Of a stretch of DNA of 64,000 nt, positions 1 through 64,000 are shown piece by piece. This stretch comes from a virus. Both the position numbers and the translations under genes were made by a program. The notes beneath the pieces were generated by a model. That model was not told the origin of the DNA and searched no databases. It was given only the letters and a program-made list of their open reading frames with translations. Position 1 is the first letter of the stretch. Every line of letters begins with the position of its first letter. The DNA lies in the IMG/VR virus record IMGVR_UViG_3300042453_003033, positions 4,469 through 68,468 of that record. The stretch is one strand, 5' to 3'.

Positions 1-1
1 G

Positions 2-442
2 GCAGTACTTGCACTTCACGCATTTGCCGCACTAATGGGAGTAAGTTTTGCCACTATTTTTATTGTATACACACTAGGTAGTATCGTATCCGCCTTTATG
101 GGTGCTGCGGTTCTATTTGGTACCATGAGTTTTTATGGCTATTTCACTAAAAAGGATTTGACTTCTATTGGTCAATTCTTGTTCGTTGGATTGATTGCAA
201 TTGTGATTGCAAGCATTATCAACATTTTCATCGGTAGTTCAATCGTCGCTACTGTAATATCAGCCCTAGCTATCATTATCTTTATGGGTTTGACAGCCTA
301 TGATACTCAACGTATTAGGGAAGAAGTATCAGTAAGTGGCGGCGAAGGCAAAGAAGAAGTTATTGGTGCACTGAGTCTTTATCTGAATTTCATCAATATT
401 TTCTTGAGTTTGCTACAACTTTTCGGCAATAAAAACGATTAA
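2..442 (+). CDS. Bax inhibitor-1/YccA family membrane protein (5' partial)
   Basis: Frame is open from the window edge; multiple TM helices; LTAYDTQRI and GALSLYLNFINIFLSLLQL motifs. Confidence 0.9.
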   Translation, partial: AVLALHAFAALMGVSFATIFIVYTLGSIVSAFMGAAVLFGTMSFYGYFTKKDLTSIGQFLFVGLIAIVIASIINIFIGSSIVATVISALAIIIFMGLTAYDTQRIREEVSVSGGEGKEEVIGALSLYLNFINIFLSLLQLFGNKND

Positions 443-460
443 AAATGCGACCTCGATAAT

Positions 461-489
461 TTGACAAATATTTCTATTTTTGTTATACT
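461..489 (+). promoter_or_regulatory. sigma70-type early promoter
   Basis: TTGACA-17 nt-TATACT with extended TG. Confidence 0.8.
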
Positions 490-518
490 GTGAAAACAGT
501 AAGCAAACAGGATCAGAA

Positions 519-839
519 ATGAACAAGGGTCAAATTATCGAACTGCTCCGCAACAACGACAAGGCTGTTGCACGTGCGTTGGTCGTTCTTCATCAACGTC
601 AAACCAATACTGAACAAAATTGCAAAACTACCATCAATCGCAACGGCGAAGGCTTTCGGCCCTGCCATGCTCGCATGGGCAGCAGCATGGCACAATTCTA
701 CAGCCGCAATGGCTACCTGAGTCCCAAGCAAGTTTCTTACTGGCGTCAATCTCAACGTGACGGTAAGATGCGTATTGAAATCTATGCCTCTCAACTTCTC
801 GAAGTCGCTATGTCCCGTGCTGTTGCACAATCTGTTTAA
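519..839 (+). CDS. hypothetical phage protein
   Basis: ORF; start moved to ATG 519, after AGGA and downstream of the promoter. Confidence 0.7.
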   Translation: MNKGQIIELLRNNDKAVARALVVLHQRQTNTEQNCKTTINRNGEGFRPCHARMGSSMAQFYSRNGYLSPKQVSYWRQSQRDGKMRIEIYASQLLEVAMSRAVAQSV

Positions 840-863
840 TCCTGTTACAATCTAAAAATCATC

Positions 864-1046
864 ATGAGCAAGTCTGTTAGCAAGTCGGTTCAACCTCAAC
901 GTTTTAGCGAACGCCAATTCGCATCTGAGTGGGGCAATGCTGCAAAGCATAGTCGTGGCACTAAGAAGGTACTACGGAACCGTGTTCGTGCAAAAGAAAA
1001 TCAAATGCTACGTAGCGGCAAATTCAATTTTGATTCCGACGAATAA
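864..1046 (+). CDS. small basic hypothetical protein
   Basis: 60-aa ORF in tandem operon layout. Confidence 0.55.
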   Translation: MSKSVSKSVQPQRFSERQFASEWGNAAKHSRGTKKVLRNRVRAKENQMLRSGKFNFDSDE

Positions 1047-1048
1047 CT

Positions 1049-1426
1049 ATGAGTGAAAATATTGAAGAAATCGTAGATACTGGTATTCCATTTCTGAATG
1101 CCATTACTACTCATTATGGAACAGAAACTGGATTTGCTCTTTGGACCAAACTATGTGAGTCCATGCCTACAGAAGTTCGTGATGGAATTTTTCTGGCAAT
1201 GTTGTCGGGGCAATCCCCACGAACTGTCCGTGTTAAAGGTTATTCTGGTAATAACAAAATTGAAAGAATTAAAGCGATTAGAACGGTGTCGGGTCTAGGG
1301 CTAAAAGAGGCCAAAGACCTGGATGATAATATAGTTAATGGTCAAGCGTTTAATTTGACCTATAAGCCTCAATATTCTCGTCGCACTGTTTGTGACACAC
1401 TAAAAATGACAGGTTATGTCCTATGA
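1049..1426 (+). CDS. protein with ribosomal protein L7/L12 C-terminal-like domain
   Basis: NKIERIKAIRTVSGLGLKEAKDL matches the bL12 CTD signature. Confidence 0.75.
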   Translation: MSENIEEIVDTGIPFLNAITTHYGTETGFALWTKLCESMPTEVRDGIFLAMLSGQSPRTVRVKGYSGNNKIERIKAIRTVSGLGLKEAKDLDDNIVNGQAFNLTYKPQYSRRTVCDTLKMTGYVL

Positions 1427-2265
1427 AAATTCAAGTTTGCAGTGATCTTCACTTAGAATTTAGTGATATCAATATCAAGAACGAACACTCGGCTGACGTT
1501 CTTATCCTATCTGGCGACATCATGGTGGCCCAGGATCTCCATGATCACCCTGAGCCAGTAACTAGCCCATATGCGCCATACGTTCAACTTGGACGACGAC
1601 AGGAATCGGCTCAACGTTTTCGTAATTTCTTGCAGCGAGTGTCATTGACATTCTCACATGTTATCTACGTTGCGGGCAATCATGAGTTCTATCATGGCAA
1701 GTTCGTTGATAGCATTCGCGTTCTTCGTGAAGAATGCGCAAAGTTTCCCAACATCTACTTCATGGAAGATGATTACAAGAAAATCGGCGATTTCCTATTC
1801 ATCGGTTGCACCTTGTGGACTGACATGAATCGTGGTGATCCCGTAACACTGTACACTGTTGCCGGTGCAATGAATGACTATCGTGTAATTCGTCATGATG
1901 GTCAGGGTTATACTAAATTGCGACCAGCTCACACAGTAAGCCGACATCGTCACAGCTTGGAATTTATTCGTGACGCGATCAAAAATCATTCAACTGATCG
2001 AGTAATTTTGGTGAATCACATGGCTCCAAGTGTGTTGTCCATTAACGAACGATATAAGAGTGATCGTGTGATGAATGGTGCATATTTTTCTGATCTATCA
2101 GAATTTATTCTAGATCATCCACAAATCGTAATGATCACACATGGACACGTGCATAATCCTTGTGATTACATGATCGGATCAACTAGAGTTGTTTGTAACC
2201 CACGAGGTTATGAGGGATTTGAACCAGACAGTGGTTGGGATCCTAATCTTACAATTGAACTTTAA
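1423..2265 (+). CDS. calcineurin-like metallophosphoesterase
   Basis: SDLH, GD, GNHE, HGHVH and NPRGY motifs. Confidence 0.9.
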   Translation: MKIQVCSDLHLEFSDINIKNEHSADVLILSGDIMVAQDLHDHPEPVTSPYAPYVQLGRRQESAQRFRNFLQRVSLTFSHVIYVAGNHEFYHGKFVDSIRVLREECAKFPNIYFMEDDYKKIGDFLFIGCTLWTDMNRGDPVTLYTVAGAMNDYRVIRHDGQGYTKLRPAHTVSRHRHSLEFIRDAIKNHSTDRVILVNHMAPSVLSINERYKSDRVMNGAYFSDLSEFILDHPQIVMITHGHVHNPCDYMIGSTRVVCNPRGYEGFEPDSGWDPNLTIEL

Positions 2266-2267
2266 CT

Positions 2268-2672
2268 ATGTCAAAAGCAACGCCAGTTTTTTCTGGAAAT
2301 ATACTTCAAAGCAACACTTTTGTATCGTCAAATACGTTAATAACCAATGCTTACAATAACAACGATATTGGCAAGTATGCAACTAATGTTACTTCAACAT
2401 TCACTATAAGAGACGATAATTCAAATGTTTTGGTGAATTTGGATTTACCAAATAAAAGTTTTAATTTGTCCAAAGATTGTGATCTTAAACTAGGTAATAT
2501 CAGTATTCGTACATTTTTAGAACGAATAGAACAACGTCTTGAGATATTACACATTAATCCAGAATTGGAATCACAATGGGATGAACTTAAAGAACTTGGT
2601 GATCGTTACAGGCAACTAGAAAAAGAACTACTAGAAAAAAATAAAGTATGGGATATTCTGAAAAAAACTTAA
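2268..2672 (+). CDS. hypothetical protein
   Basis: ORF with coiled-coil C-terminus. Confidence 0.65.
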   Translation: MSKATPVFSGNILQSNTFVSSNTLITNAYNNNDIGKYATNVTSTFTIRDDNSNVLVNLDLPNKSFNLSKDCDLKLGNISIRTFLERIEQRLEILHINPELESQWDELKELGDRYRQLEKELLEKNKVWDILKKT

Positions 2673-2842
2673 TAAAACTAAAAGTAAAAAGTCCTAAACA
2701 TTTTCATAATGTAATAAATTGGTGTCAATCTCATCTTTCTTCTAAATATACCATATTGCCTGATGATTTTTTGCTTAGCATCTATCGTTTTGAATTTACT
2801 GATGCCAAAGACAGTATGCTATTTAAGTTAAAGTGGAGCTAA
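2648..2842 (+). CDS. hypothetical protein
   Basis: ORF ending FKLKWS, typical of small jumbo-phage proteins. Confidence 0.55.
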   Translation: MGYSEKNLIKLKVKSPKHFHNVINWCQSHLSSKYTILPDDFLLSIYRFEFTDAKDSMLFKLKWS

Positions 2843-2843
2843 C

Positions 2844-3137
2844 ATGTCAAATTACGAAAAGTATTTCCAAAAAGATGCATATAAACCGACCTATCATTTA
2901 GGCGACAGAGTTTTTGGTCATCACAATGGTACACCTTATATCGGATATGTGTATAATGACAGCAGAGTATACGTTGACAGTGAGCCAAGCATTACCGTAC
3001 ATCTTTACCTGCCTATCAAAATTGACGGTAAATTTGTATCTGTCATAAGTACGACACATGACAAAGTTAAATCACTTGTAGATATTGATGAAATAGGAAA
3101 AAAGAAAAAAAATGTTAGAACTACGTTGGTTAAATAA
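2844..3137 (+). CDS. hypothetical protein
   Basis: ORF with GGAG RBS. Confidence 0.6.
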   Translation: MSNYEKYFQKDAYKPTYHLGDRVFGHHNGTPYIGYVYNDSRVYVDSEPSITVHLYLPIKIDGKFVSVISTTHDKVKSLVDIDEIGKKKKNVRTTLVK

Positions 3138-3303
3138 AGGAACATCTAAAGTGTTGCAATACAGAACCATTGAAACGGTAACTGTCAGTGATCATACATA
3201 TTCTGAAGGAGAAGTTTTTCTTCGCACTGAAAAGATTCCTAGTAAATGGAAAAATGTCCCTGAATTTACAGAAGAATCAGTAAATGTCCCAGGATACGAA
3301 TAA
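3112..3303 (+). CDS. hypothetical protein
   Basis: ORF overlapping its neighbours in operon fashion. Confidence 0.55.
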   Translation: MLELRWLNKGTSKVLQYRTIETVTVSDHTYSEGEVFLRTEKIPSKWKNVPEFTEESVNVPGYE

Positions 3304-3697
3304 TTATAAAGAGTCATTTCGCCTAGATGAAGAACTAAAATCAACTGATTGGATCGTTGAAAAAGTTCTTGAAAACGAAAGCTATGCTCAGAATTTATAT
3401 GCAGCATTGTGTAATAATGAATTCATGAAAAATGAAGTTTGGCCAGTACTAAGTGATGCTAAGTGGAGTTGTTCGTGGCGATATGCTGGAGGTATTGTTG
3501 CAGATATTCGCCAGGAAGGAGACTATATCGATTGGTACTGTTCTGGAATGGGCGGACTGAATCAAGAGTATGATGGCAAAGAAACCAACGAACAATGGCA
3601 AATTAGAACCAAATACGTGCCAGAAGGCATAGTAACAGAAGAAATTCGTGAAGACTTGAAAAAACTAAATTGGATAGTTATAACATACAAGGAATAA
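3284..3697 (+). CDS. hypothetical phage protein
   Basis: 137-aa ORF with YAQNLYAALCNN...WSCSWRYAGG motif. Confidence 0.7.
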   Translation: MSQDTNNYKESFRLDEELKSTDWIVEKVLENESYAQNLYAALCNNEFMKNEVWPVLSDAKWSCSWRYAGGIVADIRQEGDYIDWYCSGMGGLNQEYDGKETNEQWQIRTKYVPEGIVTEEIREDLKKLNWIVITYKE

Positions 3698-4548
3698 TGA
3701 TGGCACAAAGAGTACATTATTGGAGTTGTAGCAGATTTGCGGACTGGGTTCGTGGTAAACCTAAAGCAGGCGCACTAACAAGTGAAGGCTGGCGTGATTG
3801 GCGTATTGAAGCCAAAACAGCACACCCAGTGCGTTATTGGATAGCTGAGGAAGCACTAGATAGAATTCAGAATTTTATCTGGTGGCCGTTAGATAAACTA
3901 TACGATCTAAAGTACTATATCAACAATCGGTACATTACTAAGACTCATTGTCTCACCTCTCATCCCAGGGACATCAAACCTGGACAGTGGTGTGATGTTG
4001 GTAATCGCTTTTTACCATGTTTATTCAATGAACTAGTAGATTTTGTTGAAATTGAACAAGCATGGTGGAATATTGCCTGGGACAAAGAAGCAAGAGCAAA
4101 GTATGCTGCACCTTTTTGGTCTAGTGGTTGGTTTCGATGGAGAACTTGGCGCAGTCCAGAAGCAGGACTTGACAGTCTTAAATGGCAAAGCGAACTTGTT
4201 TGGAAAGAAGATGAAGTGGGCGAAAATACTGGCATGATAGGTAAGCCCACTTACCAGGCAGAAAAAGCCCAGGAAATCCTAGCACTATACAAGTGGTGGA
4301 CCGAAGTTTATTCAAATCGTCCAGATGTACATGATGCTAGTGGTTGGACTGAATACTGCAAGCGTAAACGTGAAATCAATGGTGACAAAGATTTAGATTT
4401 TTTCTGCGATGACAAGACACCGAAAGAACTGAAAGAATTTGGAGATTGTGCTCTTAAAAAGAGTCATGAAATCGAAGAAGCATATGAACGAGAAGATGAA
4501 GAAATGATGATTCGTCTTATAAAAATTCGTAATTCACTTTGGACTTAA
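3697..4548 (+). CDS. Trp-rich hypothetical phage protein
   Basis: Long ORF; start moved to ATG 3697 after AAGGA. Confidence 0.75.
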   Translation: MMAQRVHYWSCSRFADWVRGKPKAGALTSEGWRDWRIEAKTAHPVRYWIAEEALDRIQNFIWWPLDKLYDLKYYINNRYITKTHCLTSHPRDIKPGQWCDVGNRFLPCLFNELVDFVEIEQAWWNIAWDKEARAKYAAPFWSSGWFRWRTWRSPEAGLDSLKWQSELVWKEDEVGENTGMIGKPTYQAEKAQEILALYKWWTEVYSNRPDVHDASGWTEYCKRKREINGDKDLDFFCDDKTPKELKEFGDCALKKSHEIEEAYEREDEEMMIRLIKIRNSLWT

Positions 4549-4557
4549 GGAAGTAAA

Positions 4558-4908
4558 ATGGCAGACTTTGTTATTCACACAGTATTATGGTTTGTATTTT
4601 TTTGGGTAGCGCACAAAATTATAGAAGGACATATTCAAACCAAAATTAAGGCAGAAAATGAACTTATTAAAGAAATAATGGATAAGACTCATATTGTAAA
4701 GGCAGAAAATCATGGCGAAATGATATATTGGTTTGAGGTTAATAACGATTCCTTCGTTGCTCAAGGCAAAAATATGTCAGAGTTGATTCAACATTGCAAA
4801 CTAAGGTATCCGCCCACACATCATTTCTTAATAATTGAAGGTGAAAAGGTAATTTTCAAAGTGTCAGCGCCAGATTGGATGCCTGTACCAGTGGATTTGA
4901 AAACTTGA
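4558..4908 (+). CDS. hypothetical protein with N-terminal TM helix
   Basis: ORF with AAGGA RBS and hydrophobic N-terminus. Confidence 0.65.
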   Translation: MADFVIHTVLWFVFFWVAHKIIEGHIQTKIKAENELIKEIMDKTHIVKAENHGEMIYWFEVNNDSFVAQGKNMSELIQHCKLRYPPTHHFLIIEGEKVIFKVSAPDWMPVPVDLKT

Positions 4909-4933
4909 CAAAAAATGGCAAATACGTTATACT
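4905..4933 (+). promoter_or_regulatory. sigma70-type promoter
   Basis: TTGACA-17 nt-TATACT. Confidence 0.8.
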
Positions 4934-4961
4934 TACAACTTAGCTAACTGAGGTAAATTGC

Positions 4962-5342
4962 ATGAGTATGCATCTTGAAGGCGCCTGGCTGTCTACTACT
5001 GGCAAGCGCAAAGGCAAAATTAAATACAAGTCTGCTGAAGCAAAACGGCAGGCAGAACAATTGGCACGCGATTGGGAAACGCTTAAGAACAAGCATAAAA
5101 GCACTCCGACGATCACCAAGTCAGTATCTACAAAGAAACCCGTGAATGTCCCACGAGACAACACAGTATCTGAAACACGACCGCCTAGTCTTGGCAGCTG
5201 GATTACAGGGCCTGTTAGTAGCAAGCCCAGTCAACAATATACTGGTGATAAAGTTAAAGGTATTACCGTCATGCACAAGAGTTGCTTGCAGCCTGTGTTC
5301 TCCAATCAAGAGGCGATTGACGCCGCGCACATGCGTCGATAA
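4962..5342 (+). CDS. basic hypothetical phage protein
   Basis: GAGG RBS; C-terminal YTGDKVKGITVMHKSCLQPVF motif. Confidence 0.7.
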   Translation: MSMHLEGAWLSTTGKRKGKIKYKSAEAKRQAEQLARDWETLKNKHKSTPTITKSVSTKKPVNVPRDNTVSETRPPSLGSWITGPVSSKPSQQYTGDKVKGITVMHKSCLQPVFSNQEAIDAAHMRR

Positions 5343-5375
5343 AACATAAGAAAAGGATTCATTAAAAAGGAATAT

Positions 5376-5594
5376 ATGGCAAAAGAAGAAGGTATGAGAG
5401 TTAATGGCATTGTCGAACAAGTATTAGGCAATGCTATGTTTAGAGTAAAATTAGAAAACAGCGATTTCTTGGTTACCGCCTATGTGGGTGGAAAACTTAG
5501 AAAGAATGAGATTAAAATTATCACGGGTGATCAAGTAGTTCTTGAGATGAGTCCATACGATACCACAAAAGCCAGAATCATGTATCGTGACTAA
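5376..5594 (+). CDS. infA: translation initiation factor IF-1
   Basis: MAKEE...G.V...L.NAMFRVKLEN...GKLRKNEIKII.GD.V..EMSPYD..KARI.YR. Confidence 0.95.
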   Translation: MAKEEGMRVNGIVEQVLGNAMFRVKLENSDFLVTAYVGGKLRKNEIKIITGDQVVLEMSPYDTTKARIMYRD

Positions 5595-5602
5595 ATACAT
5601 AC

Positions 5603-6154
5603 ATGTCCGAACATGTTAAAGAATTAATTCAGTTAGTTGAAAGTAGTGGCAAAGAACTTGTCTTAGAGAAGTTGCCATATAGTAGAACAGCACTATCTCC
5701 AGTTCTGGGTAAATCATCTATTGATTATCATTATGGTGAACTAGCTAAGGGTTATGTAGAAAGATATAACAAAAAAGAAGGTGATCGTAAGTTTAACGAG
5801 GCTGGTGCCTTCTTACATAATATATTTTTCCCACAGTTAATGCCACCAAAAAGTGGCAATAAGCCCAATGGAATCAGTTTATCTGTGATCAACAAAAAGT
5901 ACGGAGATTTTGATAAGTTTAAAAAAGAATTGAAGCAAGAAGCCATGAAAATTCAGGGCTCTGGATGGATATATATGGCTAAGAACGGTGAAATAAAAAC
6001 CATAACGAATCATCAAATAAAAAATGATATTGCACTGTTGATTGATTGGTGGGAGCATGCATGGGCAAAAGACTATGGTGCTAATAAGTCGAAATATCTC
6101 GATAACATATGGAAAATAATAAATTGGGATAAAGTAAACGCTAGAATGTATTAA
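5603..6154 (+). CDS. Fe/Mn superoxide dismutase
   Basis: LPY..TAL.P, HYG, LHNIFF, QGSGW and DWWEHAW motifs. Confidence 0.9.
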   Translation: MSEHVKELIQLVESSGKELVLEKLPYSRTALSPVLGKSSIDYHYGELAKGYVERYNKKEGDRKFNEAGAFLHNIFFPQLMPPKSGNKPNGISLSVINKKYGDFDKFKKELKQEAMKIQGSGWIYMAKNGEIKTITNHQIKNDIALLIDWWEHAWAKDYGANKSKYLDNIWKIINWDKVNARMY

Positions 6155-6161
6155 AATCAAG

Positions 6162-6189
6162 AATGGCAATTTTAGATTGCCATTTTTTT
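6162..6189 (+). terminator. rho-independent terminator
   Basis: AATGGCAAT-tttag-ATTGCCATT followed by a T run. Confidence 0.8.
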
Positions 6190-6228
6190 CGTCTGCCATA
6201 GATAAATAAATAAAAACGAGTTTTATTT

Positions 6229-6996
6229 ATGGCAATATTTTCAAATGTTAATGTAGGTTCTGCACCCAATGACGGTACAGGAGATTCACTACGTACTAGT
6301 TTTACAAAAGTAAACGAAAATTTTCAGGACGTATTGTCAATATGGCCTAATATAAGTCAAAATGAATTGACTGCCAATATTACTAGCACGTACATATCTT
6401 ATTTTAACTTAATAGAAGCAGAAACATTAGACAGTAATGTTTTAACATCTCCTAGTGGAAATATAAACGTATCTAGCACCAATGTTAACATTAGTGGTGG
6501 CAATTTAAATGTATCTGGAACTATTACTACTTCTGGTAATTTAAATGTTTCTACAGTCAATGGTAATATCGTAGGCACAACTGCTACTTTTAGCGGAAAT
6601 ATCAATGGAACATCTTCCAATTTAAAATCTATCAATCATTTCATACGTAGTCCATCCGGTAACAGTATAGGCACAGCTATTAACGGCGGCGGTGATGCAT
6701 ATGAATTTGTAATCAATGAAACAGATTCTGTAGGTTCAACCGTTGCATTTAAAATCAATAATGCAACTAACGTCGCAGGCACACTAAATGCGACCATAAC
6801 GTCAGGGATAGAAAGAACTTACATTATTTTTAATCCTGGTCCAAGTACAAGTAATTTAATACTACCGTTTTATCCTAACAGAACCAATATTAATACTAAT
6901 GTTGTGGCAATTTCTGGCAATACTACTGCTTTCATAATAGTTCGTGCGGTTAGCAATGACATTGGTAATGTATTTGCACAGGTAGCTAACATATAA
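6229..6996 (+). CDS. virion structural protein, baseplate wedge/fibre-connector-like N-terminus
   Basis: NVGSAPNDGTGDSLRTSFTKVNENF resembles the T4 gp9/gp10 N-terminal motif; N/S/T/G-rich beta repeats. Confidence 0.7.
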   Translation: MAIFSNVNVGSAPNDGTGDSLRTSFTKVNENFQDVLSIWPNISQNELTANITSTYISYFNLIEAETLDSNVLTSPSGNINVSSTNVNISGGNLNVSGTITTSGNLNVSTVNGNIVGTTATFSGNINGTSSNLKSINHFIRSPSGNSIGTAINGGGDAYEFVINETDSVGSTVAFKINNATNVAGTLNATITSGIERTYIIFNPGPSTSNLILPFYPNRTNINTNVVAISGNTTAFIIVRAVSNDIGNVFAQVANI

Positions 6997-9605
6997 TGAG
7001 TATTCCAATTTGGCTTACACCAGCTGGTGATCTTGGCATAATCCCAGAAGAAGAATATTATGAATTTAACTTTGATTCGTATGTTGTCGGTGGTGGCACG
7101 CCAATTTATAGTTTAGTTGCGGGACGTTTGCCAAATGGTCTAGAAATAAAATCTGATGGAACAATGGCGGGTATGCCACTTGGAAGCATAGGTGGAGTAC
7201 CTTCAGCGTCAAATAAAATTACAACAAGTACATTTACTTTAAGAATTACTAGCCCATCACTTGAGGTAGCAGATCGAACATTTAGTCTTACAATCGCTGG
7301 AATATTACCACAGATAATTACTCCGGCTTCTGCAAATTTAGGTTCATATATCGATGGCACTTTTATATCAATAGATATCAACACGATTGAATCTAATTCA
7401 TTTCTAACTTCAACGTTCAGTATTATTGATGGTGAATTACCTCCTGGAGTAACTTTAGATTCAACCACTGGTATAATATCTGGCTATATCAGACCTTTTA
7501 TTTCAGATCAAACAGCAGCAAACACTGGTTATGATAACAGTCAGTTTGATGAATATCTTTTTGATTTCACTGGCACCAGCACTAGTAAAAACTATCAATT
7601 TACAATTAAAGCAGATAACGGCATTACTGTAGATACAAAAATATACACAATATATGTATTTGCATTATCAAGTATTACTGCCGATAGTACTTTAATTACC
7701 GCTGACTCTGACTCTTTGATCACTGCTGATTCTGCTGCACCAAAACATACACCCGTTATTTTAGATACTTCAGGATTAATAGGAAGAGTTCGTCAAGACA
7801 CAAATGTAAACATCAAAATAAACGGTATTGATTTTGATGATGATACTATAGATTATGCAATAGCTAGCGGTTCATTGCCGTCTGGACTAACTTTAAACAC
7901 TGCTTCTGGTTGGATTTCTGGATTAGTTCCTAGTGGTTCATTAGGCACGGCAACTTATAATTTTTCAGTAGTAGTTTATAAACGCAATTATCCTATTTAC
8001 GTTAGTTCGCCAAAATCATTTTCAATAAGAGTATTAGGACAAATTAGTAACGACGTTGAATGGATAACTCCAGTTGATCTAGGCACAATTTTTGCAGGAC
8101 AAGTATCAGAACTTTTTGTTGAGGCAGAAACACAAAGTGGTAGATATTTAAATTATCGCCTAGATAATAGTTTTGGCACACTGCCACCTGGATTAAAACT
8201 ACTAGATAATGGATTAATATCTGGTAGAATTACTTTTGATACTTTCATGTTAGACAGTGGTACTACAACATTTGATAGTGGCACCACATTTTTTGATAGA
8301 GTTTATAACTTTACCGTTGCAGTATATGATGCAAATAACTTTGTTTATAGCACACGTACATTTACATTGACAGTCTTAGCGCCAATAATTGAACCATATG
8401 AAAATTTGTATATACAAATACTTCCAGATATTGATCAAAGAAATAGCTATAGTTCTTTAATTGACAATACCGATATTTTTCCACAAGATTATTTGTATAG
8501 ATCAAATGATCCTTGGTTTGGTAAAAATACAACCAGAAGAAGTTTATTCTTAGCCGGATTAAGGCCCAGAGAGGCAGCAATTTATGCTCAGTCAATGACG
8601 TTTAACCATTACTGGAAAACATTACGATTTGGAGATATCAAAACAGCAAGAGCAGTAGACAGTAATTTTAACACCAAATACGAAGTTGTTTATGCTGAAA
8701 TTATCGATGAACAGGTAAATATTGAAGGTCTGGGACCTAATTTAGCAGTGTCACTTCCCACAAATAGTCAAAATATTACTACGATTTATCCAAATAGTTT
8801 TCCGAATATGGAACAACGAATAGTGTCAGGTGTAGGATATTCGAATAGAGGCGTATTACCAGACTGGATGACTAGTAGACAAGAAGATGGTACTGTTCTT
8901 GGATTTAAAAGAGTTTTAATTCTATGTTATACTGTTCCAGGTAAAGGTAAAGAGGTAGCATATCGAGTTAAACAAAACATAAACTTATTAAATCGTGTTG
9001 ATTTTACAATAGATCGTTATCTATGGGATAGTAGTATGAGTGCTAGCTATAACAAAGTGGCCAACACTTTTATATCTAACAACTTTGTTTTAGGCACAGG
9101 AACTATTAATGCAAACACAAACAGCAATATTATTGTAGGCTTAACCTTGACGATTAACGGCGCAGGTACCATTAGCGCACCATTAGGAAATACTATCATA
9201 AATGGAACTGGTACTAGTTTTGCTACTGAATTAAGAGCAGGAAGAGCTTTATTTAGATCCGATACTGGAGAAGAATTAGGCGACATTTTACGAATTATAA
9301 ATTCAGAAACTCTAATAATAGATACACCGTTGGCAAATACATTGTCCGCGGTATCGTACTCATCAATTTCCAGTAAAACCATATTTTCTAACGAAATATA
9401 CGTTAATGACACAATAATAGTAAATACTAATGTCAAAGTCGGAACAGTAAAAAGTATAAACAGTGACTCAAATATTACTCTTTATACTAATGCTCTGGTT
9501 ACCGTGTCGAATGTAAGTTTCCTACACAACTACAGAGAACAATATAAAGAGCCAGGTGATGGAGATAAATACCTTAAGTATCCCCAAGTTGGAGTAATAT
9601 CATAA
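6996..9605 (+). CDS. Ig-like (He_PIG) repeat virion/baseplate protein
   Basis: Repeated G.LP.GL.L...G.ISG units. Confidence 0.7.
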   Translation: MSIPIWLTPAGDLGIIPEEEYYEFNFDSYVVGGGTPIYSLVAGRLPNGLEIKSDGTMAGMPLGSIGGVPSASNKITTSTFTLRITSPSLEVADRTFSLTIAGILPQIITPASANLGSYIDGTFISIDINTIESNSFLTSTFSIIDGELPPGVTLDSTTGIISGYIRPFISDQTAANTGYDNSQFDEYLFDFTGTSTSKNYQFTIKADNGITVDTKIYTIYVFALSSITADSTLITADSDSLITADSAAPKHTPVILDTSGLIGRVRQDTNVNIKINGIDFDDDTIDYAIASGSLPSGLTLNTASGWISGLVPSGSLGTATYNFSVVVYKRNYPIYVSSPKSFSIRVLGQISNDVEWITPVDLGTIFAGQVSELFVEAETQSGRYLNYRLDNSFGTLPPGLKLLDNGLISGRITFDTFMLDSGTTTFDSGTTFFDRVYNFTVAVYDANNFVYSTRTFTLTVLAPIIEPYENLYIQILPDIDQRNSYSSLIDNTDIFPQDYLYRSNDPWFGKNTTRRSLFLAGLRPREAAIYAQSMTFNHYWKTLRFGDIKTARAVDSNFNTKYEVVYAEIIDEQVNIEGLGPNLAVSLPTNSQNITTIYPNSFPNMEQRIVSGVGYSNRGVLPDWMTSRQEDGTVLGFKRVLILCYTVPGKGKEVAYRVKQNINLLNRVDFTIDRYLWDSSMSASYNKVANTFISNNFVLGTGTINANTNSNIIVGLTLTINGAGTISAPLGNTIINGTGTSFATELRAGRALFRSDTGEELGDILRIINSETLIIDTPLANTLSAVSYSSISSKTIFSNEIYVNDTIIVNTNVKVGTVKSINSDSNITLYTNALVTVSNVSFLHNYREQYKEPGDGDKYLKYPQVGVIS

Positions 9606-10855
9606 TGGCAAGTCAAATTAATTACAATATCATTGATGGCACATATCCTATCGCAGGACAGGATAATAGCAGTCAAGGATTTAGAGATAACTTTACTAAT
9701 ATTAAAAATAATTTCGAATCAGCATACGATGAAATTACGGATTTACAAAATAAAGTTTTATTAGCAAGTCCTTTAACAAATGGCACATTCAATAACAATA
9801 TGCAAGGCAATGTTATTACGAATGCGCAAATGCAAGGTATGCGTGAAAAATATTTCAATGTTGGCAATGCCGTGTCTGGGGCGATAAATGTTGACTTTAA
9901 CGTTGGTGCATTCCAAACAATGACACTAGCTGGATCTACCTCAATAAGTGGTTTTACTAGTTTTACCGCAACAAACGGAAGTTTTGCCAAAATCGTATTA
10001 CAAATTGTTGTATCAGACACATCCCATACTGTTACTATGCCAGCAACAGTGACCAGAGCATACGACATAGCAGGATACAATACAACTAGTAGGGTACTTA
10101 CTTTTGATGGTGCAGGAACTTTTACATATGAAATTGGCACTTATGACGGTGGCACAAATTTCTATTTAATTGACTTAACAAATAATAAAACCAGAGTCAT
10201 GGGAGGCAATTTAGTTGTAACCACTGCGGTGAGTGGTGTTGCAACTACTGGTATCACAATGACTGTTACTAATGTGGGTGGAGTTGCAATAGGCAATATT
10301 ACCGCAAATAACTTCATAGGTAATATGATTAGCTCCGGGACAAGTGCAACATTTACTGGAAACGTCACCGCCAACTATCTTATAGCAAATAGTGGCATAC
10401 AAGGTAATTTAACTACTGCTATTCAACCTAATGTGACATTGTTAGGTACATTGACCGCACTATCTGTGTCAGGCAATGCCAATGTAGGTAACTTAACTGT
10501 TAATGGAATAACCGATCTTTGCGGCGGCGATGCGTACGGCGTTGAATTAGTAACTGCCACAAATGGCGGTTCAACTGTTTTATCAAACGTCGCTGGCTTT
10601 GCTGTTATAAATCCAACAACATCAACAATCGCAACATATACCGTAATAATGCCTGCCAATCCAATGCAGGGACAAATGATGCGTATTTCATTTGCAAATA
10701 CTGTTACTACACTAACACATAGCGGCTCTGGTTCAGATACCGTATATGGCAGCTTAAATGGCACAACTGTCAACACTACAGTAGGTGGTAGTTGGATTTA
10801 TTTTGCCAATAGTGCTATCAACAGCGGTAATGGTGTTTGGTATAGAGTTGGCTAA
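9605..10855 (+). CDS. virion structural/tail fibre-like protein
   Basis: YPIAGQDNSSQGFRDNF N-terminus; T/G/N-rich beta-strand content. Confidence 0.65.
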   Translation: MASQINYNIIDGTYPIAGQDNSSQGFRDNFTNIKNNFESAYDEITDLQNKVLLASPLTNGTFNNNMQGNVITNAQMQGMREKYFNVGNAVSGAINVDFNVGAFQTMTLAGSTSISGFTSFTATNGSFAKIVLQIVVSDTSHTVTMPATVTRAYDIAGYNTTSRVLTFDGAGTFTYEIGTYDGGTNFYLIDLTNNKTRVMGGNLVVTTAVSGVATTGITMTVTNVGGVAIGNITANNFIGNMISSGTSATFTGNVTANYLIANSGIQGNLTTAIQPNVTLLGTLTALSVSGNANVGNLTVNGITDLCGGDAYGVELVTATNGGSTVLSNVAGFAVINPTTSTIATYTVIMPANPMQGQMMRISFANTVTTLTHSGSGSDTVYGSLNGTTVNTTVGGSWIYFANSAINSGNGVWYRVG

Positions 10856-10860
10856 TAGTC

Positions 10861-11355
10861 ATGCGACTCAGCGAAGTTTTAGATTTTAACGATCCTAATG
10901 CTAGATATCCATATACTACATCTTATCATGGTAGTACATTAGCAGCAGAATTTAATACCGAAAATAATCAAAAAATTATCGCTCTGATTGTAGTCTACGG
11001 TAAAAATATGTGGGATGTTAGTTTCGCACGAAATGGAATGTATTCATTAACCGGTGAGGGTAATCAATTTAAAATATTCAATACCATATTTCATTTTATT
11101 TTAATGGCAATACGGACATATTATGCTCCAAAGTACATAACATTCACTGCTAATAACAAAGAACGCGGACGAGTTAAATTCTATAACACGATCATACGAA
11201 AACTGGCACCGAGATATTTACCAGGATTTGTGTCAGTTTCTAATTCTGGATTAGAAAGAATTGCATTGCCAGGCAGACTCAAACGGTCAGCCGATTCAGA
11301 ATCTGGACAATTGTTTATTTTAAAAAACACTAAATTTACTAAACCAAATAATTGA
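10861..11355 (+). CDS. hypothetical protein, possibly head-packaged
   Basis: ORF beginning MRLSEV, like other xxxE-leader proteins here. Confidence 0.6.
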   Translation: MRLSEVLDFNDPNARYPYTTSYHGSTLAAEFNTENNQKIIALIVVYGKNMWDVSFARNGMYSLTGEGNQFKIFNTIFHFILMAIRTYYAPKYITFTANNKERGRVKFYNTIIRKLAPRYLPGFVSVSNSGLERIALPGRLKRSADSESGQLFILKNTKFTKPNN

Positions 11356-11380
11356 CAAGTTGACGATTCTATACTAAAAT
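11352..11380 (+). promoter_or_regulatory. sigma70-type promoter
   Basis: TTGACA-17 nt-TAAAAT, followed by AGGAG RBS. Confidence 0.7.
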
Positions 11381-11401
11381 TCTAAAACTTTAGGAGTAAG
11401 T

Positions 11402-11809
11402 ATGCAAATTGACTTAAATAAATATCAGGACTTCGTAGAAGCTGTTACCAGTAAGCCTAGCAAGGACGTTGCCGTACTGATTCAGCGTCTACACGATCTA
11501 TCTCAGGAACCCGATCTTAATATCAGTTTATTGATGACCGCTAGCATTGGTCTAGCAAGTGAGGGCGGAGAGTTCAGTGAGATTGTTAAGAAGATGGTAT
11601 TTCAGGGAAAGCCATTCAACGAAGACAATCGTTTTCACATGAAACGTGAACTAGGTGATATCATGTGGTATTGGGTTAATGCATGTCGTGCATTAGGATA
11701 CGATCCCAATGATGTTATCGCTGAGAACGTAAAGAAGTTAGAATCAAGATATCCTGGCGGCAAATTTGATGTTTATCACAGTGAAAACAGAATGGAGAAC
11801 GATCTATGA
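11402..11809 (+). CDS. MazG-like nucleoside triphosphate pyrophosphatase
   Basis: GLASEGGEFSEIVKK...RELGDIMWY...N..KL..RYP. Confidence 0.85.
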   Translation: MQIDLNKYQDFVEAVTSKPSKDVAVLIQRLHDLSQEPDLNISLLMTASIGLASEGGEFSEIVKKMVFQGKPFNEDNRFHMKRELGDIMWYWVNACRALGYDPNDVIAENVKKLESRYPGGKFDVYHSENRMENDL

Positions 11810-11943
11810 ATTTTGAACCAAAATTTAATTCTGTTACATATGAACTTTTAATGGAAGTTTATGAATACATGTGTGATGGTAGAATCTTTATAGCTAGAGA
11901 AAAGCTTGAACAACTTCTACAGATTGAAGTGGAGAAAAAATAA
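11806..11943 (+). CDS. small hypothetical protein (45 aa, not in ORF track)
   Basis: ATGA overlap with upstream stop; fills the gap exactly. Confidence 0.5.
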   Translation: MNFEPKFNSVTYELLMEVYEYMCDGRIFIAREKLEQLLQIEVEKK

Positions 11944-11944
11944 T

Positions 11945-12181
11945 ATGCATCCTTTAACTGAAGATTTATCTAAAATCAATGATCAAGAATTGTTTAAGAA
12001 AATATCTGATCTAACAAATTATTTGACACAAAGTTATCGTCTAGGTAATTATAGTGTAGTTGGTCAAATTCATATGCTACTTGATGACTACAACGCAGAA
12101 GCCAATCGTAGGCATCAGAAAACTCTAGAAGAAACAAATAAAAAGAACGAATCGTTGAAAGATTTAATTCAATCTAAATGA
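11945..12181 (+). CDS. hypothetical protein
   Basis: ORF; ATG start MHPLTEDL after GGAG. Confidence 0.65.
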   Translation: MHPLTEDLSKINDQELFKKISDLTNYLTQSYRLGNYSVVGQIHMLLDDYNAEANRRHQKTLEETNKKNESLKDLIQSK

Positions 12182-12693
12182 AATTTGATGAGTATGGCAG
12201 TGCATACGTATCGTCTAATGATTTATGCACTTTGTTATATAAAAAACCTGATTTGAATCTTGAAAACTTTCTGGTGGAAGACCCAGATCAATATAATCAT
12301 TCAGTTTCTAAGTTCTATCTTGATCTTACAACTTTAAAAAAATATAGTAAATTATCTAATGTATCAATTGAAGACTTTGATCTTAAAAATACAAGCAATT
12401 GGTACATGCCAGATGAATATAAAAAATTAGATATAGCTGAGTATATTGTAAATCTATGCACTAATGATATTGAATTATCTAGAGTCGCTGAAGAACTTAT
12501 TTTATTCCAAGAAAGAAATCTGTTTGACTTATTAAGATTTCTTAAATATATGGTAGATGTTTTCAAAGAGCACGACGTTGTTTATGGAATAGGTCGTGGT
12601 TCTAGCACTTCAAGTTATGTTTTATATTTACTAAATGTACATAAAATTAACAGCATTCAGTATGAGTTAGATATACGTGAATTCCTAAAATAG
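12178..12693 (+). CDS. DNA polymerase III alpha (DnaE)-like fragment
   Basis: RVAEEL...YMVD......GIGRGSSTSSYVLYLL.VHKIN.I.Y.L..EFL matches the DnaE GRGS region. Confidence 0.8.
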   Translation: MKFDEYGSAYVSSNDLCTLLYKKPDLNLENFLVEDPDQYNHSVSKFYLDLTTLKKYSKLSNVSIEDFDLKNTSNWYMPDEYKKLDIAEYIVNLCTNDIELSRVAEELILFQERNLFDLLRFLKYMVDVFKEHDVVYGIGRGSSTSSYVLYLLNVHKINSIQYELDIREFLK

Positions 12694-12702
12694 AGAGATA
12701 AA

Positions 12703-12897
12703 ATGCCAAAAATTTATAAAACTGCCCAAGGAAAAACTATTGATATGGATAGATTGCGTTTACTGCATGAAAAAGAACGTGCGGTTGGCAATATGGGTGT
12801 AAATGCTCAAGGTGATCAAGTTGATCAATATGGTAATATTATTAAGAAAAAAAATGATATAATTAAGGACAAATATAATCAACGAGGACAAAAATGA
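12703..12897 (+). CDS. hypothetical phage protein
   Basis: ORF with AVGNMGVNAQGD motif. Confidence 0.65.
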   Translation: MPKIYKTAQGKTIDMDRLRLLHEKERAVGNMGVNAQGDQVDQYGNIIKKKNDIIKDKYNQRGQK

Positions 12898-13301
12898 AAT
12901 TAAATAATCCGTTCGATACAACCATCAAATATCAATTTACAAACAAGATCAAGGGTATTATACCAATTAAAAATCATGTTATCGTGGCTGAAATGAATTT
13001 CGGCGAACGAAAATTATCTAGTGGACTCATTCTACTTGGAGATGACGCAAAATCTTCAGGCATCAGACCTCGTTGGGCAAAAGTATATGCTATAGGTCCT
13101 GAACAACATGACGTTGTTCCAGGTCAATGGATTTTGGTTGAGCATGGTCGTTGGACACGAGGCATAAACGTTGAAATCGATAACGTTGCATTTACAATCA
13201 GACGAGTCGATGCTGATGCTATTATGGCAGTATCGGATGAACAGCCAGATAGCGATGATATTCTTTCTTCAGCACTTTTAGTAGATCAAAAATCAAGATG
13301 A
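12894..13301 (+). CDS. GroES-like co-chaperonin
   Basis: PIKNHVIV...SSGLIL...VYAIGP...VVPG..ILV pattern. Confidence 0.8.
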   Translation: MKLNNPFDTTIKYQFTNKIKGIIPIKNHVIVAEMNFGERKLSSGLILLGDDAKSSGIRPRWAKVYAIGPEQHDVVPGQWILVEHGRWTRGINVEIDNVAFTIRRVDADAIMAVSDEQPDSDDILSSALLVDQKSR

Positions 13302-13480
13302 GCAAATCATATACTCTACCAGTAGAAACTGATCCTGATAACCCTGAAAATTTTATCATAACTTTTCCAGATGAATTGTTAGAAAGTGTCGGATGGAAAA
13401 TAGGTGATACTCTAATTTGGAATGTCGAGGACGATGGAACAATCATACTAAAGAAAAAAGATGATATTCAACAAAGTTAA
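13298..13480 (+). CDS. AbrB/MazE-like small DNA-binding protein
   Basis: IITFPDELLESVGWKIGDTL.W.V...GTIIL. Confidence 0.7.
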   Translation: MSKSYTLPVETDPDNPENFIITFPDELLESVGWKIGDTLIWNVEDDGTIILKKKDDIQQS

Positions 13481-13949
13481 AGAACTTAAGGAAAAAGGTC
13501 TAAAGATAGGCATTACATTTTCTACTTTTGATTTAGGACCACATGCCGGTCATATCGCAATGCTTTCAGAGGCAAAAAATCACTGCGATTATTTGATTGC
13601 AGGGTTACAAACTAATCCAACAATTGATCGTCCAGATACCAAAAATCGTCCAGTACAAAGTATAGTTGAACGACAAATTCAATTAGCCGCAACACGATAT
13701 GTAGATGAAATTATTGTTTACGAAACTGAAAAAGATTTAGAGGATATATTGCTAACACTGCCAATAGATGTTAGAATATTAGGTGTTGAATACGTAGACA
13801 AAAACTTTACTGGAAAAGAAATTTGTGCTAAGCGTAACATCAAACTCATATTTAATGAACGTGATCATAGCTTTAGTTCTAGTAATTTGCGCCGTCGTGT
13901 AGCACAAGCTGAATCTGAAAAAAATCATAGTACGTCTTCACATTTATAA
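13461..13949 (+). CDS. cytidylyltransferase (TagD-like, HxGH)
   Basis: TFDLGPHAGH, ER..QL....YVDE and FSSS motifs. Confidence 0.85.
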   Translation: MIFNKVKELKEKGLKIGITFSTFDLGPHAGHIAMLSEAKNHCDYLIAGLQTNPTIDRPDTKNRPVQSIVERQIQLAATRYVDEIIVYETEKDLEDILLTLPIDVRILGVEYVDKNFTGKEICAKRNIKLIFNERDHSFSSSNLRRRVAQAESEKNHSTSSHL

Positions 13950-13973
13950 ACTTTACAATAGACTGGAATTTAA

Positions 13974-14897
13974 ATGAAGAATTTATGGACCGAACTGTAT
14001 CGTCCAAAAACAGTAGGGGATTATGTTTTTACGGATGATACTACGAAAAAACAAGTAGAACAATGGATAGCTGAAAGAAATATTCCGCACCTACTGTTAT
14101 ATGGCCCTGCAGGCACAGGTAAAACCACACTCGCAAAAATTCTAATTAATGAATTAGAAATACATGACTATGATGTAATGCAAGTCAATGCAAGTCGTGA
14201 TAACGGTGTTGATTTTATTAAAACCAAGATTGAAGGTTTTATCAGCACAATGCCATTCGGCGAACTTAAAATTGTCTTACTAGATGAGGCAGATTATCTA
14301 AGTCCAAACGCGCAAGGTCTGCTACGTGGTCTAATTGAAGAATATCAAGCACAGGCTAGATTCATACTAACATGTAATTTAGCACATAAGATAATTCCGC
14401 CACTTAAGAGCAGATGTTATGAATTACATATCGATAAAACTGATCAAACAGAATTCACTGCCCGTGCTGCAACAGTATTGGTCAATGAAAGTATAGAATT
14501 TGATTTGGAAACACTTGACACATATGTCAAAGTAACTTATCCAGATTTAAGAAAATGTTTGAATCTCTTACAGAGTAATTCAAATACAGGTAAGCTTTTA
14601 AATCCCAAAGAAAACGATACTGGAACTACAGATTACAAATTTGCGTTAGTAGATTTGATTAAGGCCAGAAAGCTACGAGATGCACGAAAGTTACTATGTT
14701 CTCAAGTTCGACCAGATGAAATGGAAGAACTATTCAGATGGTGTTATGATAATCTACAATTGTGGAGCGCCAGCGATGAAGGCCAAGACGAAGCTATTTT
14801 AGTTATTCGAAAAGCACTAGTAAATCATAGTTTAGTCGCAGATCCAGAAATAAACATTAGTGCAATGATGGTGGAATTGTCTCAAATTGAAAAATAA
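13974..14897 (+). CDS. clamp loader ATPase subunit (RFC/gp44-like)
   Basis: W.E.YRP, GPAGTGKT, NAS, LDEAD and SRC motifs. Confidence 0.92.
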   Translation: MKNLWTELYRPKTVGDYVFTDDTTKKQVEQWIAERNIPHLLLYGPAGTGKTTLAKILINELEIHDYDVMQVNASRDNGVDFIKTKIEGFISTMPFGELKIVLLDEADYLSPNAQGLLRGLIEEYQAQARFILTCNLAHKIIPPLKSRCYELHIDKTDQTEFTARAATVLVNESIEFDLETLDTYVKVTYPDLRKCLNLLQSNSNTGKLLNPKENDTGTTDYKFALVDLIKARKLRDARKLLCSQVRPDEMEELFRWCYDNLQLWSASDEGQDEAILVIRKALVNHSLVADPEINISAMMVELSQIEK

Positions 14898-15192
14898 AAA
14901 AGATTTATATTTGATTGCGTTTTATGTATTAAAACCAATTGATCCCAAAATGACCAAAGTTAAGGGATACATGTCAGATCCTGCTAACGTATACTTTGAT
15001 GAGACCGTGAACATCACTCGTGGACTAAAGCCGTCCGATCATATAAATTCTAAGATAGTTCTAAATTTATCAAAAAAAGAAGTTGTTAAAAACACATTAG
15101 ATTCAAAAACTTCGTGGGATGAGTTACTATTGTACTTTGAAGATGGGTATGGTAAGTATATAAATACTGTATTAAATAAGGACTCAACATGA
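14887..15192 (+). CDS. hypothetical protein
   Basis: ORF with TTG start overlapping the clamp-loader end. Confidence 0.6.
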   Translation: MKNKKDLYLIAFYVLKPIDPKMTKVKGYMSDPANVYFDETVNITRGLKPSDHINSKIVLNLSKKEVVKNTLDSKTSWDELLLYFEDGYGKYINTVLNKDST

Positions 15193-15428
15193 GTTTGAAT
15201 ATGTATACTAAGCCAAAAAAGAAAAGGGAAGTTGATCCTAATGCTCCACCACGTCCTACACTACTGGGTCACGAAAAAGAAATGAAAGTTTGGCGAGAGC
15301 AATTTGGAAAACTTGCAAACACTAATACAGAACAAGCAATTGAATTATCCTTTCTTAAAAGAAAAATGAATAGAATGCAGGGTCAAATTGATGCTCTTGT
15401 TTCACGCCAAAATAGAACGGCTCGTTAA
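15189..15428 (+). CDS. hypothetical protein
   Basis: ORF with AAGGA RBS; coiled coil. Confidence 0.65.
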   Translation: MSLNMYTKPKKKREVDPNAPPRPTLLGHEKEMKVWREQFGKLANTNTEQAIELSFLKRKMNRMQGQIDALVSRQNRTAR

Positions 15429-15440
15429 TTGAACCGTTCT
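15414..15440. terminator. hairpin between convergent genes
   Basis: AGAACGG...CCGTTCT inverted repeat. Confidence 0.5.
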
Positions 15441-15451
15441 ACTGGATCTTT

Positions 15452-16186
15452 TTAAGCAATCTCCTTATAAATTTTCAATATCTCTAGTACCGCAGGATGT
15501 CGTTGGATATCCTTGCCAGTCAACTCTATACCGCTGACATACATGCAATTAGCATAGCGTTCGACTAATTGTTTAAAGTCTAATAATCCATTGTCCGGAT
15601 CTTTTCTATCTGCTTGTTTTGTGTCACCCGTGACAATCATTTTGCTACCTTCACCTAATCTAGTCAATAACATTTTCATTTGATTAGGTGTTGCATTTTG
15701 CATTTCATCAGCAATTATCCATGAATTTTTAAAAGTCCTTCCTCTCATAAATGCTAGTGGAGATATCTCTATTATTTGTTCGTCTAGCATTCTTACAATG
15801 TCTTTTTTATCATAGTATTCAGAAAGTACATCGAAAAGAGGACGTGTCCATGGTTCCATTTTCTGATTTAAATCACCAGGTAAAAAGCCATGACGTTCGT
15901 CGTCTACTCCAACAGCGGGTCGTGTTAAAACTATTTTTGTAATTTCTCCTTCTTTTAAAGCTTTAATACCAGCCAACATCGCTAACATAGTTTTACCTGT
16001 GCCTGCCGGACCAGTTGCAAATACTATTAGTTTAGATGGATCTGTTAGTAAATTTATATAAGTTTCTTGATTGAGTGTTTTTGGTAATAAATGTACTTGT
16101 CGTTTCTTTGTGTAATATGAACTTAGACTAACTACATTATTTTCTATCGCTTGTGCTTGAAATTCCCTACGATTTCTCTTTGACAA
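15452..16186 (-). CDS. phoH: PhoH-family ATPase
   Basis: GPAGTGKT, TRPAV, GFLPG, LAFMRGRTF, DEMQN, LTRLG and GD..Q.D motifs. Confidence 0.95.
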   Translation of the reverse strand: MSKRNRREFQAQAIENNVVSLSSYYTKKRQVHLLPKTLNQETYINLLTDPSKLIVFATGPAGTGKTMLAMLAGIKALKEGEITKIVLTRPAVGVDDERHGFLPGDLNQKMEPWTRPLFDVLSEYYDKKDIVRMLDEQIIEISPLAFMRGRTFKNSWIIADEMQNATPNQMKMLLTRLGEGSKMIVTGDTKQADRKDPDNGLLDFKQLVERYANCMYVSGIELTGKDIQRHPAVLEILKIYKEIA

Positions 16187-16376
16187 AGTTTTCTCCTATC
16201 TTATAGAGTTGTTGTGAGACTGCTCACAACATTATTTAAACACATTAAAATATGTTAAAAAACGTATATTAGAAACTTTTTTCTGTACTAAATATTAAGT
16301 TAACCGCATCATTTTTTTAGGATAATGGATTCTTCTTTTGTTAAATCAATGATAAATAAAATAAAACACTAACAAA

Positions 16377-16952
16377 ATGGCTGCCGATCTTAAAAGTATA
16401 TTAACTAACACCAAAAATGTATACATGTCTGATAGTAATTTAAACACACTATTGGACTATGAACGTGTACTAGATGAATTTGATCTATATACATTCAAAC
16501 ATTGGAAATTAGGCGAGCTAGTTGAAGGTCCAACATACGAAAAGTACTTTGTCACTTGTAAATGGATGTATCCTTATAGAAAAATGCCTGATCCTTCTGG
16601 CGGCAAGAGATTATTGGATTATGGCTGTGAAATATCTTACGAAAAAGATACCTATGAATATCCAGTTGAAGTAAAAAGCCCTGATGATTTTAAACCTGGC
16701 ACCAAAGTTCCTAGACTAGTAAGTAAGCCAGTATGGGTCGTTACTATAACTATGCCAAAACGTTTAATGAGTGATATAGAACGTGGAAGTATTGAATTAG
16801 AAAATGAAACATTAAATGCCGAAGATATCGAAGACGCATACGAAGAGGGATTAGATGACGATACAGGCAATGAGAATAACAAGGTAGAAAACAATGTCGC
16901 AGCACCAGCACCAGAACAAATTCCAGGACAACCACCCGCACCAACTTTATGA
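16377..16952 (+). CDS. hypothetical phage protein (late, acidic tail)
   Basis: ORF preceded by TAAATA motif. Confidence 0.75.
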   Translation: MAADLKSILTNTKNVYMSDSNLNTLLDYERVLDEFDLYTFKHWKLGELVEGPTYEKYFVTCKWMYPYRKMPDPSGGKRLLDYGCEISYEKDTYEYPVEVKSPDDFKPGTKVPRLVSKPVWVVTITMPKRLMSDIERGSIELENETLNAEDIEDAYEEGLDDDTGNENNKVENNVAAPAPEQIPGQPPAPTL

Positions 16953-17496
16953 AGGTCTAGAACACGGCGATTTAGCCAGATTAGTTCATAACAAACTTCA
17001 TATTGATGAATTCAGAAGTAAAATGGGCGAAGACGCTGATATACTTGTTCTAAGTATTAAAACTGTAGAGAAAAAAGCAGCAGAAGATTTAATGAACTTT
17101 ATCGAGCGCGGTTACGAATGGGTGCTAGATGCAGATATAAGTACTGGCGAATTAGATGACGGCGATTATTTAGTGTTCGTAGAATTAGAAAGAACTCCAG
17201 CTGCCGCTGAACATATCGTAGAACTCATTGAGGATATCATAAATCTAACTAAACAAAAAATATCAGACTGGCATTTTCAATATCAAAAGAACGACAAAGA
17301 ATATCCATTACTTAAACGATTTATACGTCAGGTAGTACCATTAACACCAGATCAGTATATAGAAAAGTATGACGCTGATGAAATGTTCGATAAAGAAATC
17401 GAACAGATGAAAGAATCTGCTAGGATTTCAATAAAAAAGAAAGCACAAGTAAATGATTATACTAACAAACTTAGAGAGTTGGCTAGAATACTCTAA
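16894..17496 (+). CDS. hypothetical phage protein
   Basis: ORF overlapping the upstream gene by 59 nt; exact start uncertain. Confidence 0.7.
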   Translation: MSQHQHQNKFQDNHPHQLYEGLEHGDLARLVHNKLHIDEFRSKMGEDADILVLSIKTVEKKAAEDLMNFIERGYEWVLDADISTGELDDGDYLVFVELERTPAAAEHIVELIEDIINLTKQKISDWHFQYQKNDKEYPLLKRFIRQVVPLTPDQYIEKYDADEMFDKEIEQMKESARISIKKKAQVNDYTNKLRELARIL

Positions 17497-17548
17497 GTTT
17501 ATTTTTATAATCACTTAATAAATATCCGAGTAGTAATAAGGATATTTT

Positions 17549-18193
17549 ATGGCTACTCAATTTAGCTTTGATTTTACACTAAATCATCTTAAACAAATCG
17601 TATCAAACAATCCGCATATAGGTGATTGGTATAACGCATTAGTTGCTATATTACCAGAATACGACATTGAAACCGAGCATAGAGTTGCTGCATTTATAGC
17701 ACAGTGTGCTCATGAATCTGGTAATTTTAGATTTATCACTGAGAATTTAAATTATAAATGGCAATCGCTAAGAAAAGTATTTCCTAAGTATTTCCCAGAC
17801 GATGCAATTGCACAGCAATATGCAAACATGCCAAATCGCCAAGAAGCAATAGCCAATCGTGTATATGCAAATCGTATGGGAAATGGATCAGAAGCAAGTG
17901 GTGATGGTTTTAAGTACAGAGGCAGAGGACTAATACAACTTACTGGTAAGACGAACTATGAAAATTATGCCATGAGTTTAGAAATCGATGTTGATGAAGC
18001 AGTAGAACATCTTAAAACATTTGAAGGGTGTGTTCAAAGTGCTGCCTGGTTCTGGGATGAAAATAAGCTAAACACGTTTGCGGATCGTAAAGATATTGTT
18101 ACATTGAGTAAACGTATAAACGGCGGTACAATAGGACTAGAGGACAGAATTAAACATTATAATCATGCACTACATGTCTTAGGAGTGGATTAA
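17549..18193 (+). CDS. glycoside hydrolase family 19 endolysin
   Basis: FIAQCAHESG.F...ENLNY, YRGRGLIQLTGK.NY, INGG.IGL.DR. Confidence 0.92.
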   Translation: MATQFSFDFTLNHLKQIVSNNPHIGDWYNALVAILPEYDIETEHRVAAFIAQCAHESGNFRFITENLNYKWQSLRKVFPKYFPDDAIAQQYANMPNRQEAIANRVYANRMGNGSEASGDGFKYRGRGLIQLTGKTNYENYAMSLEIDVDEAVEHLKTFEGCVQSAAWFWDENKLNTFADRKDIVTLSKRINGGTIGLEDRIKHYNHALHVLGVD

Positions 18194-18696
18194 TGTGGCT
18201 ACTACACATGCTGCCTATTTCAATTATTGAATATATAGTTAACTCTATACTAATTATAGGCATCACACTTACTGTACTTAGTTTTGTATTTTTATCTCCT
18301 ATACTTAGACTTTTACCAGCTATTGCTGGTTATTATAGATTAATTCAAATCATTAGTATAGTCATATTGTGTGCTGGTATATATGTAAAAGGTGGTTATA
18401 GCACAGAAAAAATGTGGCGTGATAGAGTGCAGGAAATGGAAGAAAAGTTAAAGATAGCTGAGGCAAAATCTGAAGAAGTAAATGATGTAGTTAAAGAAAA
18501 AATAGTGTATAAGAATACAATCATAAAACAAAAAGGTGATGAGATAATCAAATACATTGATAGAGAAGTAATTAAAAAAGAAGAAGTTGTTAAATTTTTA
18601 GAAGTTTGCCCTATACCCGTAGATATAATAAAACTTCACAATGAAGCAACTAGAATTAATATTCTACTTGAAGAAGCAAATAAGGCAAAGAAATGA
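18193..18696 (+). CDS. inner-membrane spanin (Rz-like)
   Basis: N-terminal TM helices then coiled coil; sits between endolysin and lipoprotein. Confidence 0.65.
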   Translation: MWLLHMLPISIIEYIVNSILIIGITLTVLSFVFLSPILRLLPAIAGYYRLIQIISIVILCAGIYVKGGYSTEKMWRDRVQEMEEKLKIAEAKSEEVNDVVKEKIVYKNTIIKQKGDEIIKYIDREVIKKEEVVKFLEVCPIPVDIIKLHNEATRINILLEEANKAKK

Positions 18697-18956
18697 AATA
18701 CATTCTGTTAGTCTTACCTCTATTATTGTCTGGCTGCTTTACAACTGTGCCAGTCAAACAAAAATTCCCAAATGCTCCTGCAATTCTATTAGAGCGTTGT
18801 CCTCAGTTAATGGAGTTGCCTGAAGATCAAAATAATATAAAAAACTTTATGGGTATCGTAATACAAAATTACGGAACTTATTATCAATGTGCTGAAAAAG
18901 TACAAGGATGGCAAGAGTGGTATAAAGAAAACCAAAAAATTATGAATGGAAAATAA
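18693..18956 (+). CDS. outer-membrane lipoprotein spanin (Rz1-like)
   Basis: Lipobox LLSGC; Pro-rich; two further Cys. Confidence 0.75.
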   Translation: MKYILLVLPLLLSGCFTTVPVKQKFPNAPAILLERCPQLMELPEDQNNIKNFMGIVIQNYGTYYQCAEKVQGWQEWYKENQKIMNGK

Positions 18957-18958
18957 AA

Positions 18959-19438
18959 ATGAGTAATTCTAAAAAAGAAAAAGAAAAAGAAGACTGGATG
19001 CAAAGAAAATGGCGTCCGATGATGGCCGTAATGTATATGGTCGTGTGTATTTTTGATTTCATTTTATTTCCTATAATGTTCACTATCGTACAATTCTGGG
19101 AAGTTGAAGCTGTCAACGATGCATTCAGACAATGGCAGCCACTGACTCTTATAGGAGCTGGTTTATTTCACATGGCTATGGGAGCAGTGTTAGGCATATC
19201 AGCATGGAGCAGAGGACAGGAAAAAATAGCAGGTGTAGCAGCTACACCTAATGCACCAGCGGCGCCAGCGGCACCATTGGGATTGTCCATGTCACCAAGT
19301 ATGACTCCTAGCGTTCCTACTCAGTCATTTGCGCCCGCACCAATGATGCCTGCAAGTCGTTCTGACACTTATACTCAACCTCAAACTGATTACAAGGGCA
19401 GAAAACTTGTGCCAGATCAAGAATTTCCAGAAAGGTAA
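18959..19438 (+). CDS. putative holin (3TM/GTA-type)
   Basis: WRPMMA..Y TM segment; LGISAWSRGQEK; lysis-cassette context. Confidence 0.7.
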   Translation: MSNSKKEKEKEDWMQRKWRPMMAVMYMVVCIFDFILFPIMFTIVQFWEVEAVNDAFRQWQPLTLIGAGLFHMAMGAVLGISAWSRGQEKIAGVAATPNAPAAPAAPLGLSMSPSMTPSVPTQSFAPAPMMPASRSDTYTQPQTDYKGRKLVPDQEFPER

Positions 19439-19444
19439 ATTATT

Positions 19445-19657
19445 ATGAAACTACAAACTTTATTACTTAGTGCAGCATTAATGTTACCACTATCACTATA
19501 TGCTGAACCAACGACAAAAAAAGTATGCACGGATGTTAAAGATAAAAATGGTCAAGTTGTAAAAACTAAAGACGGCAAAGCTAAACAAACATGCAAGGAA
19601 ATCAAAGTTAGAAAGAAAGTTGAAGGTAAAGACGTACCTGATACTGCTAAAAAGTAA
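19445..19657 (+). CDS. small secreted protein
   Basis: Signal peptide, two Cys, Lys-rich. Confidence 0.65.
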   Translation: MKLQTLLLSAALMLPLSLYAEPTTKKVCTDVKDKNGQVVKTKDGKAKQTCKEIKVRKKVEGKDVPDTAKK

Positions 19658-19675
19658 AACAATTTATTGAAACAG

Positions 19676-19705
19676 AAAAAGGGCAGTTGACTTCTGCCCT
19701 TTTTT
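19676..19705. terminator. bidirectional intrinsic terminator
   Basis: AAAAAGGGCAG-ttgactt-CTGCCCTTTTTT. Confidence 0.85.
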
Positions 19706-19715
19706 ACTTTATAAT
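19687..19715 (+). promoter_or_regulatory. sigma70-type promoter embedded in the terminator
   Basis: TTGACT-17 nt-TATAAT; ATG lies 6 nt after the -10 box. Confidence 0.7.
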
Positions 19716-19721
19716 GTACAA

Positions 19722-20543
19722 ATGGACTACTATAAAATTTTAAACATAGAAGAAAATGCATCAAAAGATGAAATAAAAACTGCATATAGAAAACTAGCAT
19801 CTAAACATCATCCAGACCGTGGCGGTGACACTGCTACCTTTCAAAACATTCAACAAGCATATGATGTATTAAGCGATGATAGAAAACGTGCAGAATACGA
19901 CGCTAGTAAACACGGCGCGTTTGCTGGGCAGGGTCAACCATCAATGGAAGACATTTTTAATTCTTTTGGTTTTAGTTTTGGACAAAATGATATTTTTTCA
20001 CAGTTTATGCGAAATCAAAGGCGTAATCCAGATATCAAAACATCAATCAGTATAGAATTAAAAGATACTCTATATGAAACAACTAAATTTGTTAACATTA
20101 GAACTAAAAACAATGAAAACAAAACATTAGAAATTAAAATACCACGTGGTATCAAATCTGGAACTGTGATGAAATTTGGTGGTGGCGGTGAGACCATTTT
20201 TCCAAATGCCCCACCAGGAGATTTATACATTTCTATTAATGTTGAGGAGAATCAAAAGTATGTTCAACGTGGCCTAGATTTAGAAACCGTGTTAGATGTA
20301 AATTGTTTTGATGCCATTTTAGGTTGTGAGATGGAAATAAAAACTCTATCTGACAAAGTATTTTCTATAAAGATTCCATCAAATACTCAACAAGCTACTA
20401 GATTTAAAATACCAGGAGAAGGACTATATGAATTTCAAAAAGACATAAAAGGTAGTCTTTACATAAAAATAAATGTCAATATACCCACTCAACTAACATC
20501 TGAGCAATTAGATTTAGTTAGAAAAATAAAACTTTCTCAATAA
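19722..20543 (+). CDS. DnaJ/CbpA-type co-chaperone
   Basis: J domain with HPD, G/F region and C-terminal domain; no Zn finger. Confidence 0.92.
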   Translation: MDYYKILNIEENASKDEIKTAYRKLASKHHPDRGGDTATFQNIQQAYDVLSDDRKRAEYDASKHGAFAGQGQPSMEDIFNSFGFSFGQNDIFSQFMRNQRRNPDIKTSISIELKDTLYETTKFVNIRTKNNENKTLEIKIPRGIKSGTVMKFGGGGETIFPNAPPGDLYISINVEENQKYVQRGLDLETVLDVNCFDAILGCEMEIKTLSDKVFSIKIPSNTQQATRFKIPGEGLYEFQKDIKGSLYIKINVNIPTQLTSEQLDLVRKIKLSQ

Positions 20544-20551
20544 ATATTCTT

Positions 20552-22846
20552 ATGCTACAAACACAACCAGAAATTGATAAAATAATCGAAGAAGCCACAA
20601 AGCTGGCTATTAAGAAGAATCATGAATATGTAACACTTGAACACTTATTATATGGTTTACTTACACATGACATTTTTAAAGAATTAATAGTAAAACTGGA
20701 AATTAAAGGCGATGATCTTCTGACTGAGTTAGAAGACTATATAGATTCACAAAGTTATCTGATTAGCAATGGATATGATATTGTTCCTAAAAAGACACAT
20801 ACTCTAGAGCGTGTGTTTAATCGAGCATTTACCCAGGTACTTTTTAGTGGCAGATCAAACTTACAAATTATTGATATTTACTTAAGCATTTGCGCCGAAG
20901 ACAAAAGTCATGCTAGGTATTTCTTACTGAAATATGGCTTAGATAAAGATAAAGTAATCAATTACTGGAATAATACATTTGTAGAACAAAAGCCCAAGAA
21001 AAAAAGCAAGTCACATCTAGATACTCTGTTAGAGTCTTATTGTGACAACTTATCCGAGATGGCTAAAAACGATAAACTAGATCCAGTAATAGGCAGAGAA
21101 TCTGAAATAGAAGAAATTGTAAATGTGTTAGCTAAACGTAATAAATGCAATGTATTAATGGTAGGTGACCCGGGTGTGGGTAAAACTGCTATCGCCGAAG
21201 GACTAGCAGTTAAGATAGTTCAAGGTGAAGTGCCAGAATATCTTAAAAACTATACAGTTTACAGTTTAGACATACCTTCGTTGCTCGCGGGTAGTAAATA
21301 TCGCGGTGAATTTGAAGAAAAATTAAAGCATGTAATTAAAGCACTTGAGTTAAAGGGTGATACCTTACTTTTCATAGATGAGGCGCATCAGATGCGCGGT
21401 GCTGGTAGTGGATCAAATAGCAATGTGGATTTTGCAAACATGATTAAACCTGTATTGTCCAAGGGCAATATAAAAATTATTGCTAGCACTACATGGGAAG
21501 AATACAATCAAAGTTTTGAAAAAGATCGTGCTCTGATGCGTAGATTTTATAGATTAAACGTTGATGAACCAAGTATCGAAACTGCAAAGAAAATAATATT
21601 CGAACTAAAAGATATATTTGAAGATTTTCATGGTGTTGAAATAAACAGTGACTCAATTGTTGCTGCTGTAGAATTAAGTGCCAAATATCAAACTGATAAA
21701 AAATTACCTGATAAAGCAATTGATCTAATAGACACAGCATGTGCGAAAGCTAAGGTATTAGGAAGTAATTTAATTATTAAGAAGAGTGATATCATCAGTG
21801 TATTAAGTCAATATATCAAAGTGCCTATTGAACAATTAGATTCGCAAAACAATACTGTGGTTGAAAATATAGAATCAATTATAAAGTCAAAACTATTTGG
21901 TCAAGATCATGCTGTAAACACAGTGCTTGAAAAAATTTATGTAAGCAGAGCAGGACTAAAATCGTTGAATAAGCCTGTAGGTAGCTTTTTATTATCTGGA
22001 CCAACTGGTACAGGGAAAACAGAACTTGCCAAACTATTAGCAGAGAATTTAGGCATGAAATTAATTCGCTATGATATGAGTGAATATCAAGAAAAGCATG
22101 CGCTAGCTAAATTAATTGGTGCACCGCCTGGCTATGTAGGTTATGACGATGGAAATATTGGCGGTGGGTTGTTAATTAGTGATATTGAAAAAAATCCAAA
22201 CGCTGTTGTGCTATTTGATGAAATCGAAAAAGCACATCCCGATGTGGCGCATATTTTGTTAACTATGATGGACGAAGGTATTGTAACAAGCAGTAATGGC
22301 AAAAAAGCTAATTGTAGACAGTGCATTTTGTTGCTTACTAGTAATTTGGGCGCCGTAGAAAATGAGGCACACAACATAGGTTTTGGAACAAGTCTTGAAA
22401 AAACTAACGAGGATGATCGTGTTATCAAAGAATTCTTTAAGCCTGAATTCAGAAATAGATTAGATGCAATTGTAAAATTCAATAAGTTATCAAAGGATAA
22501 TATTAAATTGATCGTGAACAAATTTATAAAAGAACTAAATGATTTGTTACTAGATAAGGAAATATCAATATCAGTTACCGAAGATGCCGTTAATCATATC
22601 ATCGAAAAAGGCTATGATAGTAAAATGGGCGCCAGACCTTTATCTAGAACAATTTCTGATTTAATCAAAGTTCCACTTAGTAAAAAAATACTTTTTGAAA
22701 AAATTGCCAGATGCAATGTGAAAGTGATATACGATGGAACAATTTGCTTTGAAATTGAACCGAAGTCTTATACAATATTCAAAACCAATAACCTAGTGGA
22801 CGAAAATGGATACATCATTCTGGACGCAATTAAATCAAATTGTTAA
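20552..22846 (+). CDS. clpA: ClpA/ClpB-family AAA+ chaperone
   Basis: Clp N domain; two Walker A motifs (GDPGVGKT, GPTGTGKT); LPDKAIDL; FKPEFRNRLD. Confidence 0.9.
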   Translation: MLQTQPEIDKIIEEATKLAIKKNHEYVTLEHLLYGLLTHDIFKELIVKLEIKGDDLLTELEDYIDSQSYLISNGYDIVPKKTHTLERVFNRAFTQVLFSGRSNLQIIDIYLSICAEDKSHARYFLLKYGLDKDKVINYWNNTFVEQKPKKKSKSHLDTLLESYCDNLSEMAKNDKLDPVIGRESEIEEIVNVLAKRNKCNVLMVGDPGVGKTAIAEGLAVKIVQGEVPEYLKNYTVYSLDIPSLLAGSKYRGEFEEKLKHVIKALELKGDTLLFIDEAHQMRGAGSGSNSNVDFANMIKPVLSKGNIKIIASTTWEEYNQSFEKDRALMRRFYRLNVDEPSIETAKKIIFELKDIFEDFHGVEINSDSIVAAVELSAKYQTDKKLPDKAIDLIDTACAKAKVLGSNLIIKKSDIISVLSQYIKVPIEQLDSQNNTVVENIESIIKSKLFGQDHAVNTVLEKIYVSRAGLKSLNKPVGSFLLSGPTGTGKTELAKLLAENLGMKLIRYDMSEYQEKHALAKLIGAPPGYVGYDDGNIGGGLLISDIEKNPNAVVLFDEIEKAHPDVAHILLTMMDEGIVTSSNGKKANCRQCILLLTSNLGAVENEAHNIGFGTSLEKTNEDDRVIKEFFKPEFRNRLDAIVKFNKLSKDNIKLIVNKFIKELNDLLLDKEISISVTEDAVNHIIEKGYDSKMGARPLSRTISDLIKVPLSKKILFEKIARCNVKVIYDGTICFEIEPKSYTIFKTNNLVDENGYIILDAIKSNC

Positions 22847-23516
22847 AATCAAGAGTACCAAAAAACTGTTTCATGACACATATCTATATAAATTAAAGGT
22901 GTTCGCTCCTGGTGTAAGACTATTACGTTATGACAGTGATTTGCCAATGCAAGAACGTCTTGATTCATTAATCAAGTATGTAAATAATTTTACTAAAAAT
23001 CAATACTATTTTGGTATTGCAACAAATAGTAATTTACAATTAAGTGATCCCGAACAATTAGATGATTTAAAAAAATTTATAGTAGACAATAAAGATGTCA
23101 AGGTACGCATTGAAGAACCAGCTATAAGTTTTTACAGTAATAACATTGAAAAACTAAAAACGATAGCTAATTTACGTTATGAACGGGTTGAAGAGATTCA
23201 TATGCCTGAATCAGATTCGGAATGTAAAATATTGACAGAAGGTAATATCATTGCCAGTAAATATAATGAATACAAATACAAAATTATGTTGAATGGGTTT
23301 TATGATAAGCAACTTATTCCTACAATTCAAAATATTTTCGCCAATTCAGATATAGATTTATATGCTATCAAACGAATTCGTAAACAATTACGACATGGAT
23401 ATTATCCGGGCGGGTACATTTACACTAATGATCTTCAAATAACATTTCTGCTTAATTTAGTAAAACCAAACTTTGTAAGAAAAATTTATAACTTAGTTTC
23501 TTCAACTACTAAATAA
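22806..23516 (+). CDS. hypothetical protein
   Basis: 236-aa ORF. Confidence 0.7.
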   Translation: MDTSFWTQLNQIVKIKSTKKLFHDTYLYKLKVFAPGVRLLRYDSDLPMQERLDSLIKYVNNFTKNQYYFGIATNSNLQLSDPEQLDDLKKFIVDNKDVKVRIEEPAISFYSNNIEKLKTIANLRYERVEEIHMPESDSECKILTEGNIIASKYNEYKYKIMLNGFYDKQLIPTIQNIFANSDIDLYAIKRIRKQLRHGYYPGGYIYTNDLQITFLLNLVKPNFVRKIYNLVSSTTK

Positions 23517-23543
23517 AGTTATTCTATCAAGGCGTTATCAAGT

Positions 23544-23711
23544 ATGGCAAAAATCTATGAAGAAATCATAACAATAAAACTAAACAAATTAATAAAGAAT
23601 TCAGAAACTTCATTACCGCAAATTGCTAGTTCTGAAACTTTAATGTCGCTTGAGCAAATTGTTCAAGAATTAGTCGGCAATGACATTATTGTCGAAATAG
23701 AAACTAAATGA
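23544..23711 (+). CDS. small hypothetical protein (55 aa, not in ORF track)
   Basis: MAKIYEEIITIKLNKL...; ATGA overlap with the next gene. Confidence 0.6.
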   Translation: MAKIYEEIITIKLNKLIKNSETSLPQIASSETLMSLEQIVQELVGNDIIVEIETK

Positions 23712-24649
23712 AAGATATATCAATGAGCGAAAAAGAACCAACCGAAGTAAAACTTATTACTCCACAAAGCACTGGAACATCGGCACCTAAGCTAACTAAG
23801 CCAATTATGCCAGTCCCAAATCTACCAAAGACTGAACCTGCTACGCAACAAACAACTTTTGACTACAAAAAGGTGCATGTGCATTTTGCAGTTCCTTGTT
23901 ATGGTGGAATGGTCAGTGAACCAACAATGACTAGCTTCTTACGTTTCACGTTGCTAGCTGCCAAAGTTGGACTAAATTGGAGTCTTGACACAATGGTAAA
24001 CGAAAGTTTAGTTACCCGTGCAAGAAACAATCTATGTGCAAAAATGATGACTAACGCCGCAGCAACACATTTTATGTTCATTGATGCCGATATTAGATTC
24101 GAACCCGAGTCTATATTTGGAATGATTGCTGCTGATAAAGACGTTATCGGCGGACTATATCCAAAGAAAAGTTTACCAATTGATTATGTAATTAATCTAA
24201 AGAATGGTGGAAGAATTGAAGGGCCAATCTTTCAAGTAGATACACAAGGCACTGGATTCTTACTTTTCAAGAAACACGTATATGAAAAGCTAATCGCAAC
24301 ACATCCAGAGTGCAAATACGTTGATGATATAGGTCTAGGCAAACAATACGAACCATTCATGTACAGTATATTTGATACCGTTATTGACGAAAAGGGTCAC
24401 TATCTTAGCGAAGACTGGACGTTCTGCCGTCGTTGGCAAGCAATTGGCGGTGACATCTGGGCAGACAGTAGAGTATTATTGAATCACATAGGCCACTATG
24501 AATTCAAGGGTGATCTATCCGCATTAGAGCGTAGAGGTCTTAAGCGTGTAGATGCTAATAGTCCCGAAGGGAAAGCGGCACTTGAAGCACAGAAAAAAGC
24601 AGCAGAGGCTGCTCTGGCACAAAAAAGCGCAGAACCAGCAGCAACTTAA
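23708..24649 (+). CDS. GT-A fold glycosyltransferase-like protein
   Basis: PCYGG, ESLVTRARN, FIDADI, GTGFLL and YLSEDWTFC motifs. Confidence 0.75.
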   Translation: MKDISMSEKEPTEVKLITPQSTGTSAPKLTKPIMPVPNLPKTEPATQQTTFDYKKVHVHFAVPCYGGMVSEPTMTSFLRFTLLAAKVGLNWSLDTMVNESLVTRARNNLCAKMMTNAAATHFMFIDADIRFEPESIFGMIAADKDVIGGLYPKKSLPIDYVINLKNGGRIEGPIFQVDTQGTGFLLFKKHVYEKLIATHPECKYVDDIGLGKQYEPFMYSIFDTVIDEKGHYLSEDWTFCRRWQAIGGDIWADSRVLLNHIGHYEFKGDLSALERRGLKRVDANSPEGKAALEAQKKAAEAALAQKSAEPAAT

Positions 24650-24670
24650 AAAGTAAATAAACTAAGTAAT

Positions 24671-24697
24671 ACGGGACCATTGGTCCCGTTTTTATTT
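24671..24697 (+). terminator. rho-independent terminator
   Basis: ACGGGACC-att-GGTCCCGT followed by TTTTATTT. Confidence 0.85.
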
Positions 24698-24733
24698 GTA
24701 CAGATAAATATAATATTAACAATTAATTTATCT

Positions 24734-25834
24734 ATGTATGCATATGAGCTTTATGAGCAAATTAAGCCACAAATAGTTGTGACTTACCCTGGTAGATTTC
24801 AACCATTTCATCAAGGCCATGCCGGTGTATTTGAAATACTGCAAAAAAGATTCGGCAGTGAAAATGTCTATATTTTAACTAGCAACGATACCAGCAGTGC
24901 AAAGAGTCCATTTAGCTTCAGTGACAAATATCAATTAATGACAGCGGCTGGTGTGCCTGGTGATAGAATTATTGAAACAAACAAGATGTATGAACTGCCA
25001 GCAGATTTTGATCGAAAAAATACTATCTTTATAACAGTTGTTGGTGGACCAGATGCCGATCGATTAAATCCTGATAGCTATACTAAACGCGATCAAAAAG
25101 ATGCAGATGGCAATGTAATAAAGCCTGCAGGCAGTCCTAGTTACTACCAAACTTTTAAAGAAAAAGAACAACCTGTTACGGCTGATAAACATGGTTATGT
25201 TATAGTAATTCCAGAATTACAAAAAAGAATTACGATTGGTGGTGAATCATACGATGTTAGTCATGGCACAGATGCAAGAAATTTGTGGAATAAAATTCGT
25301 AATAAACCAGAGTTAAGAAAAGAGTTTCTAACAAAGATGTATAAACGTCCTCATATGGAATTAGGTAACATTTTTGATAAGATTCAACAAACAACATCGG
25401 AAGATATTGCTGGCGTAAGTAATGATACTGCAAGTCCAATTAGCGGAAAAATTTACGAAGATATAGATACGATTGATAATCTAAAACAATCAATTAGAAA
25501 ATTCATACCTATCGCAATGCGTGTGTTAGATATTTCCAATTTGCCTAAAATAAAATTTAAGCTAAAAGTAGAAACTGGCGATGGTGTTCAATCTAGTTTT
25601 GGTCAGTTTATTCCAAGAAAGAATACCATATTAGTTGGTTGTTCAAACAGACATCCAGTAGATATACTTAGAACTTTAGCACATGAACTAGTTCACTATA
25701 AACAACACTTAGATAAAGAGCTAGACGCACAATCTGGCAATACTGGTAGTGACGAAGAAAACGATGCAAATGCTATGGCAGGAGTTATAATGCGATATTA
25801 TAATAAACAGAACCCAGCAGCAATTAACGATTAA
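24734..25834 (+). CDS. HxGH nucleotidyltransferase-like domain fused to HExxH metallopeptidase-like domain
   Basis: PGRFQPFHQGH at the N-terminus; RTLAHELVH...E..ANA.AG at the C-terminus. Confidence 0.75.
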   Translation: MYAYELYEQIKPQIVVTYPGRFQPFHQGHAGVFEILQKRFGSENVYILTSNDTSSAKSPFSFSDKYQLMTAAGVPGDRIIETNKMYELPADFDRKNTIFITVVGGPDADRLNPDSYTKRDQKDADGNVIKPAGSPSYYQTFKEKEQPVTADKHGYVIVIPELQKRITIGGESYDVSHGTDARNLWNKIRNKPELRKEFLTKMYKRPHMELGNIFDKIQQTTSEDIAGVSNDTASPISGKIYEDIDTIDNLKQSIRKFIPIAMRVLDISNLPKIKFKLKVETGDGVQSSFGQFIPRKNTILVGCSNRHPVDILRTLAHELVHYKQHLDKELDAQSGNTGSDEENDANAMAGVIMRYYNKQNPAAIND

Positions 25835-25863
25835 CATAAATACAATAAATAGGATTTACTGTA

Positions 25864-28800
25864 ATGAATAGCAAACAATTTTTAAAAGAGGGTTTTATCG
25901 AGGACGCTCACGAAGCACATATGGATCATGAGGTTCAAATGGCACGTGTAGATTGTTATTACGCCGCCGAACATGCAATAGTTTTGCATAAATTACTACG
26001 TAACATATCTGAAGAGCAAGGCCTAGAAGGTTGGGTTGCTTCAAAAATTACATTAGCAAATGACTATTTAAAATCAGTTAGAGAACATCTTGAATATCAA
26101 ATGATGAACACAGATGCTGATGAGGAAGATTTTCTTCCTCTAGCAGAAGGATTAACTTCCGTAAAAAAAAAGTTAAGTGAGGCAGCAGACAGCAAAGATA
26201 TTCAAGAATTTGAACGTGGCCCATGGTATATCATAGTCAAGGGTGAAGTAGTTCCTGAAGACGATGGCAGCCCAAGAAAATTTAATTGGTTAAATGCTGC
26301 TAAAGTGTTCTTTAGAAAAATGTTGGACGATGATCCAACCACAGCAGCACAATTAAAAAGTGAATATGACAACGCTACTGATAAAAAGTCAGTAGTTTAC
26401 TATAGTAAAAAACTCCCATCTGTATCATCAGATAATTCTTCTCTAGAAGAATCAGAAAAAAGACCTGGTCTGTGGGCTAATATAAGAGCAAAGCGTGAAC
26501 GTATAAAAGCCGGTAGTGGTGAACGTATGCGCAAACCAGGTAGTAAAGGTGCACCTACCAATAAAGACTTAAAGAGCATTCGTGCTAGTTCAGAGTCGAT
26601 GCATGAAGATGGATTAAACTTAGATCAACAAAAATCAGATTTTAAAAACCCACTAAATTTGAATCTTGGTTCTGTTCGAGGTTTGCCTATTAATGCTGGT
26701 ATTCAATCTACTCAAACTCCGCAATCATATTCAAATCGTCCTGGCGCTACTGGTATGGGATTGCAACCATCGTTAAGTATTGGTAATCCAGAGAGTGGTC
26801 CATTTGCTCAAATTAGTAAGCAAGGTGGAATGATAGGTTATAAAAAGACATTTGAAGGTTTGGGACCAGAACAAAAACGTGTTGGTCAACTTGGTCCAAC
26901 TGAAAATGTTAAGAAAAATAGTGGTGCCAGAGGTAAACTAGTTGGTGCCAATGAAAGTGTAGAGCAAGGTGTGGCGGAAGGCTCTGATAGCCTTAGAGGA
27001 ACCAACGAACCAAAGAAAAAAGATGCATGGGGTGAGGGTTATTGGGTAGGACATAGACGGGAAGATAGAGATTGCCCATATCCACCTGGTTCATTTGACG
27101 CAGAAATGTGGGAACTTGGTTATCACGAAGGTAACAAAGATAGAAAAAATGAAATGACTGGTCGTGTGGCGGAAGGCAAGTGGTCGCACAATGCTATCAC
27201 AGGACAGAAACTTGACCCAAGAACAGGTGAGATTCTACCAGTTAAAGAAAAGCCATTAACAATGAAGCAAATGTTTGCACCGAAGGCACAACCTAAACTA
27301 ACATTGGATGATGTGTGGCGTAAAGTAGAGAATGTAGTATCCCAAATCTATCCAGACGGTGATCCAAACGATTACATGGCTCCATGGTTAGAAAAGCATG
27401 GCATTAGAGATTTCAAGATCGGTGAAATATTAGACCGTGCCGCAAAGAAGAATGGCTACAAAGATATGTATGATTATTGGAATAGCATGGGCGAGCAAGG
27501 TGTGGCGGAAGGCTCGGAAGATTTAGTTCAGATTGAATACTGGAAACAAGATTCAATAGAAGCAGGTAGATGGGTTAAAACACAACCAATGCCAAGAGAA
27601 GTCGCAGAAGAACTACTACATTCACATCCAGGTGCCTTTTCAAGAGTTGAGATTGTTGATGTAAAGCAAGGTGTGGCGGAAGATATTGCTAGCACAAGAC
27701 GAGAAGTAAATCTCAAGAAGAAAATAGACAAAGGTATCGCTACTCCTGAACAGAAAAAAGAATATCAAGAACTAAAAGCAAAGAATATGGGACGAAAACT
27801 TGATAAAAAGCAAGGTGTGGCGGAAGGCTATAAAGAGCCTACTACTGCTGCCGGACATGCTAAAATGGCAGCTAAGATTAAGAAAATGTTAGACGACACA
27901 TTGGCAGACAGAGGCGACAGGCACGGTAATCCAGATCCACAACGACTAGCCAGTGCATATGAATATCACACGCAAAAAGCTAAAGAGAAATCGCAAGGTG
28001 TGGCGGAAGGCTCATTAAAAGAAGACGAATACGATAAGTATGAAACTGGTAAAATGGGCCAGGAAGAAGCAGTTACTGCTATGTTTACAAGACTTGCCCG
28101 TCAAGGCATTGATCCTATCGATATGATTGCAAACAGATTCGGTTGGAGCACATACGAACTTGACGATTTGGCACAGCAGCAAGGTTTTAAAAATACCGCA
28201 GAATGGTTGAATAGTTTTGATCAAGGTGTGGCGGAAGGCTGGAAAGAAAAAGCAGCAGGCGCCGCATTAGCAGGAGCAATGGCTGCTAGTCCAACACATG
28301 CAGGCTTTGGAGGTGAGTTAGCAGGTGCCGTAGCACAAGGTCTGGGCCGTGGTGTTGTATCTGGGGCAATTGGCCCAAAAGTGTTTGAGGAAAGAAATAA
28401 ACGAGATTTAGAGTTTGCCGAACAGATTCCAGACGAGGCCGATAAAGCAAGATATCTAAAAGCAGTTAAAAAAATCATGCACTCTAGAAATATGTCACTA
28501 GGTAGTAATGCTATGATGGGTGCAAATGCTGTGGATGAAATAGTCTTTAAGAAATTTAAGAAAAAATTGTCCGAAAAATACAATATACCATTGACGCAGG
28601 TAAAAGAACAAGGTGTGGCGGAAGGCTCAAATGATTTATATCAAAAAGCCATTCGCAAGTATGCCCAACAAGTAGCAAATGATTATCTAAACGGCGGAAA
28701 CGAATATCTTTATGGTGCCAACAAGTTTGATGCTGAAATGTTCGGTGTAAGCCAAGAAAAAGCAAATAAAGACTTTAAGACATGGTTTACTATGATTGTA

Positions 28801-29868
28801 CGTTCTCAAGCAGTAAGACCACGACGAGGTGTGGCGGAAGGCTCAGAGTCTAAAATTTCTAAGTGTGCTTCTTTAGCGGCAAAGTATTTTAATAGTGAAG
28901 GTCTTCAAAGACAATATGATATTGACGAGTATATTAAAAACAACGCAGGGAATGATCCAATTGTCAATAAATGTGCTTCTTTAGCGGCAAAGTATTTTAA
29001 TAGTGAAGGTCTTCAAAGACAATATGATATTGACGAGTATATTAAAGCAAATGCCAAGCAAGGTGTGGCGGAAGGCTATTCACTAAAGAAAACTAATGTT
29101 GAAAAAACATTTCATCCAGGTGACCCAGAGGATTTCGGCAGTGTTGATATGACACAAAAAGATACAGATTACGAAATTATTAATAATAAAACAGGTCAAG
29201 TAGTAGGTACTGCAAGTTGGACTACTAATGATTATTTTGGACCAGGGGCAATAAAGATTACCATGAAAAATGGTGCTACACGTTATCTTGATATTAAGAA
29301 TAGTGACAAGGGTAATCCACAAAGTGCCTTCAATCGTTTTGTAAAAGATCCAAGTACTTCTAAAAAATATAAAGAGCAAGGTGTGGCGGCAGGCTATGTC
29401 AACGATGCAAGTGAAGGTACAAAATTCATGATAGTTTATAACAAACATCATCCTAATCCAGCGGCTCATGGTAAGCCTGTTACCGGCGATGGAAAGCCAT
29501 GGATAATAACTGCCACTGATAGGAGAGCAGCATTAGACAAAGCGCATGAATATTTTGTACGATCACAAACTGTATCGTCATTTCGTGGGTATGTAGATGC
29601 AGTTCCTGTTGAGCAAGATGTGGCTGAAGGCTTCAGTGATGTTGTTAAGGGCATCAAGCGTAAAGTAGCAGGTAAGGACAATCCCAAAGATGTAGAACAT
29701 ACTTATGCTCGTATTGCCCGTAGAGATATAGAAGATGCTAACAAACTTAATAATCAAGCAGCATATGATGCTAGAGATAAATCAACAAAGCGTTGGAAAA
29801 AGGTCAATAAAGTTGTCAACAAGCAAGGTGCGGCGGGAAGCAAAGATAAATCTGAAAAGAAATCTTGA
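25864..29868 (+). CDS. 1334-aa mosaic polyprotein of cassettes separated by QGVAEG repeats
   Basis: Long ORF; 13 in-frame repeats; AGGA RBS and TAAATA upstream. Confidence 0.85.
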   Translation: MNSKQFLKEGFIEDAHEAHMDHEVQMARVDCYYAAEHAIVLHKLLRNISEEQGLEGWVASKITLANDYLKSVREHLEYQMMNTDADEEDFLPLAEGLTSVKKKLSEAADSKDIQEFERGPWYIIVKGEVVPEDDGSPRKFNWLNAAKVFFRKMLDDDPTTAAQLKSEYDNATDKKSVVYYSKKLPSVSSDNSSLEESEKRPGLWANIRAKRERIKAGSGERMRKPGSKGAPTNKDLKSIRASSESMHEDGLNLDQQKSDFKNPLNLNLGSVRGLPINAGIQSTQTPQSYSNRPGATGMGLQPSLSIGNPESGPFAQISKQGGMIGYKKTFEGLGPEQKRVGQLGPTENVKKNSGARGKLVGANESVEQGVAEGSDSLRGTNEPKKKDAWGEGYWVGHRREDRDCPYPPGSFDAEMWELGYHEGNKDRKNEMTGRVAEGKWSHNAITGQKLDPRTGEILPVKEKPLTMKQMFAPKAQPKLTLDDVWRKVENVVSQIYPDGDPNDYMAPWLEKHGIRDFKIGEILDRAAKKNGYKDMYDYWNSMGEQGVAEGSEDLVQIEYWKQDSIEAGRWVKTQPMPREVAEELLHSHPGAFSRVEIVDVKQGVAEDIASTRREVNLKKKIDKGIATPEQKKEYQELKAKNMGRKLDKKQGVAEGYKEPTTAAGHAKMAAKIKKMLDDTLADRGDRHGNPDPQRLASAYEYHTQKAKEKSQGVAEGSLKEDEYDKYETGKMGQEEAVTAMFTRLARQGIDPIDMIANRFGWSTYELDDLAQQQGFKNTAEWLNSFDQGVAEGWKEKAAGAALAGAMAASPTHAGFGGELAGAVAQGLGRGVVSGAIGPKVFEERNKRDLEFAEQIPDEADKARYLKAVKKIMHSRNMSLGSNAMMGANAVDEIVFKKFKKKLSEKYNIPLTQVKEQGVAEGSNDLYQKAIRKYAQQVANDYLNGGNEYLYGANKFDAEMFGVSQEKANKDFKTWFTMIVRSQAVRPRRGVAEGSESKISKCASLAAKYFNSEGLQRQYDIDEYIKNNAGNDPIVNKCASLAAKYFNSEGLQRQYDIDEYIKANAKQGVAEGYSLKKTNVEKTFHPGDPEDFGSVDMTQKDTDYEIINNKTGQVVGTASWTTNDYFGPGAIKITMKNGATRYLDIKNSDKGNPQSAFNRFVKDPSTSKKYKEQGVAAGYVNDASEGTKFMIVYNKHHPNPAAHGKPVTGDGKPWIITATDRRAALDKAHEYFVRSQTVSSFRGYVDAVPVEQDVAEGFSDVVKGIKRKVAGKDNPKDVEHTYARIARRDIEDANKLNNQAAYDARDKSTKRWKKVNKVVNKQGAAGSKDKSEKKS
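26965..29841 (+). repeat. interspersed 18-bp direct repeat CAAGGTGTGGCGGAAGGC, 13 copies
   Basis: Copies start at 26965, 27160, 27496, 27667, 27811, 27994, 28222, 28609, 28825, 29059, 29377, 29614 and 29824; a further degenerate copy is at 30107. Confidence 0.95.
28864..29046 (+). repeat. exact 75-bp direct duplication, period 108 bp
   Basis: CASLAAKYFNSEGLQRQYDIDEYIK is encoded twice by identical DNA (28864 and 28972). Confidence 0.9.
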
Positions 29869-29878
29869 AAGAACAATC

Positions 29879-30808
29879 ATGAGATTAAATGAGTTTGCAA
29901 GCGGAGGCGGCGATGATCGCAACGATTTACAACTTTACCTGAATGTTGCTTTAAAGTTAAAGATGAAGAAATTCAAGCCGGAAACGATGCGCGCCATAAT
30001 TACAAAGAAGATGTCAGAGTTAGTCAATGTCGTTGATGCTGATAAAGTAGATTGGGCATATCAAATGCTTCGTAAAGAACAGAGACTATCAAATATGTTA
30101 GATCAACACGGTGTGACAGAAGGTGAAATCGTAAAGGGTACGTTTGGACAAAAATTTAAACCCAATTTGGGCAGAACAGTACAAACATCTCCTTATGAAC
30201 ACAGACCAGATATAGATATACCACAGTATGACCCTGTAAGAAAAACCAACTGGATCAAAGGAATCAGTAAAGAAAACAATAAAGAACCTTATGATCATTT
30301 TGAACTAGATCAAACTAAACCAAATATTGCTCATATAATAGGTGTTACTAAAGATGGGCTGCAAGTAAAAATCAGCACATCGAATCTAAAACTAGCTGAA
30401 ATTCTTGTTGATCTTTACAATCGTGGTGGCTTTACTGATGCCGATATAGAAAAAATACCAATGAAATCTCCTGAAAGAGAAAAGCCAAAACTTAAATTAG
30501 TAAAATCAGACGACATTGAAGAAGATACTACATCACCATCAGAAAAAGTAGAGGCATATGGCTATGTATATAACAATCGTGATCAACGTATAGTGTGGCG
30601 TAAAATATTTTCAAGTGAAGATGAAGCAAATCGCTGGGCAGATCGTCGCAATGCCACAGTGTTAGGAATTAAACCGTTAAAACCATCAGATAAAATATCT
30701 GAAACCAGTGCAGGCAGTGTAGCAACTGTCGTGAATCCAAAAATGAAAGATCGTTCAAAAGTAGGCACACTATTTGGTGGAACATATAAACAGCGGAAAG
30801 ATAAATAA
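29879..30808 (+). CDS. mosaic hypothetical protein, possibly head-packaged
   Basis: Probable start MRLNEF; contains a degenerate HGVTEG repeat. Confidence 0.7.
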   Translation: MRLNEFASGGGDDRNDLQLYLNVALKLKMKKFKPETMRAIITKKMSELVNVVDADKVDWAYQMLRKEQRLSNMLDQHGVTEGEIVKGTFGQKFKPNLGRTVQTSPYEHRPDIDIPQYDPVRKTNWIKGISKENNKEPYDHFELDQTKPNIAHIIGVTKDGLQVKISTSNLKLAEILVDLYNRGGFTDADIEKIPMKSPEREKPKLKLVKSDDIEEDTTSPSEKVEAYGYVYNNRDQRIVWRKIFSSEDEANRWADRRNATVLGIKPLKPSDKISETSAGSVATVVNPKMKDRSKVGTLFGGTYKQRKDK

Positions 30809-30812
30809 ATTT

Positions 30813-32507
30813 ATGGACGATATAAAAAATACCTTATCTAAATTAGATGCTTTGTCACATAATAATACATCGCAAAGTAATAAACATTTAACAGAAGGCA
30901 ATACTGGTGCAATAGTCAAAGATATTGCTGGTAAAGCAGTTCGAAGAGCAGTTCCGGTAGTTGGAACTGCGTTAAGCTGGGACGAAGCTTATGATCGTTG
31001 GAAACAAGGTGATAGAACAGGTGCTGTTATATCTGGATTGGCCGGTGGTGCTTATTTAATTCCAGGTGTAGGACTAGCAGCGGGCGCTGCATTAGATGCT
31101 GCAAACGTTGGTAGAGACATAAAAGCAGGTCAATATGACGATTTACCACAGCAAGCAAAAGATTGGTATGACGAGAAAAGTAAATCAGTTAAAGATTTAG
31201 GTCAAAGTATTCAAAATGCTGGACAAAAATTAAAAAGTGTTGATGGCTATGTAAGTGGCGGCGTTAAGGAAAACACAATGAAAAATATTGAAAGAAAATC
31301 CAATACAAAAAACAAAGTTAATCAACGTTCTTTGACCGAAGAAGAACAATTAAATGAAATTTTAGGTTGGTTGAGAAATTTAGTTAGGGGTCGCAAGAAA
31401 GCTACACCTACTCCTAGACCTACTCCTAGACCTGCACCAGGAACTCGTCCATCGAAATCTGATGATGTGGTTGATATCCAAGCCAGAGATGTATCAGATC
31501 GTCAAGTACCAGCTATAAGACAATCAACCGCTGTAGGTAGTCCTACAAGTATTAGACCTGCCGGTGGTGGCACAACTGGTGCTAGACCTGTCAGTGGTGG
31601 TGGAGGCGGTGTTACTCCAGGTAGAGCAGCAGCCAGCGTGGGGGGTGCCGCCGCGGCAGGAGGTGGTTTAGGATATGCTCTTAGTAGCGATGACACTGAT
31701 AGCAAAAAAACAAATAACAGGACTGATACCTTACAAAATCCTCCAATAAATTATAGTGCTGCCGCTACTGATATGCAAGGCATATCACCTTCAGCAGATG
31801 CTTTGCCTGGTGGTAGACCAGCAGCAGATGCGGCAGTAACTGCCACTCAGCCCGCTGCCACTAGCTCAACACCAGCGGCCACATCCTCAGCTACTACTGC
31901 CGCATCTGCCGCTCCAGTAGCGACAGCACCTGCCGCAGTAGAACCACCAAGAGGTTCTGGTATACGTCCGACATCTACTTTTCAGATACCTAATCTACCT
32001 CAAGTACCTCAAGGTTCAGCACTATCTCCAGACTTTGAATCTAGAACTGGTCCATTTGATTTTACAAATGCTCAGAAACAATGGTTACGTGGTGCAAACC
32101 GCCAAGATCCTTATATCATAGCGCGCATGAGAAGAGAAGTTGGAGGACCTTTACCACCAGTTGACTATTTTAAAAATCCAGAAGATCAAGCAATAGCTCG
32201 TCAGTTAAATGTCGGTAGAGACAATCTTAACAGAGTTCGCGGTGCAGTAGGCAGTAAACCACTTGGAACTGATGGGTATTTTCCTGATCAAAATCAACCA
32301 CCTCCAGCTAAAAAACCTCGATGGCAGCCGACGGAACCACTTCCAACTAATTTAGAAAGTGTTTATCCAAACAAAAGACAGTTGAATTTCAGAGAAAATC
32401 GCCATAGTGCTGTAAATCGTCTAACAAGAAAATTTGAAAACTATATAGAAAACAAATTTAATATAGTTGAAAATAATTACGTTCCTAAAAAAAAAAATTT
32501 AAGGTAG
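30813..32507 (+). CDS. low-complexity mosaic protein (Ala/Pro/Gly-rich)
   Basis: Start moved to ATG 30813; ends just after an A11 tract. Confidence 0.75.
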   Translation: MDDIKNTLSKLDALSHNNTSQSNKHLTEGNTGAIVKDIAGKAVRRAVPVVGTALSWDEAYDRWKQGDRTGAVISGLAGGAYLIPGVGLAAGAALDAANVGRDIKAGQYDDLPQQAKDWYDEKSKSVKDLGQSIQNAGQKLKSVDGYVSGGVKENTMKNIERKSNTKNKVNQRSLTEEEQLNEILGWLRNLVRGRKKATPTPRPTPRPAPGTRPSKSDDVVDIQARDVSDRQVPAIRQSTAVGSPTSIRPAGGGTTGARPVSGGGGGVTPGRAAASVGGAAAAGGGLGYALSSDDTDSKKTNNRTDTLQNPPINYSAAATDMQGISPSADALPGGRPAADAAVTATQPAATSSTPAATSSATTAASAAPVATAPAAVEPPRGSGIRPTSTFQIPNLPQVPQGSALSPDFESRTGPFDFTNAQKQWLRGANRQDPYIIARMRREVGGPLPPVDYFKNPEDQAIARQLNVGRDNLNRVRGAVGSKPLGTDGYFPDQNQPPPAKKPRWQPTEPLPTNLESVYPNKRQLNFRENRHSAVNRLTRKFENYIENKFNIVENNYVPKKKNLR

Positions 32508-32584
32508 AGGCTGCCACTTACGGAAATGCACAGGATCCTAATATACAAGTAACTAGCACTCCGCAGCAAAAAGAAAAAGCTGCA

Positions 32585-32857
32585 ATGGCTAAAAATCAAG
32601 AACAAAGAGTTGATGTAGCTACTGCAAAGAACACAATGAGTGGACTTAAAAATATATTAGGACCTAAATATGATATCAATCAAGCTGCAAGTGCAGTTGT
32701 GAAAATTAACGATCAAAAACCACTTACTGGACCAGAACAGCAAGCTATGAGTGCGCTAACCCCACTTATCGCCAAAGCAGCCGAAACACCACAAACCGCA
32801 AGTGCATTAAAAACTTCATTAACTAATGCGGGTTATCTAGCAAAGATAGGAAAATAA
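32585..32857 (+). CDS. hypothetical protein, possibly the -1 frameshift extension of the upstream gene
   Basis: Its frame is open back to the A11 tract at 32487. Confidence 0.6.
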   Translation: MAKNQEQRVDVATAKNTMSGLKNILGPKYDINQAASAVVKINDQKPLTGPEQQAMSALTPLIAKAAETPQTASALKTSLTNAGYLAKIGK

Positions 32858-32859
32858 AA

Positions 32860-35800
32860 ATGAATTTGTACGATTTTTTTTCTAACAATAAAAAATTAAA
32901 CATTAAAGAAAATATTCCTACCGCAAATGAAGTAGAAAAACAAGTCGTTAATGAAAATTTACATAAATGGTTTAAAGAAAAATGGGTTCGTTTTGGCCCA
33001 GATGGAAAAATACGCGGTGATTGTGCTCGAGGTGATGATAGCGAAGGCAAACCAAAATGTTTACCACGTGCTAAAGCACATAGCCTAGGGAAAAAAGGTC
33101 GTGCCAGTGCTGCTGCCAGAAAACGTCGTGAGGACCCAAATCCAGAACGCAGTGGATCAGCAATAAATGTTGCAACAAAAAGTAAAAGAAAAATAGACGA
33201 ACAGACTGGTAAAGCAGCATCTATCAAATCAGAAAGCATAAAATCACTAGCTGAACAAATTGGACCTAGAGGCGAGACGGTGCGATTACCACCAACTCCG
33301 GCAGATGCTAATTTTGAACGATATCTTAGCACATTACCAAAAGCATCTGATCCTGCGTCGGCACAATCTCAACCTCAACGTAGAGGTACAATGCCAAGGG
33401 TTGGTACAGATTTTTACTATGTGCCTGGTGCTGCACCGAACGCGAGAAGTCAAGCAGCGGCAGTTGCGTCACCTGTCTCATCACCTCAAATAGTCGGCAG
33501 CACTGGCGCAGGCGCTAGAGCAGCAAGGGCTGCGGATTCGGCAGCGGCGGCCAGAGTAACACCACCTATCAATCAACCTCCACGCAGAGTCTCACCACCT
33601 AAAGTTGATACGGATTCTTATTCTGTGCAAGATGGTAATATCAAACCAGATGCAAGACATCAAGCAAGAATAGCATCTCAGGCTATCCAGCGAGACACAG
33701 AGGCACAAAAACAAGCTGCCAGAGAAAAAGAATATGCCGCCTCAGTAGATAGTGCAGATGCTGAATTAGGCACTGCTATAAAAGCAAATGCACAAGCTGC
33801 CAGAGAAAAAGAATATGCTACTAGTTCAGATCAAGAAGATACTGATTTAGCTACTGCAATGAATAAAATGGCTGCCGATCTTGCAAAAACCGCGTCAACA
33901 GATGATCAATTAGCCGCTGCTGCGAATGTAGCAACAGGTGGTTATTCGGGTGGCAGAGGTCAACCTACTACAGTATCAACTCCTACTTCTTATACATTAC
34001 GTCGCGGTGACACATTAAGTCAACTAGCATCAAAATTTGACACAACAACACAAGAACTGATGCGATTAAATCCAGACATAAAAGATCCAAATAAAATATA
34101 TGCAGGGATGACATTAAATGTGTCGAAACCAACAGATGCTGCTACGGGACAAACAATAGCTCCAGATCAAAGTAGTGCGGAAACACAAAGACTTGATAGA
34201 CAGCCAGTAAAAATTCGAACTGCTACGGGACAAACAATAGCTCCAGATCAAAGTAGTGCGGAAACACAAAGACTTGATAGACAGCCAGTAAAAATTCGAA
34301 CTGCTACTGGACAAACAATAGCTCCAGATCAAAGTAGTGCGGAAACACAAAGACTTGATAGACAGCCAGTAAAAATTATGCCTGGCACAGTAGGAACTTC
34401 TTCTGGCCAACTTACAACGTTGGATGGTACACCATGGTTCACTGGATATCCACCAGAACAAGAAATACCTGTTAGCCCACCATCCATACGTCCCGGAGAA
34501 AAAAGAGCGGATCGTGCTGGAGGATCAGCAGACTTAGCGGGTGATATTGGACGCGGAGAATTTTCTGCTGCTGGTAAACCATCCGTCAGACCAGATAGAG
34601 TAGTCCCACCTAGCAGTGCTGGTTCAGCATCATCAACTCAAACAGGATCAGGATTAAGACTGCCGTCTCAATCAGGATCAGGATTAAGACTACCACCAGC
34701 TCAAACAGGTGCAGCAAAACCACCCGCTGCTGAACCAACGTCACCGCCTAAACCAGGAGCAGCAAAACCACCCGCTGCTGAACCAACGACACCAGTTAAA
34801 CCAGGAGCAACAAAACCACCCGCTGCTGAACCAACGACACCAGTTAAACCAGGAACAACAAAACCACCCGCTGCTGAACCAACGACACCAGTTAAACCAG
34901 GAGCAACAACAGATGATCAAGCTAAATTAAGACAAAATTTGACACCCGGGCAACTAAAATATGCCGGTGATGCTGATTTAAGTAGACCAGCTACAGGCAC
35001 AAATCGTGTTATCGAGAAAATGCCATTACCAGATTCAGATAGAATTGTAAAAGCATTCTCGACTGCGGAAGCTTCAAAAAATCCAAATTTGGCATATGGT
35101 GACGCCATAGATAAAAATGGTAACATTGTTAGTACTGTAAGAGCCAATAGAGGAATTAAAATTGGTCGAAGATTACTAACTGCTGAACAGTGGAGTGAAA
35201 AAGAGTTAGGTCAAGCTAAAAAGCTATCTAATATGACAATATCTGAAGTTCAGCAATTTCAAAAATACAGAGAAGCCAATCATAAGAATGCTAATGCTGT
35301 AGGTGCTTATCAATTTGTTGGTGACACTCTTGATAATCTTGTAAAGAAACTAGGTCTTGATCCAAAAACAACAATATTTAATCAAAAAACTCAAAATTTA
35401 TTGCTTAGCGAACTTACAAAAGATAATGCTAACACTTTAAAAAGAAATGGTATTTTACCAGATATAGTAAATATTTACATGGCACATGCTGTTGGAGGTC
35501 GTGGTGCTGTAGGTATATATGACGATTTACGCAAAGATTCAAATAAAACGGTTATTGATTCAATAATGGACACGTGGGAACAAAATAATCCAAGAGATGC
35601 TGGCAATCCAAGAAAAGTGGCAATGCAGAGAAAAATTTTATTAGCTGGTAATCCTCACATGACCGATATGAGAATTGGTGAGTACTATGACTATCTTAAA
35701 AACGCCACTGAAGGTAAAACAAGAAATTCAGCATATACACAAAGATCAAACGCCGCACAGCAAAGTCTCGGATTACGTGACGAATCAGGTCGACCAAATG

Positions 35801-36921
35801 AACAAGAGATTAGGAAATATCAAAAAAGTAATGGCCTAAGACAGACTGGCGAAATTAATTGGCAAACAATTCATCATGTTAATAAAAATGTAGCAAGACA
35901 ACCCGTAAGAGAAAATTTTGAATTTAGTCCTGAACAAGAAAAATGGCTAGGGAACGCAAATCGTCAAGATCCATACATAATAGCCAGAATGCCTGGACCT
36001 AAGCCACCAGCCGAATATTTTACAAACCCAGAAGATCAACGTGTTGCACAACAAATAGTTAGATCACAAGATTTAGCAAACAAATGGCAAGAATTTAGAC
36101 AAGGTGGTTCACTGGCAAGCAAAGCAGTTAGTAGAATACCAGGTGTAAGTCAAGCAGCAAACGTTGTAGATATCGGAGCAAATCTAGCTAAAGGTGATTT
36201 GCCTGCCGCTGGTAGACAAGCGTTAGGCATGATACCTGCCGCTAGACCAATTAATTTAGCATTACAAGCAGGTGATGTCGCAAGTAATCTTCAACAAGGT
36301 AATTTAGCTGCCGGAGCAAAAGGTGCATTAGGTATTGCAGCAGGTACCGGAAGTGAAACAGCTGGTCGAGCACTTAAAGGATGGAATTTATTTAATAGAC
36401 TACAAAAAACTACACAGTCATTAGCTGACAAGCAAAATCAACCAACAATGGAAAACACTTGCCCACATTGCGGTGGTTTATCAGTAGATGATGAAATGTT
36501 AGCTGAGAAGAAAGATGCTTGCTATCACAAGGTTAAAAGTAGATATAAAGTATGGCCCAGCGCATATGCCAGTGGTGCTTTAGTAAAATGTCGTAAAAAA
36601 GGCGCTAAAAACTGGGGTAAATCAAAAGCCAATGAAGATAGCAATCTATACTTCAATATATCAGGCACCGACAAGAAAACTTTAATATCCGAGTTTAAAC
36701 TAAATCGCAATAATAAAGGATGGTATTTAAAAGAAGATTCACCATCATCTGTTAAACTAGATGCAATACGCGCATTTGGTATGCCTTTAAGCGAAGAAGA
36801 ATTAAACCCAACGGCATATAGCGGCACTGCTGCAACAATAGGTGTAGATAATCCTAGAAGTCCAGTTGGTTCGGTTCCAAAAAGCCAAAGAATAAATAGT
36901 AAACAAAAGGGTAAAAAATAA
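32860..36921 (+). CDS. 1353-aa mosaic protein with LysM, lysozyme-like and peptidoglycan-binding-like segments
   Basis: LysM YTLRRGDTLSQLA...LNPDIKDPNKIYAG (~33991-34122); AEAS...AVGAYQF..TL and YMAHAVG; IRKYQKSNGLRQTGEI. Confidence 0.8.
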   Translation: MNLYDFFSNNKKLNIKENIPTANEVEKQVVNENLHKWFKEKWVRFGPDGKIRGDCARGDDSEGKPKCLPRAKAHSLGKKGRASAAARKRREDPNPERSGSAINVATKSKRKIDEQTGKAASIKSESIKSLAEQIGPRGETVRLPPTPADANFERYLSTLPKASDPASAQSQPQRRGTMPRVGTDFYYVPGAAPNARSQAAAVASPVSSPQIVGSTGAGARAARAADSAAAARVTPPINQPPRRVSPPKVDTDSYSVQDGNIKPDARHQARIASQAIQRDTEAQKQAAREKEYAASVDSADAELGTAIKANAQAAREKEYATSSDQEDTDLATAMNKMAADLAKTASTDDQLAAAANVATGGYSGGRGQPTTVSTPTSYTLRRGDTLSQLASKFDTTTQELMRLNPDIKDPNKIYAGMTLNVSKPTDAATGQTIAPDQSSAETQRLDRQPVKIRTATGQTIAPDQSSAETQRLDRQPVKIRTATGQTIAPDQSSAETQRLDRQPVKIMPGTVGTSSGQLTTLDGTPWFTGYPPEQEIPVSPPSIRPGEKRADRAGGSADLAGDIGRGEFSAAGKPSVRPDRVVPPSSAGSASSTQTGSGLRLPSQSGSGLRLPPAQTGAAKPPAAEPTSPPKPGAAKPPAAEPTTPVKPGATKPPAAEPTTPVKPGTTKPPAAEPTTPVKPGATTDDQAKLRQNLTPGQLKYAGDADLSRPATGTNRVIEKMPLPDSDRIVKAFSTAEASKNPNLAYGDAIDKNGNIVSTVRANRGIKIGRRLLTAEQWSEKELGQAKKLSNMTISEVQQFQKYREANHKNANAVGAYQFVGDTLDNLVKKLGLDPKTTIFNQKTQNLLLSELTKDNANTLKRNGILPDIVNIYMAHAVGGRGAVGIYDDLRKDSNKTVIDSIMDTWEQNNPRDAGNPRKVAMQRKILLAGNPHMTDMRIGEYYDYLKNATEGKTRNSAYTQRSNAAQQSLGLRDESGRPNEQEIRKYQKSNGLRQTGEINWQTIHHVNKNVARQPVRENFEFSPEQEKWLGNANRQDPYIIARMPGPKPPAEYFTNPEDQRVAQQIVRSQDLANKWQEFRQGGSLASKAVSRIPGVSQAANVVDIGANLAKGDLPAAGRQALGMIPAARPINLALQAGDVASNLQQGNLAAGAKGALGIAAGTGSETAGRALKGWNLFNRLQKTTQSLADKQNQPTMENTCPHCGGLSVDDEMLAEKKDACYHKVKSRYKVWPSAYASGALVKCRKKGAKNWGKSKANEDSNLYFNISGTDKKTLISEFKLNRNNKGWYLKEDSPSSVKLDAIRAFGMPLSEEELNPTAYSGTAATIGVDNPRSPVGSVPKSQRINSKQKGKK
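34141..34377 (+). repeat. tandem repeat, 81 bp x ~3
   Basis: ATGQTIAPDQSSAETQRLDRQPVKIRT; near-identical DNA. Confidence 0.95.
34708..34908 (+). repeat. tandem repeat, 48 bp x ~4
   Basis: GA(A/T)KPPAAEPTTPVKP units. Confidence 0.95.
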
Positions 36922-37355
36922 TGGACGAATTAGCAAAAGCACTGAAAATAGCATTCAGTACCGAATTTAGTTTTTATCTAAAATCTCATTACTACCATTG
37001 GAATGTAGAAGGTCCAAACTTCGCACAATATCATAAATTGTTCAGTAAAATATATGAAGAAGTTTATGGTAGTATTGATGCATTTGCTGAAAATATAAGA
37101 AAATTAGGCAGTTACACTCCTGGTAGCTATACAAGACTAAGTATGCTATCTCAGATAGAGGACGAACTGACCGTTCCTCCAGCACTTGATATGATCAATG
37201 ATTTATTAGGTGATAGTGAAAAATGCATTAAAATTTTCAAAATGGTATATGATTTAGCCGAACGTGAAGGCGAACATGGATTAAGTAATTTTCTAGCAGA
37301 ACGCATGGATTCACATAAAAAACACAGCTGGATGCTCAGCGCAACACTCAAATGA
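36921..37355 (+). CDS. dps: Dps/ferritin-like DNA protection protein
   Basis: HYYHWNVEGPNF.QYHKLF..IYEE....D..AE.IR.LG; HKKHSWML. Confidence 0.92.
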   Translation: MDELAKALKIAFSTEFSFYLKSHYYHWNVEGPNFAQYHKLFSKIYEEVYGSIDAFAENIRKLGSYTPGSYTRLSMLSQIEDELTVPPALDMINDLLGDSEKCIKIFKMVYDLAEREGEHGLSNFLAERMDSHKKHSWMLSATLK

Positions 37356-37504
37356 ACAACAATACAACTTCTATACATGACACGTTAACATTTATAAATA
37401 ATGATGAAGTCGTCACAAAAGAACTTGTGTTAGAACAAATAGAATTTACCGACAATTTAGATAGCGCAAATATAAATTATTTAACATATCTGATAGTCGG
37501 TTAA
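37352..37504 (+). CDS. possible small ORF (50 aa)
   Basis: ATGA overlap with the dps stop. Confidence 0.35.
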   Translation: MNNNTTSIHDTLTFINNDEVVTKELVLEQIEFTDNLDSANINYLTYLIVG

Positions 37505-37510
37505 CAGTCT

Positions 37511-37590
37511 TGGCCTTAGGACCGAGTAGGTCGCCTCATACCTCAATACGCAATGAATTCGCTACTCATTCTATTCAAAATGGGGCATTT
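37511..37590 (+). ncRNA. candidate structured RNA element
   Basis: GC-richer intergenic stretch with several complementary segments (see findings). Confidence 0.35.
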
Positions 37591-37599
37591 TCAAAAAAT

Positions 37600-37629
37600 T
37601 TGATTTCCATATTCAAGCTGTATTATAAT
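37600..37629 (+). promoter_or_regulatory. sigma70-type promoter
   Basis: TTGATT-18 nt-TATAAT. Confidence 0.55.
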
Positions 37630-37662
37630 ACACAAACCACAACTTATAGGAGTTTTCATCAC

Positions 37663-37929
37663 ATGAGTGATTACAATCGTACATTTAACCACGAGGCAAA
37701 AATTAAACTAAGTCAAGTGATCAACGAGGGAATTAAAGTTCTTCAAGAAATAGAAGACTTAAATGCTGGTCTGTCTGACACAGTTAAAGCAATCGCCGAA
37801 GAACTTGAAATTAAGCCATCTGTTCTAAAAAAAGCTATCAAGATTGCTAACAAGAGTAAGCTAGGCGAAGTCAACCGTGACATGGAAGAATTGAACACAA
37901 TTCTAGAAACGGTCGGTCGTACTCTATGA
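37663..37929 (+). CDS. small dsDNA-binding protein (T4 DsbA/GapR-like)
   Basis: AGGAG RBS; EIEDL...L.DTVKAIAEELEIKPSVLKKAIKIA helical pattern; directly upstream of the polymerase. Confidence 0.6.
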   Translation: MSDYNRTFNHEAKIKLSQVINEGIKVLQEIEDLNAGLSDTVKAIAEELEIKPSVLKKAIKIANKSKLGEVNRDMEELNTILETVGRTL

Positions 37930-40865
37930 GTTATATTGACGCTGTCCTTAACAAAGACCGCGATATAATTCACGTAGTTGAACGTGACGAAAATGGTGTT
38001 CGACGCTATGTTGATTACCCAACAAATTACGTGTTGTACTATGAAGATGCAAAGGGCAAATACCGTAGCGTATTTGGTGATCCTCTAAGCAAATTCAGCA
38101 CCAGAAAGCATAGTGAATTTCAAAAAGAAAAACGTATTTTATCAAATAAAAAATTGTTTGAAAGTGATGTGAACGTAGTTTTCAGATGTCTAGCGGATAA
38201 CTATCTAGATCGTCCATCACCAAAACTACATACTGCGTTTTTCGACATTGAATCTGATATGCAACCATACGCATATCCTAATTCTCATATAGTAGAAATT
38301 CAAACAAAAAATTCAAAAATTAAGAAAAAAATAACTGTTCATGAGCTAAGTTATTTGCCTAACAAAGATGACTACTTAGTTTATAGTCAAGAAAATGATT
38401 CATGGATTAGTATCTATGGTTGTGAATATCTAAAGTTAGGACCAGGTTTTGCTCCTACTACCGATCCGTTCAATAAAGTCACAGCAATAACACTGTATCT
38501 GGATTGGCTAGAACAACTGATTACACTATGTATACCACCAGCACATATCTCTATAGATCAGGCAACTGAACTAGTAAAAGACATTGATAATGTATTCATT
38601 TTTGACAACGAAGTTGATCTATTTGAAACATTTTTCTTACTAATTGAAGATGCTGATGTACTTACTGGCTGGAACAGTGAAATCTACGATATACCATATC
38701 TAGTAAATCGTGTCACTAAAGTAATGAGCAAAAATGATACCAGACGTTTTTGTCTGTTCGATCACTTGCCTATGCCAAAAACTATTAACAAGTTCGGCAA
38801 AATAGAAAATGTTTATGAACTAGTTGGCAGAGTTCACATGGACTATCTTGTATTGTACAAAAAATACAACTATGAACAACGTCATAGCTATAAGCTTGAT
38901 TACATCGGTGAAATGGAGGTAGGCGAAAATAAAACACAATATGAAGGTACACTCGATCAATTGTATAATCGTGATTGGCGAAAATTTATAGTTTATAACC
39001 GCCAGGACACATTACTAGTATTTAAAATTCATAATAAGCTAAAGTTCTTGGACTTAGCTAATCAACTCGCACATGAAAACACTGTACCACTAAAAAAGGT
39101 TATGGGCAGTGTTGCCATGATTGAGCAAGCTGTTGTTAATGAAGCTCATCAAAGAAATTTGATTGTTCAAAATAAACCAATTGACTATAAGGACGATGAA
39201 TATGATGACGAGAATGAAGAGGAAGATATCACAGCCGCCGGTGCCTATGTTGCTACGCCCAAAAGAGGCATGCACGAATGGATCGCGGCGTGTGATATTA
39301 ACAGTCTATACCCATCAGTTATCCGCGCTCTTAACATGGCCCCAGAAACAATTATCGGACAACTTAGACAAGACTTAACAGAAAAATATATCGAGGATAA
39401 AAAAACAAAGTTAGCGCGAGAAAAGAAAAACAAAACTGCCAAAGATATCACCGGCCCAATCTTATGGGAAGGGCTATTCGGTTCATTAGAGTACACAGCA
39501 GTAATGAATCAAGAACGCGATACCATGATAACCATAGACTGGGAGCGTGGTGGTAGTGATACGTATAGTGCCGCTGAAATATGGAAAATGATCTACGATA
39601 GTAATCAACAATGGGTATTGTCAGCAAATGGTACTATTTTTACATACGCACAGGAAGGTGTAATTCCTGGATTGTTGTCTAGATGGTATCAAGAACGTAA
39701 ACAGATTCAAGCAAAGTTAAAGAAAGCTACTACTAAAGAAGAACAAGAATTCTTAGATAAACGCCAATTAGTTAGAAAAATTTTGCTTAATTCGGCGTAC
39801 GGCGCTCTACTAAATCGTCATTGTAAATTCTACGATTTACGCATAGGCCAAAGTGTAACGTTATCCGGTAGACAAATTGTAAAACACATGGGATCAAAAT
39901 TAAACGAGTTGGTAACAGGTGAATACAGTATTACTGGAGATGCTGTAATATACGGAGATACAGATTCCATTTACTACACCATATGGCCAATCATCAAAGA
40001 AAGTGTATTATCAAATTCCACAGAGTGGACAAAAGAAAAGGCAATCGAAATTTATGATGAATTGGCAAACGATACTAATAAAAGTTTTCCCGCATTCATG
40101 AACACAGCATTTCATTGTCCACAACGTAATGGCGAAATCATAAAAGCAGGTAGAGAACTGGTAGGTGATCGTGCTTTGTTTATTACGAAAAAACGTTATG
40201 CGGTAAACATCTATGACAAAGAAGGTAAACGTCTTGATGTAAATGGTAAACGTGGGAAAATCAAAGCTATGGGTTTGGATCTAAAACGTAGTGATACACC
40301 TAAATTCGTTCAAGAGTTTCTAATGGAAGTTCTAGAGGAAGTATTAGCTGGTAAAAATAAAGAATTCATCGTTGAAAAGATAAAAGAATTCAAAAAGAAA
40401 TTATCAGACATGAACAGTTGGATGAAAGGCAGTCCAAAGTCCGTAAACAATTTAACGCTATATGCTGACAAAGCCAAGGCAAATTCTAAAAAGATGAACA
40501 AAGATTTGTTCGTTTCTGATGACAGTGATGGTGACACCAATATGCCAGGTCATGTCCGTGCTAGCTTAAATTGGAATTATTTGCGATCTATAAATAATGA
40601 TAACTACAGTATGCAAATCGTGGACGGAATGCGAGTAGTTATTTGTAAACTCAAATCAAATCCATATGGTTTTACAAGTATTGCTTATCCAACAGATGAA
40701 CTAAGATTGCCTCAATGGTTTTTATCTTTGCCATTTGATGATAAAAGCATGGAAACAACTCTAGTAGATGAAAAAATTGACAACTTATTATCGGTCCTGG
40801 ACTGGAATTTACGAGAGTTAACCTCAGTTGATGAAGCTATAAGTGACCTATTTGTTTTTGAATAA
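37926..40865 (+). CDS. family B DNA polymerase
   Basis: Exonuclease DIE, GWNS..YD and YN..D motifs; polymerase DINSLYPS, K..LNS.YG, YGDTDS and KKRY motifs. Confidence 0.97.
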   Translation: MSYIDAVLNKDRDIIHVVERDENGVRRYVDYPTNYVLYYEDAKGKYRSVFGDPLSKFSTRKHSEFQKEKRILSNKKLFESDVNVVFRCLADNYLDRPSPKLHTAFFDIESDMQPYAYPNSHIVEIQTKNSKIKKKITVHELSYLPNKDDYLVYSQENDSWISIYGCEYLKLGPGFAPTTDPFNKVTAITLYLDWLEQLITLCIPPAHISIDQATELVKDIDNVFIFDNEVDLFETFFLLIEDADVLTGWNSEIYDIPYLVNRVTKVMSKNDTRRFCLFDHLPMPKTINKFGKIENVYELVGRVHMDYLVLYKKYNYEQRHSYKLDYIGEMEVGENKTQYEGTLDQLYNRDWRKFIVYNRQDTLLVFKIHNKLKFLDLANQLAHENTVPLKKVMGSVAMIEQAVVNEAHQRNLIVQNKPIDYKDDEYDDENEEEDITAAGAYVATPKRGMHEWIAACDINSLYPSVIRALNMAPETIIGQLRQDLTEKYIEDKKTKLAREKKNKTAKDITGPILWEGLFGSLEYTAVMNQERDTMITIDWERGGSDTYSAAEIWKMIYDSNQQWVLSANGTIFTYAQEGVIPGLLSRWYQERKQIQAKLKKATTKEEQEFLDKRQLVRKILLNSAYGALLNRHCKFYDLRIGQSVTLSGRQIVKHMGSKLNELVTGEYSITGDAVIYGDTDSIYYTIWPIIKESVLSNSTEWTKEKAIEIYDELANDTNKSFPAFMNTAFHCPQRNGEIIKAGRELVGDRALFITKKRYAVNIYDKEGKRLDVNGKRGKIKAMGLDLKRSDTPKFVQEFLMEVLEEVLAGKNKEFIVEKIKEFKKKLSDMNSWMKGSPKSVNNLTLYADKAKANSKKMNKDLFVSDDSDGDTNMPGHVRASLNWNYLRSINNDNYSMQIVDGMRVVICKLKSNPYGFTSIAYPTDELRLPQWFLSLPFDDKSMETTLVDEKIDNLLSVLDWNLRELTSVDEAISDLFVFE

Positions 40866-40882
40866 TTTTGTAAAAATCATTC

Positions 40883-40911
40883 TTGACAATTCAGAACTCA
40901 CAGCTTAAACT
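40883..40911 (+). promoter_or_regulatory. sigma70-type promoter
   Basis: TTGACA-17 nt-TAAACT. Confidence 0.65.
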
Positions 40912-40936
40912 ATCAATAATAAAAACAGGAATATCA

Positions 40937-41671
40937 ATGAAAGACATATTAAACGACATAATTCATCATACTTTACCTTTGGGTGGTATTGAACTAATTA
41001 AAATTGTTGGTACGGCAAACGAAACATCGTTGTCAGCCGTCACAGAAAACAAAACTGTTATCCTAAATGCAAAGTTCAAAACTCCTATACCACAGTTCAG
41101 CGGTGTGTTTGGCATGCCCTCACTTGAAAAATTACGCACTATCCTAAGTTTTGACGACGAATATGACGGTGATGCAAAAATATCAGTTGTCTCTGAGAAG
41201 AAAGACGGTGAAGATCATCCTAGCGTGATTCACTTCGAAAACAAGTCTGGTGATTTCGTTAACGACTATCGTCTTATGGGTAAAACTCTAGTAGAACAGA
41301 AAATCAAAAATGTAATTTTCAAGGGCGCTGCCTGGAACTTGAACTTTAAGCCAACTATCCCAGGTATTACCAGACTGAAAAAGCAGTCCAGTGTTCATAA
41401 TGACGAACCTAACTTTAATGGCTTCTATGAAAATAATGCATTAGTGATGTCGTTTGGTAATGTTTCCACTCATGCAGGTAAATTTATTTTCCAAACAGGT
41501 GTTAGTGGTTCACTGACTAAGTCCTTTCACTGGCCAGTAAAACAGTTCTTGTCTATTATGGATCTAGTTGGTGATAAACATATCTACATCAGTGATCAGG
41601 GCGTTATGCGTGTAACACTAGATAGTGGCATAGCAGAATACGAATATCTACTACCAGTTCAAAAACAATAA
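40937..41671 (+). CDS. putative sliding clamp (gp45/PCNA-like)
   Basis: Size ~244 aa; follows PolB; beta-rich; C-terminal YEYLLP; clamp loader present in the window. Confidence 0.6.
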   Translation: MKDILNDIIHHTLPLGGIELIKIVGTANETSLSAVTENKTVILNAKFKTPIPQFSGVFGMPSLEKLRTILSFDDEYDGDAKISVVSEKKDGEDHPSVIHFENKSGDFVNDYRLMGKTLVEQKIKNVIFKGAAWNLNFKPTIPGITRLKKQSSVHNDEPNFNGFYENNALVMSFGNVSTHAGKFIFQTGVSGSLTKSFHWPVKQFLSIMDLVGDKHIYISDQGVMRVTLDSGIAEYEYLLPVQKQ

Positions 41672-41672
41672 T

Positions 41673-41933
41673 ATGGACTCTACCAATACTGATATCGAAG
41701 ATATCATTGAATGGCCGCCAGAATTTTATGATAAACACTGGCAAAACATGCCATCGTACAATCAACCAGATAATGGTGCATATAGACAGTTAATCATTAA
41801 TTTCGAAGATGAAGCGGCAGTAAAAGCTTTTTCAGAATTAGTTGGTCAAACTCTAACAAAGAAAACTAAAAGCATCTGGTTTCCAAAACGTGAACAAAAC
41901 AACGTAAGTGATTTGTTCTGGATTGAAGAATGA
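41673..41933 (+). CDS. small acidic protein coupled to the glycosyltransferase
   Basis: WQNMPSYNQ...Q.LTKKTKSIWFP; overlaps the next gene. Confidence 0.65.
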   Translation: MDSTNTDIEDIIEWPPEFYDKHWQNMPSYNQPDNGAYRQLIINFEDEAAVKAFSELVGQTLTKKTKSIWFPKREQNNVSDLFWIEE

Positions 41934-42826
41934 GTAATCCACAATTTCCAATCTACATAGTTAGTAAAGGTCGTGCAGACAGTAGACTAACTAGTAAGGC
42001 TCTTACTCTAATGAAAGTGCCGCACTACATGGTAGTAGAGTCACAAGAATATGACATTTATGTTGAAGCTTGTAAGGGATCTACTGCTACTGTAATCATA
42101 CTTGATCTAGACTATAAAAAGCAGTATGACTGTTTTGACAATCTAGGACTAACAAAATCTACTGGTCCTGGACCCGCAAGAAACTTTGCATGGGATCATA
42201 GTATTTCCAATGGGTTTACGTGGCATTGGGTGATGGATGATAACATTGCAGAATTTCTTCGTTTAACTGATAATAAAAAAATCAGATTTGGCGATGGTAC
42301 CTGTTTTAGAATCATGGAAGATTTTGTTCTACGATACAAGAATATAGGTATGGCAGGTCCTCAATACAGAGCATTTGCTCCACAAAACTCAAAAATACCT
42401 CCATTTGTAGCTAATACACGCATCTATAGTTGTAATCTTATTCGAAATGATGTGCCATTCAGATGGCGTGGCAGATACAATGAAGACACTGACTTAAGTT
42501 TACGTATGCTTAAAGCTGGATGGGCTACAGTGCAATTCAATGCATTTTTACAAGATAAACTACGTACACAAGTACTAGGAGGTGGTAATACCGCAGAATT
42601 CTATGCACGTGAAGGTACTGCTGCTAAAAGTCAAATGCAAGTAGATATGCATCCTGATGTTAGTAGATTGACATGGAAATTCGGCAGAATACATCACGAA
42701 GTAAATTACAATCCATTTAAAGACATACCATTAATATTCAAAGATGACTATGTATCTACGAAGTCAGTAAATGAATACGGTCTTAAATTGAAATCAGGCT
42801 GGCAAGAAATAAAAGGTCAGCAATGA
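41930..42826 (+). CDS. TET-associated/GREB1-like glycosyltransferase (putative DNA base modification)
   Basis: PIYIVSKGR, GPARN, HWVMDDNI, RIYSCNLI, RYNEDTDLSLR and GGNT motifs. Confidence 0.75.
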   Translation: MSNPQFPIYIVSKGRADSRLTSKALTLMKVPHYMVVESQEYDIYVEACKGSTATVIILDLDYKKQYDCFDNLGLTKSTGPGPARNFAWDHSISNGFTWHWVMDDNIAEFLRLTDNKKIRFGDGTCFRIMEDFVLRYKNIGMAGPQYRAFAPQNSKIPPFVANTRIYSCNLIRNDVPFRWRGRYNEDTDLSLRMLKAGWATVQFNAFLQDKLRTQVLGGGNTAEFYAREGTAAKSQMQVDMHPDVSRLTWKFGRIHHEVNYNPFKDIPLIFKDDYVSTKSVNEYGLKLKSGWQEIKGQQ

Positions 42827-43083
42827 GATTGTTTCCAATTACAATTGACGTTAAAGAAATCACTGAGGAAATGCTAAAATGGGCAGAAGTTCAAAATGCT
42901 AAGATTGAGCATAAAAGATACATTACATTTCCAAATAGTAAACAATCTACTAGCACAAGATTGCATTTTAACTACACCGAAAAATCAACGGCACTATTAT
43001 TCTTAATGATTTTTAATCAGCATGTTATAAGTCATAATATGAAAGAACTTGAAGGAGTGAAGGAACTATATGCTACAACGTGA
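42823..43083 (+). CDS. hypothetical protein
   Basis: ORF in operon. Confidence 0.6.
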   Translation: MRLFPITIDVKEITEEMLKWAEVQNAKIEHKRYITFPNSKQSTSTRLHFNYTEKSTALLFLMIFNQHVISHNMKELEGVKELYATT

Positions 43084-43438
43084 ACAAACGCTTATCGAAC
43101 AGCGCCAAAGAATTATTAAACAATCAGATAAAAAATTCTGGATAAAGTTTAATAGAACCATTAATAACGAAACAGTAAAATTCAAAGTATGGGTTGATTG
43201 TAATTTATCAAATAATAAAGTCATTGATATTAATGATGTATTCAATTCAATTTCAAATTTATCTCCGAGCACCTCGGAAGAATTAAATAATAATTATCAT
43301 CTCATAGTTGATGATTTATACGAGCAGTTGGCTTCTGCTTATCCAGATACATCTATATGGATAGAAATAGCTAACGGCAATTTCGGCTTACTTGCAAAAT
43401 ACGAAACGCACCGGCCAAGTACATTACTAAAAATTTAA
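43070..43438 (+). CDS. hypothetical protein, possibly a degenerate QueD/PTPS-like T-fold
   Basis: FKVWVD...IVDDLYEQLASAYP....WIEI pattern; no His metal ligands. Confidence 0.45.
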   Translation: MLQREQTLIEQRQRIIKQSDKKFWIKFNRTINNETVKFKVWVDCNLSNNKVIDINDVFNSISNLSPSTSEELNNNYHLIVDDLYEQLASAYPDTSIWIEIANGNFGLLAKYETHRPSTLLKI

Positions 43439-43451
43439 AGGATAAAAACTT

Positions 43452-43631
43452 ATGTCAATGCCAAAATATATTGAACGTCATCTAACAATGAAACCAGAAG
43501 TATCTAAAATCTTTGATGATTTGGATGCTTATAGGAATTATTGCAGGGAAAACATGCTCAAGTTTGATGAACGTGACTTGTATAAGTCAGATCAATATAA
43601 AAAATTTGAAAAGCAACGTATCTTAGGATAA
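43452..43631 (+). CDS. small hypothetical protein (59 aa, not in ORF track)
   Basis: AAGGA RBS; MKPEVSKIFDDLDAYRNYCR...FDERDLY. Confidence 0.6.
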   Translation: MSMPKYIERHLTMKPEVSKIFDDLDAYRNYCRENMLKFDERDLYKSDQYKKFEKQRILG

Positions 43632-43633
43632 TA

Positions 43634-43918
43634 ATGTATAATTTTCTCAATAAACTATTCAATAGAAATTCTAGAGCTAATCTGATTAAACAATCTCGAC
43701 CGTTTAACGACGAGGTGGAAGTTGGGGAACCAAGAACTTTTTCAAGACATCCATTAACTATAACAATTCATTATGCTCACGGTGGTATAATTCTTCATAG
43801 TAGACAGTACGACAAAAAACTACAAGAATACGACAATATGAATTATGTAGTTCATGATGATGAAGAGATTTCAAAGACCATCGAAAAAATAATATTCATG
43901 AATAGCCTTAAACAATGA
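43634..43918 (+). CDS. hypothetical protein
   Basis: ORF with AGGA RBS. Confidence 0.65.
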   Translation: MYNFLNKLFNRNSRANLIKQSRPFNDEVEVGEPRTFSRHPLTITIHYAHGGIILHSRQYDKKLQEYDNMNYVVHDDEEISKTIEKIIFMNSLKQ

Positions 43919-44190
43919 ACAAGACAACAGAAATTCTTCAAATCACACAGGAAGAATGTGCCGAAGTTATACAATCTATAGCCAAGTGCTTTAGATTTGG
44001 CGTAGATAATCACTATCCACTGTCCGATAAAAATAACAGAGAACATCTTACCGAAGAGATAGGTGATTTACTTTGTATGATTGATTTGATTAAGGAACAT
44101 AATATTGTTGATTCCGTTAAAGTTGAAGAATACAAAAATCAAAAGCGAATCAAACTTTCAAAATGGTCTAATATTATGGAAGTTATCTAA
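43915..44190 (+). CDS. MazG-like NTP pyrophosphatase
   Basis: QEECAEVIQ..AKC.RFG...EEIGDL. Confidence 0.8.
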   Translation: MNKTTEILQITQEECAEVIQSIAKCFRFGVDNHYPLSDKNNREHLTEEIGDLLCMIDLIKEHNIVDSVKVEEYKNQKRIKLSKWSNIMEVI

Positions 44191-44324
44191 TTATGTTCGA
44201 CAATATAATTTATCTAGGAATTCCAATTACAATACTAGGCATTGCATATTTACTTAGTTCAGCCAAGCTTCACAAAGCTTTAGTAAAAATATCTTCTAGA
44301 ATAAATAAAAGACATCAATGAACT

Positions 44325-44567
44325 TTGAATATGCTCGATCCAATAGCACTAGACTATATAGACTACCTTACTCCATATTTGAAATATGTAAAAAACTGGC
44401 AACTACATTTTTGTATAGTACCAAGGAAATGTGCGTTGACAGAAAAAATTATGTGGTTTAAAACCTGCTATAGAGGCACAAGAGTTATTGGCACACGGAA
44501 TGAATCACTCAAAGAGCATTGGTACATTGATAAAAATGAATTTATTGTCTGGTCACTAAAAACTTAA
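44325..44567 (+). CDS. hypothetical protein
   Basis: ORF. Confidence 0.55.
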   Translation: MNMLDPIALDYIDYLTPYLKYVKNWQLHFCIVPRKCALTEKIMWFKTCYRGTRVIGTRNESLKEHWYIDKNEFIVWSLKT

Positions 44568-44571
44568 AATT

Positions 44572-45054
44572 ATGATTGATATTTTTAAAAAACTGTTTAA
44601 TGAAAATAAACCTACCGAAGCTAAAGAAATTTCAGTAGAATCTGCGCCACCACCAGCGCCAGTTGTATCCACACAGCCATCAGCACCACCAGTACCGAAA
44701 AAGTCAGTTCAAAGAAAAAAACGAACAGTTGCTCGCCCAAAGGTAGAAAAAACTCCCAAAGAATACGCAACGGAAAAACGTGAACCATATGTTAGTGTTA
44801 TAAAAGTTGATCTAGACCCAGAAAACATAGGTGCAGGTTCTTTTGAACTGGATTGGAATGAGTATTTCATAGCAAAACTAATCAAATCAGGATACAAAGG
44901 CACTGATGACTCACAAATTGTCGATCAATGGTTTCAAGATGTGTGCAGAAATGTAGTAATGGAGACATTTGAACAGTATGAAGCCAATAATCCTAGGCCA
45001 GTAAGTGGCGTTCAAAAAAGAGACATAGGCAGCGGTAGAACAGAAATTTCTTGA
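44572..45054 (+). CDS. hypothetical phage protein
   Basis: ORF with FELDWNEYF...VDQWF motif. Confidence 0.7.
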   Translation: MIDIFKKLFNENKPTEAKEISVESAPPPAPVVSTQPSAPPVPKKSVQRKKRTVARPKVEKTPKEYATEKREPYVSVIKVDLDPENIGAGSFELDWNEYFIAKLIKSGYKGTDDSQIVDQWFQDVCRNVVMETFEQYEANNPRPVSGVQKRDIGSGRTEIS

Positions 45055-45080
45055 CGAAAAAATAATAGTTATGCTACAAT
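45051..45080 (+). promoter_or_regulatory. sigma70-type promoter
   Basis: TTGACG-18 nt-TACAAT with extended TG. Confidence 0.6.
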
Positions 45081-45108
45081 ATAGTATTAACTACTCATAT
45101 CAAATGTC

Positions 45109-46101
45109 ATGACCAAATATCTTCTCGTTGATACCGCTAATACTTTTTTTCGTGCTAGGCATACTGCTTCTAGACAAAGTGATACCTGGGACAAATTAGG
45201 TTTCGCTATCCATGTAACACTGGCAAGTGTTAATAAAGCCTACCGTGATTTTGGTGCTAAACATGTAGTCTTTTGTTTAGAAGGTCGTAGTTGGCGCAAA
45301 GATTTCTATGAGCCGTACAAGAAAAATCGTGCAGTAGCTAAGGCAGCACTATCTGAAAAAGAACTAGAAGAAGATAAGCTTTTTTGGGAAACTTTTGAGA
45401 ATCTTAAAAATTTCCTCATCGAAAAGACGAACTGCACTGTATTGCGCCATGATCATCTAGAAGCTGATGATCTAATAAGTGGATGGATTCAACATCATCC
45501 ATCAGACGATCATATCATTGTCAGTAGTGATACTGATTTTCATCAATTGCTTGCTTCGAACGTTTCTCAATACAATGGTATTACCGAAGAACTACATACA
45601 ATCAATGGCATCTTTGACAAGAAAAACAAATTAGTCATTGATAAGAAAACAAAACAACCAAAAACTATTCCAGATCCAGAATGGATTCTGTTTGAAAAGT
45701 GCATTCGCGGCGATAGTTCCGACAATGTTTTTAGTGCTTATCCAGGTGTGCGAGTTAAAGGTTCAAAAAACAAAGTAGGACTAACTGAAGCATTCGAAGA
45801 TCGAAAAACAAAAGGTTTCAATTGGAACAATTTGATGTTACAGCGTTGGACTGATCACAATATGATAGAACATCGTGTAATGGACGATTATGAACGCAAT
45901 CGAACGCTTATTGATCTAAAAGCACAACCATCACACGTTAAAGATTGGATTCATCAAACTATTGTTGAAGGCACTGAGCCAAAAGAAAAATCTATGATTG
46001 GCATTCAATTCTTGAAGTTCTGCGGCAAGTATGAACTTAATCGTCTGAGCGAAATGTCAAATAATATTGCTGACATTTTCTCAAACTCTTACCCAACATA
46101 A
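45109..46101 (+). CDS. 5'-3' exonuclease / T4 RNase H-like (FEN family)
   Basis: LLVD, YK.NR, EADD, SSD.DF.QL and GD.SDNV motifs. Confidence 0.9.
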   Translation: MTKYLLVDTANTFFRARHTASRQSDTWDKLGFAIHVTLASVNKAYRDFGAKHVVFCLEGRSWRKDFYEPYKKNRAVAKAALSEKELEEDKLFWETFENLKNFLIEKTNCTVLRHDHLEADDLISGWIQHHPSDDHIIVSSDTDFHQLLASNVSQYNGITEELHTINGIFDKKNKLVIDKKTKQPKTIPDPEWILFEKCIRGDSSDNVFSAYPGVRVKGSKNKVGLTEAFEDRKTKGFNWNNLMLQRWTDHNMIEHRVMDDYERNRTLIDLKAQPSHVKDWIHQTIVEGTEPKEKSMIGIQFLKFCGKYELNRLSEMSNNIADIFSNSYPT

Positions 46102-46105
46102 CAAT

Positions 46106-46585
46106 ATGAATAAAGTAAAAGATATAGTAGCTAAATCAATACTGTCTGATAAGTACTGGATTCTAGAATCAAACGGTAAAAAAATAGGCACAATTCAGGC
46201 CATAGATGATGGCGGGTTTACGTTGGTTAAAGATGAACAACGTAAAAAATATGCAACTATTAATGCATTAGGTGCTGAAAATAATATCTTATTTGATAAG
46301 AAGAAATACCATAAAAAATCTGTAACAGTTAATTTAATTGGAGATTATCCAATTTCTGGCAATGCTTACAATGTAATATGGAATATTAGAAAAAAATTCG
46401 CGGCATATACGAAAACTAAAAAAAGTAAGTGTCATTATTGTGCTGGATATTTCATTGTTAAATTTCAAAATGAGTGGCAAATAATGTTTTGTCCAAAACT
46501 AATTATGGTAAATAGATATCAAATCAGTGGTCCTTATAAATCAAAAGCAGAAGCAGAAAATGCATTGAAAAATGGATCCTACTAA
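46106..46585 (+). CDS. hypothetical phage protein
   Basis: ORF; KSKCHYCAGY...FCPK motif. Confidence 0.7.
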   Translation: MNKVKDIVAKSILSDKYWILESNGKKIGTIQAIDDGGFTLVKDEQRKKYATINALGAENNILFDKKKYHKKSVTVNLIGDYPISGNAYNVIWNIRKKFAAYTKTKKSKCHYCAGYFIVKFQNEWQIMFCPKLIMVNRYQISGPYKSKAEAENALKNGSY

Positions 46586-46802
46586 TCTAACCTTACACAT
46601 TAAAAAGTTTAACGATAAGCTTAAAATAATGAATCAGTCAGGGTCAAAAGACTTGACCCTATCAGCACAAGAAGCAAGAGGGCTACATGCTGATATATTC
46701 GAACTGTTAGCACACATAGCCAGATTATCTAACAAGCCACAATTCACTGACGATACAAACAAAGTGATTCAAGTATCAATGTCAGGTGGAAGTTTTAAGT
46801 AA
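46572..46802 (+). CDS. hypothetical protein
   Basis: ORF. Confidence 0.65.
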   Translation: MDPTNLTLHIKKFNDKLKIMNQSGSKDLTLSAQEARGLHADIFELLAHIARLSNKPQFTDDTNKVIQVSMSGGSFK

Positions 46803-46873
46803 AAAGATTTTTCATCTAAATTTGATAAATAATAATAGTATATTATTGAATTTATCAATTTAGAGGTGAAAAA

Positions 46874-47173
46874 ATGAGTCGGCCAAAGCCTAATGTATTA
46901 ACAGAATATGTAAACAAAAGTAATTATAAGACAGAGCAAATCTTAAGTAGTGAAGGCATCTGGGCTGTTTTCTATAATGGTCAACCTTTCAATCTTAAAT
47001 CTAGTAACATGCTCGTTAATTATCCAGGACCAAAATATAAAAAAGTTGCCTTTTCTAACAAAGGACACGCCATTAATTTGGCAAAAAAGTTAAATACTTT
47101 ATTCAAAACTAATAAGTTTGAAGTAATATTATTAAAACAAGGTGAAAAAATATACCCAAACTCAGTTGAATAA
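46874..47173 (+). CDS. hypothetical phage protein
   Basis: GAGGTG RBS; GPKYKKVAFSNKGHA.NLAKKLN. Confidence 0.75.
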   Translation: MSRPKPNVLTEYVNKSNYKTEQILSSEGIWAVFYNGQPFNLKSSNMLVNYPGPKYKKVAFSNKGHAINLAKKLNTLFKTNKFEVILLKQGEKIYPNSVE

Positions 47174-47501
47174 GATATTTGCTATTCAATCTAACAAACC
47201 TCTTATTAAGTTCAAAAATGTTATTTGGTTCAATAGTACCAATGATACTAGTTTAAGACTTACCCTGGCGGGATATAATTTTTTAGTCAAAGAATGTAAT
47301 TTGAAATCTTATTCTTTCAAGTTAAACACACCTTTTACAAATAAAATGTTGTTGCAACTAGAGAGATATTATCCAACATTTTATTTTTTAATTCCCTCTA
47401 ATCACATTTTTATAACGTTTGAGGACGAATTCACCACCTTGCTCATACTACAAGATGGTGATTTAAAAACACTGCTTTCTAATCTTGAAAATACAAATTA
47501 A
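47142..47501 (+). CDS. hypothetical protein
   Basis: ORF with SLRLT..GY motif. Confidence 0.65.
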   Translation: MKKYTQTQLNKIFAIQSNKPLIKFKNVIWFNSTNDTSLRLTLAGYNFLVKECNLKSYSFKLNTPFTNKMLLQLERYYPTFYFLIPSNHIFITFEDEFTTLLILQDGDLKTLLSNLENTN

Positions 47502-47809
47502 TCTTTGTTTTCCTTACAATTATTTTTGCTATTGTCTTTACCGCCGGACAATATAAATCCAGATAGTGTTCCAGTTAAAAACGTAGCGATAGGAATAATC
47601 AATTCAAAAAACTTTGCATCTACGGGACTTATGGCATCTAGTGGTTGAATCACAAATATTATACTGTACAACACCACAAACACGATACCCATCAACGTCA
47701 ATGCTAAACAAGTAACAATAACGGCTTTTACTCTAGCATTAAGCTCTTCAATTGTTAATCTCACACTATTTTTCTTATCTTTATCAATTACGGTAATATC
47801 TTCGGACAT
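47498..47809 (-). CDS. two-TM membrane protein
   Basis: Two hydrophobic helices; AAGGA RBS. Confidence 0.7.
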   Translation of the reverse strand: MSEDITVIDKDKKNSVRLTIEELNARVKAVIVTCLALTLMGIVFVVLYSIIFVIQPLDAISPVDAKFFELIIPIATFLTGTLSGFILSGGKDNSKNNCKENKD

Positions 47810-47958
47810 GTTCTAGTTTCCTTGCAAATTTCTGGCTTACATTCATGTAAGTGTCTTTTCTCTGGATCTTGACAAGGATATCTATATCCTTCTTGACATC
47901 CAACGAGAATCACAACACTTAGTATTGATAAAATATATTTAGTGGCATAATTTATCAT
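47788..47958 (-). CDS. small Cys-rich lipoprotein (56 aa, not in ORF track)
   Basis: MINYATKYILSILSVVILVGC lipobox, then YRYPCQDP...CKPEIC..T.TCP; AGGAG RBS. Confidence 0.75.
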   Translation of the reverse strand: MINYATKYILSILSVVILVGCQEGYRYPCQDPEKRHLHECKPEICKETRTCPKILP

Positions 47959-47977
47959 TTAAAAACTCCTAAAATTA

Positions 47978-48496
47978 TTAGCTATTTGTTTGCATTCCAA
48001 CATCATATACTATGATGCTTATCCAGGCTAAAATTAAAATGCAAATAACTATAACTATGGTTGCTAGGCCATAATTTATTACAGCATCAAAAAATGCTTT
48101 ACGTCTTCTCATTTGTTCGTAAATCATTTTCTCTCTTTTTTCTTTAATACTTCTACGTATTTGTACAAATTCTCTGTATCCTTCCTGGCCTAAATGTTGT
48201 AAATTTCCATATAAGAACATTTGATAAATTTCTTTTTCCATCGAGTGAATTTTTTGCTTTGCTATAAATGTATCAAAGGCTTCAGATGTTTCACTTTTAG
48301 AAAACCCTATTTTCTCAAACAGTCCTGGTCTTTTATTTTCCTGTTGCCTTATACATTCTTGTAAATCACTTGCTGCGTCTGCCCACTGACTTAGTTGTGA
48401 ATATACATCTTGAACTTCTCTGCCTATCTCCACGGCTCTTTTTACTCCATTAAACGCAGTAGTTACCATCGCAAGTGCTGATACTGGATCAATCAT
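47978..48496 (-). CDS. helical protein with C-terminal TM anchor
   Basis: MIDPVSALAM start; AAGGA RBS. Confidence 0.7.
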   Translation of the reverse strand: MIDPVSALAMVTTAFNGVKRAVEIGREVQDVYSQLSQWADAASDLQECIRQQENKRPGLFEKIGFSKSETSEAFDTFIAKQKIHSMEKEIYQMFLYGNLQHLGQEGYREFVQIRRSIKEKREKMIYEQMRRRKAFFDAVINYGLATIVIVICILILAWISIIVYDVGMQTNS

Positions 48497-48598
48497 ATTT
48501 TTCCTTTTTTGGAGAATTTTTGAAATTCAATGTACCAGTATGTAAACTTCCTCCTTGCATTTATTTACATAATTTTTGATTTTTTTAAAGTGCTGACT

Positions 48599-48627
48599 TT
48601 GACAAAAAATCGGCAATGCTATAGAAT
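48599..48627 (+). promoter_or_regulatory. sigma70-type early promoter
   Basis: TTGACA-17 nt-TAGAAT. Confidence 0.75.
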
Positions 48628-48654
48628 AGCACCATCTTAACTCTGAAAATCTTT

Positions 48655-48852
48655 ATGAACAGTCTTCCCATCAAAATCGGCAATGTCATCAATAGCATTG
48701 ACCCAGAATTTAGGATTCCGATCATGAATGCACTATCGTGCAGTGACGGTACCTATCTAAGCTTTCATAGCGAACTAATTTCCCAACAATGGGACTATCC
48801 AGAACTACCGATTGAAAAAATCATTGACGATATTTGCTGGGATGTTGCATAA
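48655..48852 (+). CDS. hypothetical protein
   Basis: ORF directly downstream of the promoter. Confidence 0.55.
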   Translation: MNSLPIKIGNVINSIDPEFRIPIMNALSCSDGTYLSFHSELISQQWDYPELPIEKIIDDICWDVA

Positions 48853-48921
48853 AAACAACAGACAGAAAATACGGTTAGCTATACAATATCTTCATTACCT
48901 CAATTTTACAGGAGCATTTAA

Positions 48922-50031
48922 ATGGCAAAAGAAACTATCACCGAAAATCGTACCGTTACCGCAGTTACTGCCCGTCGCGCCATTATGGCGTGCTTTAAGC
49001 ACCAACGTCCAGTATTTCTATGGGGTCCCCCAGGTATTGGCAAGAGTGAGATTGTTGCCAACATTGCTCAAGAACTGAATGGCGCATTCATTGATTTGCG
49101 TCTGGCTCAAATGGAGCCTACCGATCTTCGCGGCATTCCATTTTTCAACAAAGATAATGGCAAGATGGACTGGGCTCCTCCTATCGATCTGCCGGATGAA
49201 GAATTTGCTAGTAAGTACCCAGTGGTAGTTCTTTTCCTTGATGAAATGAACTCCGCCGCACCTAGCATTCAAGCTAGTGCATATCAACTAATTCTTAATC
49301 GTGGCGTCGGCAAATATAAGCTGCCAGAGAATGTGGTAATGGTTGCAGCGGGTAATCGTGAAAGCGATAAGGGCGTTACCTACCGTATGCCTGCTCCACT
49401 TGCCAATCGATTTATTCACCTGGAAATGCGGGTCGATCACGGTAGTTGGGAATTGTGGGCTACTCAAAATCGAATCCACAAGGACGTGGTAGGCTATGTT
49501 GGCTTTGCAAAGCAAGACCTACACGATTTTGATCCACGTAGTTCTAGCCGTAGTTTCGCTACACCTCGTAGCTGGTCGTTCGTATCTTCACTACTATATG
49601 ATGACACCATCAGTGATACCGATCTTACCGATCTGATTTCGGGCGCCGTAGGCGAAGGTGTTGCGGTTAAGTTTATGGCTCATCGCAAGATTTCTGGTCT
49701 TCTGCCAACACCTGAACATGTCCTATCAGGTAAAATTACCACACTGAACACCAAAGAAATCAGTGCCATGTACTCACTGACTATTTCTTTGTGCTATACT
49801 CTACAGGATGAGCTAAAGAAACTTAACGGTAAGCCAAACGAAGAATGGTTCAAAATGTGCGATTACTTCTTCCGTTTTGCGATGGACAATTTCACAACCG
49901 AACTTTCAGTGATGGGAGCCCGAGTAGCACTAACTACCTACGCACTACCAATTATTCCGAATAAGTTGAAGAACTTTGATGAATTCTTCAAGCGTTTTGG
50001 TAAGTACATCACTAACGCAAACAATAAATAA
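48922..50031 (+). CDS. MoxR-like AAA+ ATPase
   Basis: GPPGIGKS, DLRG, FLDEMN, AAGN, LANRF and TPRSW motifs. Confidence 0.9.
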   Translation: MAKETITENRTVTAVTARRAIMACFKHQRPVFLWGPPGIGKSEIVANIAQELNGAFIDLRLAQMEPTDLRGIPFFNKDNGKMDWAPPIDLPDEEFASKYPVVVLFLDEMNSAAPSIQASAYQLILNRGVGKYKLPENVVMVAAGNRESDKGVTYRMPAPLANRFIHLEMRVDHGSWELWATQNRIHKDVVGYVGFAKQDLHDFDPRSSSRSFATPRSWSFVSSLLYDDTISDTDLTDLISGAVGEGVAVKFMAHRKISGLLPTPEHVLSGKITTLNTKEISAMYSLTISLCYTLQDELKKLNGKPNEEWFKMCDYFFRFAMDNFTTELSVMGARVALTTYALPIIPNKLKNFDEFFKRFGKYITNANNK

Positions 50032-50040
50032 GGTCTATAT

Positions 50041-51321
50041 ATGGCAACTACTTCTTCAGAAAAACGTATCGGTGGCAGACTGTCAGAGCGGGTAGACCCT
50101 GCCGCAGACACCGCCGCGCGTGAAAAACTAATTACCGCAAGAATTGCGCTACTTCTGACCGCGCCGTTTTTCGGAAATCTAGCAACCAGGCTCAAGTTGG
50201 TAAATGCCGATGATTGGCTGACTACTGCCGCGACTGACGGACGTAGTTTTTACTACAATACCGAATTTGTCAACGGTCTGACGGCTGGAGAATTGCAATT
50301 CCTGTTTGGCCATGAAGTGCTGCACAATGTATATGATCATATCGGCCGAACTGGTGATTTTCGTGATCGGCGTCTATTTAATTGTGCTGCTGATTTTTGT
50401 GTAAATGCTGATCTTATCGATCAAAAGATTGGCACTCAAATTAATCCGTGCCTATACGATAAAAAGTATAATGGCTGGAGTGCCGAAGAGGTATACGATG
50501 ATCTATACAAAAACGCCGAAAAAATTGATCTAGAAGGTCTTATCTCGAAAATGCTCGATGAGCATATGGAAGATGATAGCAACGGATCTGGAGATAACGA
50601 TCAAGACGGAGACGAAAAAGGTTCTTCTGGAAAGAAGAAACTGTCTCTATCTGAGGAAGAAAAGAAACAACTTCGTGATGAAATTCGCCAATCGGTACTA
50701 CAAGCAGCACAAAGTGCAGGTAGTGGTAATGTTCCAATGGGAGTAAAACGGCTAATCAACGAATTGACCAAGCCAGTGGTTAATTGGCGCGAATTGCTAC
50801 AACAACAAATCCAATCAACTATTAAGGACGATTTTAGCTGGCTTAAGCCTAATCGTCGTGGCTGGCATATGGACGCCGTGATGCCTGGTATGAAGCCAGG
50901 CACTCAAATTGACGTATGTATTGCTATCGATACTTCAGGTAGTATTGGTGAAGATGATATTAAGGCTTTTCTGAGTGAGATTCGTGGTATCATGGAATCC
51001 TACGATGAATATAACATTCAAGTATGGAGTTTTGACACCGATATTTACAATCATCAGACCTTTTCATCAGATAATATGGAAAGTATTGAAACTTATCAGC
51101 CAGCTGGTGGTGGCGGTACAGATTTCACGGTAAACTGGAAATACATGAAAGAAAACAACATTGAACCCAAGAAGTTCATCATGTTCACGGACGGTATGCC
51201 ATTTGCTTCATGGGGTGATCCAGACTATTGCGACACTGTATTTATCATCAAGGGTAATCAAAATGCAGAGCCACCATTTGGCGTATGGGCTATCTATGAA
51301 CGGGAAAAAGAAGCAGCCTAA
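50041..51321 (+). CDS. HExxH metallopeptidase-like + VWA domain protein (MoxR partner)
   Basis: TAATDG, HEVLH, DTSGS, GGGGTDF and FTDG motifs. Confidence 0.88.
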   Translation: MATTSSEKRIGGRLSERVDPAADTAAREKLITARIALLLTAPFFGNLATRLKLVNADDWLTTAATDGRSFYYNTEFVNGLTAGELQFLFGHEVLHNVYDHIGRTGDFRDRRLFNCAADFCVNADLIDQKIGTQINPCLYDKKYNGWSAEEVYDDLYKNAEKIDLEGLISKMLDEHMEDDSNGSGDNDQDGDEKGSSGKKKLSLSEEEKKQLRDEIRQSVLQAAQSAGSGNVPMGVKRLINELTKPVVNWRELLQQQIQSTIKDDFSWLKPNRRGWHMDAVMPGMKPGTQIDVCIAIDTSGSIGEDDIKAFLSEIRGIMESYDEYNIQVWSFDTDIYNHQTFSSDNMESIETYQPAGGGGTDFTVNWKYMKENNIEPKKFIMFTDGMPFASWGDPDYCDTVFIIKGNQNAEPPFGVWAIYEREKEAA

Positions 51322-51588
51322 ATGTTAAAGTATGGCATTATTAATCCACTAAATGTGCATGGACAGAGAAAATTAGATTTCTGTCCACCACATTTTGAGC
51401 GAATTTATTTTGATATAAAAACAGATCAAAAAAATATAATTTTGTGGATTCTAGAAAATCTGGAAGGTAGATTTTTTATTGGCGAAGTTACTGACGACAA
51501 ACACTTTAGAAAATGTGTTGCATTTGAAAATCATTCTGAAAAAATGATTTTTGCACTTCAACTTGACGTTATTAATACGTGGAAATAA
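51322..51588 (+). CDS. hypothetical protein
   Basis: ORF. Confidence 0.65.
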   Translation: MLKYGIINPLNVHGQRKLDFCPPHFERIYFDIKTDQKNIILWILENLEGRFFIGEVTDDKHFRKCVAFENHSEKMIFALQLDVINTWK

Positions 51589-51638
51589 AAATATTTCATT
51601 CTTTTACGTCGAGCTTAAATATATAAAAGGAATACATT

Positions 51639-51842
51639 ATGTCTGATACTGATACAAAAAATACAAATGAGGTGCAAATTCCTGCTTCAGAAATGTTAAC
51701 ACTACTTAGTAGCATTCAACTTGCTAGTACTAGGGGCGCCTTTCGTCCTGAAGAGTTTGTGAACATTGGTTCAGCATATGAAAAATTGTTTTCATTTCTA
51801 ACAGATATTGGTGTCTTAAAAAGAGCCACTGATCAAAACTAA
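51639..51842 (+). CDS. hypothetical protein
   Basis: AAGGA RBS; ASTRGAFRPEE motif. Confidence 0.65.
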   Translation: MSDTDTKNTNEVQIPASEMLTLLSSIQLASTRGAFRPEEFVNIGSAYEKLFSFLTDIGVLKRATDQN

Positions 51843-51858
51843 TTTTAAGGAAAAATAG

Positions 51859-52548
51859 ATGTCCAATGTTATAAAACATGTAGGTAAACATAGCAGTAAA
51901 AGGGTTATTGTTTTATTTAAAACTGTTCCCGGCGAAGAACATATGTGCTTAGTAGTATATCCAGAAACTTTGCCAAAGCATATTCATGATGATATTATGA
52001 AAGCCTTGGAAAGTGATGCTGGGCAACAAGCAAAAGAATTTAGTGATTATCTTTTTAGATATACACTAAGTGATGGCAATAATGCTCTAGCTACCCTGCA
52101 TAAAGAAGGCATGATTAAAAAAGTTCCAACCAATCAAGTAATAATTACTCCTAATGCCAAGAGTACTGTTCGATTAGATGAACTTAATAACATCCTAATA
52201 AAGTTAGAGCAGGGCGAAGCTGCGGTAAAAGAACTAGCAGAATTAGACGCTAATGCTGGATTGGTCGGCAAAAAACGTGTTAGAGAACAAAAAGACTTGG
52301 GTGAAGTAAGGGTTCCGTCAGTAAGTAGAAGTCAGCCTGCACAAGTAAATACTAATATTGCACTAAACGAAGTACTAAGTGATGCTGATTTGGCAAAACA
52401 ACGTCTTGAACAAGCTAGAAAAATGCAATCTGATGCGAAGGCATTGCTTGCAGAGGCAGAAAGGCTTCAAAATGAAGCAGCACAATTAGACGGATCCACT
52501 ACAGTAAATGCCAGCAAACCAAAAAAGACCAAAGTCAAAGAAACTTAA
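51859..52548 (+). CDS. hypothetical phage protein
   Basis: ORF with AAGGA RBS. Confidence 0.75.
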   Translation: MSNVIKHVGKHSSKRVIVLFKTVPGEEHMCLVVYPETLPKHIHDDIMKALESDAGQQAKEFSDYLFRYTLSDGNNALATLHKEGMIKKVPTNQVIITPNAKSTVRLDELNNILIKLEQGEAAVKELAELDANAGLVGKKRVREQKDLGEVRVPSVSRSQPAQVNTNIALNEVLSDADLAKQRLEQARKMQSDAKALLAEAERLQNEAAQLDGSTTVNASKPKKTKVKET

Positions 52549-52840
52549 TACAAGTATAAGAAAACGCTGGCAAGAAATACTTAAGGATGTCGAGAAGAAA
52601 GAAGTTCCTATTCATGTTTTAGATAAATTGATCATCAATTTACATGATGGAACTTCTATAATTATTGAAATAAAAAATCTCATCGATGAAGGTATAGATC
52701 CAGAAGTTATAGAGGATCAAATTTCAGAACATCTAGAAAATCTAGCAGATAATGTCTTTAACGTAGATTTTTTTGTAGACGTAAAACTTGTAGAAAAAAC
52801 TGTTCAACCAGAAACTGATAAACTTTTATCTAAATTATGA
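52508..52840 (+). CDS. hypothetical protein
   Basis: ORF. Confidence 0.65.
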   Translation: MPANQKRPKSKKLNTSIRKRWQEILKDVEKKEVPIHVLDKLIINLHDGTSIIIEIKNLIDEGIDPEVIEDQISEHLENLADNVFNVDFFVDVKLVEKTVQPETDKLLSKL

Positions 52841-53343
52841 TTAAATCTATTTTCGCCGTAGATTACTGGGGTAATCTGGGCCATAAAGGATCATTGCCAT
52901 GGCCTCATCTTAAAGAAGATATGAAATATTTTAAAGAGATGACGACCGGCCACGTAGTAGTAATGGGTAGAAAAACATGGGATGATCCTAAATTTCCTAA
53001 GCCACTGCCAGACAGAATCAACTACGTTATAACTAATAAGCCACTTACGGGTTATGATGATGTAAAAACTATCAGTGGTGATTTGACCAAAGAAATAAAA
53101 AAATTAGAGTTGATATATCCATCTAAAATTATTTGGATTATAGGTGGTGCAAAAATTCTTGAGTCAACTAAAAATTTGGTAGATGAAGCACATGTCACAC
53201 ACATAAAAGGTCAGTATTTTGCTGATACGAAAGTAGATTTAAAAAACTATCTTCGTTGGTTTAGGGCATTCAGTGCTTGTCCTAGTAAGGACGGCCGCTG
53301 TAATTGGACTTCTTATAAAAACATTGACATTTTTAGAGCCTAA
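52837..53343 (+). CDS. folA: dihydrofolate reductase
   Basis: LPW...EDMKYFK..T, MGRKTW, PLPDR.N and IIGGA motifs. Confidence 0.95.
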   Translation: MIKSIFAVDYWGNLGHKGSLPWPHLKEDMKYFKEMTTGHVVVMGRKTWDDPKFPKPLPDRINYVITNKPLTGYDDVKTISGDLTKEIKKLELIYPSKIIWIIGGAKILESTKNLVDEAHVTHIKGQYFADTKVDLKNYLRWFRAFSACPSKDGRCNWTSYKNIDIFRA

Positions 53344-53346
53344 TCT

Positions 53347-54270
53347 ATGCAACAATATCACGATGCACTATCCTATGTGCTAAATCATGGCACAAAAGCA
53401 ATTGACAGGACAGGCGTAGGCACTATACGAACATTTGGTCAACAATTGACTTTTGATCTTTCTGAAGGATTTCCTGCGGTAACTACCAAAAAGTTAGCAT
53501 GGAAATCTGTAGTAAGTGAATTGCTATGGTTTATTGAAGGCAGCAACGATGACAATAGACTAAAAGAAATATTGTATGGTGATCGTAATAGTACAAAAAA
53601 TACTATATGGACTGCTAATGCGAATGCTCCTTATTGGAAGAGTAAAAGTAAGCATAGTGGCGATCTTGGCAGAATCTATGGTGTACAGTGGAGACACTGG
53701 CTTAAGTATATTCCAAGGCAGCTAGGTACATTCAGAGATGATTTTGGCAACGTATACCGTCGTACTAATACTACTCAAGTAGTAGAAATAGATCAATTAA
53801 AACAACTAATTTTCAACTTAAAAAATGATCCATTCAGTAGACGACATATTTTAACAGCATGGAATGTAGGCGAATTAGATCAAATGGCATTGCCACCATG
53901 TCATTGCTTTGCACAGTTTTTTGTAGAACAAGATGGTGATGATTACAAACTTAGTTGCCAAATGTATCAACGTAGCTGTGATCTATTTTTAGGTGTTCCA
54001 TTCAATATTGCTAGCTATAGTCTGCTTACACATATGATTGCACAAGTATGTGATATGAAAGTTGGCAAATTTATTCATGTTTTAGGTGATTCACATATCT
54101 ATCTAAATCATATTGAACAAGTAAAAGAACAACTAAGTAGAGAACACTATAAACTGCCAACATTAAAGTTGAATCCTAGTATCAAAAATATTGATGGATT
54201 TAAAATGTCAGATATAGAGTTAGTTGACTATGTAAGTCATCCAGCAATTAACGCTGTAATGGCAGTTTAA
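53347..54270 (+). CDS. thyA: thymidylate synthase
   Basis: DRTGVGT, ELLWF, MALPPCH, YQRSCD.FLGVPFNIASY and HIY.NH motifs. Confidence 0.97.
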   Translation: MQQYHDALSYVLNHGTKAIDRTGVGTIRTFGQQLTFDLSEGFPAVTTKKLAWKSVVSELLWFIEGSNDDNRLKEILYGDRNSTKNTIWTANANAPYWKSKSKHSGDLGRIYGVQWRHWLKYIPRQLGTFRDDFGNVYRRTNTTQVVEIDQLKQLIFNLKNDPFSRRHILTAWNVGELDQMALPPCHCFAQFFVEQDGDDYKLSCQMYQRSCDLFLGVPFNIASYSLLTHMIAQVCDMKVGKFIHVLGDSHIYLNHIEQVKEQLSREHYKLPTLKLNPSIKNIDGFKMSDIELVDYVSHPAINAVMAV

Positions 54271-54764
54271 ACTTTAGTGACTTTAATATTACAACGTTTT
54301 AAGAAGTTTAAACCATCTAAGGATCTATATTCTGTACTGTAGAAAACTTCTTTAATACCTGATCCAAAAATACTTTTGGCACATTCTAAGCAAGGCGCAT
54401 GTGTGATAAACATATATGCGCCTTCTCCGCTTTCGTGGCTACGTCCTAATTTATCTAATGCATTACGTTCTGCATGCATAACTTCCGGCTTTGTCTTTAG
54501 TTTGTATCGCTTACCAGCATCGTCGGTATATGGGAACGCAGCATCAAATTGATCCGAATATTTCTCGTAGTCACCTAGAAGTTCATCTGGATAAATTCTA
54601 TCCTCACATGTATTGTCCCACCCAACGGGTGTGCCATTATATCCTATAGAAATTATTCTATTGTCTTTGACTACAATCGCACCTACTTTAAGTCTTATCG
54701 CAGTGCTGCAATCGGCAAATGTTTTTGCAGTCTGCATATATGCTTGTAACAGTTTTTCTTTCAT
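54267..54764 (-). CDS. dCMP deaminase
   Basis: VGAIVV, GYNG, HAE.NA and PC.EC motifs. Confidence 0.92.
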   Translation of the reverse strand: MKEKLLQAYMQTAKTFADCSTAIRLKVGAIVVKDNRIISIGYNGTPVGWDNTCEDRIYPDELLGDYEKYSDQFDAAFPYTDDAGKRYKLKTKPEVMHAERNALDKLGRSHESGEGAYMFITHAPCLECAKSIFGSGIKEVFYSTEYRSLDGLNFLKRCNIKVTKV

Positions 54765-55864
54765 ACAAAATTATATCCTAAACTTTTACTATACTCTTCT
54801 AACCATTGCCAACTGAAACTTAACTTCAATTTGGCTAAATCGCCAGACACATCTGAGTAGTATTTTAGCGCATCTTTTGCTCCAAGTAAAGAATATTCTG
54901 CGTTTTCACCATTTGCGATAGTGGTCCAAATTTGCAATCTTTCATTTGATTCGTAATCGCCATGATCTGCGCTATACTTTAATTTTAGTACTTCTCTAAA
55001 AGCAGTTCGCCATGTTATCAATGATGTAACATTAAAACGTGCAATACCAGCACTAATAGGAACTATATCATGTGCTCCGCTCATTGTAAAATCTAATCCG
55101 TAGTCTATAGTATTTTTTACAATTTCACAGTTGTAAGCAACCGGTGCCATATGACCATAACATAATCCGTTAACTGGATTATCCGAATAAAAAATATAAT
55201 GTTTAGGCGACACTAATCTATTTGGTTGCCAAGAAAAATCAAAATTTTTGTACACTTCAATTTTAGCAGGAAACACTAATACCCACTGCGTATCACTTAC
55301 TTCTGCACATTTACGTATTGCGTTTTCTCTACCTACTATTCCTCGAACCCACTTTATCTTTCTGTTTGCCGATTCACAAAGTAGTTTGTAATTTCTTTCT
55401 TCACAGTCTTCACCATTGCTGAGAAAAACTATATCAATATTTTTTATTTTAACATTTAAATCAGTTTGATATTTAACTTGATCAGATATTCCTTTATACT
55501 TAATGCAGGGCAGTTCTTCTACAGAATAAAGTTGGGAGCCAAACAATTGAACATATGGTTCATAGCTAGGTGGATGCCAACTAAAATCAAAAGTATCTAA
55601 ATCTAGATCAGATTGAATAATTTCCCAATTATCCATATTTGGCAATGCGGTTGCTTTTGGGTGTTTATGATATTTTATTTCTGTTGCGCCACGCACTATA
55701 TATCTTGGTCCACCATCTTTTTGCCACTGTGTGCCAAATTGATGTATATATGGCTTGTCTGTTGAATTTGGGCGCCAATTAAAATCCCAACTATCTTTAT
55801 CAATTTCTACGGTTTCAGGTAATACCCATTTACCCGGTAAAATTCGTTGATCATTTGAAAACAT
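54761..55864 (-). CDS. glycosyltransferase-like protein (paralog of 61373..62296)
   Basis: DIVFLSNGE, NPVNGLCYG, WRTAFREVLKL; probable ATG at 55864. Confidence 0.6.
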   Translation of the reverse strand: MFSNDQRILPGKWVLPETVEIDKDSWDFNWRPNSTDKPYIHQFGTQWQKDGGPRYIVRGATEIKYHKHPKATALPNMDNWEIIQSDLDLDTFDFSWHPPSYEPYVQLFGSQLYSVEELPCIKYKGISDQVKYQTDLNVKIKNIDIVFLSNGEDCEERNYKLLCESANRKIKWVRGIVGRENAIRKCAEVSDTQWVLVFPAKIEVYKNFDFSWQPNRLVSPKHYIFYSDNPVNGLCYGHMAPVAYNCEIVKNTIDYGLDFTMSGAHDIVPISAGIARFNVTSLITWRTAFREVLKLKYSADHGDYESNERLQIWTTIANGENAEYSLLGAKDALKYYSDVSGDLAKLKLSFSWQWLEEYSKSLGYNFV

Positions 55865-55874
55865 AAGTATATTT

Positions 55875-56507
55875 ATGGACACACTAAATCTAACAGATAT
55901 AATTCATTGGTTTAATGCCATTCGCAATTTGCCAGAAAATCAAAGATATCGAGCATTAGAAGGCATGTGGGATACTCAACTGCATAGTAAAAAATGGATA
56001 GTTGATGAACTTAATGCTATTCTAAGTTCAGATTCACGAAATCATAACGTATATGTATTCGGTGGTTGGATTGGAATACTAAGCAGCATGTTATTTCAAC
56101 GTAGTAAATTTACTATTAACAAAATCCGTAGCATTGACATTGATCCTTGGTGCGAATCAGTAGCTGACACTGTTTGTAAGCCTTATGAAATGGACGGCTG
56201 GCAATTTAAGGCCCGTACTTCTGATATGTGTGAATTTGAATATGAACACAACCTGAGCCCATCTATAGTTATTAATACAAGCAGTGAACATATTGATCAA
56301 AATACATATGATGTTTGGTATGATTCAATTCCTAAAAACGTATTAGTGGTTGTACAGAGTAACAATTTTTATGATTGCAGTGAACATATAAGATGCGTAT
56401 CATCTATTCAAGAGTTCAAGACAAAAAATCACGTATCAAACGTTTTATATGAAGGTATGTTAGATTCTAAAAACTATACACGGTATATGTGTATTTGGGT
56501 TAAATAA
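55875..56507 (+). CDS. class I SAM-dependent methyltransferase-like protein
   Basis: VFGGWIG, SIDID and INTSSEH motifs. Confidence 0.7.
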   Translation: MDTLNLTDIIHWFNAIRNLPENQRYRALEGMWDTQLHSKKWIVDELNAILSSDSRNHNVYVFGGWIGILSSMLFQRSKFTINKIRSIDIDPWCESVADTVCKPYEMDGWQFKARTSDMCEFEYEHNLSPSIVINTSSEHIDQNTYDVWYDSIPKNVLVVVQSNNFYDCSEHIRCVSSIQEFKTKNHVSNVLYEGMLDSKNYTRYMCIWVK

Positions 56508-57002
56508 ATGAGATACGCAATAACGGGTCATACAAGTGGGATTGGAAAATTCATTTATGAACAACTAAATCTAAATATTGTTGGATTTAGCAAATCATCT
56601 GGGTATGATATTACACAATTTTCAGATAGAAAAAGAATTATAAATGAAGTAAAGGACTGTGATATTTTTATCAACAATGCTCACGACGGATTTGCTCAGA
56701 CATATTTATTAATTGAATTATTCAAAGAATGGCACAATAAAAACAAAACTATAATCAACGTTGGTAGTCGTATCACAGAGATAGGTACATTAGAAGAAAA
56801 TAATTTTCACTTGCTAAATTATCAAGCAGAGAAATTGGCGCTTAAAGTTGCGTCACAAACTTTAAATAGTTCTTACTGTAAGGTAAAATATAAATGGTTC
56901 GGATATGTTGGTACTGAAAAAATAATAAAAAAATATCCACACTTTAGCTCTTCGGACTACATAACAATTCCACAAGCTGCTTCCATTATACTAGAACGAT
57001 AA
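56508..57002 (+). CDS. short-chain dehydrogenase-like Rossmann protein
   Basis: ITGHTSGIG, INNA, INVGS and YxxxK motifs. Confidence 0.75.
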   Translation: MRYAITGHTSGIGKFIYEQLNLNIVGFSKSSGYDITQFSDRKRIINEVKDCDIFINNAHDGFAQTYLLIELFKEWHNKNKTIINVGSRITEIGTLEENNFHLLNYQAEKLALKVASQTLNSSYCKVKYKWFGYVGTEKIIKKYPHFSSSDYITIPQAASIILER

Positions 57003-57053
57003 ATGCGAGAAAATGACTTATACTATGTGAATCATCGTAAACCCATAAATTAT

Positions 57054-58115
57054 TCATGTCGCTTTAATCCTTATGTAATCCTTATAGTATTCTTTATAGT
57101 CTTGCTCTGATTTAATTTTTACGCCCGTTGTTAAGTTTTTGATAATTTCTGAATTAGCTTCTAACATTGGAGCTTTAGTAATCATCACATCAGTAACACA
57201 AAAACATTTTCTCTGAACGCAGATTTCACCCGCTGTTGGCAATTCATTTTTTTCATGATCGTCTATGTGAAACAGATGCCCTCCCTGGCCGCAATTACCC
57301 TTTTTAACATAACCGTCAAAACCTATATACAAACTTTCTAGTCCTATATTACACGCCCAACCTCTAAAATCATTTTGACCACTAGTAATTAAATAATTAC
57401 CATTGGCGTTTTTATCTACTGAACCATCACTATAATGAAAACTAGAACCTATTTTTTCTTGCCTAAAAAGTGGCGCCTTTGTACTGTCTATTGCTATTTT
57501 TCGGTTGACGCCCATTTGATTTTTAAACAACCACTCAATATTTTCTGGAGTATAATCATCGCCTATATGTCTATTCGCTATTTCTGGTAGTATTCTAACT
57601 GGCTCTGTTCGTATTTCTGAAATTTTAGAACACTCTTCATAAAAATGTAATGATTTATCCCAGTATCTACTATCCATCATAACCCTGATTACCACGTGAG
57701 TATGTTTAGCGGATTCTAATGCCTTCTCGATTAGTTGAGGATCATGACTACCCGGGTGATAACTAAAACAAATATAACTTAGTTTAGGTGCCACTGACTT
57801 CCAGTAATCTATAGTTCTGACACCGTTAGTAGTAATACCTACAGTATGACCACTGTCATACAGCATATTAACTATTTCAGGAAAAAATGGACTTACGGTA
57901 GGTTCTCCACCACTAATACTACAGTGTATTTTTTCATAGTGCCCACTTAATCGTTGAATGAAATCTTTCGCACGTTCGATATTATAATTATGATTAGTTC
58001 CGTTATGTAGTATAGGCGGACAATAATCACAATGATTTGTGCAAATATTATTGATAACCCACGTTAGTCGTAGAATGTTATCATGTTGTCTGATCCTTAT
58101 TACACGTTTATTCAT
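57054..58115 (-). CDS. radical SAM protein
   Basis: CTNHCDYC, SGGEPT, TTNG; C-terminal Cys cluster. Confidence 0.9.
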   Translation of the reverse strand: MNKRVIRIRQHDNILRLTWVINNICTNHCDYCPPILHNGTNHNYNIERAKDFIQRLSGHYEKIHCSISGGEPTVSPFFPEIVNMLYDSGHTVGITTNGVRTIDYWKSVAPKLSYICFSYHPGSHDPQLIEKALESAKHTHVVIRVMMDSRYWDKSLHFYEECSKISEIRTEPVRILPEIANRHIGDDYTPENIEWLFKNQMGVNRKIAIDSTKAPLFRQEKIGSSFHYSDGSVDKNANGNYLITSGQNDFRGWACNIGLESLYIGFDGYVKKGNCGQGGHLFHIDDHEKNELPTAGEICVQRKCFCVTDVMITKAPMLEANSEIIKNLTTGVKIKSEQDYKEYYKDYIRIKAT

Positions 58116-59377
58116 GTGTGTTTCTTTAATAGTTCATAATATTCTGAATATAGTTTACTGAATTTATATGATCTGATACTATCTAACCCATCAATATAAT
58201 CAAGTAAGGCACTATATTTATTGCTATCATCGTCAGCTAACATATATTCAAGTTGACTGGATATCCTAGTTCGCCACTTTTCATTAGATTGTAATTCTGG
58301 GAAAGAATTCCATCGCTCAACTATTGCCTGTTTTACCGGTGTCGGTAATACTCTAGTAGACATATACTGCGGCCAATGTGTTGTTCCAACAGAAAAAAGA
58401 TCACCATTATTTCTACAGATTTTTTTCCAATTACGATTTAATATCTCACTAGCGAATTCAGGCAAAGTATAAATATTCATAGCATGAACGGTTGTTAAGA
58501 TGTTGACTACAATAGTAGACGATGTTTCGTCAAGCCTGTCTAGATTTTTAACAATATCATTCCAGTCAGAAGGATATCTGATATAGTCATTTCGCTGACC
58601 CCAATCGTCTATACTCAGTAATAACTCCACTTGTTTGAATTGACTCCATAATTCAATAAACTTCTCACTCAACACAGTAGCATTAGTATGATATCTCAAT
58701 TCAATATTTTTTGAGTGACCTGTTTCTACAAGTTTAGTAATAAATCGTTCGTGATTTTTAATCAACAAAGGTTCACCACCACCAAAGATGATGTGCCTTA
58801 TATCACCCATAAACTCGTCAAGAGCCTGTTGTGTTTCTAAACGTTCGAACCAATCAAAACAATCAGTGTTAGTTATACTGATTGATTTGAATTTCCAATC
58901 ATTTTTTGCCTCTGGCGAGGTAAGAATGTCTGCTAAGCGTCGGCTATCTGATAGCCACTTACTACTATCTCTGGGTCTACACATTACACATTGTAGATTA
59001 CACGTATTACCTATTCTCAGATCAAGAGTAATAGGATTATAATTTACACTACCGTCAGGATTTGTGCTAGCTATTAAATTTTCTAGATAGTCAGTACCTA
59101 ACTTTTTTTGCCACATGAAATTTTCAATCATTCTGTGACTTTTCATGCCAGCGTCTTCTTCTTTCCAACAACTTCTACATTGAGGTAGTTTTTGTCCAGC
59201 AAGAAATTCAAGTCTAGCTTTTTTAAATGGCTCACTATTCCATACTTTTTCTGGTGTTAAACTGTTTAAATTAATGCCTTGTTCTGGCATAGCTATACAA
59301 CACAACGGAACTTTACCGTCATTCCAACTAGCAAGATGTATCCATGGCAAAATACAAAAATTTTGTTTTTCAATCAT
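58112..59377 (-). CDS. radical SAM protein with N-terminal SPASM/twitch-like Cys cluster
   Basis: CILPW...CC...C..C; CNLQCVMC; GGEP. Confidence 0.9.
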   Translation of the reverse strand: MIEKQNFCILPWIHLASWNDGKVPLCCIAMPEQGINLNSLTPEKVWNSEPFKKARLEFLAGQKLPQCRSCWKEEDAGMKSHRMIENFMWQKKLGTDYLENLIASTNPDGSVNYNPITLDLRIGNTCNLQCVMCRPRDSSKWLSDSRRLADILTSPEAKNDWKFKSISITNTDCFDWFERLETQQALDEFMGDIRHIIFGGGEPLLIKNHERFITKLVETGHSKNIELRYHTNATVLSEKFIELWSQFKQVELLLSIDDWGQRNDYIRYPSDWNDIVKNLDRLDETSSTIVVNILTTVHAMNIYTLPEFASEILNRNWKKICRNNGDLFSVGTTHWPQYMSTRVLPTPVKQAIVERWNSFPELQSNEKWRTRISSQLEYMLADDDSNKYSALLDYIDGLDSIRSYKFSKLYSEYYELLKKHT

Positions 59378-60660
59378 TTTAGTAAATTTCCCAATCTGCT
59401 ATCAATATCTCGTAAATTTTGTTTTCTCTCCTGATCAAGTGCAGTAGTGTATATAATAAATCTAGACATTTGTTCTTCGCTATCTATAGCTTGTGGGCCA
59501 TTTAAGTGTCCGATTAATCCTCTTAGTGAATTGTTAGTCATGGAACTATGTTTTCCCATTTCAGTAGTTTTAAAATTAATCAATTCATCAACTGCCTGCT
59601 GTCGTATTTGTGGAGGCACTATATTAGTGTTCAGATGATTTGGATGATGATTGATTAGAAAATCAATAAAAACATCTTTACTATATTTTTGCCTCAAACT
59701 CTCTACCCATCGAATAATGTCCACTATGTTAAACATGTTGTAAATTTGAATGGTAGGGGTAATACCTAAGTGAACATTAGGCATACTAGCTAGTTTTTCT
59801 ATGTTACTGCTGATTAATTTCCAATCACTTGGCGCACGAATATAATCATTAACTATGCCCACACCGTCCATGCTAGCGTTGATGTTTACTATATTGAACT
59901 GACTGATTAAATCTAAAAACTTCTTATTGACATTTGTACAATTAGTATTGAAGAACAATACGATATCAGTTCTGTTCTGTTTAATACATTCTTCCATGAA
60001 CTTAAAGTTATTTTTTATTAAGGTAGGCTCACCACCAGTCATGTAAACTTTTTTTAACTTAGGTATCAATGATATAACTTGATCCCATAAGATATCATGA
60101 TCGAACCATTGTTGCTCATCCATAATAGTTATAGGAAATTTACCAAATACTTTTTCCCATGTATTTCGATACTCCGGATTTTTTTCTGATAACTCAATAT
60201 GCTCTTTTACTATTTGACTGCTGTTCCACGGATTACACATCCTACATTTTAAATTACATAGATTGCCTAATCGTAAATCAAGATATACAGGTTCAGTATC
60301 TACGTACCCATTATTTTCTACGGCGTATTGAATAATAGCTTCTAAATTTTCTTTGCCCAAGCGCCAGCTCCACTCTGATAAACTGTGTTGTCTATTACTA
60401 ATTCTACCGTTTGCTTCTTGCGAATAACAAACTTCACACCCATTTATCGGTACACCATTTATCATGTCCATTCGTAGATTTCGCATGTAGGCACTATTCC
60501 AACTATCTTTGACAAAGTTGTCGCGGCATGTGTAAGTAGTACCATCATCTTTAGTTACTCTATTATGCTTTCCTTTGACCATACAGCAGTATCTCACCGT
60601 GGTGTCTGTATTGATCATGGTACTCACAAAAGGTACTGCGCATAGTGTTTTATTTTTCAT
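59374..60660 (-). CDS. radical SAM protein with N-terminal SPASM/twitch-like Cys cluster
   Basis: CAVPF...CC...C..C; CNLKCRMC; GGEPT. Confidence 0.9.
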   Translation of the reverse strand: MKNKTLCAVPFVSTMINTDTTVRYCCMVKGKHNRVTKDDGTTYTCRDNFVKDSWNSAYMRNLRMDMINGVPINGCEVCYSQEANGRISNRQHSLSEWSWRLGKENLEAIIQYAVENNGYVDTEPVYLDLRLGNLCNLKCRMCNPWNSSQIVKEHIELSEKNPEYRNTWEKVFGKFPITIMDEQQWFDHDILWDQVISLIPKLKKVYMTGGEPTLIKNNFKFMEECIKQNRTDIVLFFNTNCTNVNKKFLDLISQFNIVNINASMDGVGIVNDYIRAPSDWKLISSNIEKLASMPNVHLGITPTIQIYNMFNIVDIIRWVESLRQKYSKDVFIDFLINHHPNHLNTNIVPPQIRQQAVDELINFKTTEMGKHSSMTNNSLRGLIGHLNGPQAIDSEEQMSRFIIYTTALDQERKQNLRDIDSRLGNLLK

Positions 60661-61376
60661 TTGTTTAATATAAATTTAATGTATTCTGAAAATTGAATTT
60701 TATTTTTGTTCATTTTCTGTTCTCTAAAAAAATCAACGATACGTTCTATTCTAGATTGATACTGACTAACAAGATTCTTAAGTTCTGACTCGTTTTGTAT
60801 AAAATAATTATTGCTAGGTATCATTTTAGAGGGATTATGTTTAATATAAGGCAATAAATCATCTTCGTAATTAACAACATAATCTATGTTACTGCTATCA
60901 TATTTTTTGATATAGTTTTCGTGAATAGTTAAGTCTTGATTTATAAAATCTAAAAATTTTACTGGATCTATTCTTTCATGATATAGAGGTTGAATTTCGT
61001 TAATATCAATAGAACCCCAATGTAATCTATGTTCGGCTACATATCTACTTAATATCATTTTGTAAAAATTAGACCTATATAATAGAATTTTTGTATCAAA
61101 TAAATCTAATACTTTTTGATTAGGTAGTTCAAAAAACATCATATTTAATTTTAATGTCACGTTACTTAATTGAGTCACTAAATTTTCTAGATATTTGTTA
61201 GATGTATCTAATATACTAACTTCGTGAGGTAGCCCTGGTAAGTTTTTAGTGATATATATACCAGTTAATGAATACCACTCATTGAATTCGTAGTATCCTC
61301 TATCGGTGAATATACTAACTAATAAATTACTACCTGTTCTCCAGTTAGCAGTTATTAAAATTCTACTCATTATCAA
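60657..61376 (-). CDS. sulfotransferase-like (Stf0-type P-loop) protein
   Basis: WRTGSNLL, E, LYR....ILS and YED motifs. Confidence 0.6.
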   Translation of the reverse strand: MIMSRILITANWRTGSNLLVSIFTDRGYYEFNEWYSLTGIYITKNLPGLPHEVSILDTSNKYLENLVTQLSNVTLKLNMMFFELPNQKVLDLFDTKILLYRSNFYKMILSRYVAEHRLHWGSIDINEIQPLYHERIDPVKFLDFINQDLTIHENYIKKYDSSNIDYVVNYEDDLLPYIKHNPSKMIPSNNYFIQNESELKNLVSQYQSRIERIVDFFREQKMNKNKIQFSEYIKFILNK

Positions 61377-62296
61377 CTCTCTTGATTTTTTATTACGTCT
61401 ATCTCTTTAGTCATAATGTCTCTGTTACGCCAACCTCTGCTTATATACTGTTTGAAGAATTTACTAGCATCACTGTTTAACTCTACAATTTCCGTTCCTA
61501 GAGTTCTATTTAGTTCCTGTGCCATAGTTTGAGATGCTATCTCATCATCATTCTTATGTAAGTCCCACAGTTTATCTAAACTATTAAAGTCTTGAACTTT
61601 ACTGTAGTCCCATTTTTTTAACATCAAGTAATATGTTCCTAATCTAGCACCTAAGATAGCCCAAAATCCATTTTCAACGTCACGGCCAATAGTTTGCCAT
61701 ATTAGTAAATTATGTAAATTCCGTGGCCATACCCAACCTTTAAAGTCTTGTATATTATTGGGTGGCATACCGCTACGAGTACACAGTTTAACACCTTCAC
61801 GAAATCCTGCGCGCCAAGCTTGTTTAGGACTGTAGTTAGGATAAGTAACACTATAACAGTCATGCATAGCCCAGTAATTTTTATCAAAACAAAATTCGAT
61901 TAGCGTTTCATCATTGCCATCGGAATTTTCATGAGTACGCATGTTCAATACATGCGTTTTAGTCCAGCAACTTATACCACCATTGCCATAATATAATCCA
62001 TTGATGTTATTTCTTGCACGCCATCTAAACTGAATATTTTTATTAGTGTCATCAAGCACTAATGTTTTTGTAAAAAAATCAGGGTCTGGTAAATTATCTC
62101 CATCAATGATTACAAAACGTTCAGTTTCACTAGCATTAGCTGCTGCCTTATGTGCAGCATCACTACCTTTTACCCCATCCACTCGTTTTGCCCAAGGCAC
62201 CATTTCTCTAATTTGAATCCAGAATTTTTCTTTTTGTGGTTCATCATAGCTTAGATATATAACATCTAACTCCGATATGGGAATATTAATAGACAT
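61373..62296 (-). CDS. glycosyltransferase-like protein
   Basis: YLSYDEP, IDGDN (DxD), YGNGG and WRAGFREGVKL motifs. Confidence 0.65.
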   Translation of the reverse strand: MSINIPISELDVIYLSYDEPQKEKFWIQIREMVPWAKRVDGVKGSDAAHKAAANASETERFVIIDGDNLPDPDFFTKTLVLDDTNKNIQFRWRARNNINGLYYGNGGISCWTKTHVLNMRTHENSDGNDETLIEFCFDKNYWAMHDCYSVTYPNYSPKQAWRAGFREGVKLCTRSGMPPNNIQDFKGWVWPRNLHNLLIWQTIGRDVENGFWAILGARLGTYYLMLKKWDYSKVQDFNSLDKLWDLHKNDDEIASQTMAQELNRTLGTEIVELNSDASKFFKQYISRGWRNRDIMTKEIDVIKNQES

Positions 62297-62600
62297 AATT
62301 GTAATATTCTACATCTAAATATTGATCATCGTCTTCTAAGACTAAATTAGATTGACCAACTACTACTTTTATACCCGTATCACTCTTAACTATTAAACTA
62401 GTATAATCCTGTTCTTTAATTGATGATAGCAATACTAATTTGCCATTCTTTATAAAATATCTGAAATAATTTTCATATTCGTCACGACTAACTACTATGT
62501 AATTATCACCCGGTGGATGTTGCACCATGGCACATGCCGTAATATTTCCATCTTCATCGTAATAAATTCTGTACTCAATAAAAATATCTACGTCTTGCAT
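62286..62600 (-). CDS. hypothetical protein
   Basis: ORF in operon. Confidence 0.6.
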   Translation of the reverse strand: MQDVDIFIEYRIYYDEDGNITACAMVQHPPGDNYIVVSRDEYENYFRYFIKNGKLVLLSSIKEQDYTSLIVKSDTGIKVVVGQSNLVLEDDDQYLDVEYYNYVY

Positions 62601-63412
62601 ATTTTTTGTCTGTAATGTTCTGGTTGAATTAAGTTTTTAACTTGATAATGTATTGGATCGTATATATTTGTGTTGGCTAGTCTTATCTGATCATCAAGTT
62701 CTAATATCACAACATCTTCCCAAAGATCAAATACCCAATCGTTTATACGTTGTTTCATGTGTATGAATTGAAAAAAATCTAAACTAGGAATAGTACATTT
62801 TTCAACTCCAAGAATCTTTGCTGTTATTGCATAAATTACATCAGTAGACGCCCTTGTTTTAATTCCATACTTGAATTCTTTCGCATATGTATCCCAATTC
62901 AAAAATAAATCTTGTGCTAGCTTAAAAAATAATTCAGAAAAGTCAGATTTTTTATAATACATCATACCAGTATAAACATCTGGTAATTGATTTTCATCAA
63001 ATATCTTACGATAAAATCTATTAGTTGCTTGTTTACCTAAAAAGTTTTTACATCCAACACTCATTACTATGTCTTTAGAGTCCAGTATATTGAACCAATG
63101 CTCTATGTTTTTGTTAATAAGTAAGTCACTTTCTAGCTTTAGAGTACGTTCAAATGGTGACAAAAAGTAGGCTTGAGGTTCATTTGAAAGCTTCCAATTA
63201 ATATTCGACGCATGATCTACATCAAGAGTAACAACGGTATCAAAAGTTTTTTTCATATCATCTGTTAACTGTGTAGCGGTGTAATTATCTACAATAACAC
63301 AATATGGTATATTCTGCATGTGTTTTTTAAACATTAAACATTGTAAATATGCCATGCTTAGATAATCATGTTCTGAGTTTTGTGCAATAGTTAATATACC
63401 TAGATCATTCAT
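62588..63412 (-). CDS. GT8-like glycosyltransferase
   Basis: SPFERTLKLESD, YTGMMYY, STDV and HMK motifs. Confidence 0.6.
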   Translation of the reverse strand: MNDLGILTIAQNSEHDYLSMAYLQCLMFKKHMQNIPYCVIVDNYTATQLTDDMKKTFDTVVTLDVDHASNINWKLSNEPQAYFLSPFERTLKLESDLLINKNIEHWFNILDSKDIVMSVGCKNFLGKQATNRFYRKIFDENQLPDVYTGMMYYKKSDFSELFFKLAQDLFLNWDTYAKEFKYGIKTRASTDVIYAITAKILGVEKCTIPSLDFFQFIHMKQRINDWVFDLWEDVVILELDDQIRLANTNIYDPIHYQVKNLIQPEHYRQKICKT

Positions 63413-63998
63413 TTTCGATATAGTTGTTAATTAGTGTTTGAAATTCGGTTTTATTTAAATAATCTTTATCCATTATATGTAAATTAGATTTTGGCAATAC
63501 ATAAGACTTATCTGCTGTTCTTACTATAAGTGTGTTACTTTTTATTTCCATACTTTCAATAGGCGCATCAAACGCAACTAAAACATTTGATGGTAAAGTC
63601 TTCTCTAAATCGACGGTATAGCCACTTAATATATTATGAGCAATCGTAAATGCGTGATCATTTCTATACGAAGGTTGTTTAATTAAATACAAATTTTTAT
63701 AGTAAACATAATTTGATTGTATACGTCTAACTAAATCAAAATACAATTGAGATGTTTTTGTTTTTTTAAACATCAAAATGGTTGCCCATAATTGCGGTAA
63801 TCCGTAATTTCCCATTTTGTTTTTATAATTGTTTACTAAAAAAGTTTGATCACTAGCAATTAAATAATCGACACAAATATCAAAATATTTATTTAATTGA
63901 TTGTCAAACACCAGATAGTCAGTGTCTAAAACTAGAGTTGTTTCATAAGGACTAAGTTCATAAACTTTATATCTATCAAAGTTTCTCCATGATTCTCT
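63405..63998 (-). CDS. GT8-like glycosyltransferase (5' partial)
   Basis: Frame runs to the window edge; SPYETTLVLDTDY (DxD), WAT and RND motifs. Confidence 0.6.
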   Translation of the reverse strand, partial: RESWRNFDRYKVYELSPYETTLVLDTDYLVFDNQLNKYFDICVDYLIASDQTFLVNNYKNKMGNYGLPQLWATILMFKKTKTSQLYFDLVRRIQSNYVYYKNLYLIKQPSYRNDHAFTIAHNILSGYTVDLEKTLPSNVLVAFDAPIESMEIKSNTLIVRTADKSYVLPKSNLHIMDKDYLNKTEFQTLINNYIENE

Positions 63999-64000
63999 GG

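Follow-up and report, generated by a model that had tools for sequence, protein, structure and literature searches.

Exchangeable cassettes bounded by a repeated site are known from integron cassette arrays and from the R64 shufflon, where a 19-bp repeat lies in frame within the coding region; in T-even phages, polymorphic internal-protein loci were reportedly described by Repoila et al. in 1994. For T4-type genomes, accounts of the PeSL promoter/stem-loop cassettes describe how recombination between them leads to the loss, gain or exchange of modules, and mini-circles have been demonstrated by experiment (PMC2839356; PMC4122927). The T4 internal proteins are described as carrying a short conserved leader that ends in hydrophobic-x-Glu and is cut by gp21, and as being packaged and ejected with the DNA (PMC7411985, PMC3012670, PMC8442874); the T4 capsid-targeting sequence is given as gp21-cleaved MKTYQEFIAE (PMC8442874; PMC7411985). 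In phiKZ, 201phi2-1 and SPN3US, inner-body or ejection proteins are reported to be cut by gp21-related proteases (PMC9026906, PMC7411985), the cleavage motif being L/I-X-E for T4 gp21 and S/A-X-E for the phiKZ type (PMC9026906). Polyvalent proteins of phages and conjugative elements combine 2-15 disparate domains per polypeptide and are predicted to travel with the DNA, with release by a peptidase in some (Iyer et al. 2017; PMC5512222).

Here we describe an array gene of an uncultured T4-like jumbo phage of lake water, a hypervariable polyprotein gene in which about 12 small modules are fused in frame. It lies in the window, by which we mean the whole 64,000-nucleotide stretch of viral DNA that was analysed.

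Results

A repeated word separates unrelated segments of one gene

The word CAAGGTGTGGCGGAAGGC, encoding QGVAEG, is present in 13 in-frame copies in the array ORF (Table 1), at spacings of 195, 336, 171, 144, 183, 228, 387, 216, 234, 318, 237 and 210 bp. As a pattern with up to three mismatches, CAAGGTGTGGCGGAAGGC gave 12 matches, all on the plus strand and eight of them exact, against an expectation of 0.02; none of 100 shuffles gave 12. The second copy retains GTGGCGGAAGGC and differs in its first six bases. The core GTGGCGGAAG is the same in copies 1-10 and absent from the minus strand, and the 30-nt flanks of the copies show no conservation. We found no further copy elsewhere in the whole record outside the array gene and the next ORF, and with up to four mismatches on both strands of the window there was no site beyond the array copies and junction 14.

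Table 1 Features of the array locus in the window.
Feature	Position	Strand	Remark
Upstream gene, context only	24680..25834	+	cytidylyltransferase-like N-terminal domain, weak HExxH metallopeptidase-like C-terminal part
Array gene, 1334-aa polyprotein ORF	25864..29868	+	N-terminal region residues 1-367, then 12 cassettes
N-terminal leader MNSKQFLKEG	25864..25893	+	likeness to T4 capsid-targeting sequence, resemblance only
Small module, residues 200-237, phrog_16028	26461..26574	+	present too in 66 podovirus-type phage records
111-nt module, recently exchanged	26854..26964	+	left edge is a GAA GGT codon pair
Junction 1	26965..26982	+	exact 18-mer, QGVAEG
Cassette, 65 aa, resembles ribosome modulation factor	26980..27174	+	Pfam PF04957
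Junction 2	27160..27177	+	GRVAEG, last 12 nt canonical
Junction 3	27496..27513	+	exact
Junction 4	27667..27684	+	QGVAED, 2 mismatches
Junction 5	27811..27828	+	exact
Junction 6	27994..28011	+	exact
Junction 7	28222..28239	+	exact
Junction 8	28609..28626	+	exact
Junction 9	28825..28842	+	RGVAEG, 1 mismatch
Junction 10	29059..29076	+	exact
Cassette, 106 aa, compact beta-sheet-plus-helix domain	29074..29391	+	not tied to one place in other arrays; also seen behind leaders
Junction 11	29377..29394	+	QGVAAG, 1 mismatch, Glu lost
Junction 12	29614..29631	+	QDVAEG, 2 mismatches
Junction 13	29824..29841	+	decayed; ORF stops 9 codons later
Next ORF	29879..30808	+	+1 frame
Junction 14	30107..30124	+	HGVTEG, 4 mismatches, frame of next ORF

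The cassettes of the array gene are 48-129 aa long and mutually unrelated; window segments gave no match to one another (blastp, E<=1e-5). The PF04957 match of the 65-aa cassette (E 5.1e-6) scores 26.9 bits and thus falls below the cut-off of 27.9. The 111-nt module is shared with two other loci, L218 at 98.5% and L219 at 96.1% identity, with unrelated flanks in both. Across the arrays, the cassette pool includes GNAT, Pol-beta nucleotidyltransferase and ParB-N domains; most cassettes have no known domain.

The stretch of G at junction 13 exceeds the canonical one by a single base, which shifts the frame; none of four runs reported an indel there. The C-terminal module of the next ORF sits within the array ORF of the orthologue L045, and the next ORF is probably a former continuation of the array. 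The upstream gene has homologues in 21 of 120 loci among the matches listed, and the four longest homologue matches listed span only its N-terminal part; its putative product may be an alternative candidate for the processing protease.

These results bear out most of what a sequence-only reading had proposed for this locus: 13 repeats, all in the ORF frame, at the spacings given above; unrelated segments between them; GTG GCG GAA unchanged in the first ten copies; and a decayed HGVTEG copy in the next gene. It had also proposed that copies decay toward the 3' end with a polarity like that of CRISPR or integron arrays. Decay does mark the last three copies in the array gene. Across arrays with at least four sites (146 sites), however, mismatches show no trend with position (Spearman rho 0.03, p 0.74), and the polarity is not general.

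The word is conserved as DNA

The exact 18-mer is present in at least 120 IMG/VR contigs, which are uncultured T4-like jumbo phages from lakes; in the matches listed it is always in frame within a long ORF, with unrelated sequence on either side. The 124 motif-bearing ORFs hold 325 in-frame sites (up to three mismatches) and no out-of-frame site, and the conserved core of the word is about 15-16 nt (AAGGTGTGGCGGAAG).

The earlier argument that codon choice betrays conservation at the DNA level stands up against codon usage. In the 124 ORFs, GCG makes up 7.6% of Ala and GTG 20.7% of Val codons. We compared this background with a non-ascertained set of 111 peptide-defined GVAEG sites, from which one exact copy per fetched locus had been removed: GTG is used at 103 of the 111 sites and GCG at 97, and the canonical 15-mer occurs at 66, whereas its probability from codon use is 0.0018. 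The leader peptides of these phages served as an internal control: their synonymous positions vary without restriction. A degenerate scan with three synonymous positions left free returned 120 stretches, 38 of them known exact loci and 82 new; among the codon combinations in the new loci (86 matches), the canonical one ranked first with 9, followed by one with 8, the rest having at most 7. The control scan of 596 Gb of prokaryote genomes returned 56 stretches, 55 of them single copies, in DNA of 40-74% GC, and only one (L267) of the array type. The word is thus conserved as DNA, beyond the peptide, across at least 120 viral contigs.

As a separate observation from the degenerate scan, many non-canonical codon combinations lie in short open frames.

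Cassettes are exchanged at the word

The edges of the motif are exactly where identity between loci collapses, values of about 0.7-1.0 giving way to about 0.3. Site pairs are homologous upstream only in 54 cases and downstream only in 52; the 18 that are homologous on both sides come from essentially 100% identical sequences. The 57 homologous cassette pairs mostly have different neighbours (39 of 55 upstream, 38 of 50 downstream), and the 201 internal cassettes fall into 147 families, 112 of them singletons. In the nearest orthologue, the N-terminal part is 74% identical and the cassettes are different. In an unfiltered blastn survey of high-identity tracts, the motif or a variant accounted for only 17 of the 53 left ends and 41 of the 63 right ends; the other ends lie elsewhere, several at gene starts.

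Rearrangement is also seen in near-identical strains. The X13 lake contigs, Logan contigs from one run, have a flank that is about 99% identical (25 differences in 2982 nt). They carry an extra 201-nt in-frame cassette at junction 1, and breakpoints lie at junction 3, at junction 8 (record 1) and at junctions 5, 7 and 10 (record 2). Between junctions 3 and 8 there are 218 nt in place of 1088 nt, a difference of 870 nt (3 x 290); two cassettes are relocated behind junction 10, and a 205-nt deletion has its right edge at junction 14. Cassettes are therefore gained, lost, replaced and re-ordered precisely at the word, in distant relatives and in near-identical strains, as the proposals of a recombination joint and of a shufflable library had anticipated.

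Two other explanations fare poorly against these data. That this is an ordinary linker-repeat protein, or an assembly artefact at a repeat, is scarcely credible. The data are metagenomic assemblies only, and all runs found are DNA contigs; but the stretch is present in 20 runs from 20 studies, the word recurs across contigs as described above, and neither the codon statistics nor the exact breakpoints are expected of a plain linker. Logan assemblies use k = 31, and a word shorter than the assembler k-mers cannot alone join contigs. Nor do the data show the pattern tied beforehand to an ordinary linker, in which orthologues keep one cassette order while the repeat drifts synonymously.

Alternatively, the nucleotide constraint could reflect a role in RNA or translation, such as a pause at domain borders or a phage RNA-binding protein, with shuffling as a by-product. 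Every copy lies on the sense strand in one and the same frame, and the word contains two purine-rich, Shine-Dalgarno-like stretches. Nonetheless we consider this highly improbable: rare codons make up only two of the six in the word, no antisense partner (at least 13 of 14 matches) was found in five genomes, the unrelated flanks rule out a conserved fold, and the break in homology exactly at the word is left unexplained.

No tyrosine or serine recombinase found in related genomes

Tyrosine and serine recombinases (PF00589, PF00239) were found in none of five related genomes, three of them at least 97% complete, while control genomes were positive in 14 of 14 and 12 of 14 cases, respectively. 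A scan of 30 window ORFs gave none either, in agreement with the sequence-only reading; the window does encode a gp47-like exonuclease (PHROG label). With no such recombinase found in the five related genomes, and with decay not running from 5' to 3' in arrays generally, the analogies to integrons and CRISPR fail.

Given that 18 nt is short for efficient homologous recombination, and that in some exchanges GAAGG is the sole stretch shared on one side, two other routes come into consideration. Selection alone, acting on random breaks, may make the junction pattern. It is also conceivable, if quite unlikely, that a dedicated sequence-specific enzyme, a nuclease or unrecognised recombinase, reads the 15-16-nt core, with GAAGG as its point of cutting or joining, integron-like but in frame. 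Both the length and the uniformity of the core go far beyond what a protease site requires, the exchanges that share GAAGG alone look like secondary sites, and all copies have one orientation. Against such an enzyme stand the recombinase searches above and a word that is non-palindromic and lacks attC-like structure; moreover, T4-type general recombination is described as already shuffling modules at short conserved motifs (PMC2839356).

The junction peptide resembles a gp21-type cleavage site

The sequence-only reading had also taken VAE^G for a prohead-protease site. Among 164 variant junctions, bases 1 and 2 of the Glu codon are altered only twice each, Val changes to M, I or L, and the residue after Glu varies (G/A/D/E/S/V). 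The GVAE codons carry 54 synonymous and 58 non-synonymous changes, where about 28% synonymous would be expected without peptide constraint. Even where a junction departs from the canonical word by 5-8 nt, its peptide remains I-T-E|A, M-A-E|A, L-S-E|G or I-A-E|G, so that junctions decayed as DNA retain [V/I/L/M]-x-E.

The junctions also line up with leaders. Homologues of the 106-aa cassette begin directly behind MRAKEFITE|G, MRFKEFISE|G and MKLTEILSE|G, and 7 of 32 leader-led ORFs are in register (within 6 aa) with post-junction cassettes of another locus. A leader-like N-terminus is present in 18 of 77 array ORFs compared with 80 of 707 other ORFs (p 0.0055), a strict capsid-targeting-type leader in only 7 of the 77.

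A T4 gp21-type S77 protease is encoded in 5 of 10 related records (G001, G003, G004, G006 and G009), G006 being the contig of the nearest orthologue, and a gp23-type capsid protein in G001, G003 and G004. Neither was matched in G002 (99% complete, with four exact motifs) or G005, and the window's own record (18% complete) gave no match to a relative's major capsid protein. The protease in relatives, the kept Glu and hydrophobic position and the leader register lend indirect support to the proposed site in its T4 form; L/I-X-E fits the junctions better than S/A-X-E, and the phiKZ-type part of the proposal fits less well.

A simpler possibility is that the 18-mer is a DNA recombination adaptor and nothing more, QGVAEG being a tolerated flexible linker in an uncut multidomain (polyvalent) protein. 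Nucleotide conservation in the core is about even over codon positions, neither Glu nor the residue that follows it is retained everywhere, and some polyvalent proteins are described as packaged unprocessed (PMC5512222). We nevertheless regard this as unlikely: hydrophobic-x-Glu persists where the DNA has decayed, synonymous changes exceed their neutral share, and the junction Glu is in register with the terminal Glu of capsid-targeting-type leaders in free-standing homologues. The loss of Glu at some junctions, such as junction 11, does indicate that cleavage is not essential at every joint.

Discussion

We favour, with somewhat better than even confidence, the prediction that the junction word is both a DNA-level crossover point and a prohead-protease site of a packaged polyprotein. 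General recombination of the phage itself would use the word as a universal site of in-frame crossover, relying on short homology where both partners carry the full motif and on GAAGG microhomology where one of them lacks it. Cassettes with intact words at both flanks would be those that spread, which in this proposal keeps the word uniform. The peptide [V/I/L/M]-A-E|G would be the cleavage site of a T4 gp21-type prohead protease; if so, we infer that the N-terminal leader would take the polyprotein into the prohead, where it would be cut into modules that exit with the DNA, as T4 internal proteins do.

Among known systems, integrons and the shufflon differ from the array, for which no integrase or Rci-type recombinase was found in five related genomes, whose site is non-palindromic with all copies as direct repeats, and whose cassettes lack start codons and form parts of a single translation product. 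A text search of the polyvalent-protein account (PMC5512222) brought up neither a uniform junction word nor conservation at the DNA level nor shuffling bounded by a motif. The inner-body and ejection proteins of giant phages fit the proposed picture in that many are packed and processed C-terminal to Glu in short motifs, frequently more than once per protein; in phiKZ, 201phi2-1 and SPN3US, however, the motifs are S/A-X-E or A-X-E, the substrates are separate genes with long propeptides, and the available parts of PMC9026906 and PMC7411985 describe no repeated DNA word.

Closer to T4, the gp38 adhesins (T2/T6-type) likewise alternate in-frame conserved motifs with readily interchangeable, hypervariable segments in one T4-type gene, but their glycine-rich motifs are described as the structural core of one folded domain in fixed order (PMC3157838), whereas array segments are whole autonomous domains, free in order and number. 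PeSL cassettes resemble the array in that short conserved DNA motifs bound variable ORFs; they are described as intergenic, regulatory and placed between whole genes, whereas the array word, of just 18 nt, is part of the coding sequence, keeps the frame and connects protein modules within a single gene. The T4 internal proteins (IPI-III, Alt) are, like the array cassettes, diverse, fast-changing small proteins, and homologues of array cassettes stand behind leaders of the same kind. They are separate genes with one cut each, however, while here up to 13 modules share one ORF with one DNA-conserved word between them. We read the array as an in-frame variant of T4-type modular shuffling, in polyproteins of probable internal proteins.

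Results

An in-frame array of unrelated cassettes

The sequence-only reading had described a repeat array inside one long gene, and the array is real: 13 copies of an 18-nt junction word encoding QGVAEG lie in the array ORF at the spacings it gave (144 to 387 nt), between unrelated flanks. In the window, whose G+C content is 35.7% (source record 68,468 bp, 18% complete by CheckV), a search with CAAGGTGTGGCGGAAGGC allowing up to three mismatches returns 12 matches, all on the plus strand, where 0.02 are expected; 0 of 100 shuffled sequences reach 12. Eight copies in the array ORF are exact, a 13th copy retains the last 12 nt of the word, and all 13 share the frame of the ORF. We found no common sequence in their 30-nt flanks, and blastp of window segments against each other gave no matches; the 12 cassettes lack mutual similarity, are in frame and do not begin at a start codon. 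A decayed junction follows in the next ORF. Beyond these copies, there is no site with up to four mismatches on either strand of the window.

Positions of the array, its junctions and neighbouring features in the window
Feature	Position	Strand	Remarks
Array ORF	25864-29868	+	1334 aa
phrog_16028 module	26461-26574		38 aa, N-terminal region
Module before junction 1	26854-26964		111 nt, 37 codons
Junction 1	26965	+	
RMF-like cassette	26980-27174		
13th copy of the word	27160	+	last 12 nt retained
Junction 3	27496	+	
Junction 5	27811	+	
Junction 7	28222	+	
Junction 8	28609	+	
Cassette with tandem duplication	28840-29073		
Junction 10	29059	+	
Modelled cassette	29074-29376		101 residues of cassette 29074-29391, those before the next junction
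Junction 13	29824-29841	+	
Next ORF	29879-30808		+1 frame
Junction 14	30107	+	decayed, 4 mismatches; in frame of next ORF
Multi-module protein	30774-32507		
Multi-module protein	32860-36921		
Glucosyltransferase-like gene	41930-42826		
Three radical-SAM-like genes	57054-60660	-	neighbouring

At junction 13, the G run is one base longer than the canonical one and the array ORF terminates nine codons on; the next ORF carries on in the +1 frame. In L045, the locus of the nearest orthologue, the array ORF itself includes the counterpart of the C-terminal module that the window has in its next gene. No single-letter insertions or deletions are reported in the four lake sequencing runs that we compared (4/4), at junction 13 or elsewhere, so the split between the array and the next ORF looks real in the window lineage.

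The N-terminal region of the array protein contains a 38-aa module that matches hypothetical proteins of 66 phage records, most of them podovirus-type phages of Synechococcus, Prochlorococcus and Pelagibacter (53-87% identity). In one cassette, a segment of about 33 aa is duplicated in tandem (KCASLAAKYFNSEGLQRQYDIDEYIK... twice), as it also is in the homologue of this cassette in locus L086. Two more large, low-complexity multi-module proteins, without the junction word, are encoded 3' of the array and have a module in common (...ANRQDPYIIARM...YF.NPEDQ....); the 1353-aa one of the two has a LysM domain, transglycosylase-like PHROG matches, a 27-aa repeat present three times and proline-rich repeats. 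Elsewhere in the window, three radical-SAM-like genes (PHROG labels), with a thymidylate-synthase-like and a glucosyltransferase-like gene close by, suggest modified DNA bases.

The word in related phages

When looked for in related jumbo phages, as had been proposed from the sequence, the exact 18-mer turns up in at least 120 IMG/VR stretches, including contigs of 262-374 kb. Across the 120 fetched loci plus the window, 124 open frames (median 543 codons) contain it, with 325 in-frame sites of up to three mismatches and 0 out of frame; the largest array among them is that of the window. From locus to locus, the sequence on either side of the word is unrelated. We looked for a second junction word common to many loci; the k-mers found reach at most 18 loci, and we suspect that they come from conserved genes.

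As a control, we searched 596 Gb of prokaryote genomes, where 56 stretches have the word; 55 of these are single-copy, in DNA of 40-74% G+C. The only array-type match (L267, 39% G+C, four in-frame sites) is a lake MAG contig whose bin is labelled uncultured Bacteroidetes; the contig may belong to a phage and have been binned wrongly, and as a pointer to the host it is at best a faint hint. We dropped betaproteobacterial bins as a host hint, their genome matches being single-copy and in GC-rich DNA.

Five large related records (G001-G005) carry 1-7 copies of the word apiece, every copy on one strand, and their family-B DNA polymerases are 57-60% identical to that of the window; 50 of the 120 loci have a homologue of the polymerase close by. 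The window has T4-type replication genes (PHROG labels: clamp loader, polymerase, exonuclease). Given this polymerase kinship and the T4-type replication genes, the word carriers are one deep clade of T4-like jumbo phages. The window stretch itself is present in 20 runs from 20 studies, 19 of them lake-water metagenomes and one labelled just 'metagenome'; three of the 20 are possible sources of the window DNA. All of these are DNA runs that hold the stretch as contigs, and no RNA run is listed. Using the array ORF as query, blastn against 50,697 phage records gave no match and tblastn against the phage collection matched residues 200-257 alone, so there is no cultured relative with the array in this collection.

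Conservation of the word at the DNA level

We collected GVAEG sites, defined by their peptide, from the 124 frames and removed one exact copy per fetched locus to guard against ascertainment, leaving 111 sites. The codons at these sites are GGT (106), GTG (103), GCG (97), GAA (106) and GGC (81), whereas in the background GTG accounts for 20.7% of Val codons and GCG for 7.6% of Ala codons. The canonical 15-mer occupies 66 of the 111 sites; the probability predicted by codon usage is 0.0018. The comparison of synonymous sites with codon usage that the earlier reading had outlined thus shows conservation of DNA.

When three synonymous positions were left free (N), the scan gave 120 stretches, of which 38 are known exact loci. 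In the 82 new loci (86 matches), the canonical combination is the commonest (9), followed by a one-step variant (8), with the others at 7 or fewer; many other codon combinations sit in short open frames resembling chance matches. The N-terminal leaders of the same phages provide an internal control, with the peptide conserved and synonymous sites freely variable. Among 164 variant junctions, changes concentrate at positions 1, 17 and 18, and in the core (positions 2-16) third codon positions are kept nearly as well as the rest. In-frame repeats between dissimilar segments might be a plain linker or an artefact; beside codon choices so far from the background, we give that reading almost no credence.

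Decay of the copies toward the 3' end had also been noted. It is seen in the window gene, but it is not a general trait: the mismatch count does not rise with position in the array (Spearman rho 0.03, p 0.74). Some arrays (in proteins P0004, P0010 and P0016) use other junction 'dialects' throughout, QDMAEG or QGMAEG, together with a few QGVAEG; the uniformity of dialect within one protein points to junctions evolving in concert within a lineage.

Exchange of cassettes at the word

We compared 304 sites with 60-nt flanks, taking at least 70% identity as homologous. Among site pairs from different loci, 54 are homologous upstream only, 52 downstream only and 18 on both sides; these 18 are essentially 100% identical, each pair being the same phage sampled twice. 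Per-base identity falls from ~0.7-1.0 to ~0.3 at the first base past the word. The 201 internal cassettes group into 147 families, of which 112 have a single member, and blastp detects 57 pairs of homologous internal cassettes in different loci. The neighbours of such cassettes differ in 39 of 55 cases upstream and 38 of 50 downstream, and for each window cassette that has a homologue, the homologue lies in a different locus. The orthologous gene in L045 is 74% identical in its N-terminal part and has the same downstream genes, with other cassettes. Cassette content and order, proposed earlier for comparison among relatives, do indeed change.

The 111-nt module before junction 1 recurs in L218 with 98.5% identity and in L219 with 96.1%, between unrelated flanks; a GAA GGT pair bounds it on the left and the word on the right. 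This module (...GLGPEQKRVGQLGPTE...; 9810-9940 in L218, 4046-4173 in L219) lies in three otherwise unrelated genes, and more distant versions are found near the C-terminus of P0004 and P0016. We also surveyed every high-identity tract with blastn: the word or a variant coincides with 41 of 63 right ends and with 17 of 53 left ends, and several ends away from the word fall at gene starts; this survey is noisier because it mixes array genes with other genes.

We also compared Logan contigs of four lake runs with positions 24000-32000 of the window. The pieces from X4, X6 and X9 are colinear with it. In X13, contig 1 (4905 nt, depth 22.5) has 25 differences across 24000-26981; past junction 1 it has 182 extra letters and then the word region again, a 201-nt in-frame insertion, and past junction 3 it has 218 other letters in place of 1088 nt (five cassettes), rejoining the window 6 nt before junction 8 with a length change of 870 nt (3 x 290). 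Contig 2 (3510 nt, depth 20.7) leads from the end of junction 10 back to junction 5, crosses two cassettes as far as junction 7 and then goes to junction 13; it lacks 205 nt whose end is junction 14. The word is shorter than the assembler's k-mer, which we take to be k = 31, so the word alone cannot produce these joins. Cassette gain and loss, which the sequence-only reading had suggested seeking in reads, is seen as insertion, replacement and re-ordering at the word in contigs of this one run. Strain-level joins with sides of 20-25 nt, mostly other genes sharing the word, were left out of the count.

The repeat, its conservation as DNA and the breakpoints at the word are direct observations. 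An RNA or translation role for the nucleotides we find, beside the breakpoints, very unlikely. A dedicated sequence-specific enzyme acting on the word would be in keeping with the long, uniform core, and we regard it as improbable. Tyrosine recombinase (PF00589) is found in 0 of 5 related genomes, with controls positive in 14 of 14; no tyrosine or serine recombinase was detected in these five genomes, again with positive controls, and none was found among the 30 window ORFs scanned, in agreement with the earlier impression that none is visible in the window. The 18-mer is neither self-complementary nor palindromic, and all copies are direct, on one strand.

The junction peptide as a candidate protease site

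The peptide is under constraint as well. Of the changes that the 164 variant junctions carry in their GVAE codons, 54 are synonymous and 58 non-synonymous, whereas an unconstrained peptide should give a synonymous share of ~28%. In the Glu codon, bases one and two have only two changes each; Val is substituted by Met, Ile or Leu, and the position following Glu varies freely (G, A, D, E, S or V). Even junctions 5-8 nt off the word still encode I-T-E/A, M-A-E/A, L-S-E/G or I-A-E/G, the slash standing after Glu. The cleavage motif of gp21, the T4 prohead protease, is described as L/I-X-E (PMC9026906), and in sequence the junction V-A-E with its Met, Ile and Leu variants fits this hydrophobic-X-Glu pattern.

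Five of 10 related records (G001, G003, G004, G009 and G006, the contig of L045) have a gene of the gp21 family, Peptidase_S77. This gene adjoins a scaffold-like gene and, in G001, G003 and G004, also a gp23-type capsid gene; these three are the records with a gp23-type capsid protein among the five searched. The other five related records gave no match to Peptidase_S77; completeness is 35-76% for four of these and is rated 99% for the fifth, G002. Nor did G002 (the record of L042, 342,865 bp) match Gp23 or the capsid protein of a relative; it has four exact words and the clade's polymerase. The window's own record, 18% complete, gave no match to gp23.

The capsid-targeting sequence of T4, MKTYQEFIAE, is described as being removed by gp21, the cargo being ejected with the DNA (PMC8442874, PMC7411985), and the internal proteins of T-even phages as highly diverse, with this sequence their sole common feature (PMC3012670). 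The N-terminus of the window ORF is MNSKQFLKEG. A strict leader pattern occurs in 7 of 77 array ORFs versus 15 of 707 other ORFs, and a loose pattern in 18 of 77 versus 80 of 707 (p 0.0055). In the fetched loci, 32 ORFs open with a capsid-targeting-type leader, and in seven of these the sequence after Glu aligns (start within 6 residues on both sides) with a post-junction cassette elsewhere. The modelled cassette, searched against 1.84 billion representative proteins, has 36 related clusters, at any position in proteins of 107-1601 aa; in three relatives it begins straight after an N-terminal leader, MRAKEFITE/G, MRFKEFISE/G or MKLTEILSE/G, so that homologues outside arrays, another check proposed earlier, do exist. 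Because cassettes align in register behind both leaders and junctions, the junction Glu is positionally equivalent to the Glu cut in T4-type leaders, and this equivalence is the strongest indirect argument for the putative cleavage at the junction.

In L070 and L088, nothing separates the leader from the junction peptide (MRATEFIIEGVAEG..., MRINEILVEQGVAEG...), which looks like the loss of a cassette from this place.

That the word is a recombination joint only, in a protein that stays uncut, seems to us unlikely, set against the retained hydrophobic-X-Glu and the register shared with leaders.

What the cassettes encode

The RMF-like cassette resembles ribosome modulation factor with an E-value of 5.1e-6 and 26.9 bits, below the 27.9 cut-off; this sub-threshold match is the sole domain match in the window ORF. 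A word-based search found no free-standing relatives of 33-105 aa, which is no evidence of absence. The modelled cassette is predicted to be a compact domain (pLDDT 91.9), a five-stranded sheet and a helix taking in essentially all 101 residues. It has no convincing structural relative: the best Foldseek match in the PDB is uracil-DNA glycosylase inhibitor (E 0.09, TM 0.35-0.40), the best VIA-align Z is 6.1, within noise, and the best BFVD E-value is 0.012. A single-sequence AlphaFold model of residues 318-716 is poor (pLDDT 52) and uninformative on linker flexibility. Among 145 family representatives, Pfam identifies GNAT (2), Pol-beta nucleotidyltransferase (1), ParB_N (1), RMF (1) and some DUFs; the majority are without a match.

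Discussion

We consider it reasonably probable that the word is both an in-frame crossover for general phage recombination and a gp21-type cleavage site. The recombination route, cleavage, packaging and ejection we infer. General recombination would pair full word with full word; alternatively, GAAGG microhomology would pair the word with leader-led genes whose leaders end ...GAA GG. The peptide would be cut at its predicted prohead-protease site, and the polyprotein modules would be cleaved, packaged and ejected. The uniformity of the word would come from turnover, because cassettes with intact words would be those that move; junctions no longer moving would drift as DNA and keep hydrophobic-x-Glu.

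A bolder proposal, which we hold to be doubtful, is that a dedicated, still unrecognised enzyme has the 15-16-nt core as its target and cuts and rejoins at GAAGG, driving clade-wide, in-frame exchange of effector modules. If true, this would be a protein-level counterpart of the integron, the exchange site doubling as the protease site that frees the modules, and would amount to community-wide plug-and-play exchange of injected effector modules in a lake jumbo-phage clade.

If, on our preferred reading of crossover and cleavage, the junction is also a prohead-protease site, the arrays would be a quickly reshuffled stock of weapons that enter as proteins together with the DNA. They would give direct insight into phage-host conflict in lakes and hold a wealth of small proteins acting on host machinery (one cassette is RMF-like). 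The array signal is unusually clean, widespread and directly testable. It is a natural case in which to ask how little homology suffices for productive recombination, and how a sequence can persist through the mobility that it brings and not through what it encodes.

With no tyrosine or serine recombinase found in five related genomes, a non-palindromic word, direct copies and no general decay, the array is not an integron, a shufflon, a CRISPR array or a PeSL. Integrons have an IntI-type tyrosine recombinase, a family found in 0 of 5 genomes related to the window, and their attC sites are imperfect palindromes bounding free-standing gene cassettes, whereas here the word is non-palindromic and the cassettes are in frame. 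Shufflons and invertible segments have inverted repeats and a site-specific recombinase; the array has direct repeats. CRISPR repeats are non-coding and of fixed length, with near-constant spacers and leader-end polarity, whereas the repeats of the array are translated and their spacings vary; the CRISPR- or integron-like polarity suggested by the sequence-only reading falls away, there being no positional decay across arrays in general. The PeSL of T4-type phages is an intergenic early promoter with a stem-loop, unlike an 18-nt word inside an ORF with unrelated flanks.

Closer likenesses lie in how T4-type phages shuffle modules. They are described as exchanging whole genes at short intergenic motifs (PMC2839356) and adhesin segments at conserved in-frame motifs (PMC3157838); the array resembles PeSL-mediated shuffling in its working, without being a member (PMC2839356), and the motif/segment design of gp38 adhesins (PMC3157838). 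Like polyvalent proteins, which join many disparate domains in one phage polypeptide, the array ORF joins 12 dissimilar cassettes. The domain classes listed for polyvalent proteins include GNAT, NTase and ParB-like (PMC5512222); of their repertoire (metallopeptidase, ART, GNAT, NTase, ParB), the cassette pool has a few GNAT, NTase and ParB matches and mostly none. A full-text search found no published account of the word or of such arrays, QGVAEG appearing only in unrelated fungal proteomics. The T4-type swapping logic is here more extreme and cleaner: one 18-nt word, identical in at least 120 viral contigs, links cassettes from at least 147 unrelated families, in any order, within polyprotein genes. 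We see in the array a new form of known kinds, T4-type modular shuffling at conserved motifs and polyvalent or, probably, internal proteins.

Follow-up and report, generated by a model that had tools for sequence, protein, structure and literature searches.

Why should a peptide that resembles ribosome modulation factor (RMF) lie between two repeats in the middle of a long phage reading frame, and does it act on host ribosomes? The window (the whole 64,000-nt stretch of DNA analysed here) belongs to a 68-kb fragment of an uncultivated freshwater (lake) jumbo phage with a T4-type head, the fragment representing about 18% of the genome.

An RMF-like peptide lies in frame within a 1334-residue reading frame

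Translation of the window gives an uninterrupted 1334-aa ORF (P0001) at 25864-29868 on the plus strand, with modules of 48 to 129 aa separated by QGVAEG-type linkers. Position 26983 lies 1119 nt (373 codons) past the ORF start, so the segment 26983-27159 is in frame. It translates as SDSLRGTNEPKKKDAWGEGYWVGHRREDRDCPYPPGSFDAEMWELGYHEGNKDRKNEMT, with an exact match to the peptide of the original prediction inside. The ORF and the cassette are laid out as follows.

25864..29868 (+): polyprotein ORF P0001; the first 372 aa form the N-terminal region and about 12 modules make up the rest
26965..26982 (+): linker repeat 1, the upstream edge of the cassette, an exact 17-mer encoding QGVAEG
26983..27159 (+): Rmf/CrpP-fold cassette, identified by profile and model; the full module runs to 27174 (64 residues)
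27025-27159 (+): fold core of the cassette, with predicted helix 1 (residues 15-25), the CPYPPGS loop and predicted helix 2 (residues 38-59)
27160..27177 (+): degenerate linker GRVAEG, the downstream edge of the cassette, agreeing with the repeat at 13 of 17 nt

No start or stop codon is present at either edge of the cassette. We considered whether translation might begin at a GTG inside the linker, with AAGG as the ribosome-binding site, and rejected this because the spacing from AAGG to GTG is only 0-1 nt. The earlier observation of an in-frame, RMF-like peptide between two repeats and lacking its own start and stop codons is thus confirmed, the first repeat being exact and the second degenerate.

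The polyprotein gene is surrounded by chaperone and replication genes, a setting that counts against the delivery model given below. We found no tRNA genes in the 64-kb window, and none of the sequencing runs listed as containing the sequence is an RNA run. When 50,697 phage records were searched by tblastn with the entire polyprotein, residues 200-257 were the sole part to match, indicating that the polyprotein is carried by no cultured phage in that collection. Ten of the 11 other modules of P0001 match no Pfam family at E<=0.001.

The cassette is homologous to RMF-family proteins

The 59-aa peptide matches the Pfam RMF family (PF04957) with 27.2 bits and an E-value of 4.1e-6 over HMM positions 12-52 of 53, which is 0.7 bit short of the gathering cut-off of 27.9 bits. 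The score was 26.1 bits in a six-frame search, in which the control matched in E. coli only, and 20.7 bits with the full-length protein as query. Three NCBIfam models score below their cut-offs: Rmf_like_phage (NF041887; 17.6 bits, cut-off 40), Rmf_CrpP_fam (NF041886; 13.5 bits, cut-off 28) and the RMF equivalog (NF011162; 13.6 bits, cut-off 40).

A phmmer search of 1.84 billion representatives with the cassette returned seven matches at E<=1e-3, namely the cassette protein, another polyprotein (P0003) and five proteins (P0004-P0008; 41-49% identity). All five score above the Pfam RMF cut-off (31.2-53.4 bits), three (P0005, P0006 and P0007) pass NF041886, and P0007 also passes NF041887. Aligning the cassette alignment to six PF04957 members with hhalign gave a probability of 99.0% (E 3.3e-18, 46 columns), five of these members having themselves been found using the cassette and the sixth being a protein of Caulobacter phage Cr30. 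A four-row cassette profile searched against 177,635 PDB sequences yielded three matches at E<=10, all of them RMF, with E-values that alone are not significant (6h4n_v, 0.03; 4v8g, 0.041; 2jrm, 0.087). The single cassette sequence found nothing among PDB sequences by phmmer at E<=10. Similarly, a word-indexed protein search returned no new relative for the single cassette and, for the four-row profile, nothing beyond the seeds P0006 and P0008, and a scan of viral contigs with that profile gave just four loci, all already found.

The relatives are mostly free-standing proteins of 47-65 aa, including P0006, P0008 and the 65-aa CDS of Cr30 (AGS81047.1), which scores 35.7 bits with the Pfam RMF model, above the cut-off. 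This bears out the prediction that the cassette corresponds to a small, normally free-standing gene. In cultured phages, tblastn with the cassette found matches at E 0.8-9 only, the Cr30 match being a real family member. The fold-defining pattern G-Y-x-x-G...CPY...W..G-Y is present in the cassette. These comparisons show that the cassette is homologous to the Pfam RMF-family proteins and is a member of the Rmf/CrpP fold. Of the proposed Rmf/CrpP resemblance, the RMF part holds for the profiles (Pfam, hhalign and a PDB search that returned RMF only) and for the structural similarity described below, whereas a match to the CrpP families NF033696 or NF041856 is absent at E<=1.

The predicted cassette fold resembles that of ribosome-bound RMF

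AlphaFold2 (AF2) with a seven-row alignment gave a model with pLDDT 81.5, pTM 0.64 and helices at residues 15-25 and 38-59; the alignment rows are RMF family members, and the network may remember RMF. With no alignment supplied, the resulting model was poor (pLDDT 53.3) and was not used. When the AF2 model was searched with Foldseek, RMF chains ranked 1, 3 and 6 of 41, with E-values (0.76-3.5) that are not significant alone; the superpositions have an rmsd of 1.9 A over 44 columns for 9iot_y and 1.8 A over 42 columns for 6h4n_v. Further, VIA-align against 48,161 chains placed 4v8g_AV, RMF on the 70S ribosome, at rank 1, aligning 50 of 53 residues, and this was the sole chain with Z>=5, its Z of 5.5 being below the level that VIA-align deems safe for helical models. 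In the ESM Atlas an RMF cluster appears at rank 6 only (score 0.85), which we treat as a lead and not as evidence. The structure prediction, one of the checks proposed originally alongside the profile search, thus places RMF first in both Foldseek and VIA-align, and the prediction gives the cassette the two helices and Cys-Pro-Tyr loop of ribosome-bound RMF.

Most mapped ribosome contacts of RMF are replaced

In RMF, Arg3, Lys5, Arg8, Arg11 and Arg15 hold the 16S backbone, and Glu10, Arg37 and Gln39 touch domain 4 of S1, as described in a passage of the preprint 10.1101/382572. We mapped these residues onto the cassette via the HMMER PDB alignment and an alignment with the relatives. Arg8 corresponds to Lys11 and is kept, while Arg11 corresponds to Asp14 and Arg15 to Glu18, so that one of three basic rRNA contacts remains; the alignment does not reach Arg3 and Lys5, whose segment is predicted to be disordered. 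At the S1 contacts, Glu10 corresponds to Lys13, Arg37 to Ala40 and Gln39 to Met42, and none of the three is kept. Glu18 is invariant among the closest relatives of the cassette. The cassette has a pI of 5.3 (11 K/R, 14 D/E) and its relatives have pI values of 4.3-4.9; the aligned stretch of RMF contains 8 K/R and 4 D/E by hand count.

Judged by its sequence, the cassette falls in an acidic branch of the family marked by 'EG...CPYPxGS', and in all likelihood it does not work as an RMF. Since the branch is acidic and RMF arginines are replaced by Asp or Glu, a different host or phage partner would be expected, a protein and not rRNA. The suggestion that the peptide is an effector acting on host ribosomes is therefore weak, and action in the manner of RMF is not borne out: the contacts are largely lost, the cassette and its relatives are acidic, the equivalog score of 13.6 bits compares with a cut-off of 40, and no CrpP-family match was obtained.

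A linker conserved in its DNA joins many small modules

Repeat 1 matches the 17-mer CAAGGTGTGGCGGAAGG at every position (26965-26981). With up to three mismatches allowed, 13 copies occur in the window, seven of them exact, compared with 0.03 expected from shuffles. All except one lie in the 1334-aa ORF, the remaining copy being in the next ORF. Repeat 2 has four mismatches and for that reason is missing from this set. The other copies in the polyprotein gene begin at the following positions.

27496, 27667, 27811, 27994, 28222 (+): linker copies of 17 nt each, 0-2 mismatches
28609, 28825, 29059, 29377, 29614 (+): linker copies of 17 nt each, 0-2 mismatches; the last ends at 29630

From 27496 on, all copies use the rare codons GTG and GCG (GCT at 29614). 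Elsewhere in the ORF, GTG accounts for 8% of Val codons and GCG for 6% of Ala codons, and both are kept in the linkers of distant contigs. The exact 17-mer is found in at least 120 viral contig stretches. Among the matches listed, 161 of 162 copies of the 17-mer lie in an open QGVAEG frame of at least 100 aa, and 163 internal modules with a median length of 79 aa fall into 133 clusters. The linker DNA is thus kept down to synonymous sites, and small modules of great diversity are joined by it in no fewer than 120 stretches of viral contig. Synonymous-site conservation is a DNA-level constraint and can be explained without proteolysis. At the protein level, Glu is the most conserved residue across the linker variants and the P1' residue is small; Gly follows QGVAE in 172 of the 215 copies among the matches listed. 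The linker downstream of the cassette reads GRVAEG in the window and GRVIE or GRVME in the other contexts of the cassette.

Modules are exchanged exactly at the linkers

Comparison with relatives shows where the sequences part. Against L014, the segment upstream of the cassette is unrelated (42 of 103 nt identical), the cassette itself is nearly identical (103/103 and 99/103), and past linker 2 the sequences are again unrelated (53/103). Against L009, the upstream segment is unrelated (49/103) and identity starts from linker 1 onwards. L011 shows the converse arrangement, with 100/103 identity to just past linker 1 and then a different 139-aa module. Besides its upstream neighbour in the window, the cassette has four others (L009/L010, L012, L014 and P0003), giving five neighbourhoods in all, in which the cassette unit measures about 200 nt. 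Module order differs between the window and L009, which are 95% identical, and order or content varies among the window, L009, L011, L012, L014 and P0003. Contig 'joints' whose sides were just 20-25 nt long and lay on the repeated linker were discounted as repeat artefacts. Recombination breakpoints between related phages therefore fall exactly on linkers, in agreement with the cassette model put forward originally.

A capsid-targeting-like start and protease-like linkers suggest possible processing in the head

The following features bear on the delivery of the polyprotein (slashes mark putative or published cuts).

24680..25834 (+): upstream gene, with a cytidylyltransferase-like N-terminus and a C-terminal HExxH (HELVH) metallopeptidase-like domain
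25864..25890 (+): capsid-targeting-like N-terminus of P0001, MNSKQFLKE, followed by G; ends in L-x-E
29879..30808 (+): next ORF, starting MRLNEFASGG (capsid-targeting-like)
30107-30123 (+): related site QHGVTE/G in the next ORF

In T4, the gp21 protease cuts after L/I-X-E, and the first 10 residues direct proteins to the capsid, according to the relevant passage of PMC9026906. T4 IPII and IPIII start MKTYQEFIAE/A and P0001 starts MNSKQFLKE/G, a likeness over nine residues only, with no statistic attached. Only two real ORFs in the window have such a capsid-targeting-like start. In the next ORF, the L009 orthologue has extra sequence between its GVTE sites.

The upstream gene scores 31.2 bits with Pfam CTP_transf_like, and matches the phrog_87 metallo-protease at E 3.6e-5 and DUF3920 at E 0.03; its L009 orthologue contains HELVHYKQH. 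The HExxH domain adjoins the polyprotein in the window, L009 and L016. In L021 an ORF of its own (131 aa) encodes the domain, and the start of that ORF, MRAVEFLVE, is again capsid-targeting-like.

A search of the 68-kb fragment, about 18% of the genome, for capsid and prohead-protease genes gave no match, nor did the control match, which makes this negative uninformative. A relative, G002, encodes a QGVAEG polyprotein together with a Peptidase_S77 protein (85.7 bits), a T4 portal and Gp23. Just four of its 283 ORFs contain Q[GA]VxE, and one of these is the scaffold, where the motif is found twice (KQAVVED and KQAVIET). Further, KQAV[VIY]E is present in 24 of 63 related scaffolds. Among 71 related capsid proteins, 42 of the 43 distinct full-length N-termini listed have a propeptide ending in L-x-E, the exception being LLSE. 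The linker has Val at P3, compared with the published Leu or Ile, a point against such cleavage. A T4-type prohead protease probably frees the modules by cleaving the QGVAEG linkers after Val-Ala-Glu. From the T4-like N-terminus and the protease-like linkers we infer that the polyprotein may be delivered into the host.

An exchangeable, probably injected cassette and the alternatives

The reading we favor, and regard as reasonably probable, is that the Rmf/CrpP-fold domain is an exchangeable in-frame cassette of a capsid-targeted polyprotein, released by the prohead protease and injected, and not a working RMF. A small RMF-fold domain would have been recruited as an in-frame cassette of a polyprotein that enters the prohead by means of its T4-like N-terminal targeting peptide, MNSKQFLKE/G. 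A gp21-type (Peptidase_S77) prohead protease would cut after the Glu of each (K/E)QGVAE/G linker, the freed modules would be small internal head proteins, and these would be ejected with the DNA, like T4 IPI-III. The freed cassette would then bind another host or phage partner, a protein rather than rRNA. We propose only tentatively, as plausible but somewhat doubtful, that the 17-nt linker doubles as a recombination joint and a prohead-protease site and that the RMF-fold cassette is a captured gene encoding an injected host-factor binder.

Two alternatives concern the fate of the polyprotein. It could remain uncut, as a giant 'polyvalent' protein in which the linkers are recombination joints or spacers and the RMF-fold domain works tethered; this seems to us unlikely. 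Polyvalent phage proteins have 2-15 domains and some, such as the N4 virion RNA polymerase, are packaged unprocessed, as stated in passages of PMC5512222. Because the linker is conserved at synonymous sites and breakpoints fall on it, a DNA-level role alone could account for its conservation. However, the linker variants keep the P1 Glu and a small P1' residue, mostly Gly, and related motifs occur in the scaffold of a relative with other codons and no cassette exchange. The N-terminus itself ends L-K-E/G, and the modules are tiny and mutually unrelated, like the separate T4 internal proteins, which also argues for cutting. Quite unlikely, in our estimate, is processing by the upstream HExxH domain (24680-25834), in the head or after injection, in place of the prohead protease. 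Zincin-like metallopeptidases are the commonest domain of polyvalent proteins and have been proposed to release their domains (PMC5512222), and the HExxH domain adjoins the polyprotein in three stretches and has a capsid-targeting-like version in L021. Yet its peptidase match is weak (phrog_87 and DUF3920, above), and the same type of motif marks the capsid propeptide and scaffold in relatives. Cleavage after Glu in aliphatic-x-Glu is, to our knowledge, no known zincin specificity. It is the signature of the T4-type serine prohead protease, as a passage of PMC9026906 describes it.

Two further alternatives concern the cassette itself. That it is a functional RMF, injected to occupy the anti-Shine-Dalgarno pocket of the 30S subunit and to silence or dimerise host ribosomes, is in our view very unlikely. 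Its best structural and PDB-sequence match is RMF, the Pfam family bears that name, and the G-Y-x-x-G...CPY...W..G-Y fold pattern is kept. The stoichiometry would not be impossible either, given a T4-like protein load (about 1000 internal protein molecules in a T4 head, in an excerpt of PMC3012670) and perhaps few ribosomes in small lake bacteria. Against this, two of the three mapped rRNA-contacting arginines are reversed in charge (Asp14 and the invariant Glu18), the S1 contacts are all lost, the cassette and its relatives have pI values of 5.3 and 4.3-4.9, and the equivalog score is 13.6 bits, far from 40. One RMF would also be needed per ribosome, and the phage's own translation would presumably be blocked too. 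That a short, motif-like peptide resembles RMF here by chance is scarcely credible: every curated cut-off is missed, the domain is small and its structural statistics are weak, but the Pfam E-value of 4.1e-6, the hhalign probability of 99%, PDB matches to RMF only and first rank for RMF in two structure searches all speak against it.

Comparison with known systems

Gammaproteobacterial RMF and the cassette share a size of about 55-65 aa, two helices (predicted in the cassette), a Cys-Pro-Tyr loop and the motifs G-[YF]-x-x-G and W-x-x-G-[WYF]. The cassette differs in lying inside a 1334-aa ORF without its own start or stop codon, in being acidic where RMF is basic, in its S1-contact residues and in a loop spacing that is off by one residue on each side. 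With the small phage proteins of the Rmf/CrpP family (NF041886, NF041887, phrog_13106 and Cr30 AGS81047.1) it shares the 'EG...CPYPxGS...W..G' pattern and acidic charge; those proteins are free-standing or tandem two-domain proteins, whereas the cassette is in frame between protease-like linkers. CrpP of Pseudomonas ICEs and plasmids (NF033696) belongs to the same wider fold family, according to NCBIfam family names, but the cassette is not on an ICE and matches neither NF033696 nor NF041856 at E<=1. The enzymatic role of CrpP is disputed. Mini-proteins of the Rmf/CrpP fold are common on phages, plasmids and ICEs, and we know of none except RMF with an agreed function.

The polyprotein resembles polyvalent proteins, as parts of PMC5512222 describe them, in having many unrelated domains per polypeptide that are mosaic between relatives and, as a prediction, in being packaged, injected and then processed into units. 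Here, in contrast, the units are tiny (median 79 aa among the modules listed), one near-identical linker is conserved at the DNA level, and P0001 contains no peptidase domain, the likely processing enzyme being the prohead protease. In PMC5512222 the word 'ribosome' occurs twice, and the passage and the reference that contain it do not mention RMF. Like T4 IPI, IPII, IPIII and Alt, as excerpts describe them, P0001 begins with roughly 10 residues that look like a targeting peptide and end in aliphatic-x-Glu. T4 internal proteins are small, diverse and non-conserved, and are ejected with the DNA; one counters a host restriction enzyme (PMC3012670 and PMC9026906). Each of them comes from an individual gene that supplies a targeting peptide, whereas here a dozen modules would travel behind one such peptide and be cut apart later.

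We found the linker peptide in no phage paper, and such an arrangement in none of the passages available from surveys of polyvalent proteins or jumbo phages. No description having been found, the arrangement of linker-joined modules is apparently undescribed in print. The presence of an Rmf/CrpP fold in a probably injected polyprotein would place this fold among the early-acting, host-directed proteins of phages. The linker context matters more than the RMF-fold domain itself: one nucleotide-conserved linker occurs in at least 120 viral contig stretches, where it joins small modules of at least 133 unrelated clusters, and the points of exchange lie exactly on that linker. Should the linker double as a protease site, these phages could shuffle and co-deliver many tiny effectors under a single targeting signal. 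Such a dual-purpose linker, if true, would give a large clade of lake jumbo phages a counterpart, at the protein level, to the cassette array of an integron.

The cassette is an in-frame, exchangeable unit of a polyprotein

The cassette is encoded within P0001, a polyprotein of small modules, and is flanked by two copies of a repeat that encodes the joining linker.

25864-29868, + strand: P0001 ORF, 1,334 aa
26965-26981, + strand: linker 1, upstream of the cassette, exact 17-mer CAAGGTGTGGCGGAAGG, encoding QGVAEG
27160-27177, + strand: linker 2, downstream of the cassette, degenerate GRVAEG, 13/17 nt of the 17-mer

Position 26983 lies 373 codons past the ORF start, and the 59 cassette codons are therefore in frame; their translation, SDSLRGTNEPKKKDAWGEGYWVGHRREDRDCPYPPGSFDAEMWELGYHEGNKDRKNEMT, includes the originally predicted peptide. 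The window holds 13 copies of the 17-mer at ≤3 mismatches (7 exact; 0.03 expected), 12 in the P0001 ORF and 1 in the next ORF. Translation and repeat count thus confirm an in-frame peptide between two repeats.

Comparison with 14 related viral loci localizes switches in DNA identity to the linkers. Against locus L014, the upstream sequence is unrelated (42/103 nt), the cassette matches at 103/103 and 99/103 nt, and the sequence past linker 2 is again unrelated (53/103). Locus L009 is unrelated upstream (49/103 nt) and identical from linker 1 on, whereas L011 matches at 100/103 nt until linker 1 and then carries another module of 139 aa at the same place. Four kinds of upstream neighbor occur beyond the window's own: a 67-aa module in L009 and L010, another module in L012 (where the cassette copy is 73% identical), and those of L014 and of P0003, a second such polyprotein. 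Module order also differs between the window and L009 (best segment, 95% identical). Contigs of independent lake runs bridge the window arrangement with zero differences (X6 record 16 and X5 record 12), and the X13 record 1 contig has ~180 extra bases between linker 1 and the cassette, as in L009. At each linker, contig depth increases several-fold, indicating that many other sample sequences share only the linker. The cassette is thus an exchangeable unit, as originally predicted.

The linker joins a very large pool of modules

In the rest of the ORF, GTG and GCG, the codons used in the linker, account for 8% of Val and 6% of Ala codons, respectively. Both persist in loci that are just 54 to 67% identical across their common N-terminal domain. 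At least 120 viral contig stretches contain the exact 17-mer. Among the matches listed, 161 of 162 copies are read as QGVAEG in an open frame of ≥100 aa, and 125 ORFs contain 163 internal modules (median, 79 aa; quartiles, 63 and 139) that form 133 clusters, 111 of them singletons. An hmmsearch of these listed internal modules (E ≤ 1e-3) found no further RMF-like module, so the cassette is rare within this very large pool. Across linker variants, Glu is the best-kept residue, with Gly directly after it in 172/215 copies. We found no report of the QGVAEG peptide in a phage context in the literature searched.

Several other features of these proteins were observed. The linker at 29377-29393 reads QGVAAG (GAA to GCA), which would leave its two flanking modules fused if cleavage takes place at the Glu. 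Module 8 (28840-29073, + strand) contains an internal tandem duplication, with KCASLAAKYFNSEGLQRQYDIDEYIK present twice, and a weak Pfam match to Kiwa KwaB-like (E 5.9e-4, 20.3 bits, below cut-off). P0001 residues 200 to 237 (26461-26574) match phrog_16028 (E 3.4e-18) and are 67 to 87% identical to free-standing ~55-aa CDSs of cyanopodoviruses, pelagiphages, and Limnohabitans phage DC33; this appears to be another small gene that was joined to the polyprotein, in this case with no QGVAEG linkers. The ORF after P0001 (29879-30808, + strand) has a related site, GVTE/G, and its L009 orthologue (8474-10366) has several hundred more residues placed between such sites, suggesting that a second linker type allows similar exchange. 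A second giant protein, P0002 (32860-36921, + strand, 1,353 aa), carries LysM and a DUF5872/phrog_727 module, three exact 27-aa tandem repeats, and Pro-rich PAAEPT repeats. Its termini resemble those of the L016 and L021 QGVAEG polyproteins, it has no QGVAEG linker itself, and its start, MNLYDFFSN...NIKE/N, is a possible further targeting peptide.

The cassette very likely has the Rmf/CrpP fold

Pfam RMF (PF04957) matches the 59-aa cassette at 27.2 bits (E 4.1e-6, HMM positions 12 to 52 of 53), narrowly missing the 27.9-bit cut-off; a six-frame search gave 26.1 bits, with a positive control in E. coli. NCBIfam matches are weak and all below cut-off (Rmf_like_phage, 17.6 versus 40 bits; Rmf_CrpP_fam, 13.5 versus 28; RMF, 13.6 versus 40), and this search gave no match to the CrpP family. 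Searching 1.84 billion representatives exhaustively with phmmer identified seven proteins at E ≤ 1e-3: P0001 itself, P0003 (98% identity across the cassette), and five proteins at 41 to 49% identity. All five relatives pass the Pfam RMF cut-off (31.2 to 53.4 bits) and three pass Rmf_CrpP_fam; two are free-standing (47 and 59 aa) and three contain the domain twice. A free-standing 65-aa CDS of the T4-like Caulobacter phage Cr30 is found by tblastn only at E 5, yet scores 35.7 bits against Pfam RMF. By hhalign, the cassette alignment (3 rows) matches the five relatives plus the Cr30 protein with 99.0% probability (E 3.3e-18), and a 4-row cassette profile against all PDB sequences gives three matches at E ≤ 10, all RMF (E 0.03 to 0.09).

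AlphaFold2 with a 7-row alignment predicts helices at 15-25 and 38-59 linked by a CPYPPGS loop (pLDDT 81.5), a model that depends on RMF-family rows; without an alignment the model is poor. Foldseek places RMF chains at ranks 1, 3, and 6 of 41 (E 0.76 to 3.5), superposing the model on ribosome-bound E. coli RMF at 1.8 to 1.9 Å over 42 to 44 columns. Among 48,161 representative chains, VIA-align ranks RMF on the 70S ribosome first (Z 5.5, 50/53 residues), the only chain to reach Z ≥ 5. Each single line is not strong at such a small domain size, but sequence and structure combined make membership in the Rmf/CrpP fold very likely, bearing out the RMF-like fold of the original prediction. A phage Rmf-like family already exists among those curated by NCBI; the cassette domain represents a new variant of this known small fold, embedded in a larger protein.

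The cassette is probably not a working RMF

A 100S cryo-EM preprint (10.1101/382572) describes RMF gripping the 16S backbone via Arg3, Lys5, Arg8, Arg11, and Arg15, and contacting S1 domain 4 via Glu10, Arg37, and Gln39. We mapped these residues onto the cassette through the HMMER PDB-profile alignment and the family alignment.

RMF contact residues and their cassette counterparts
Arg3, Lys5: unaligned, low-confidence N-terminal segment
Arg8: Lys11, basic residue kept
Arg11: Asp14
Arg15: Glu18
Glu10: Lys13
Arg37: Ala40
Gln39: Met42

Glu18 is invariant among the closest relatives in the alignment. The predicted pI is 5.3 for the cassette and 4.3 to 4.9 for its relatives; in the aligned part of RMF, basic residues are twice the acidic (hand count). 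The contact-residue changes, invariant Glu18, and low pI place the cassette, as judged from sequence, in an acidic 'EG...CPYPxGS' branch. Several PHROGs of 50- to 62-aa phage proteins without assigned function fall in the same neighborhood. The loss of Arg11 and Arg15 to acidic residues, the changed S1 contacts, and the acidic pI suggest that the cassette is probably not a working RMF and that the ribosome target originally proposed is probably wrong.

Proposed delivery and cleavage of P0001

The 68-kb IMG/VR record holding the window is about 18% complete by CheckV. Its family-B DNA polymerase is 39 to 45% identical to those of the 350- to 490-kb phages Phosso, Atu_ph07, CBB, and relatives. 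Window GC is 35.7%, and its DNA is present in 20 metagenome runs of lake water, drawn from 20 studies (4/20 possibly the source of the record). Positions 19722-22846 (+ strand) encode a phage DnaJ (DnaJ and DnaJ_C domains) and, after it, a ClpB/ClpA-type double-AAA chaperone of 764 aa. A Dps/ferritin-like gene (36921-37355, + strand) adjoins the polyvalent genes, a linkage conserved in three related loci (L013, L016, and L022).

T4 IPII and IPIII begin with MKTYQEFIAE/A; according to PMC9026906, the first ten residues send T4 internal proteins to the prohead and gp21, the prohead protease, cleaves after L/I-X-E. P0001 begins with MNSKQFLKE/G and the next ORF with MRLNEFASGG; no other real ORF in the window has such a targeting-like start. 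A 199-kb relative, G002, encodes both a 1,246-aa QGVAEG polyprotein and a T4-type head module (portal, 344 bits; Peptidase_S77, the gp21 family, 85.7 bits; Gp23, 325.6 bits). Q[GA]VxE occurs in 4/283 G002 ORFs, twice in the presumed scaffold (KQAVVED and KQAVIET), and KQAV[VIY]E occurs in 24/63 related scaffolds. Of the 43 full-length distinct N-termini listed for 71 related capsid proteins, 42 have a propeptide with L-x-E at its end, where x varies; the exception is LLSE. The clade's T4-type head module is abundant in metagenomes (L025, G002 76000-95000, and loci L044 to L123). The scaffold has 425 relatives in IMG/VR, and the capsid N-termini are highly conserved, with several L-L-E and L-x-E sites.

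The T4-like N-terminus, the G002 head module, the scaffold and capsid sites, and the kept linker Glu-Gly suggest, by analogy with T4, that a single targeting peptide probably carries P0001 into the prohead, where the protease would cut after Val-Ala-Glu, yielding a dozen small internal proteins that would be ejected along with the DNA. Several observations argue against this scheme: Val occupies P3 in place of Leu/Ile, the P0001 gene sits amid DnaJ, ClpB, Dps, and polymerase genes, and no head genes were seen on the incomplete fragment in a search whose control was also not detected. Recombination alone would account for the DNA-level linker conservation. A HExxH peptidase-like domain encoded directly upstream of P0001 could be the processing enzyme instead, paralleling the peptidase-mediated release proposed for polyvalent proteins in PMC5512222, but we consider this unlikely.

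P0001 resembles both the polyvalent proteins of Iyer et al. (PMC5512222) and T4 internal proteins, and differs from them in that very small modules are strung on one nucleotide-conserved linker and are probably separated by the prohead protease. Delivery of the cassette, as first proposed, is plausible.
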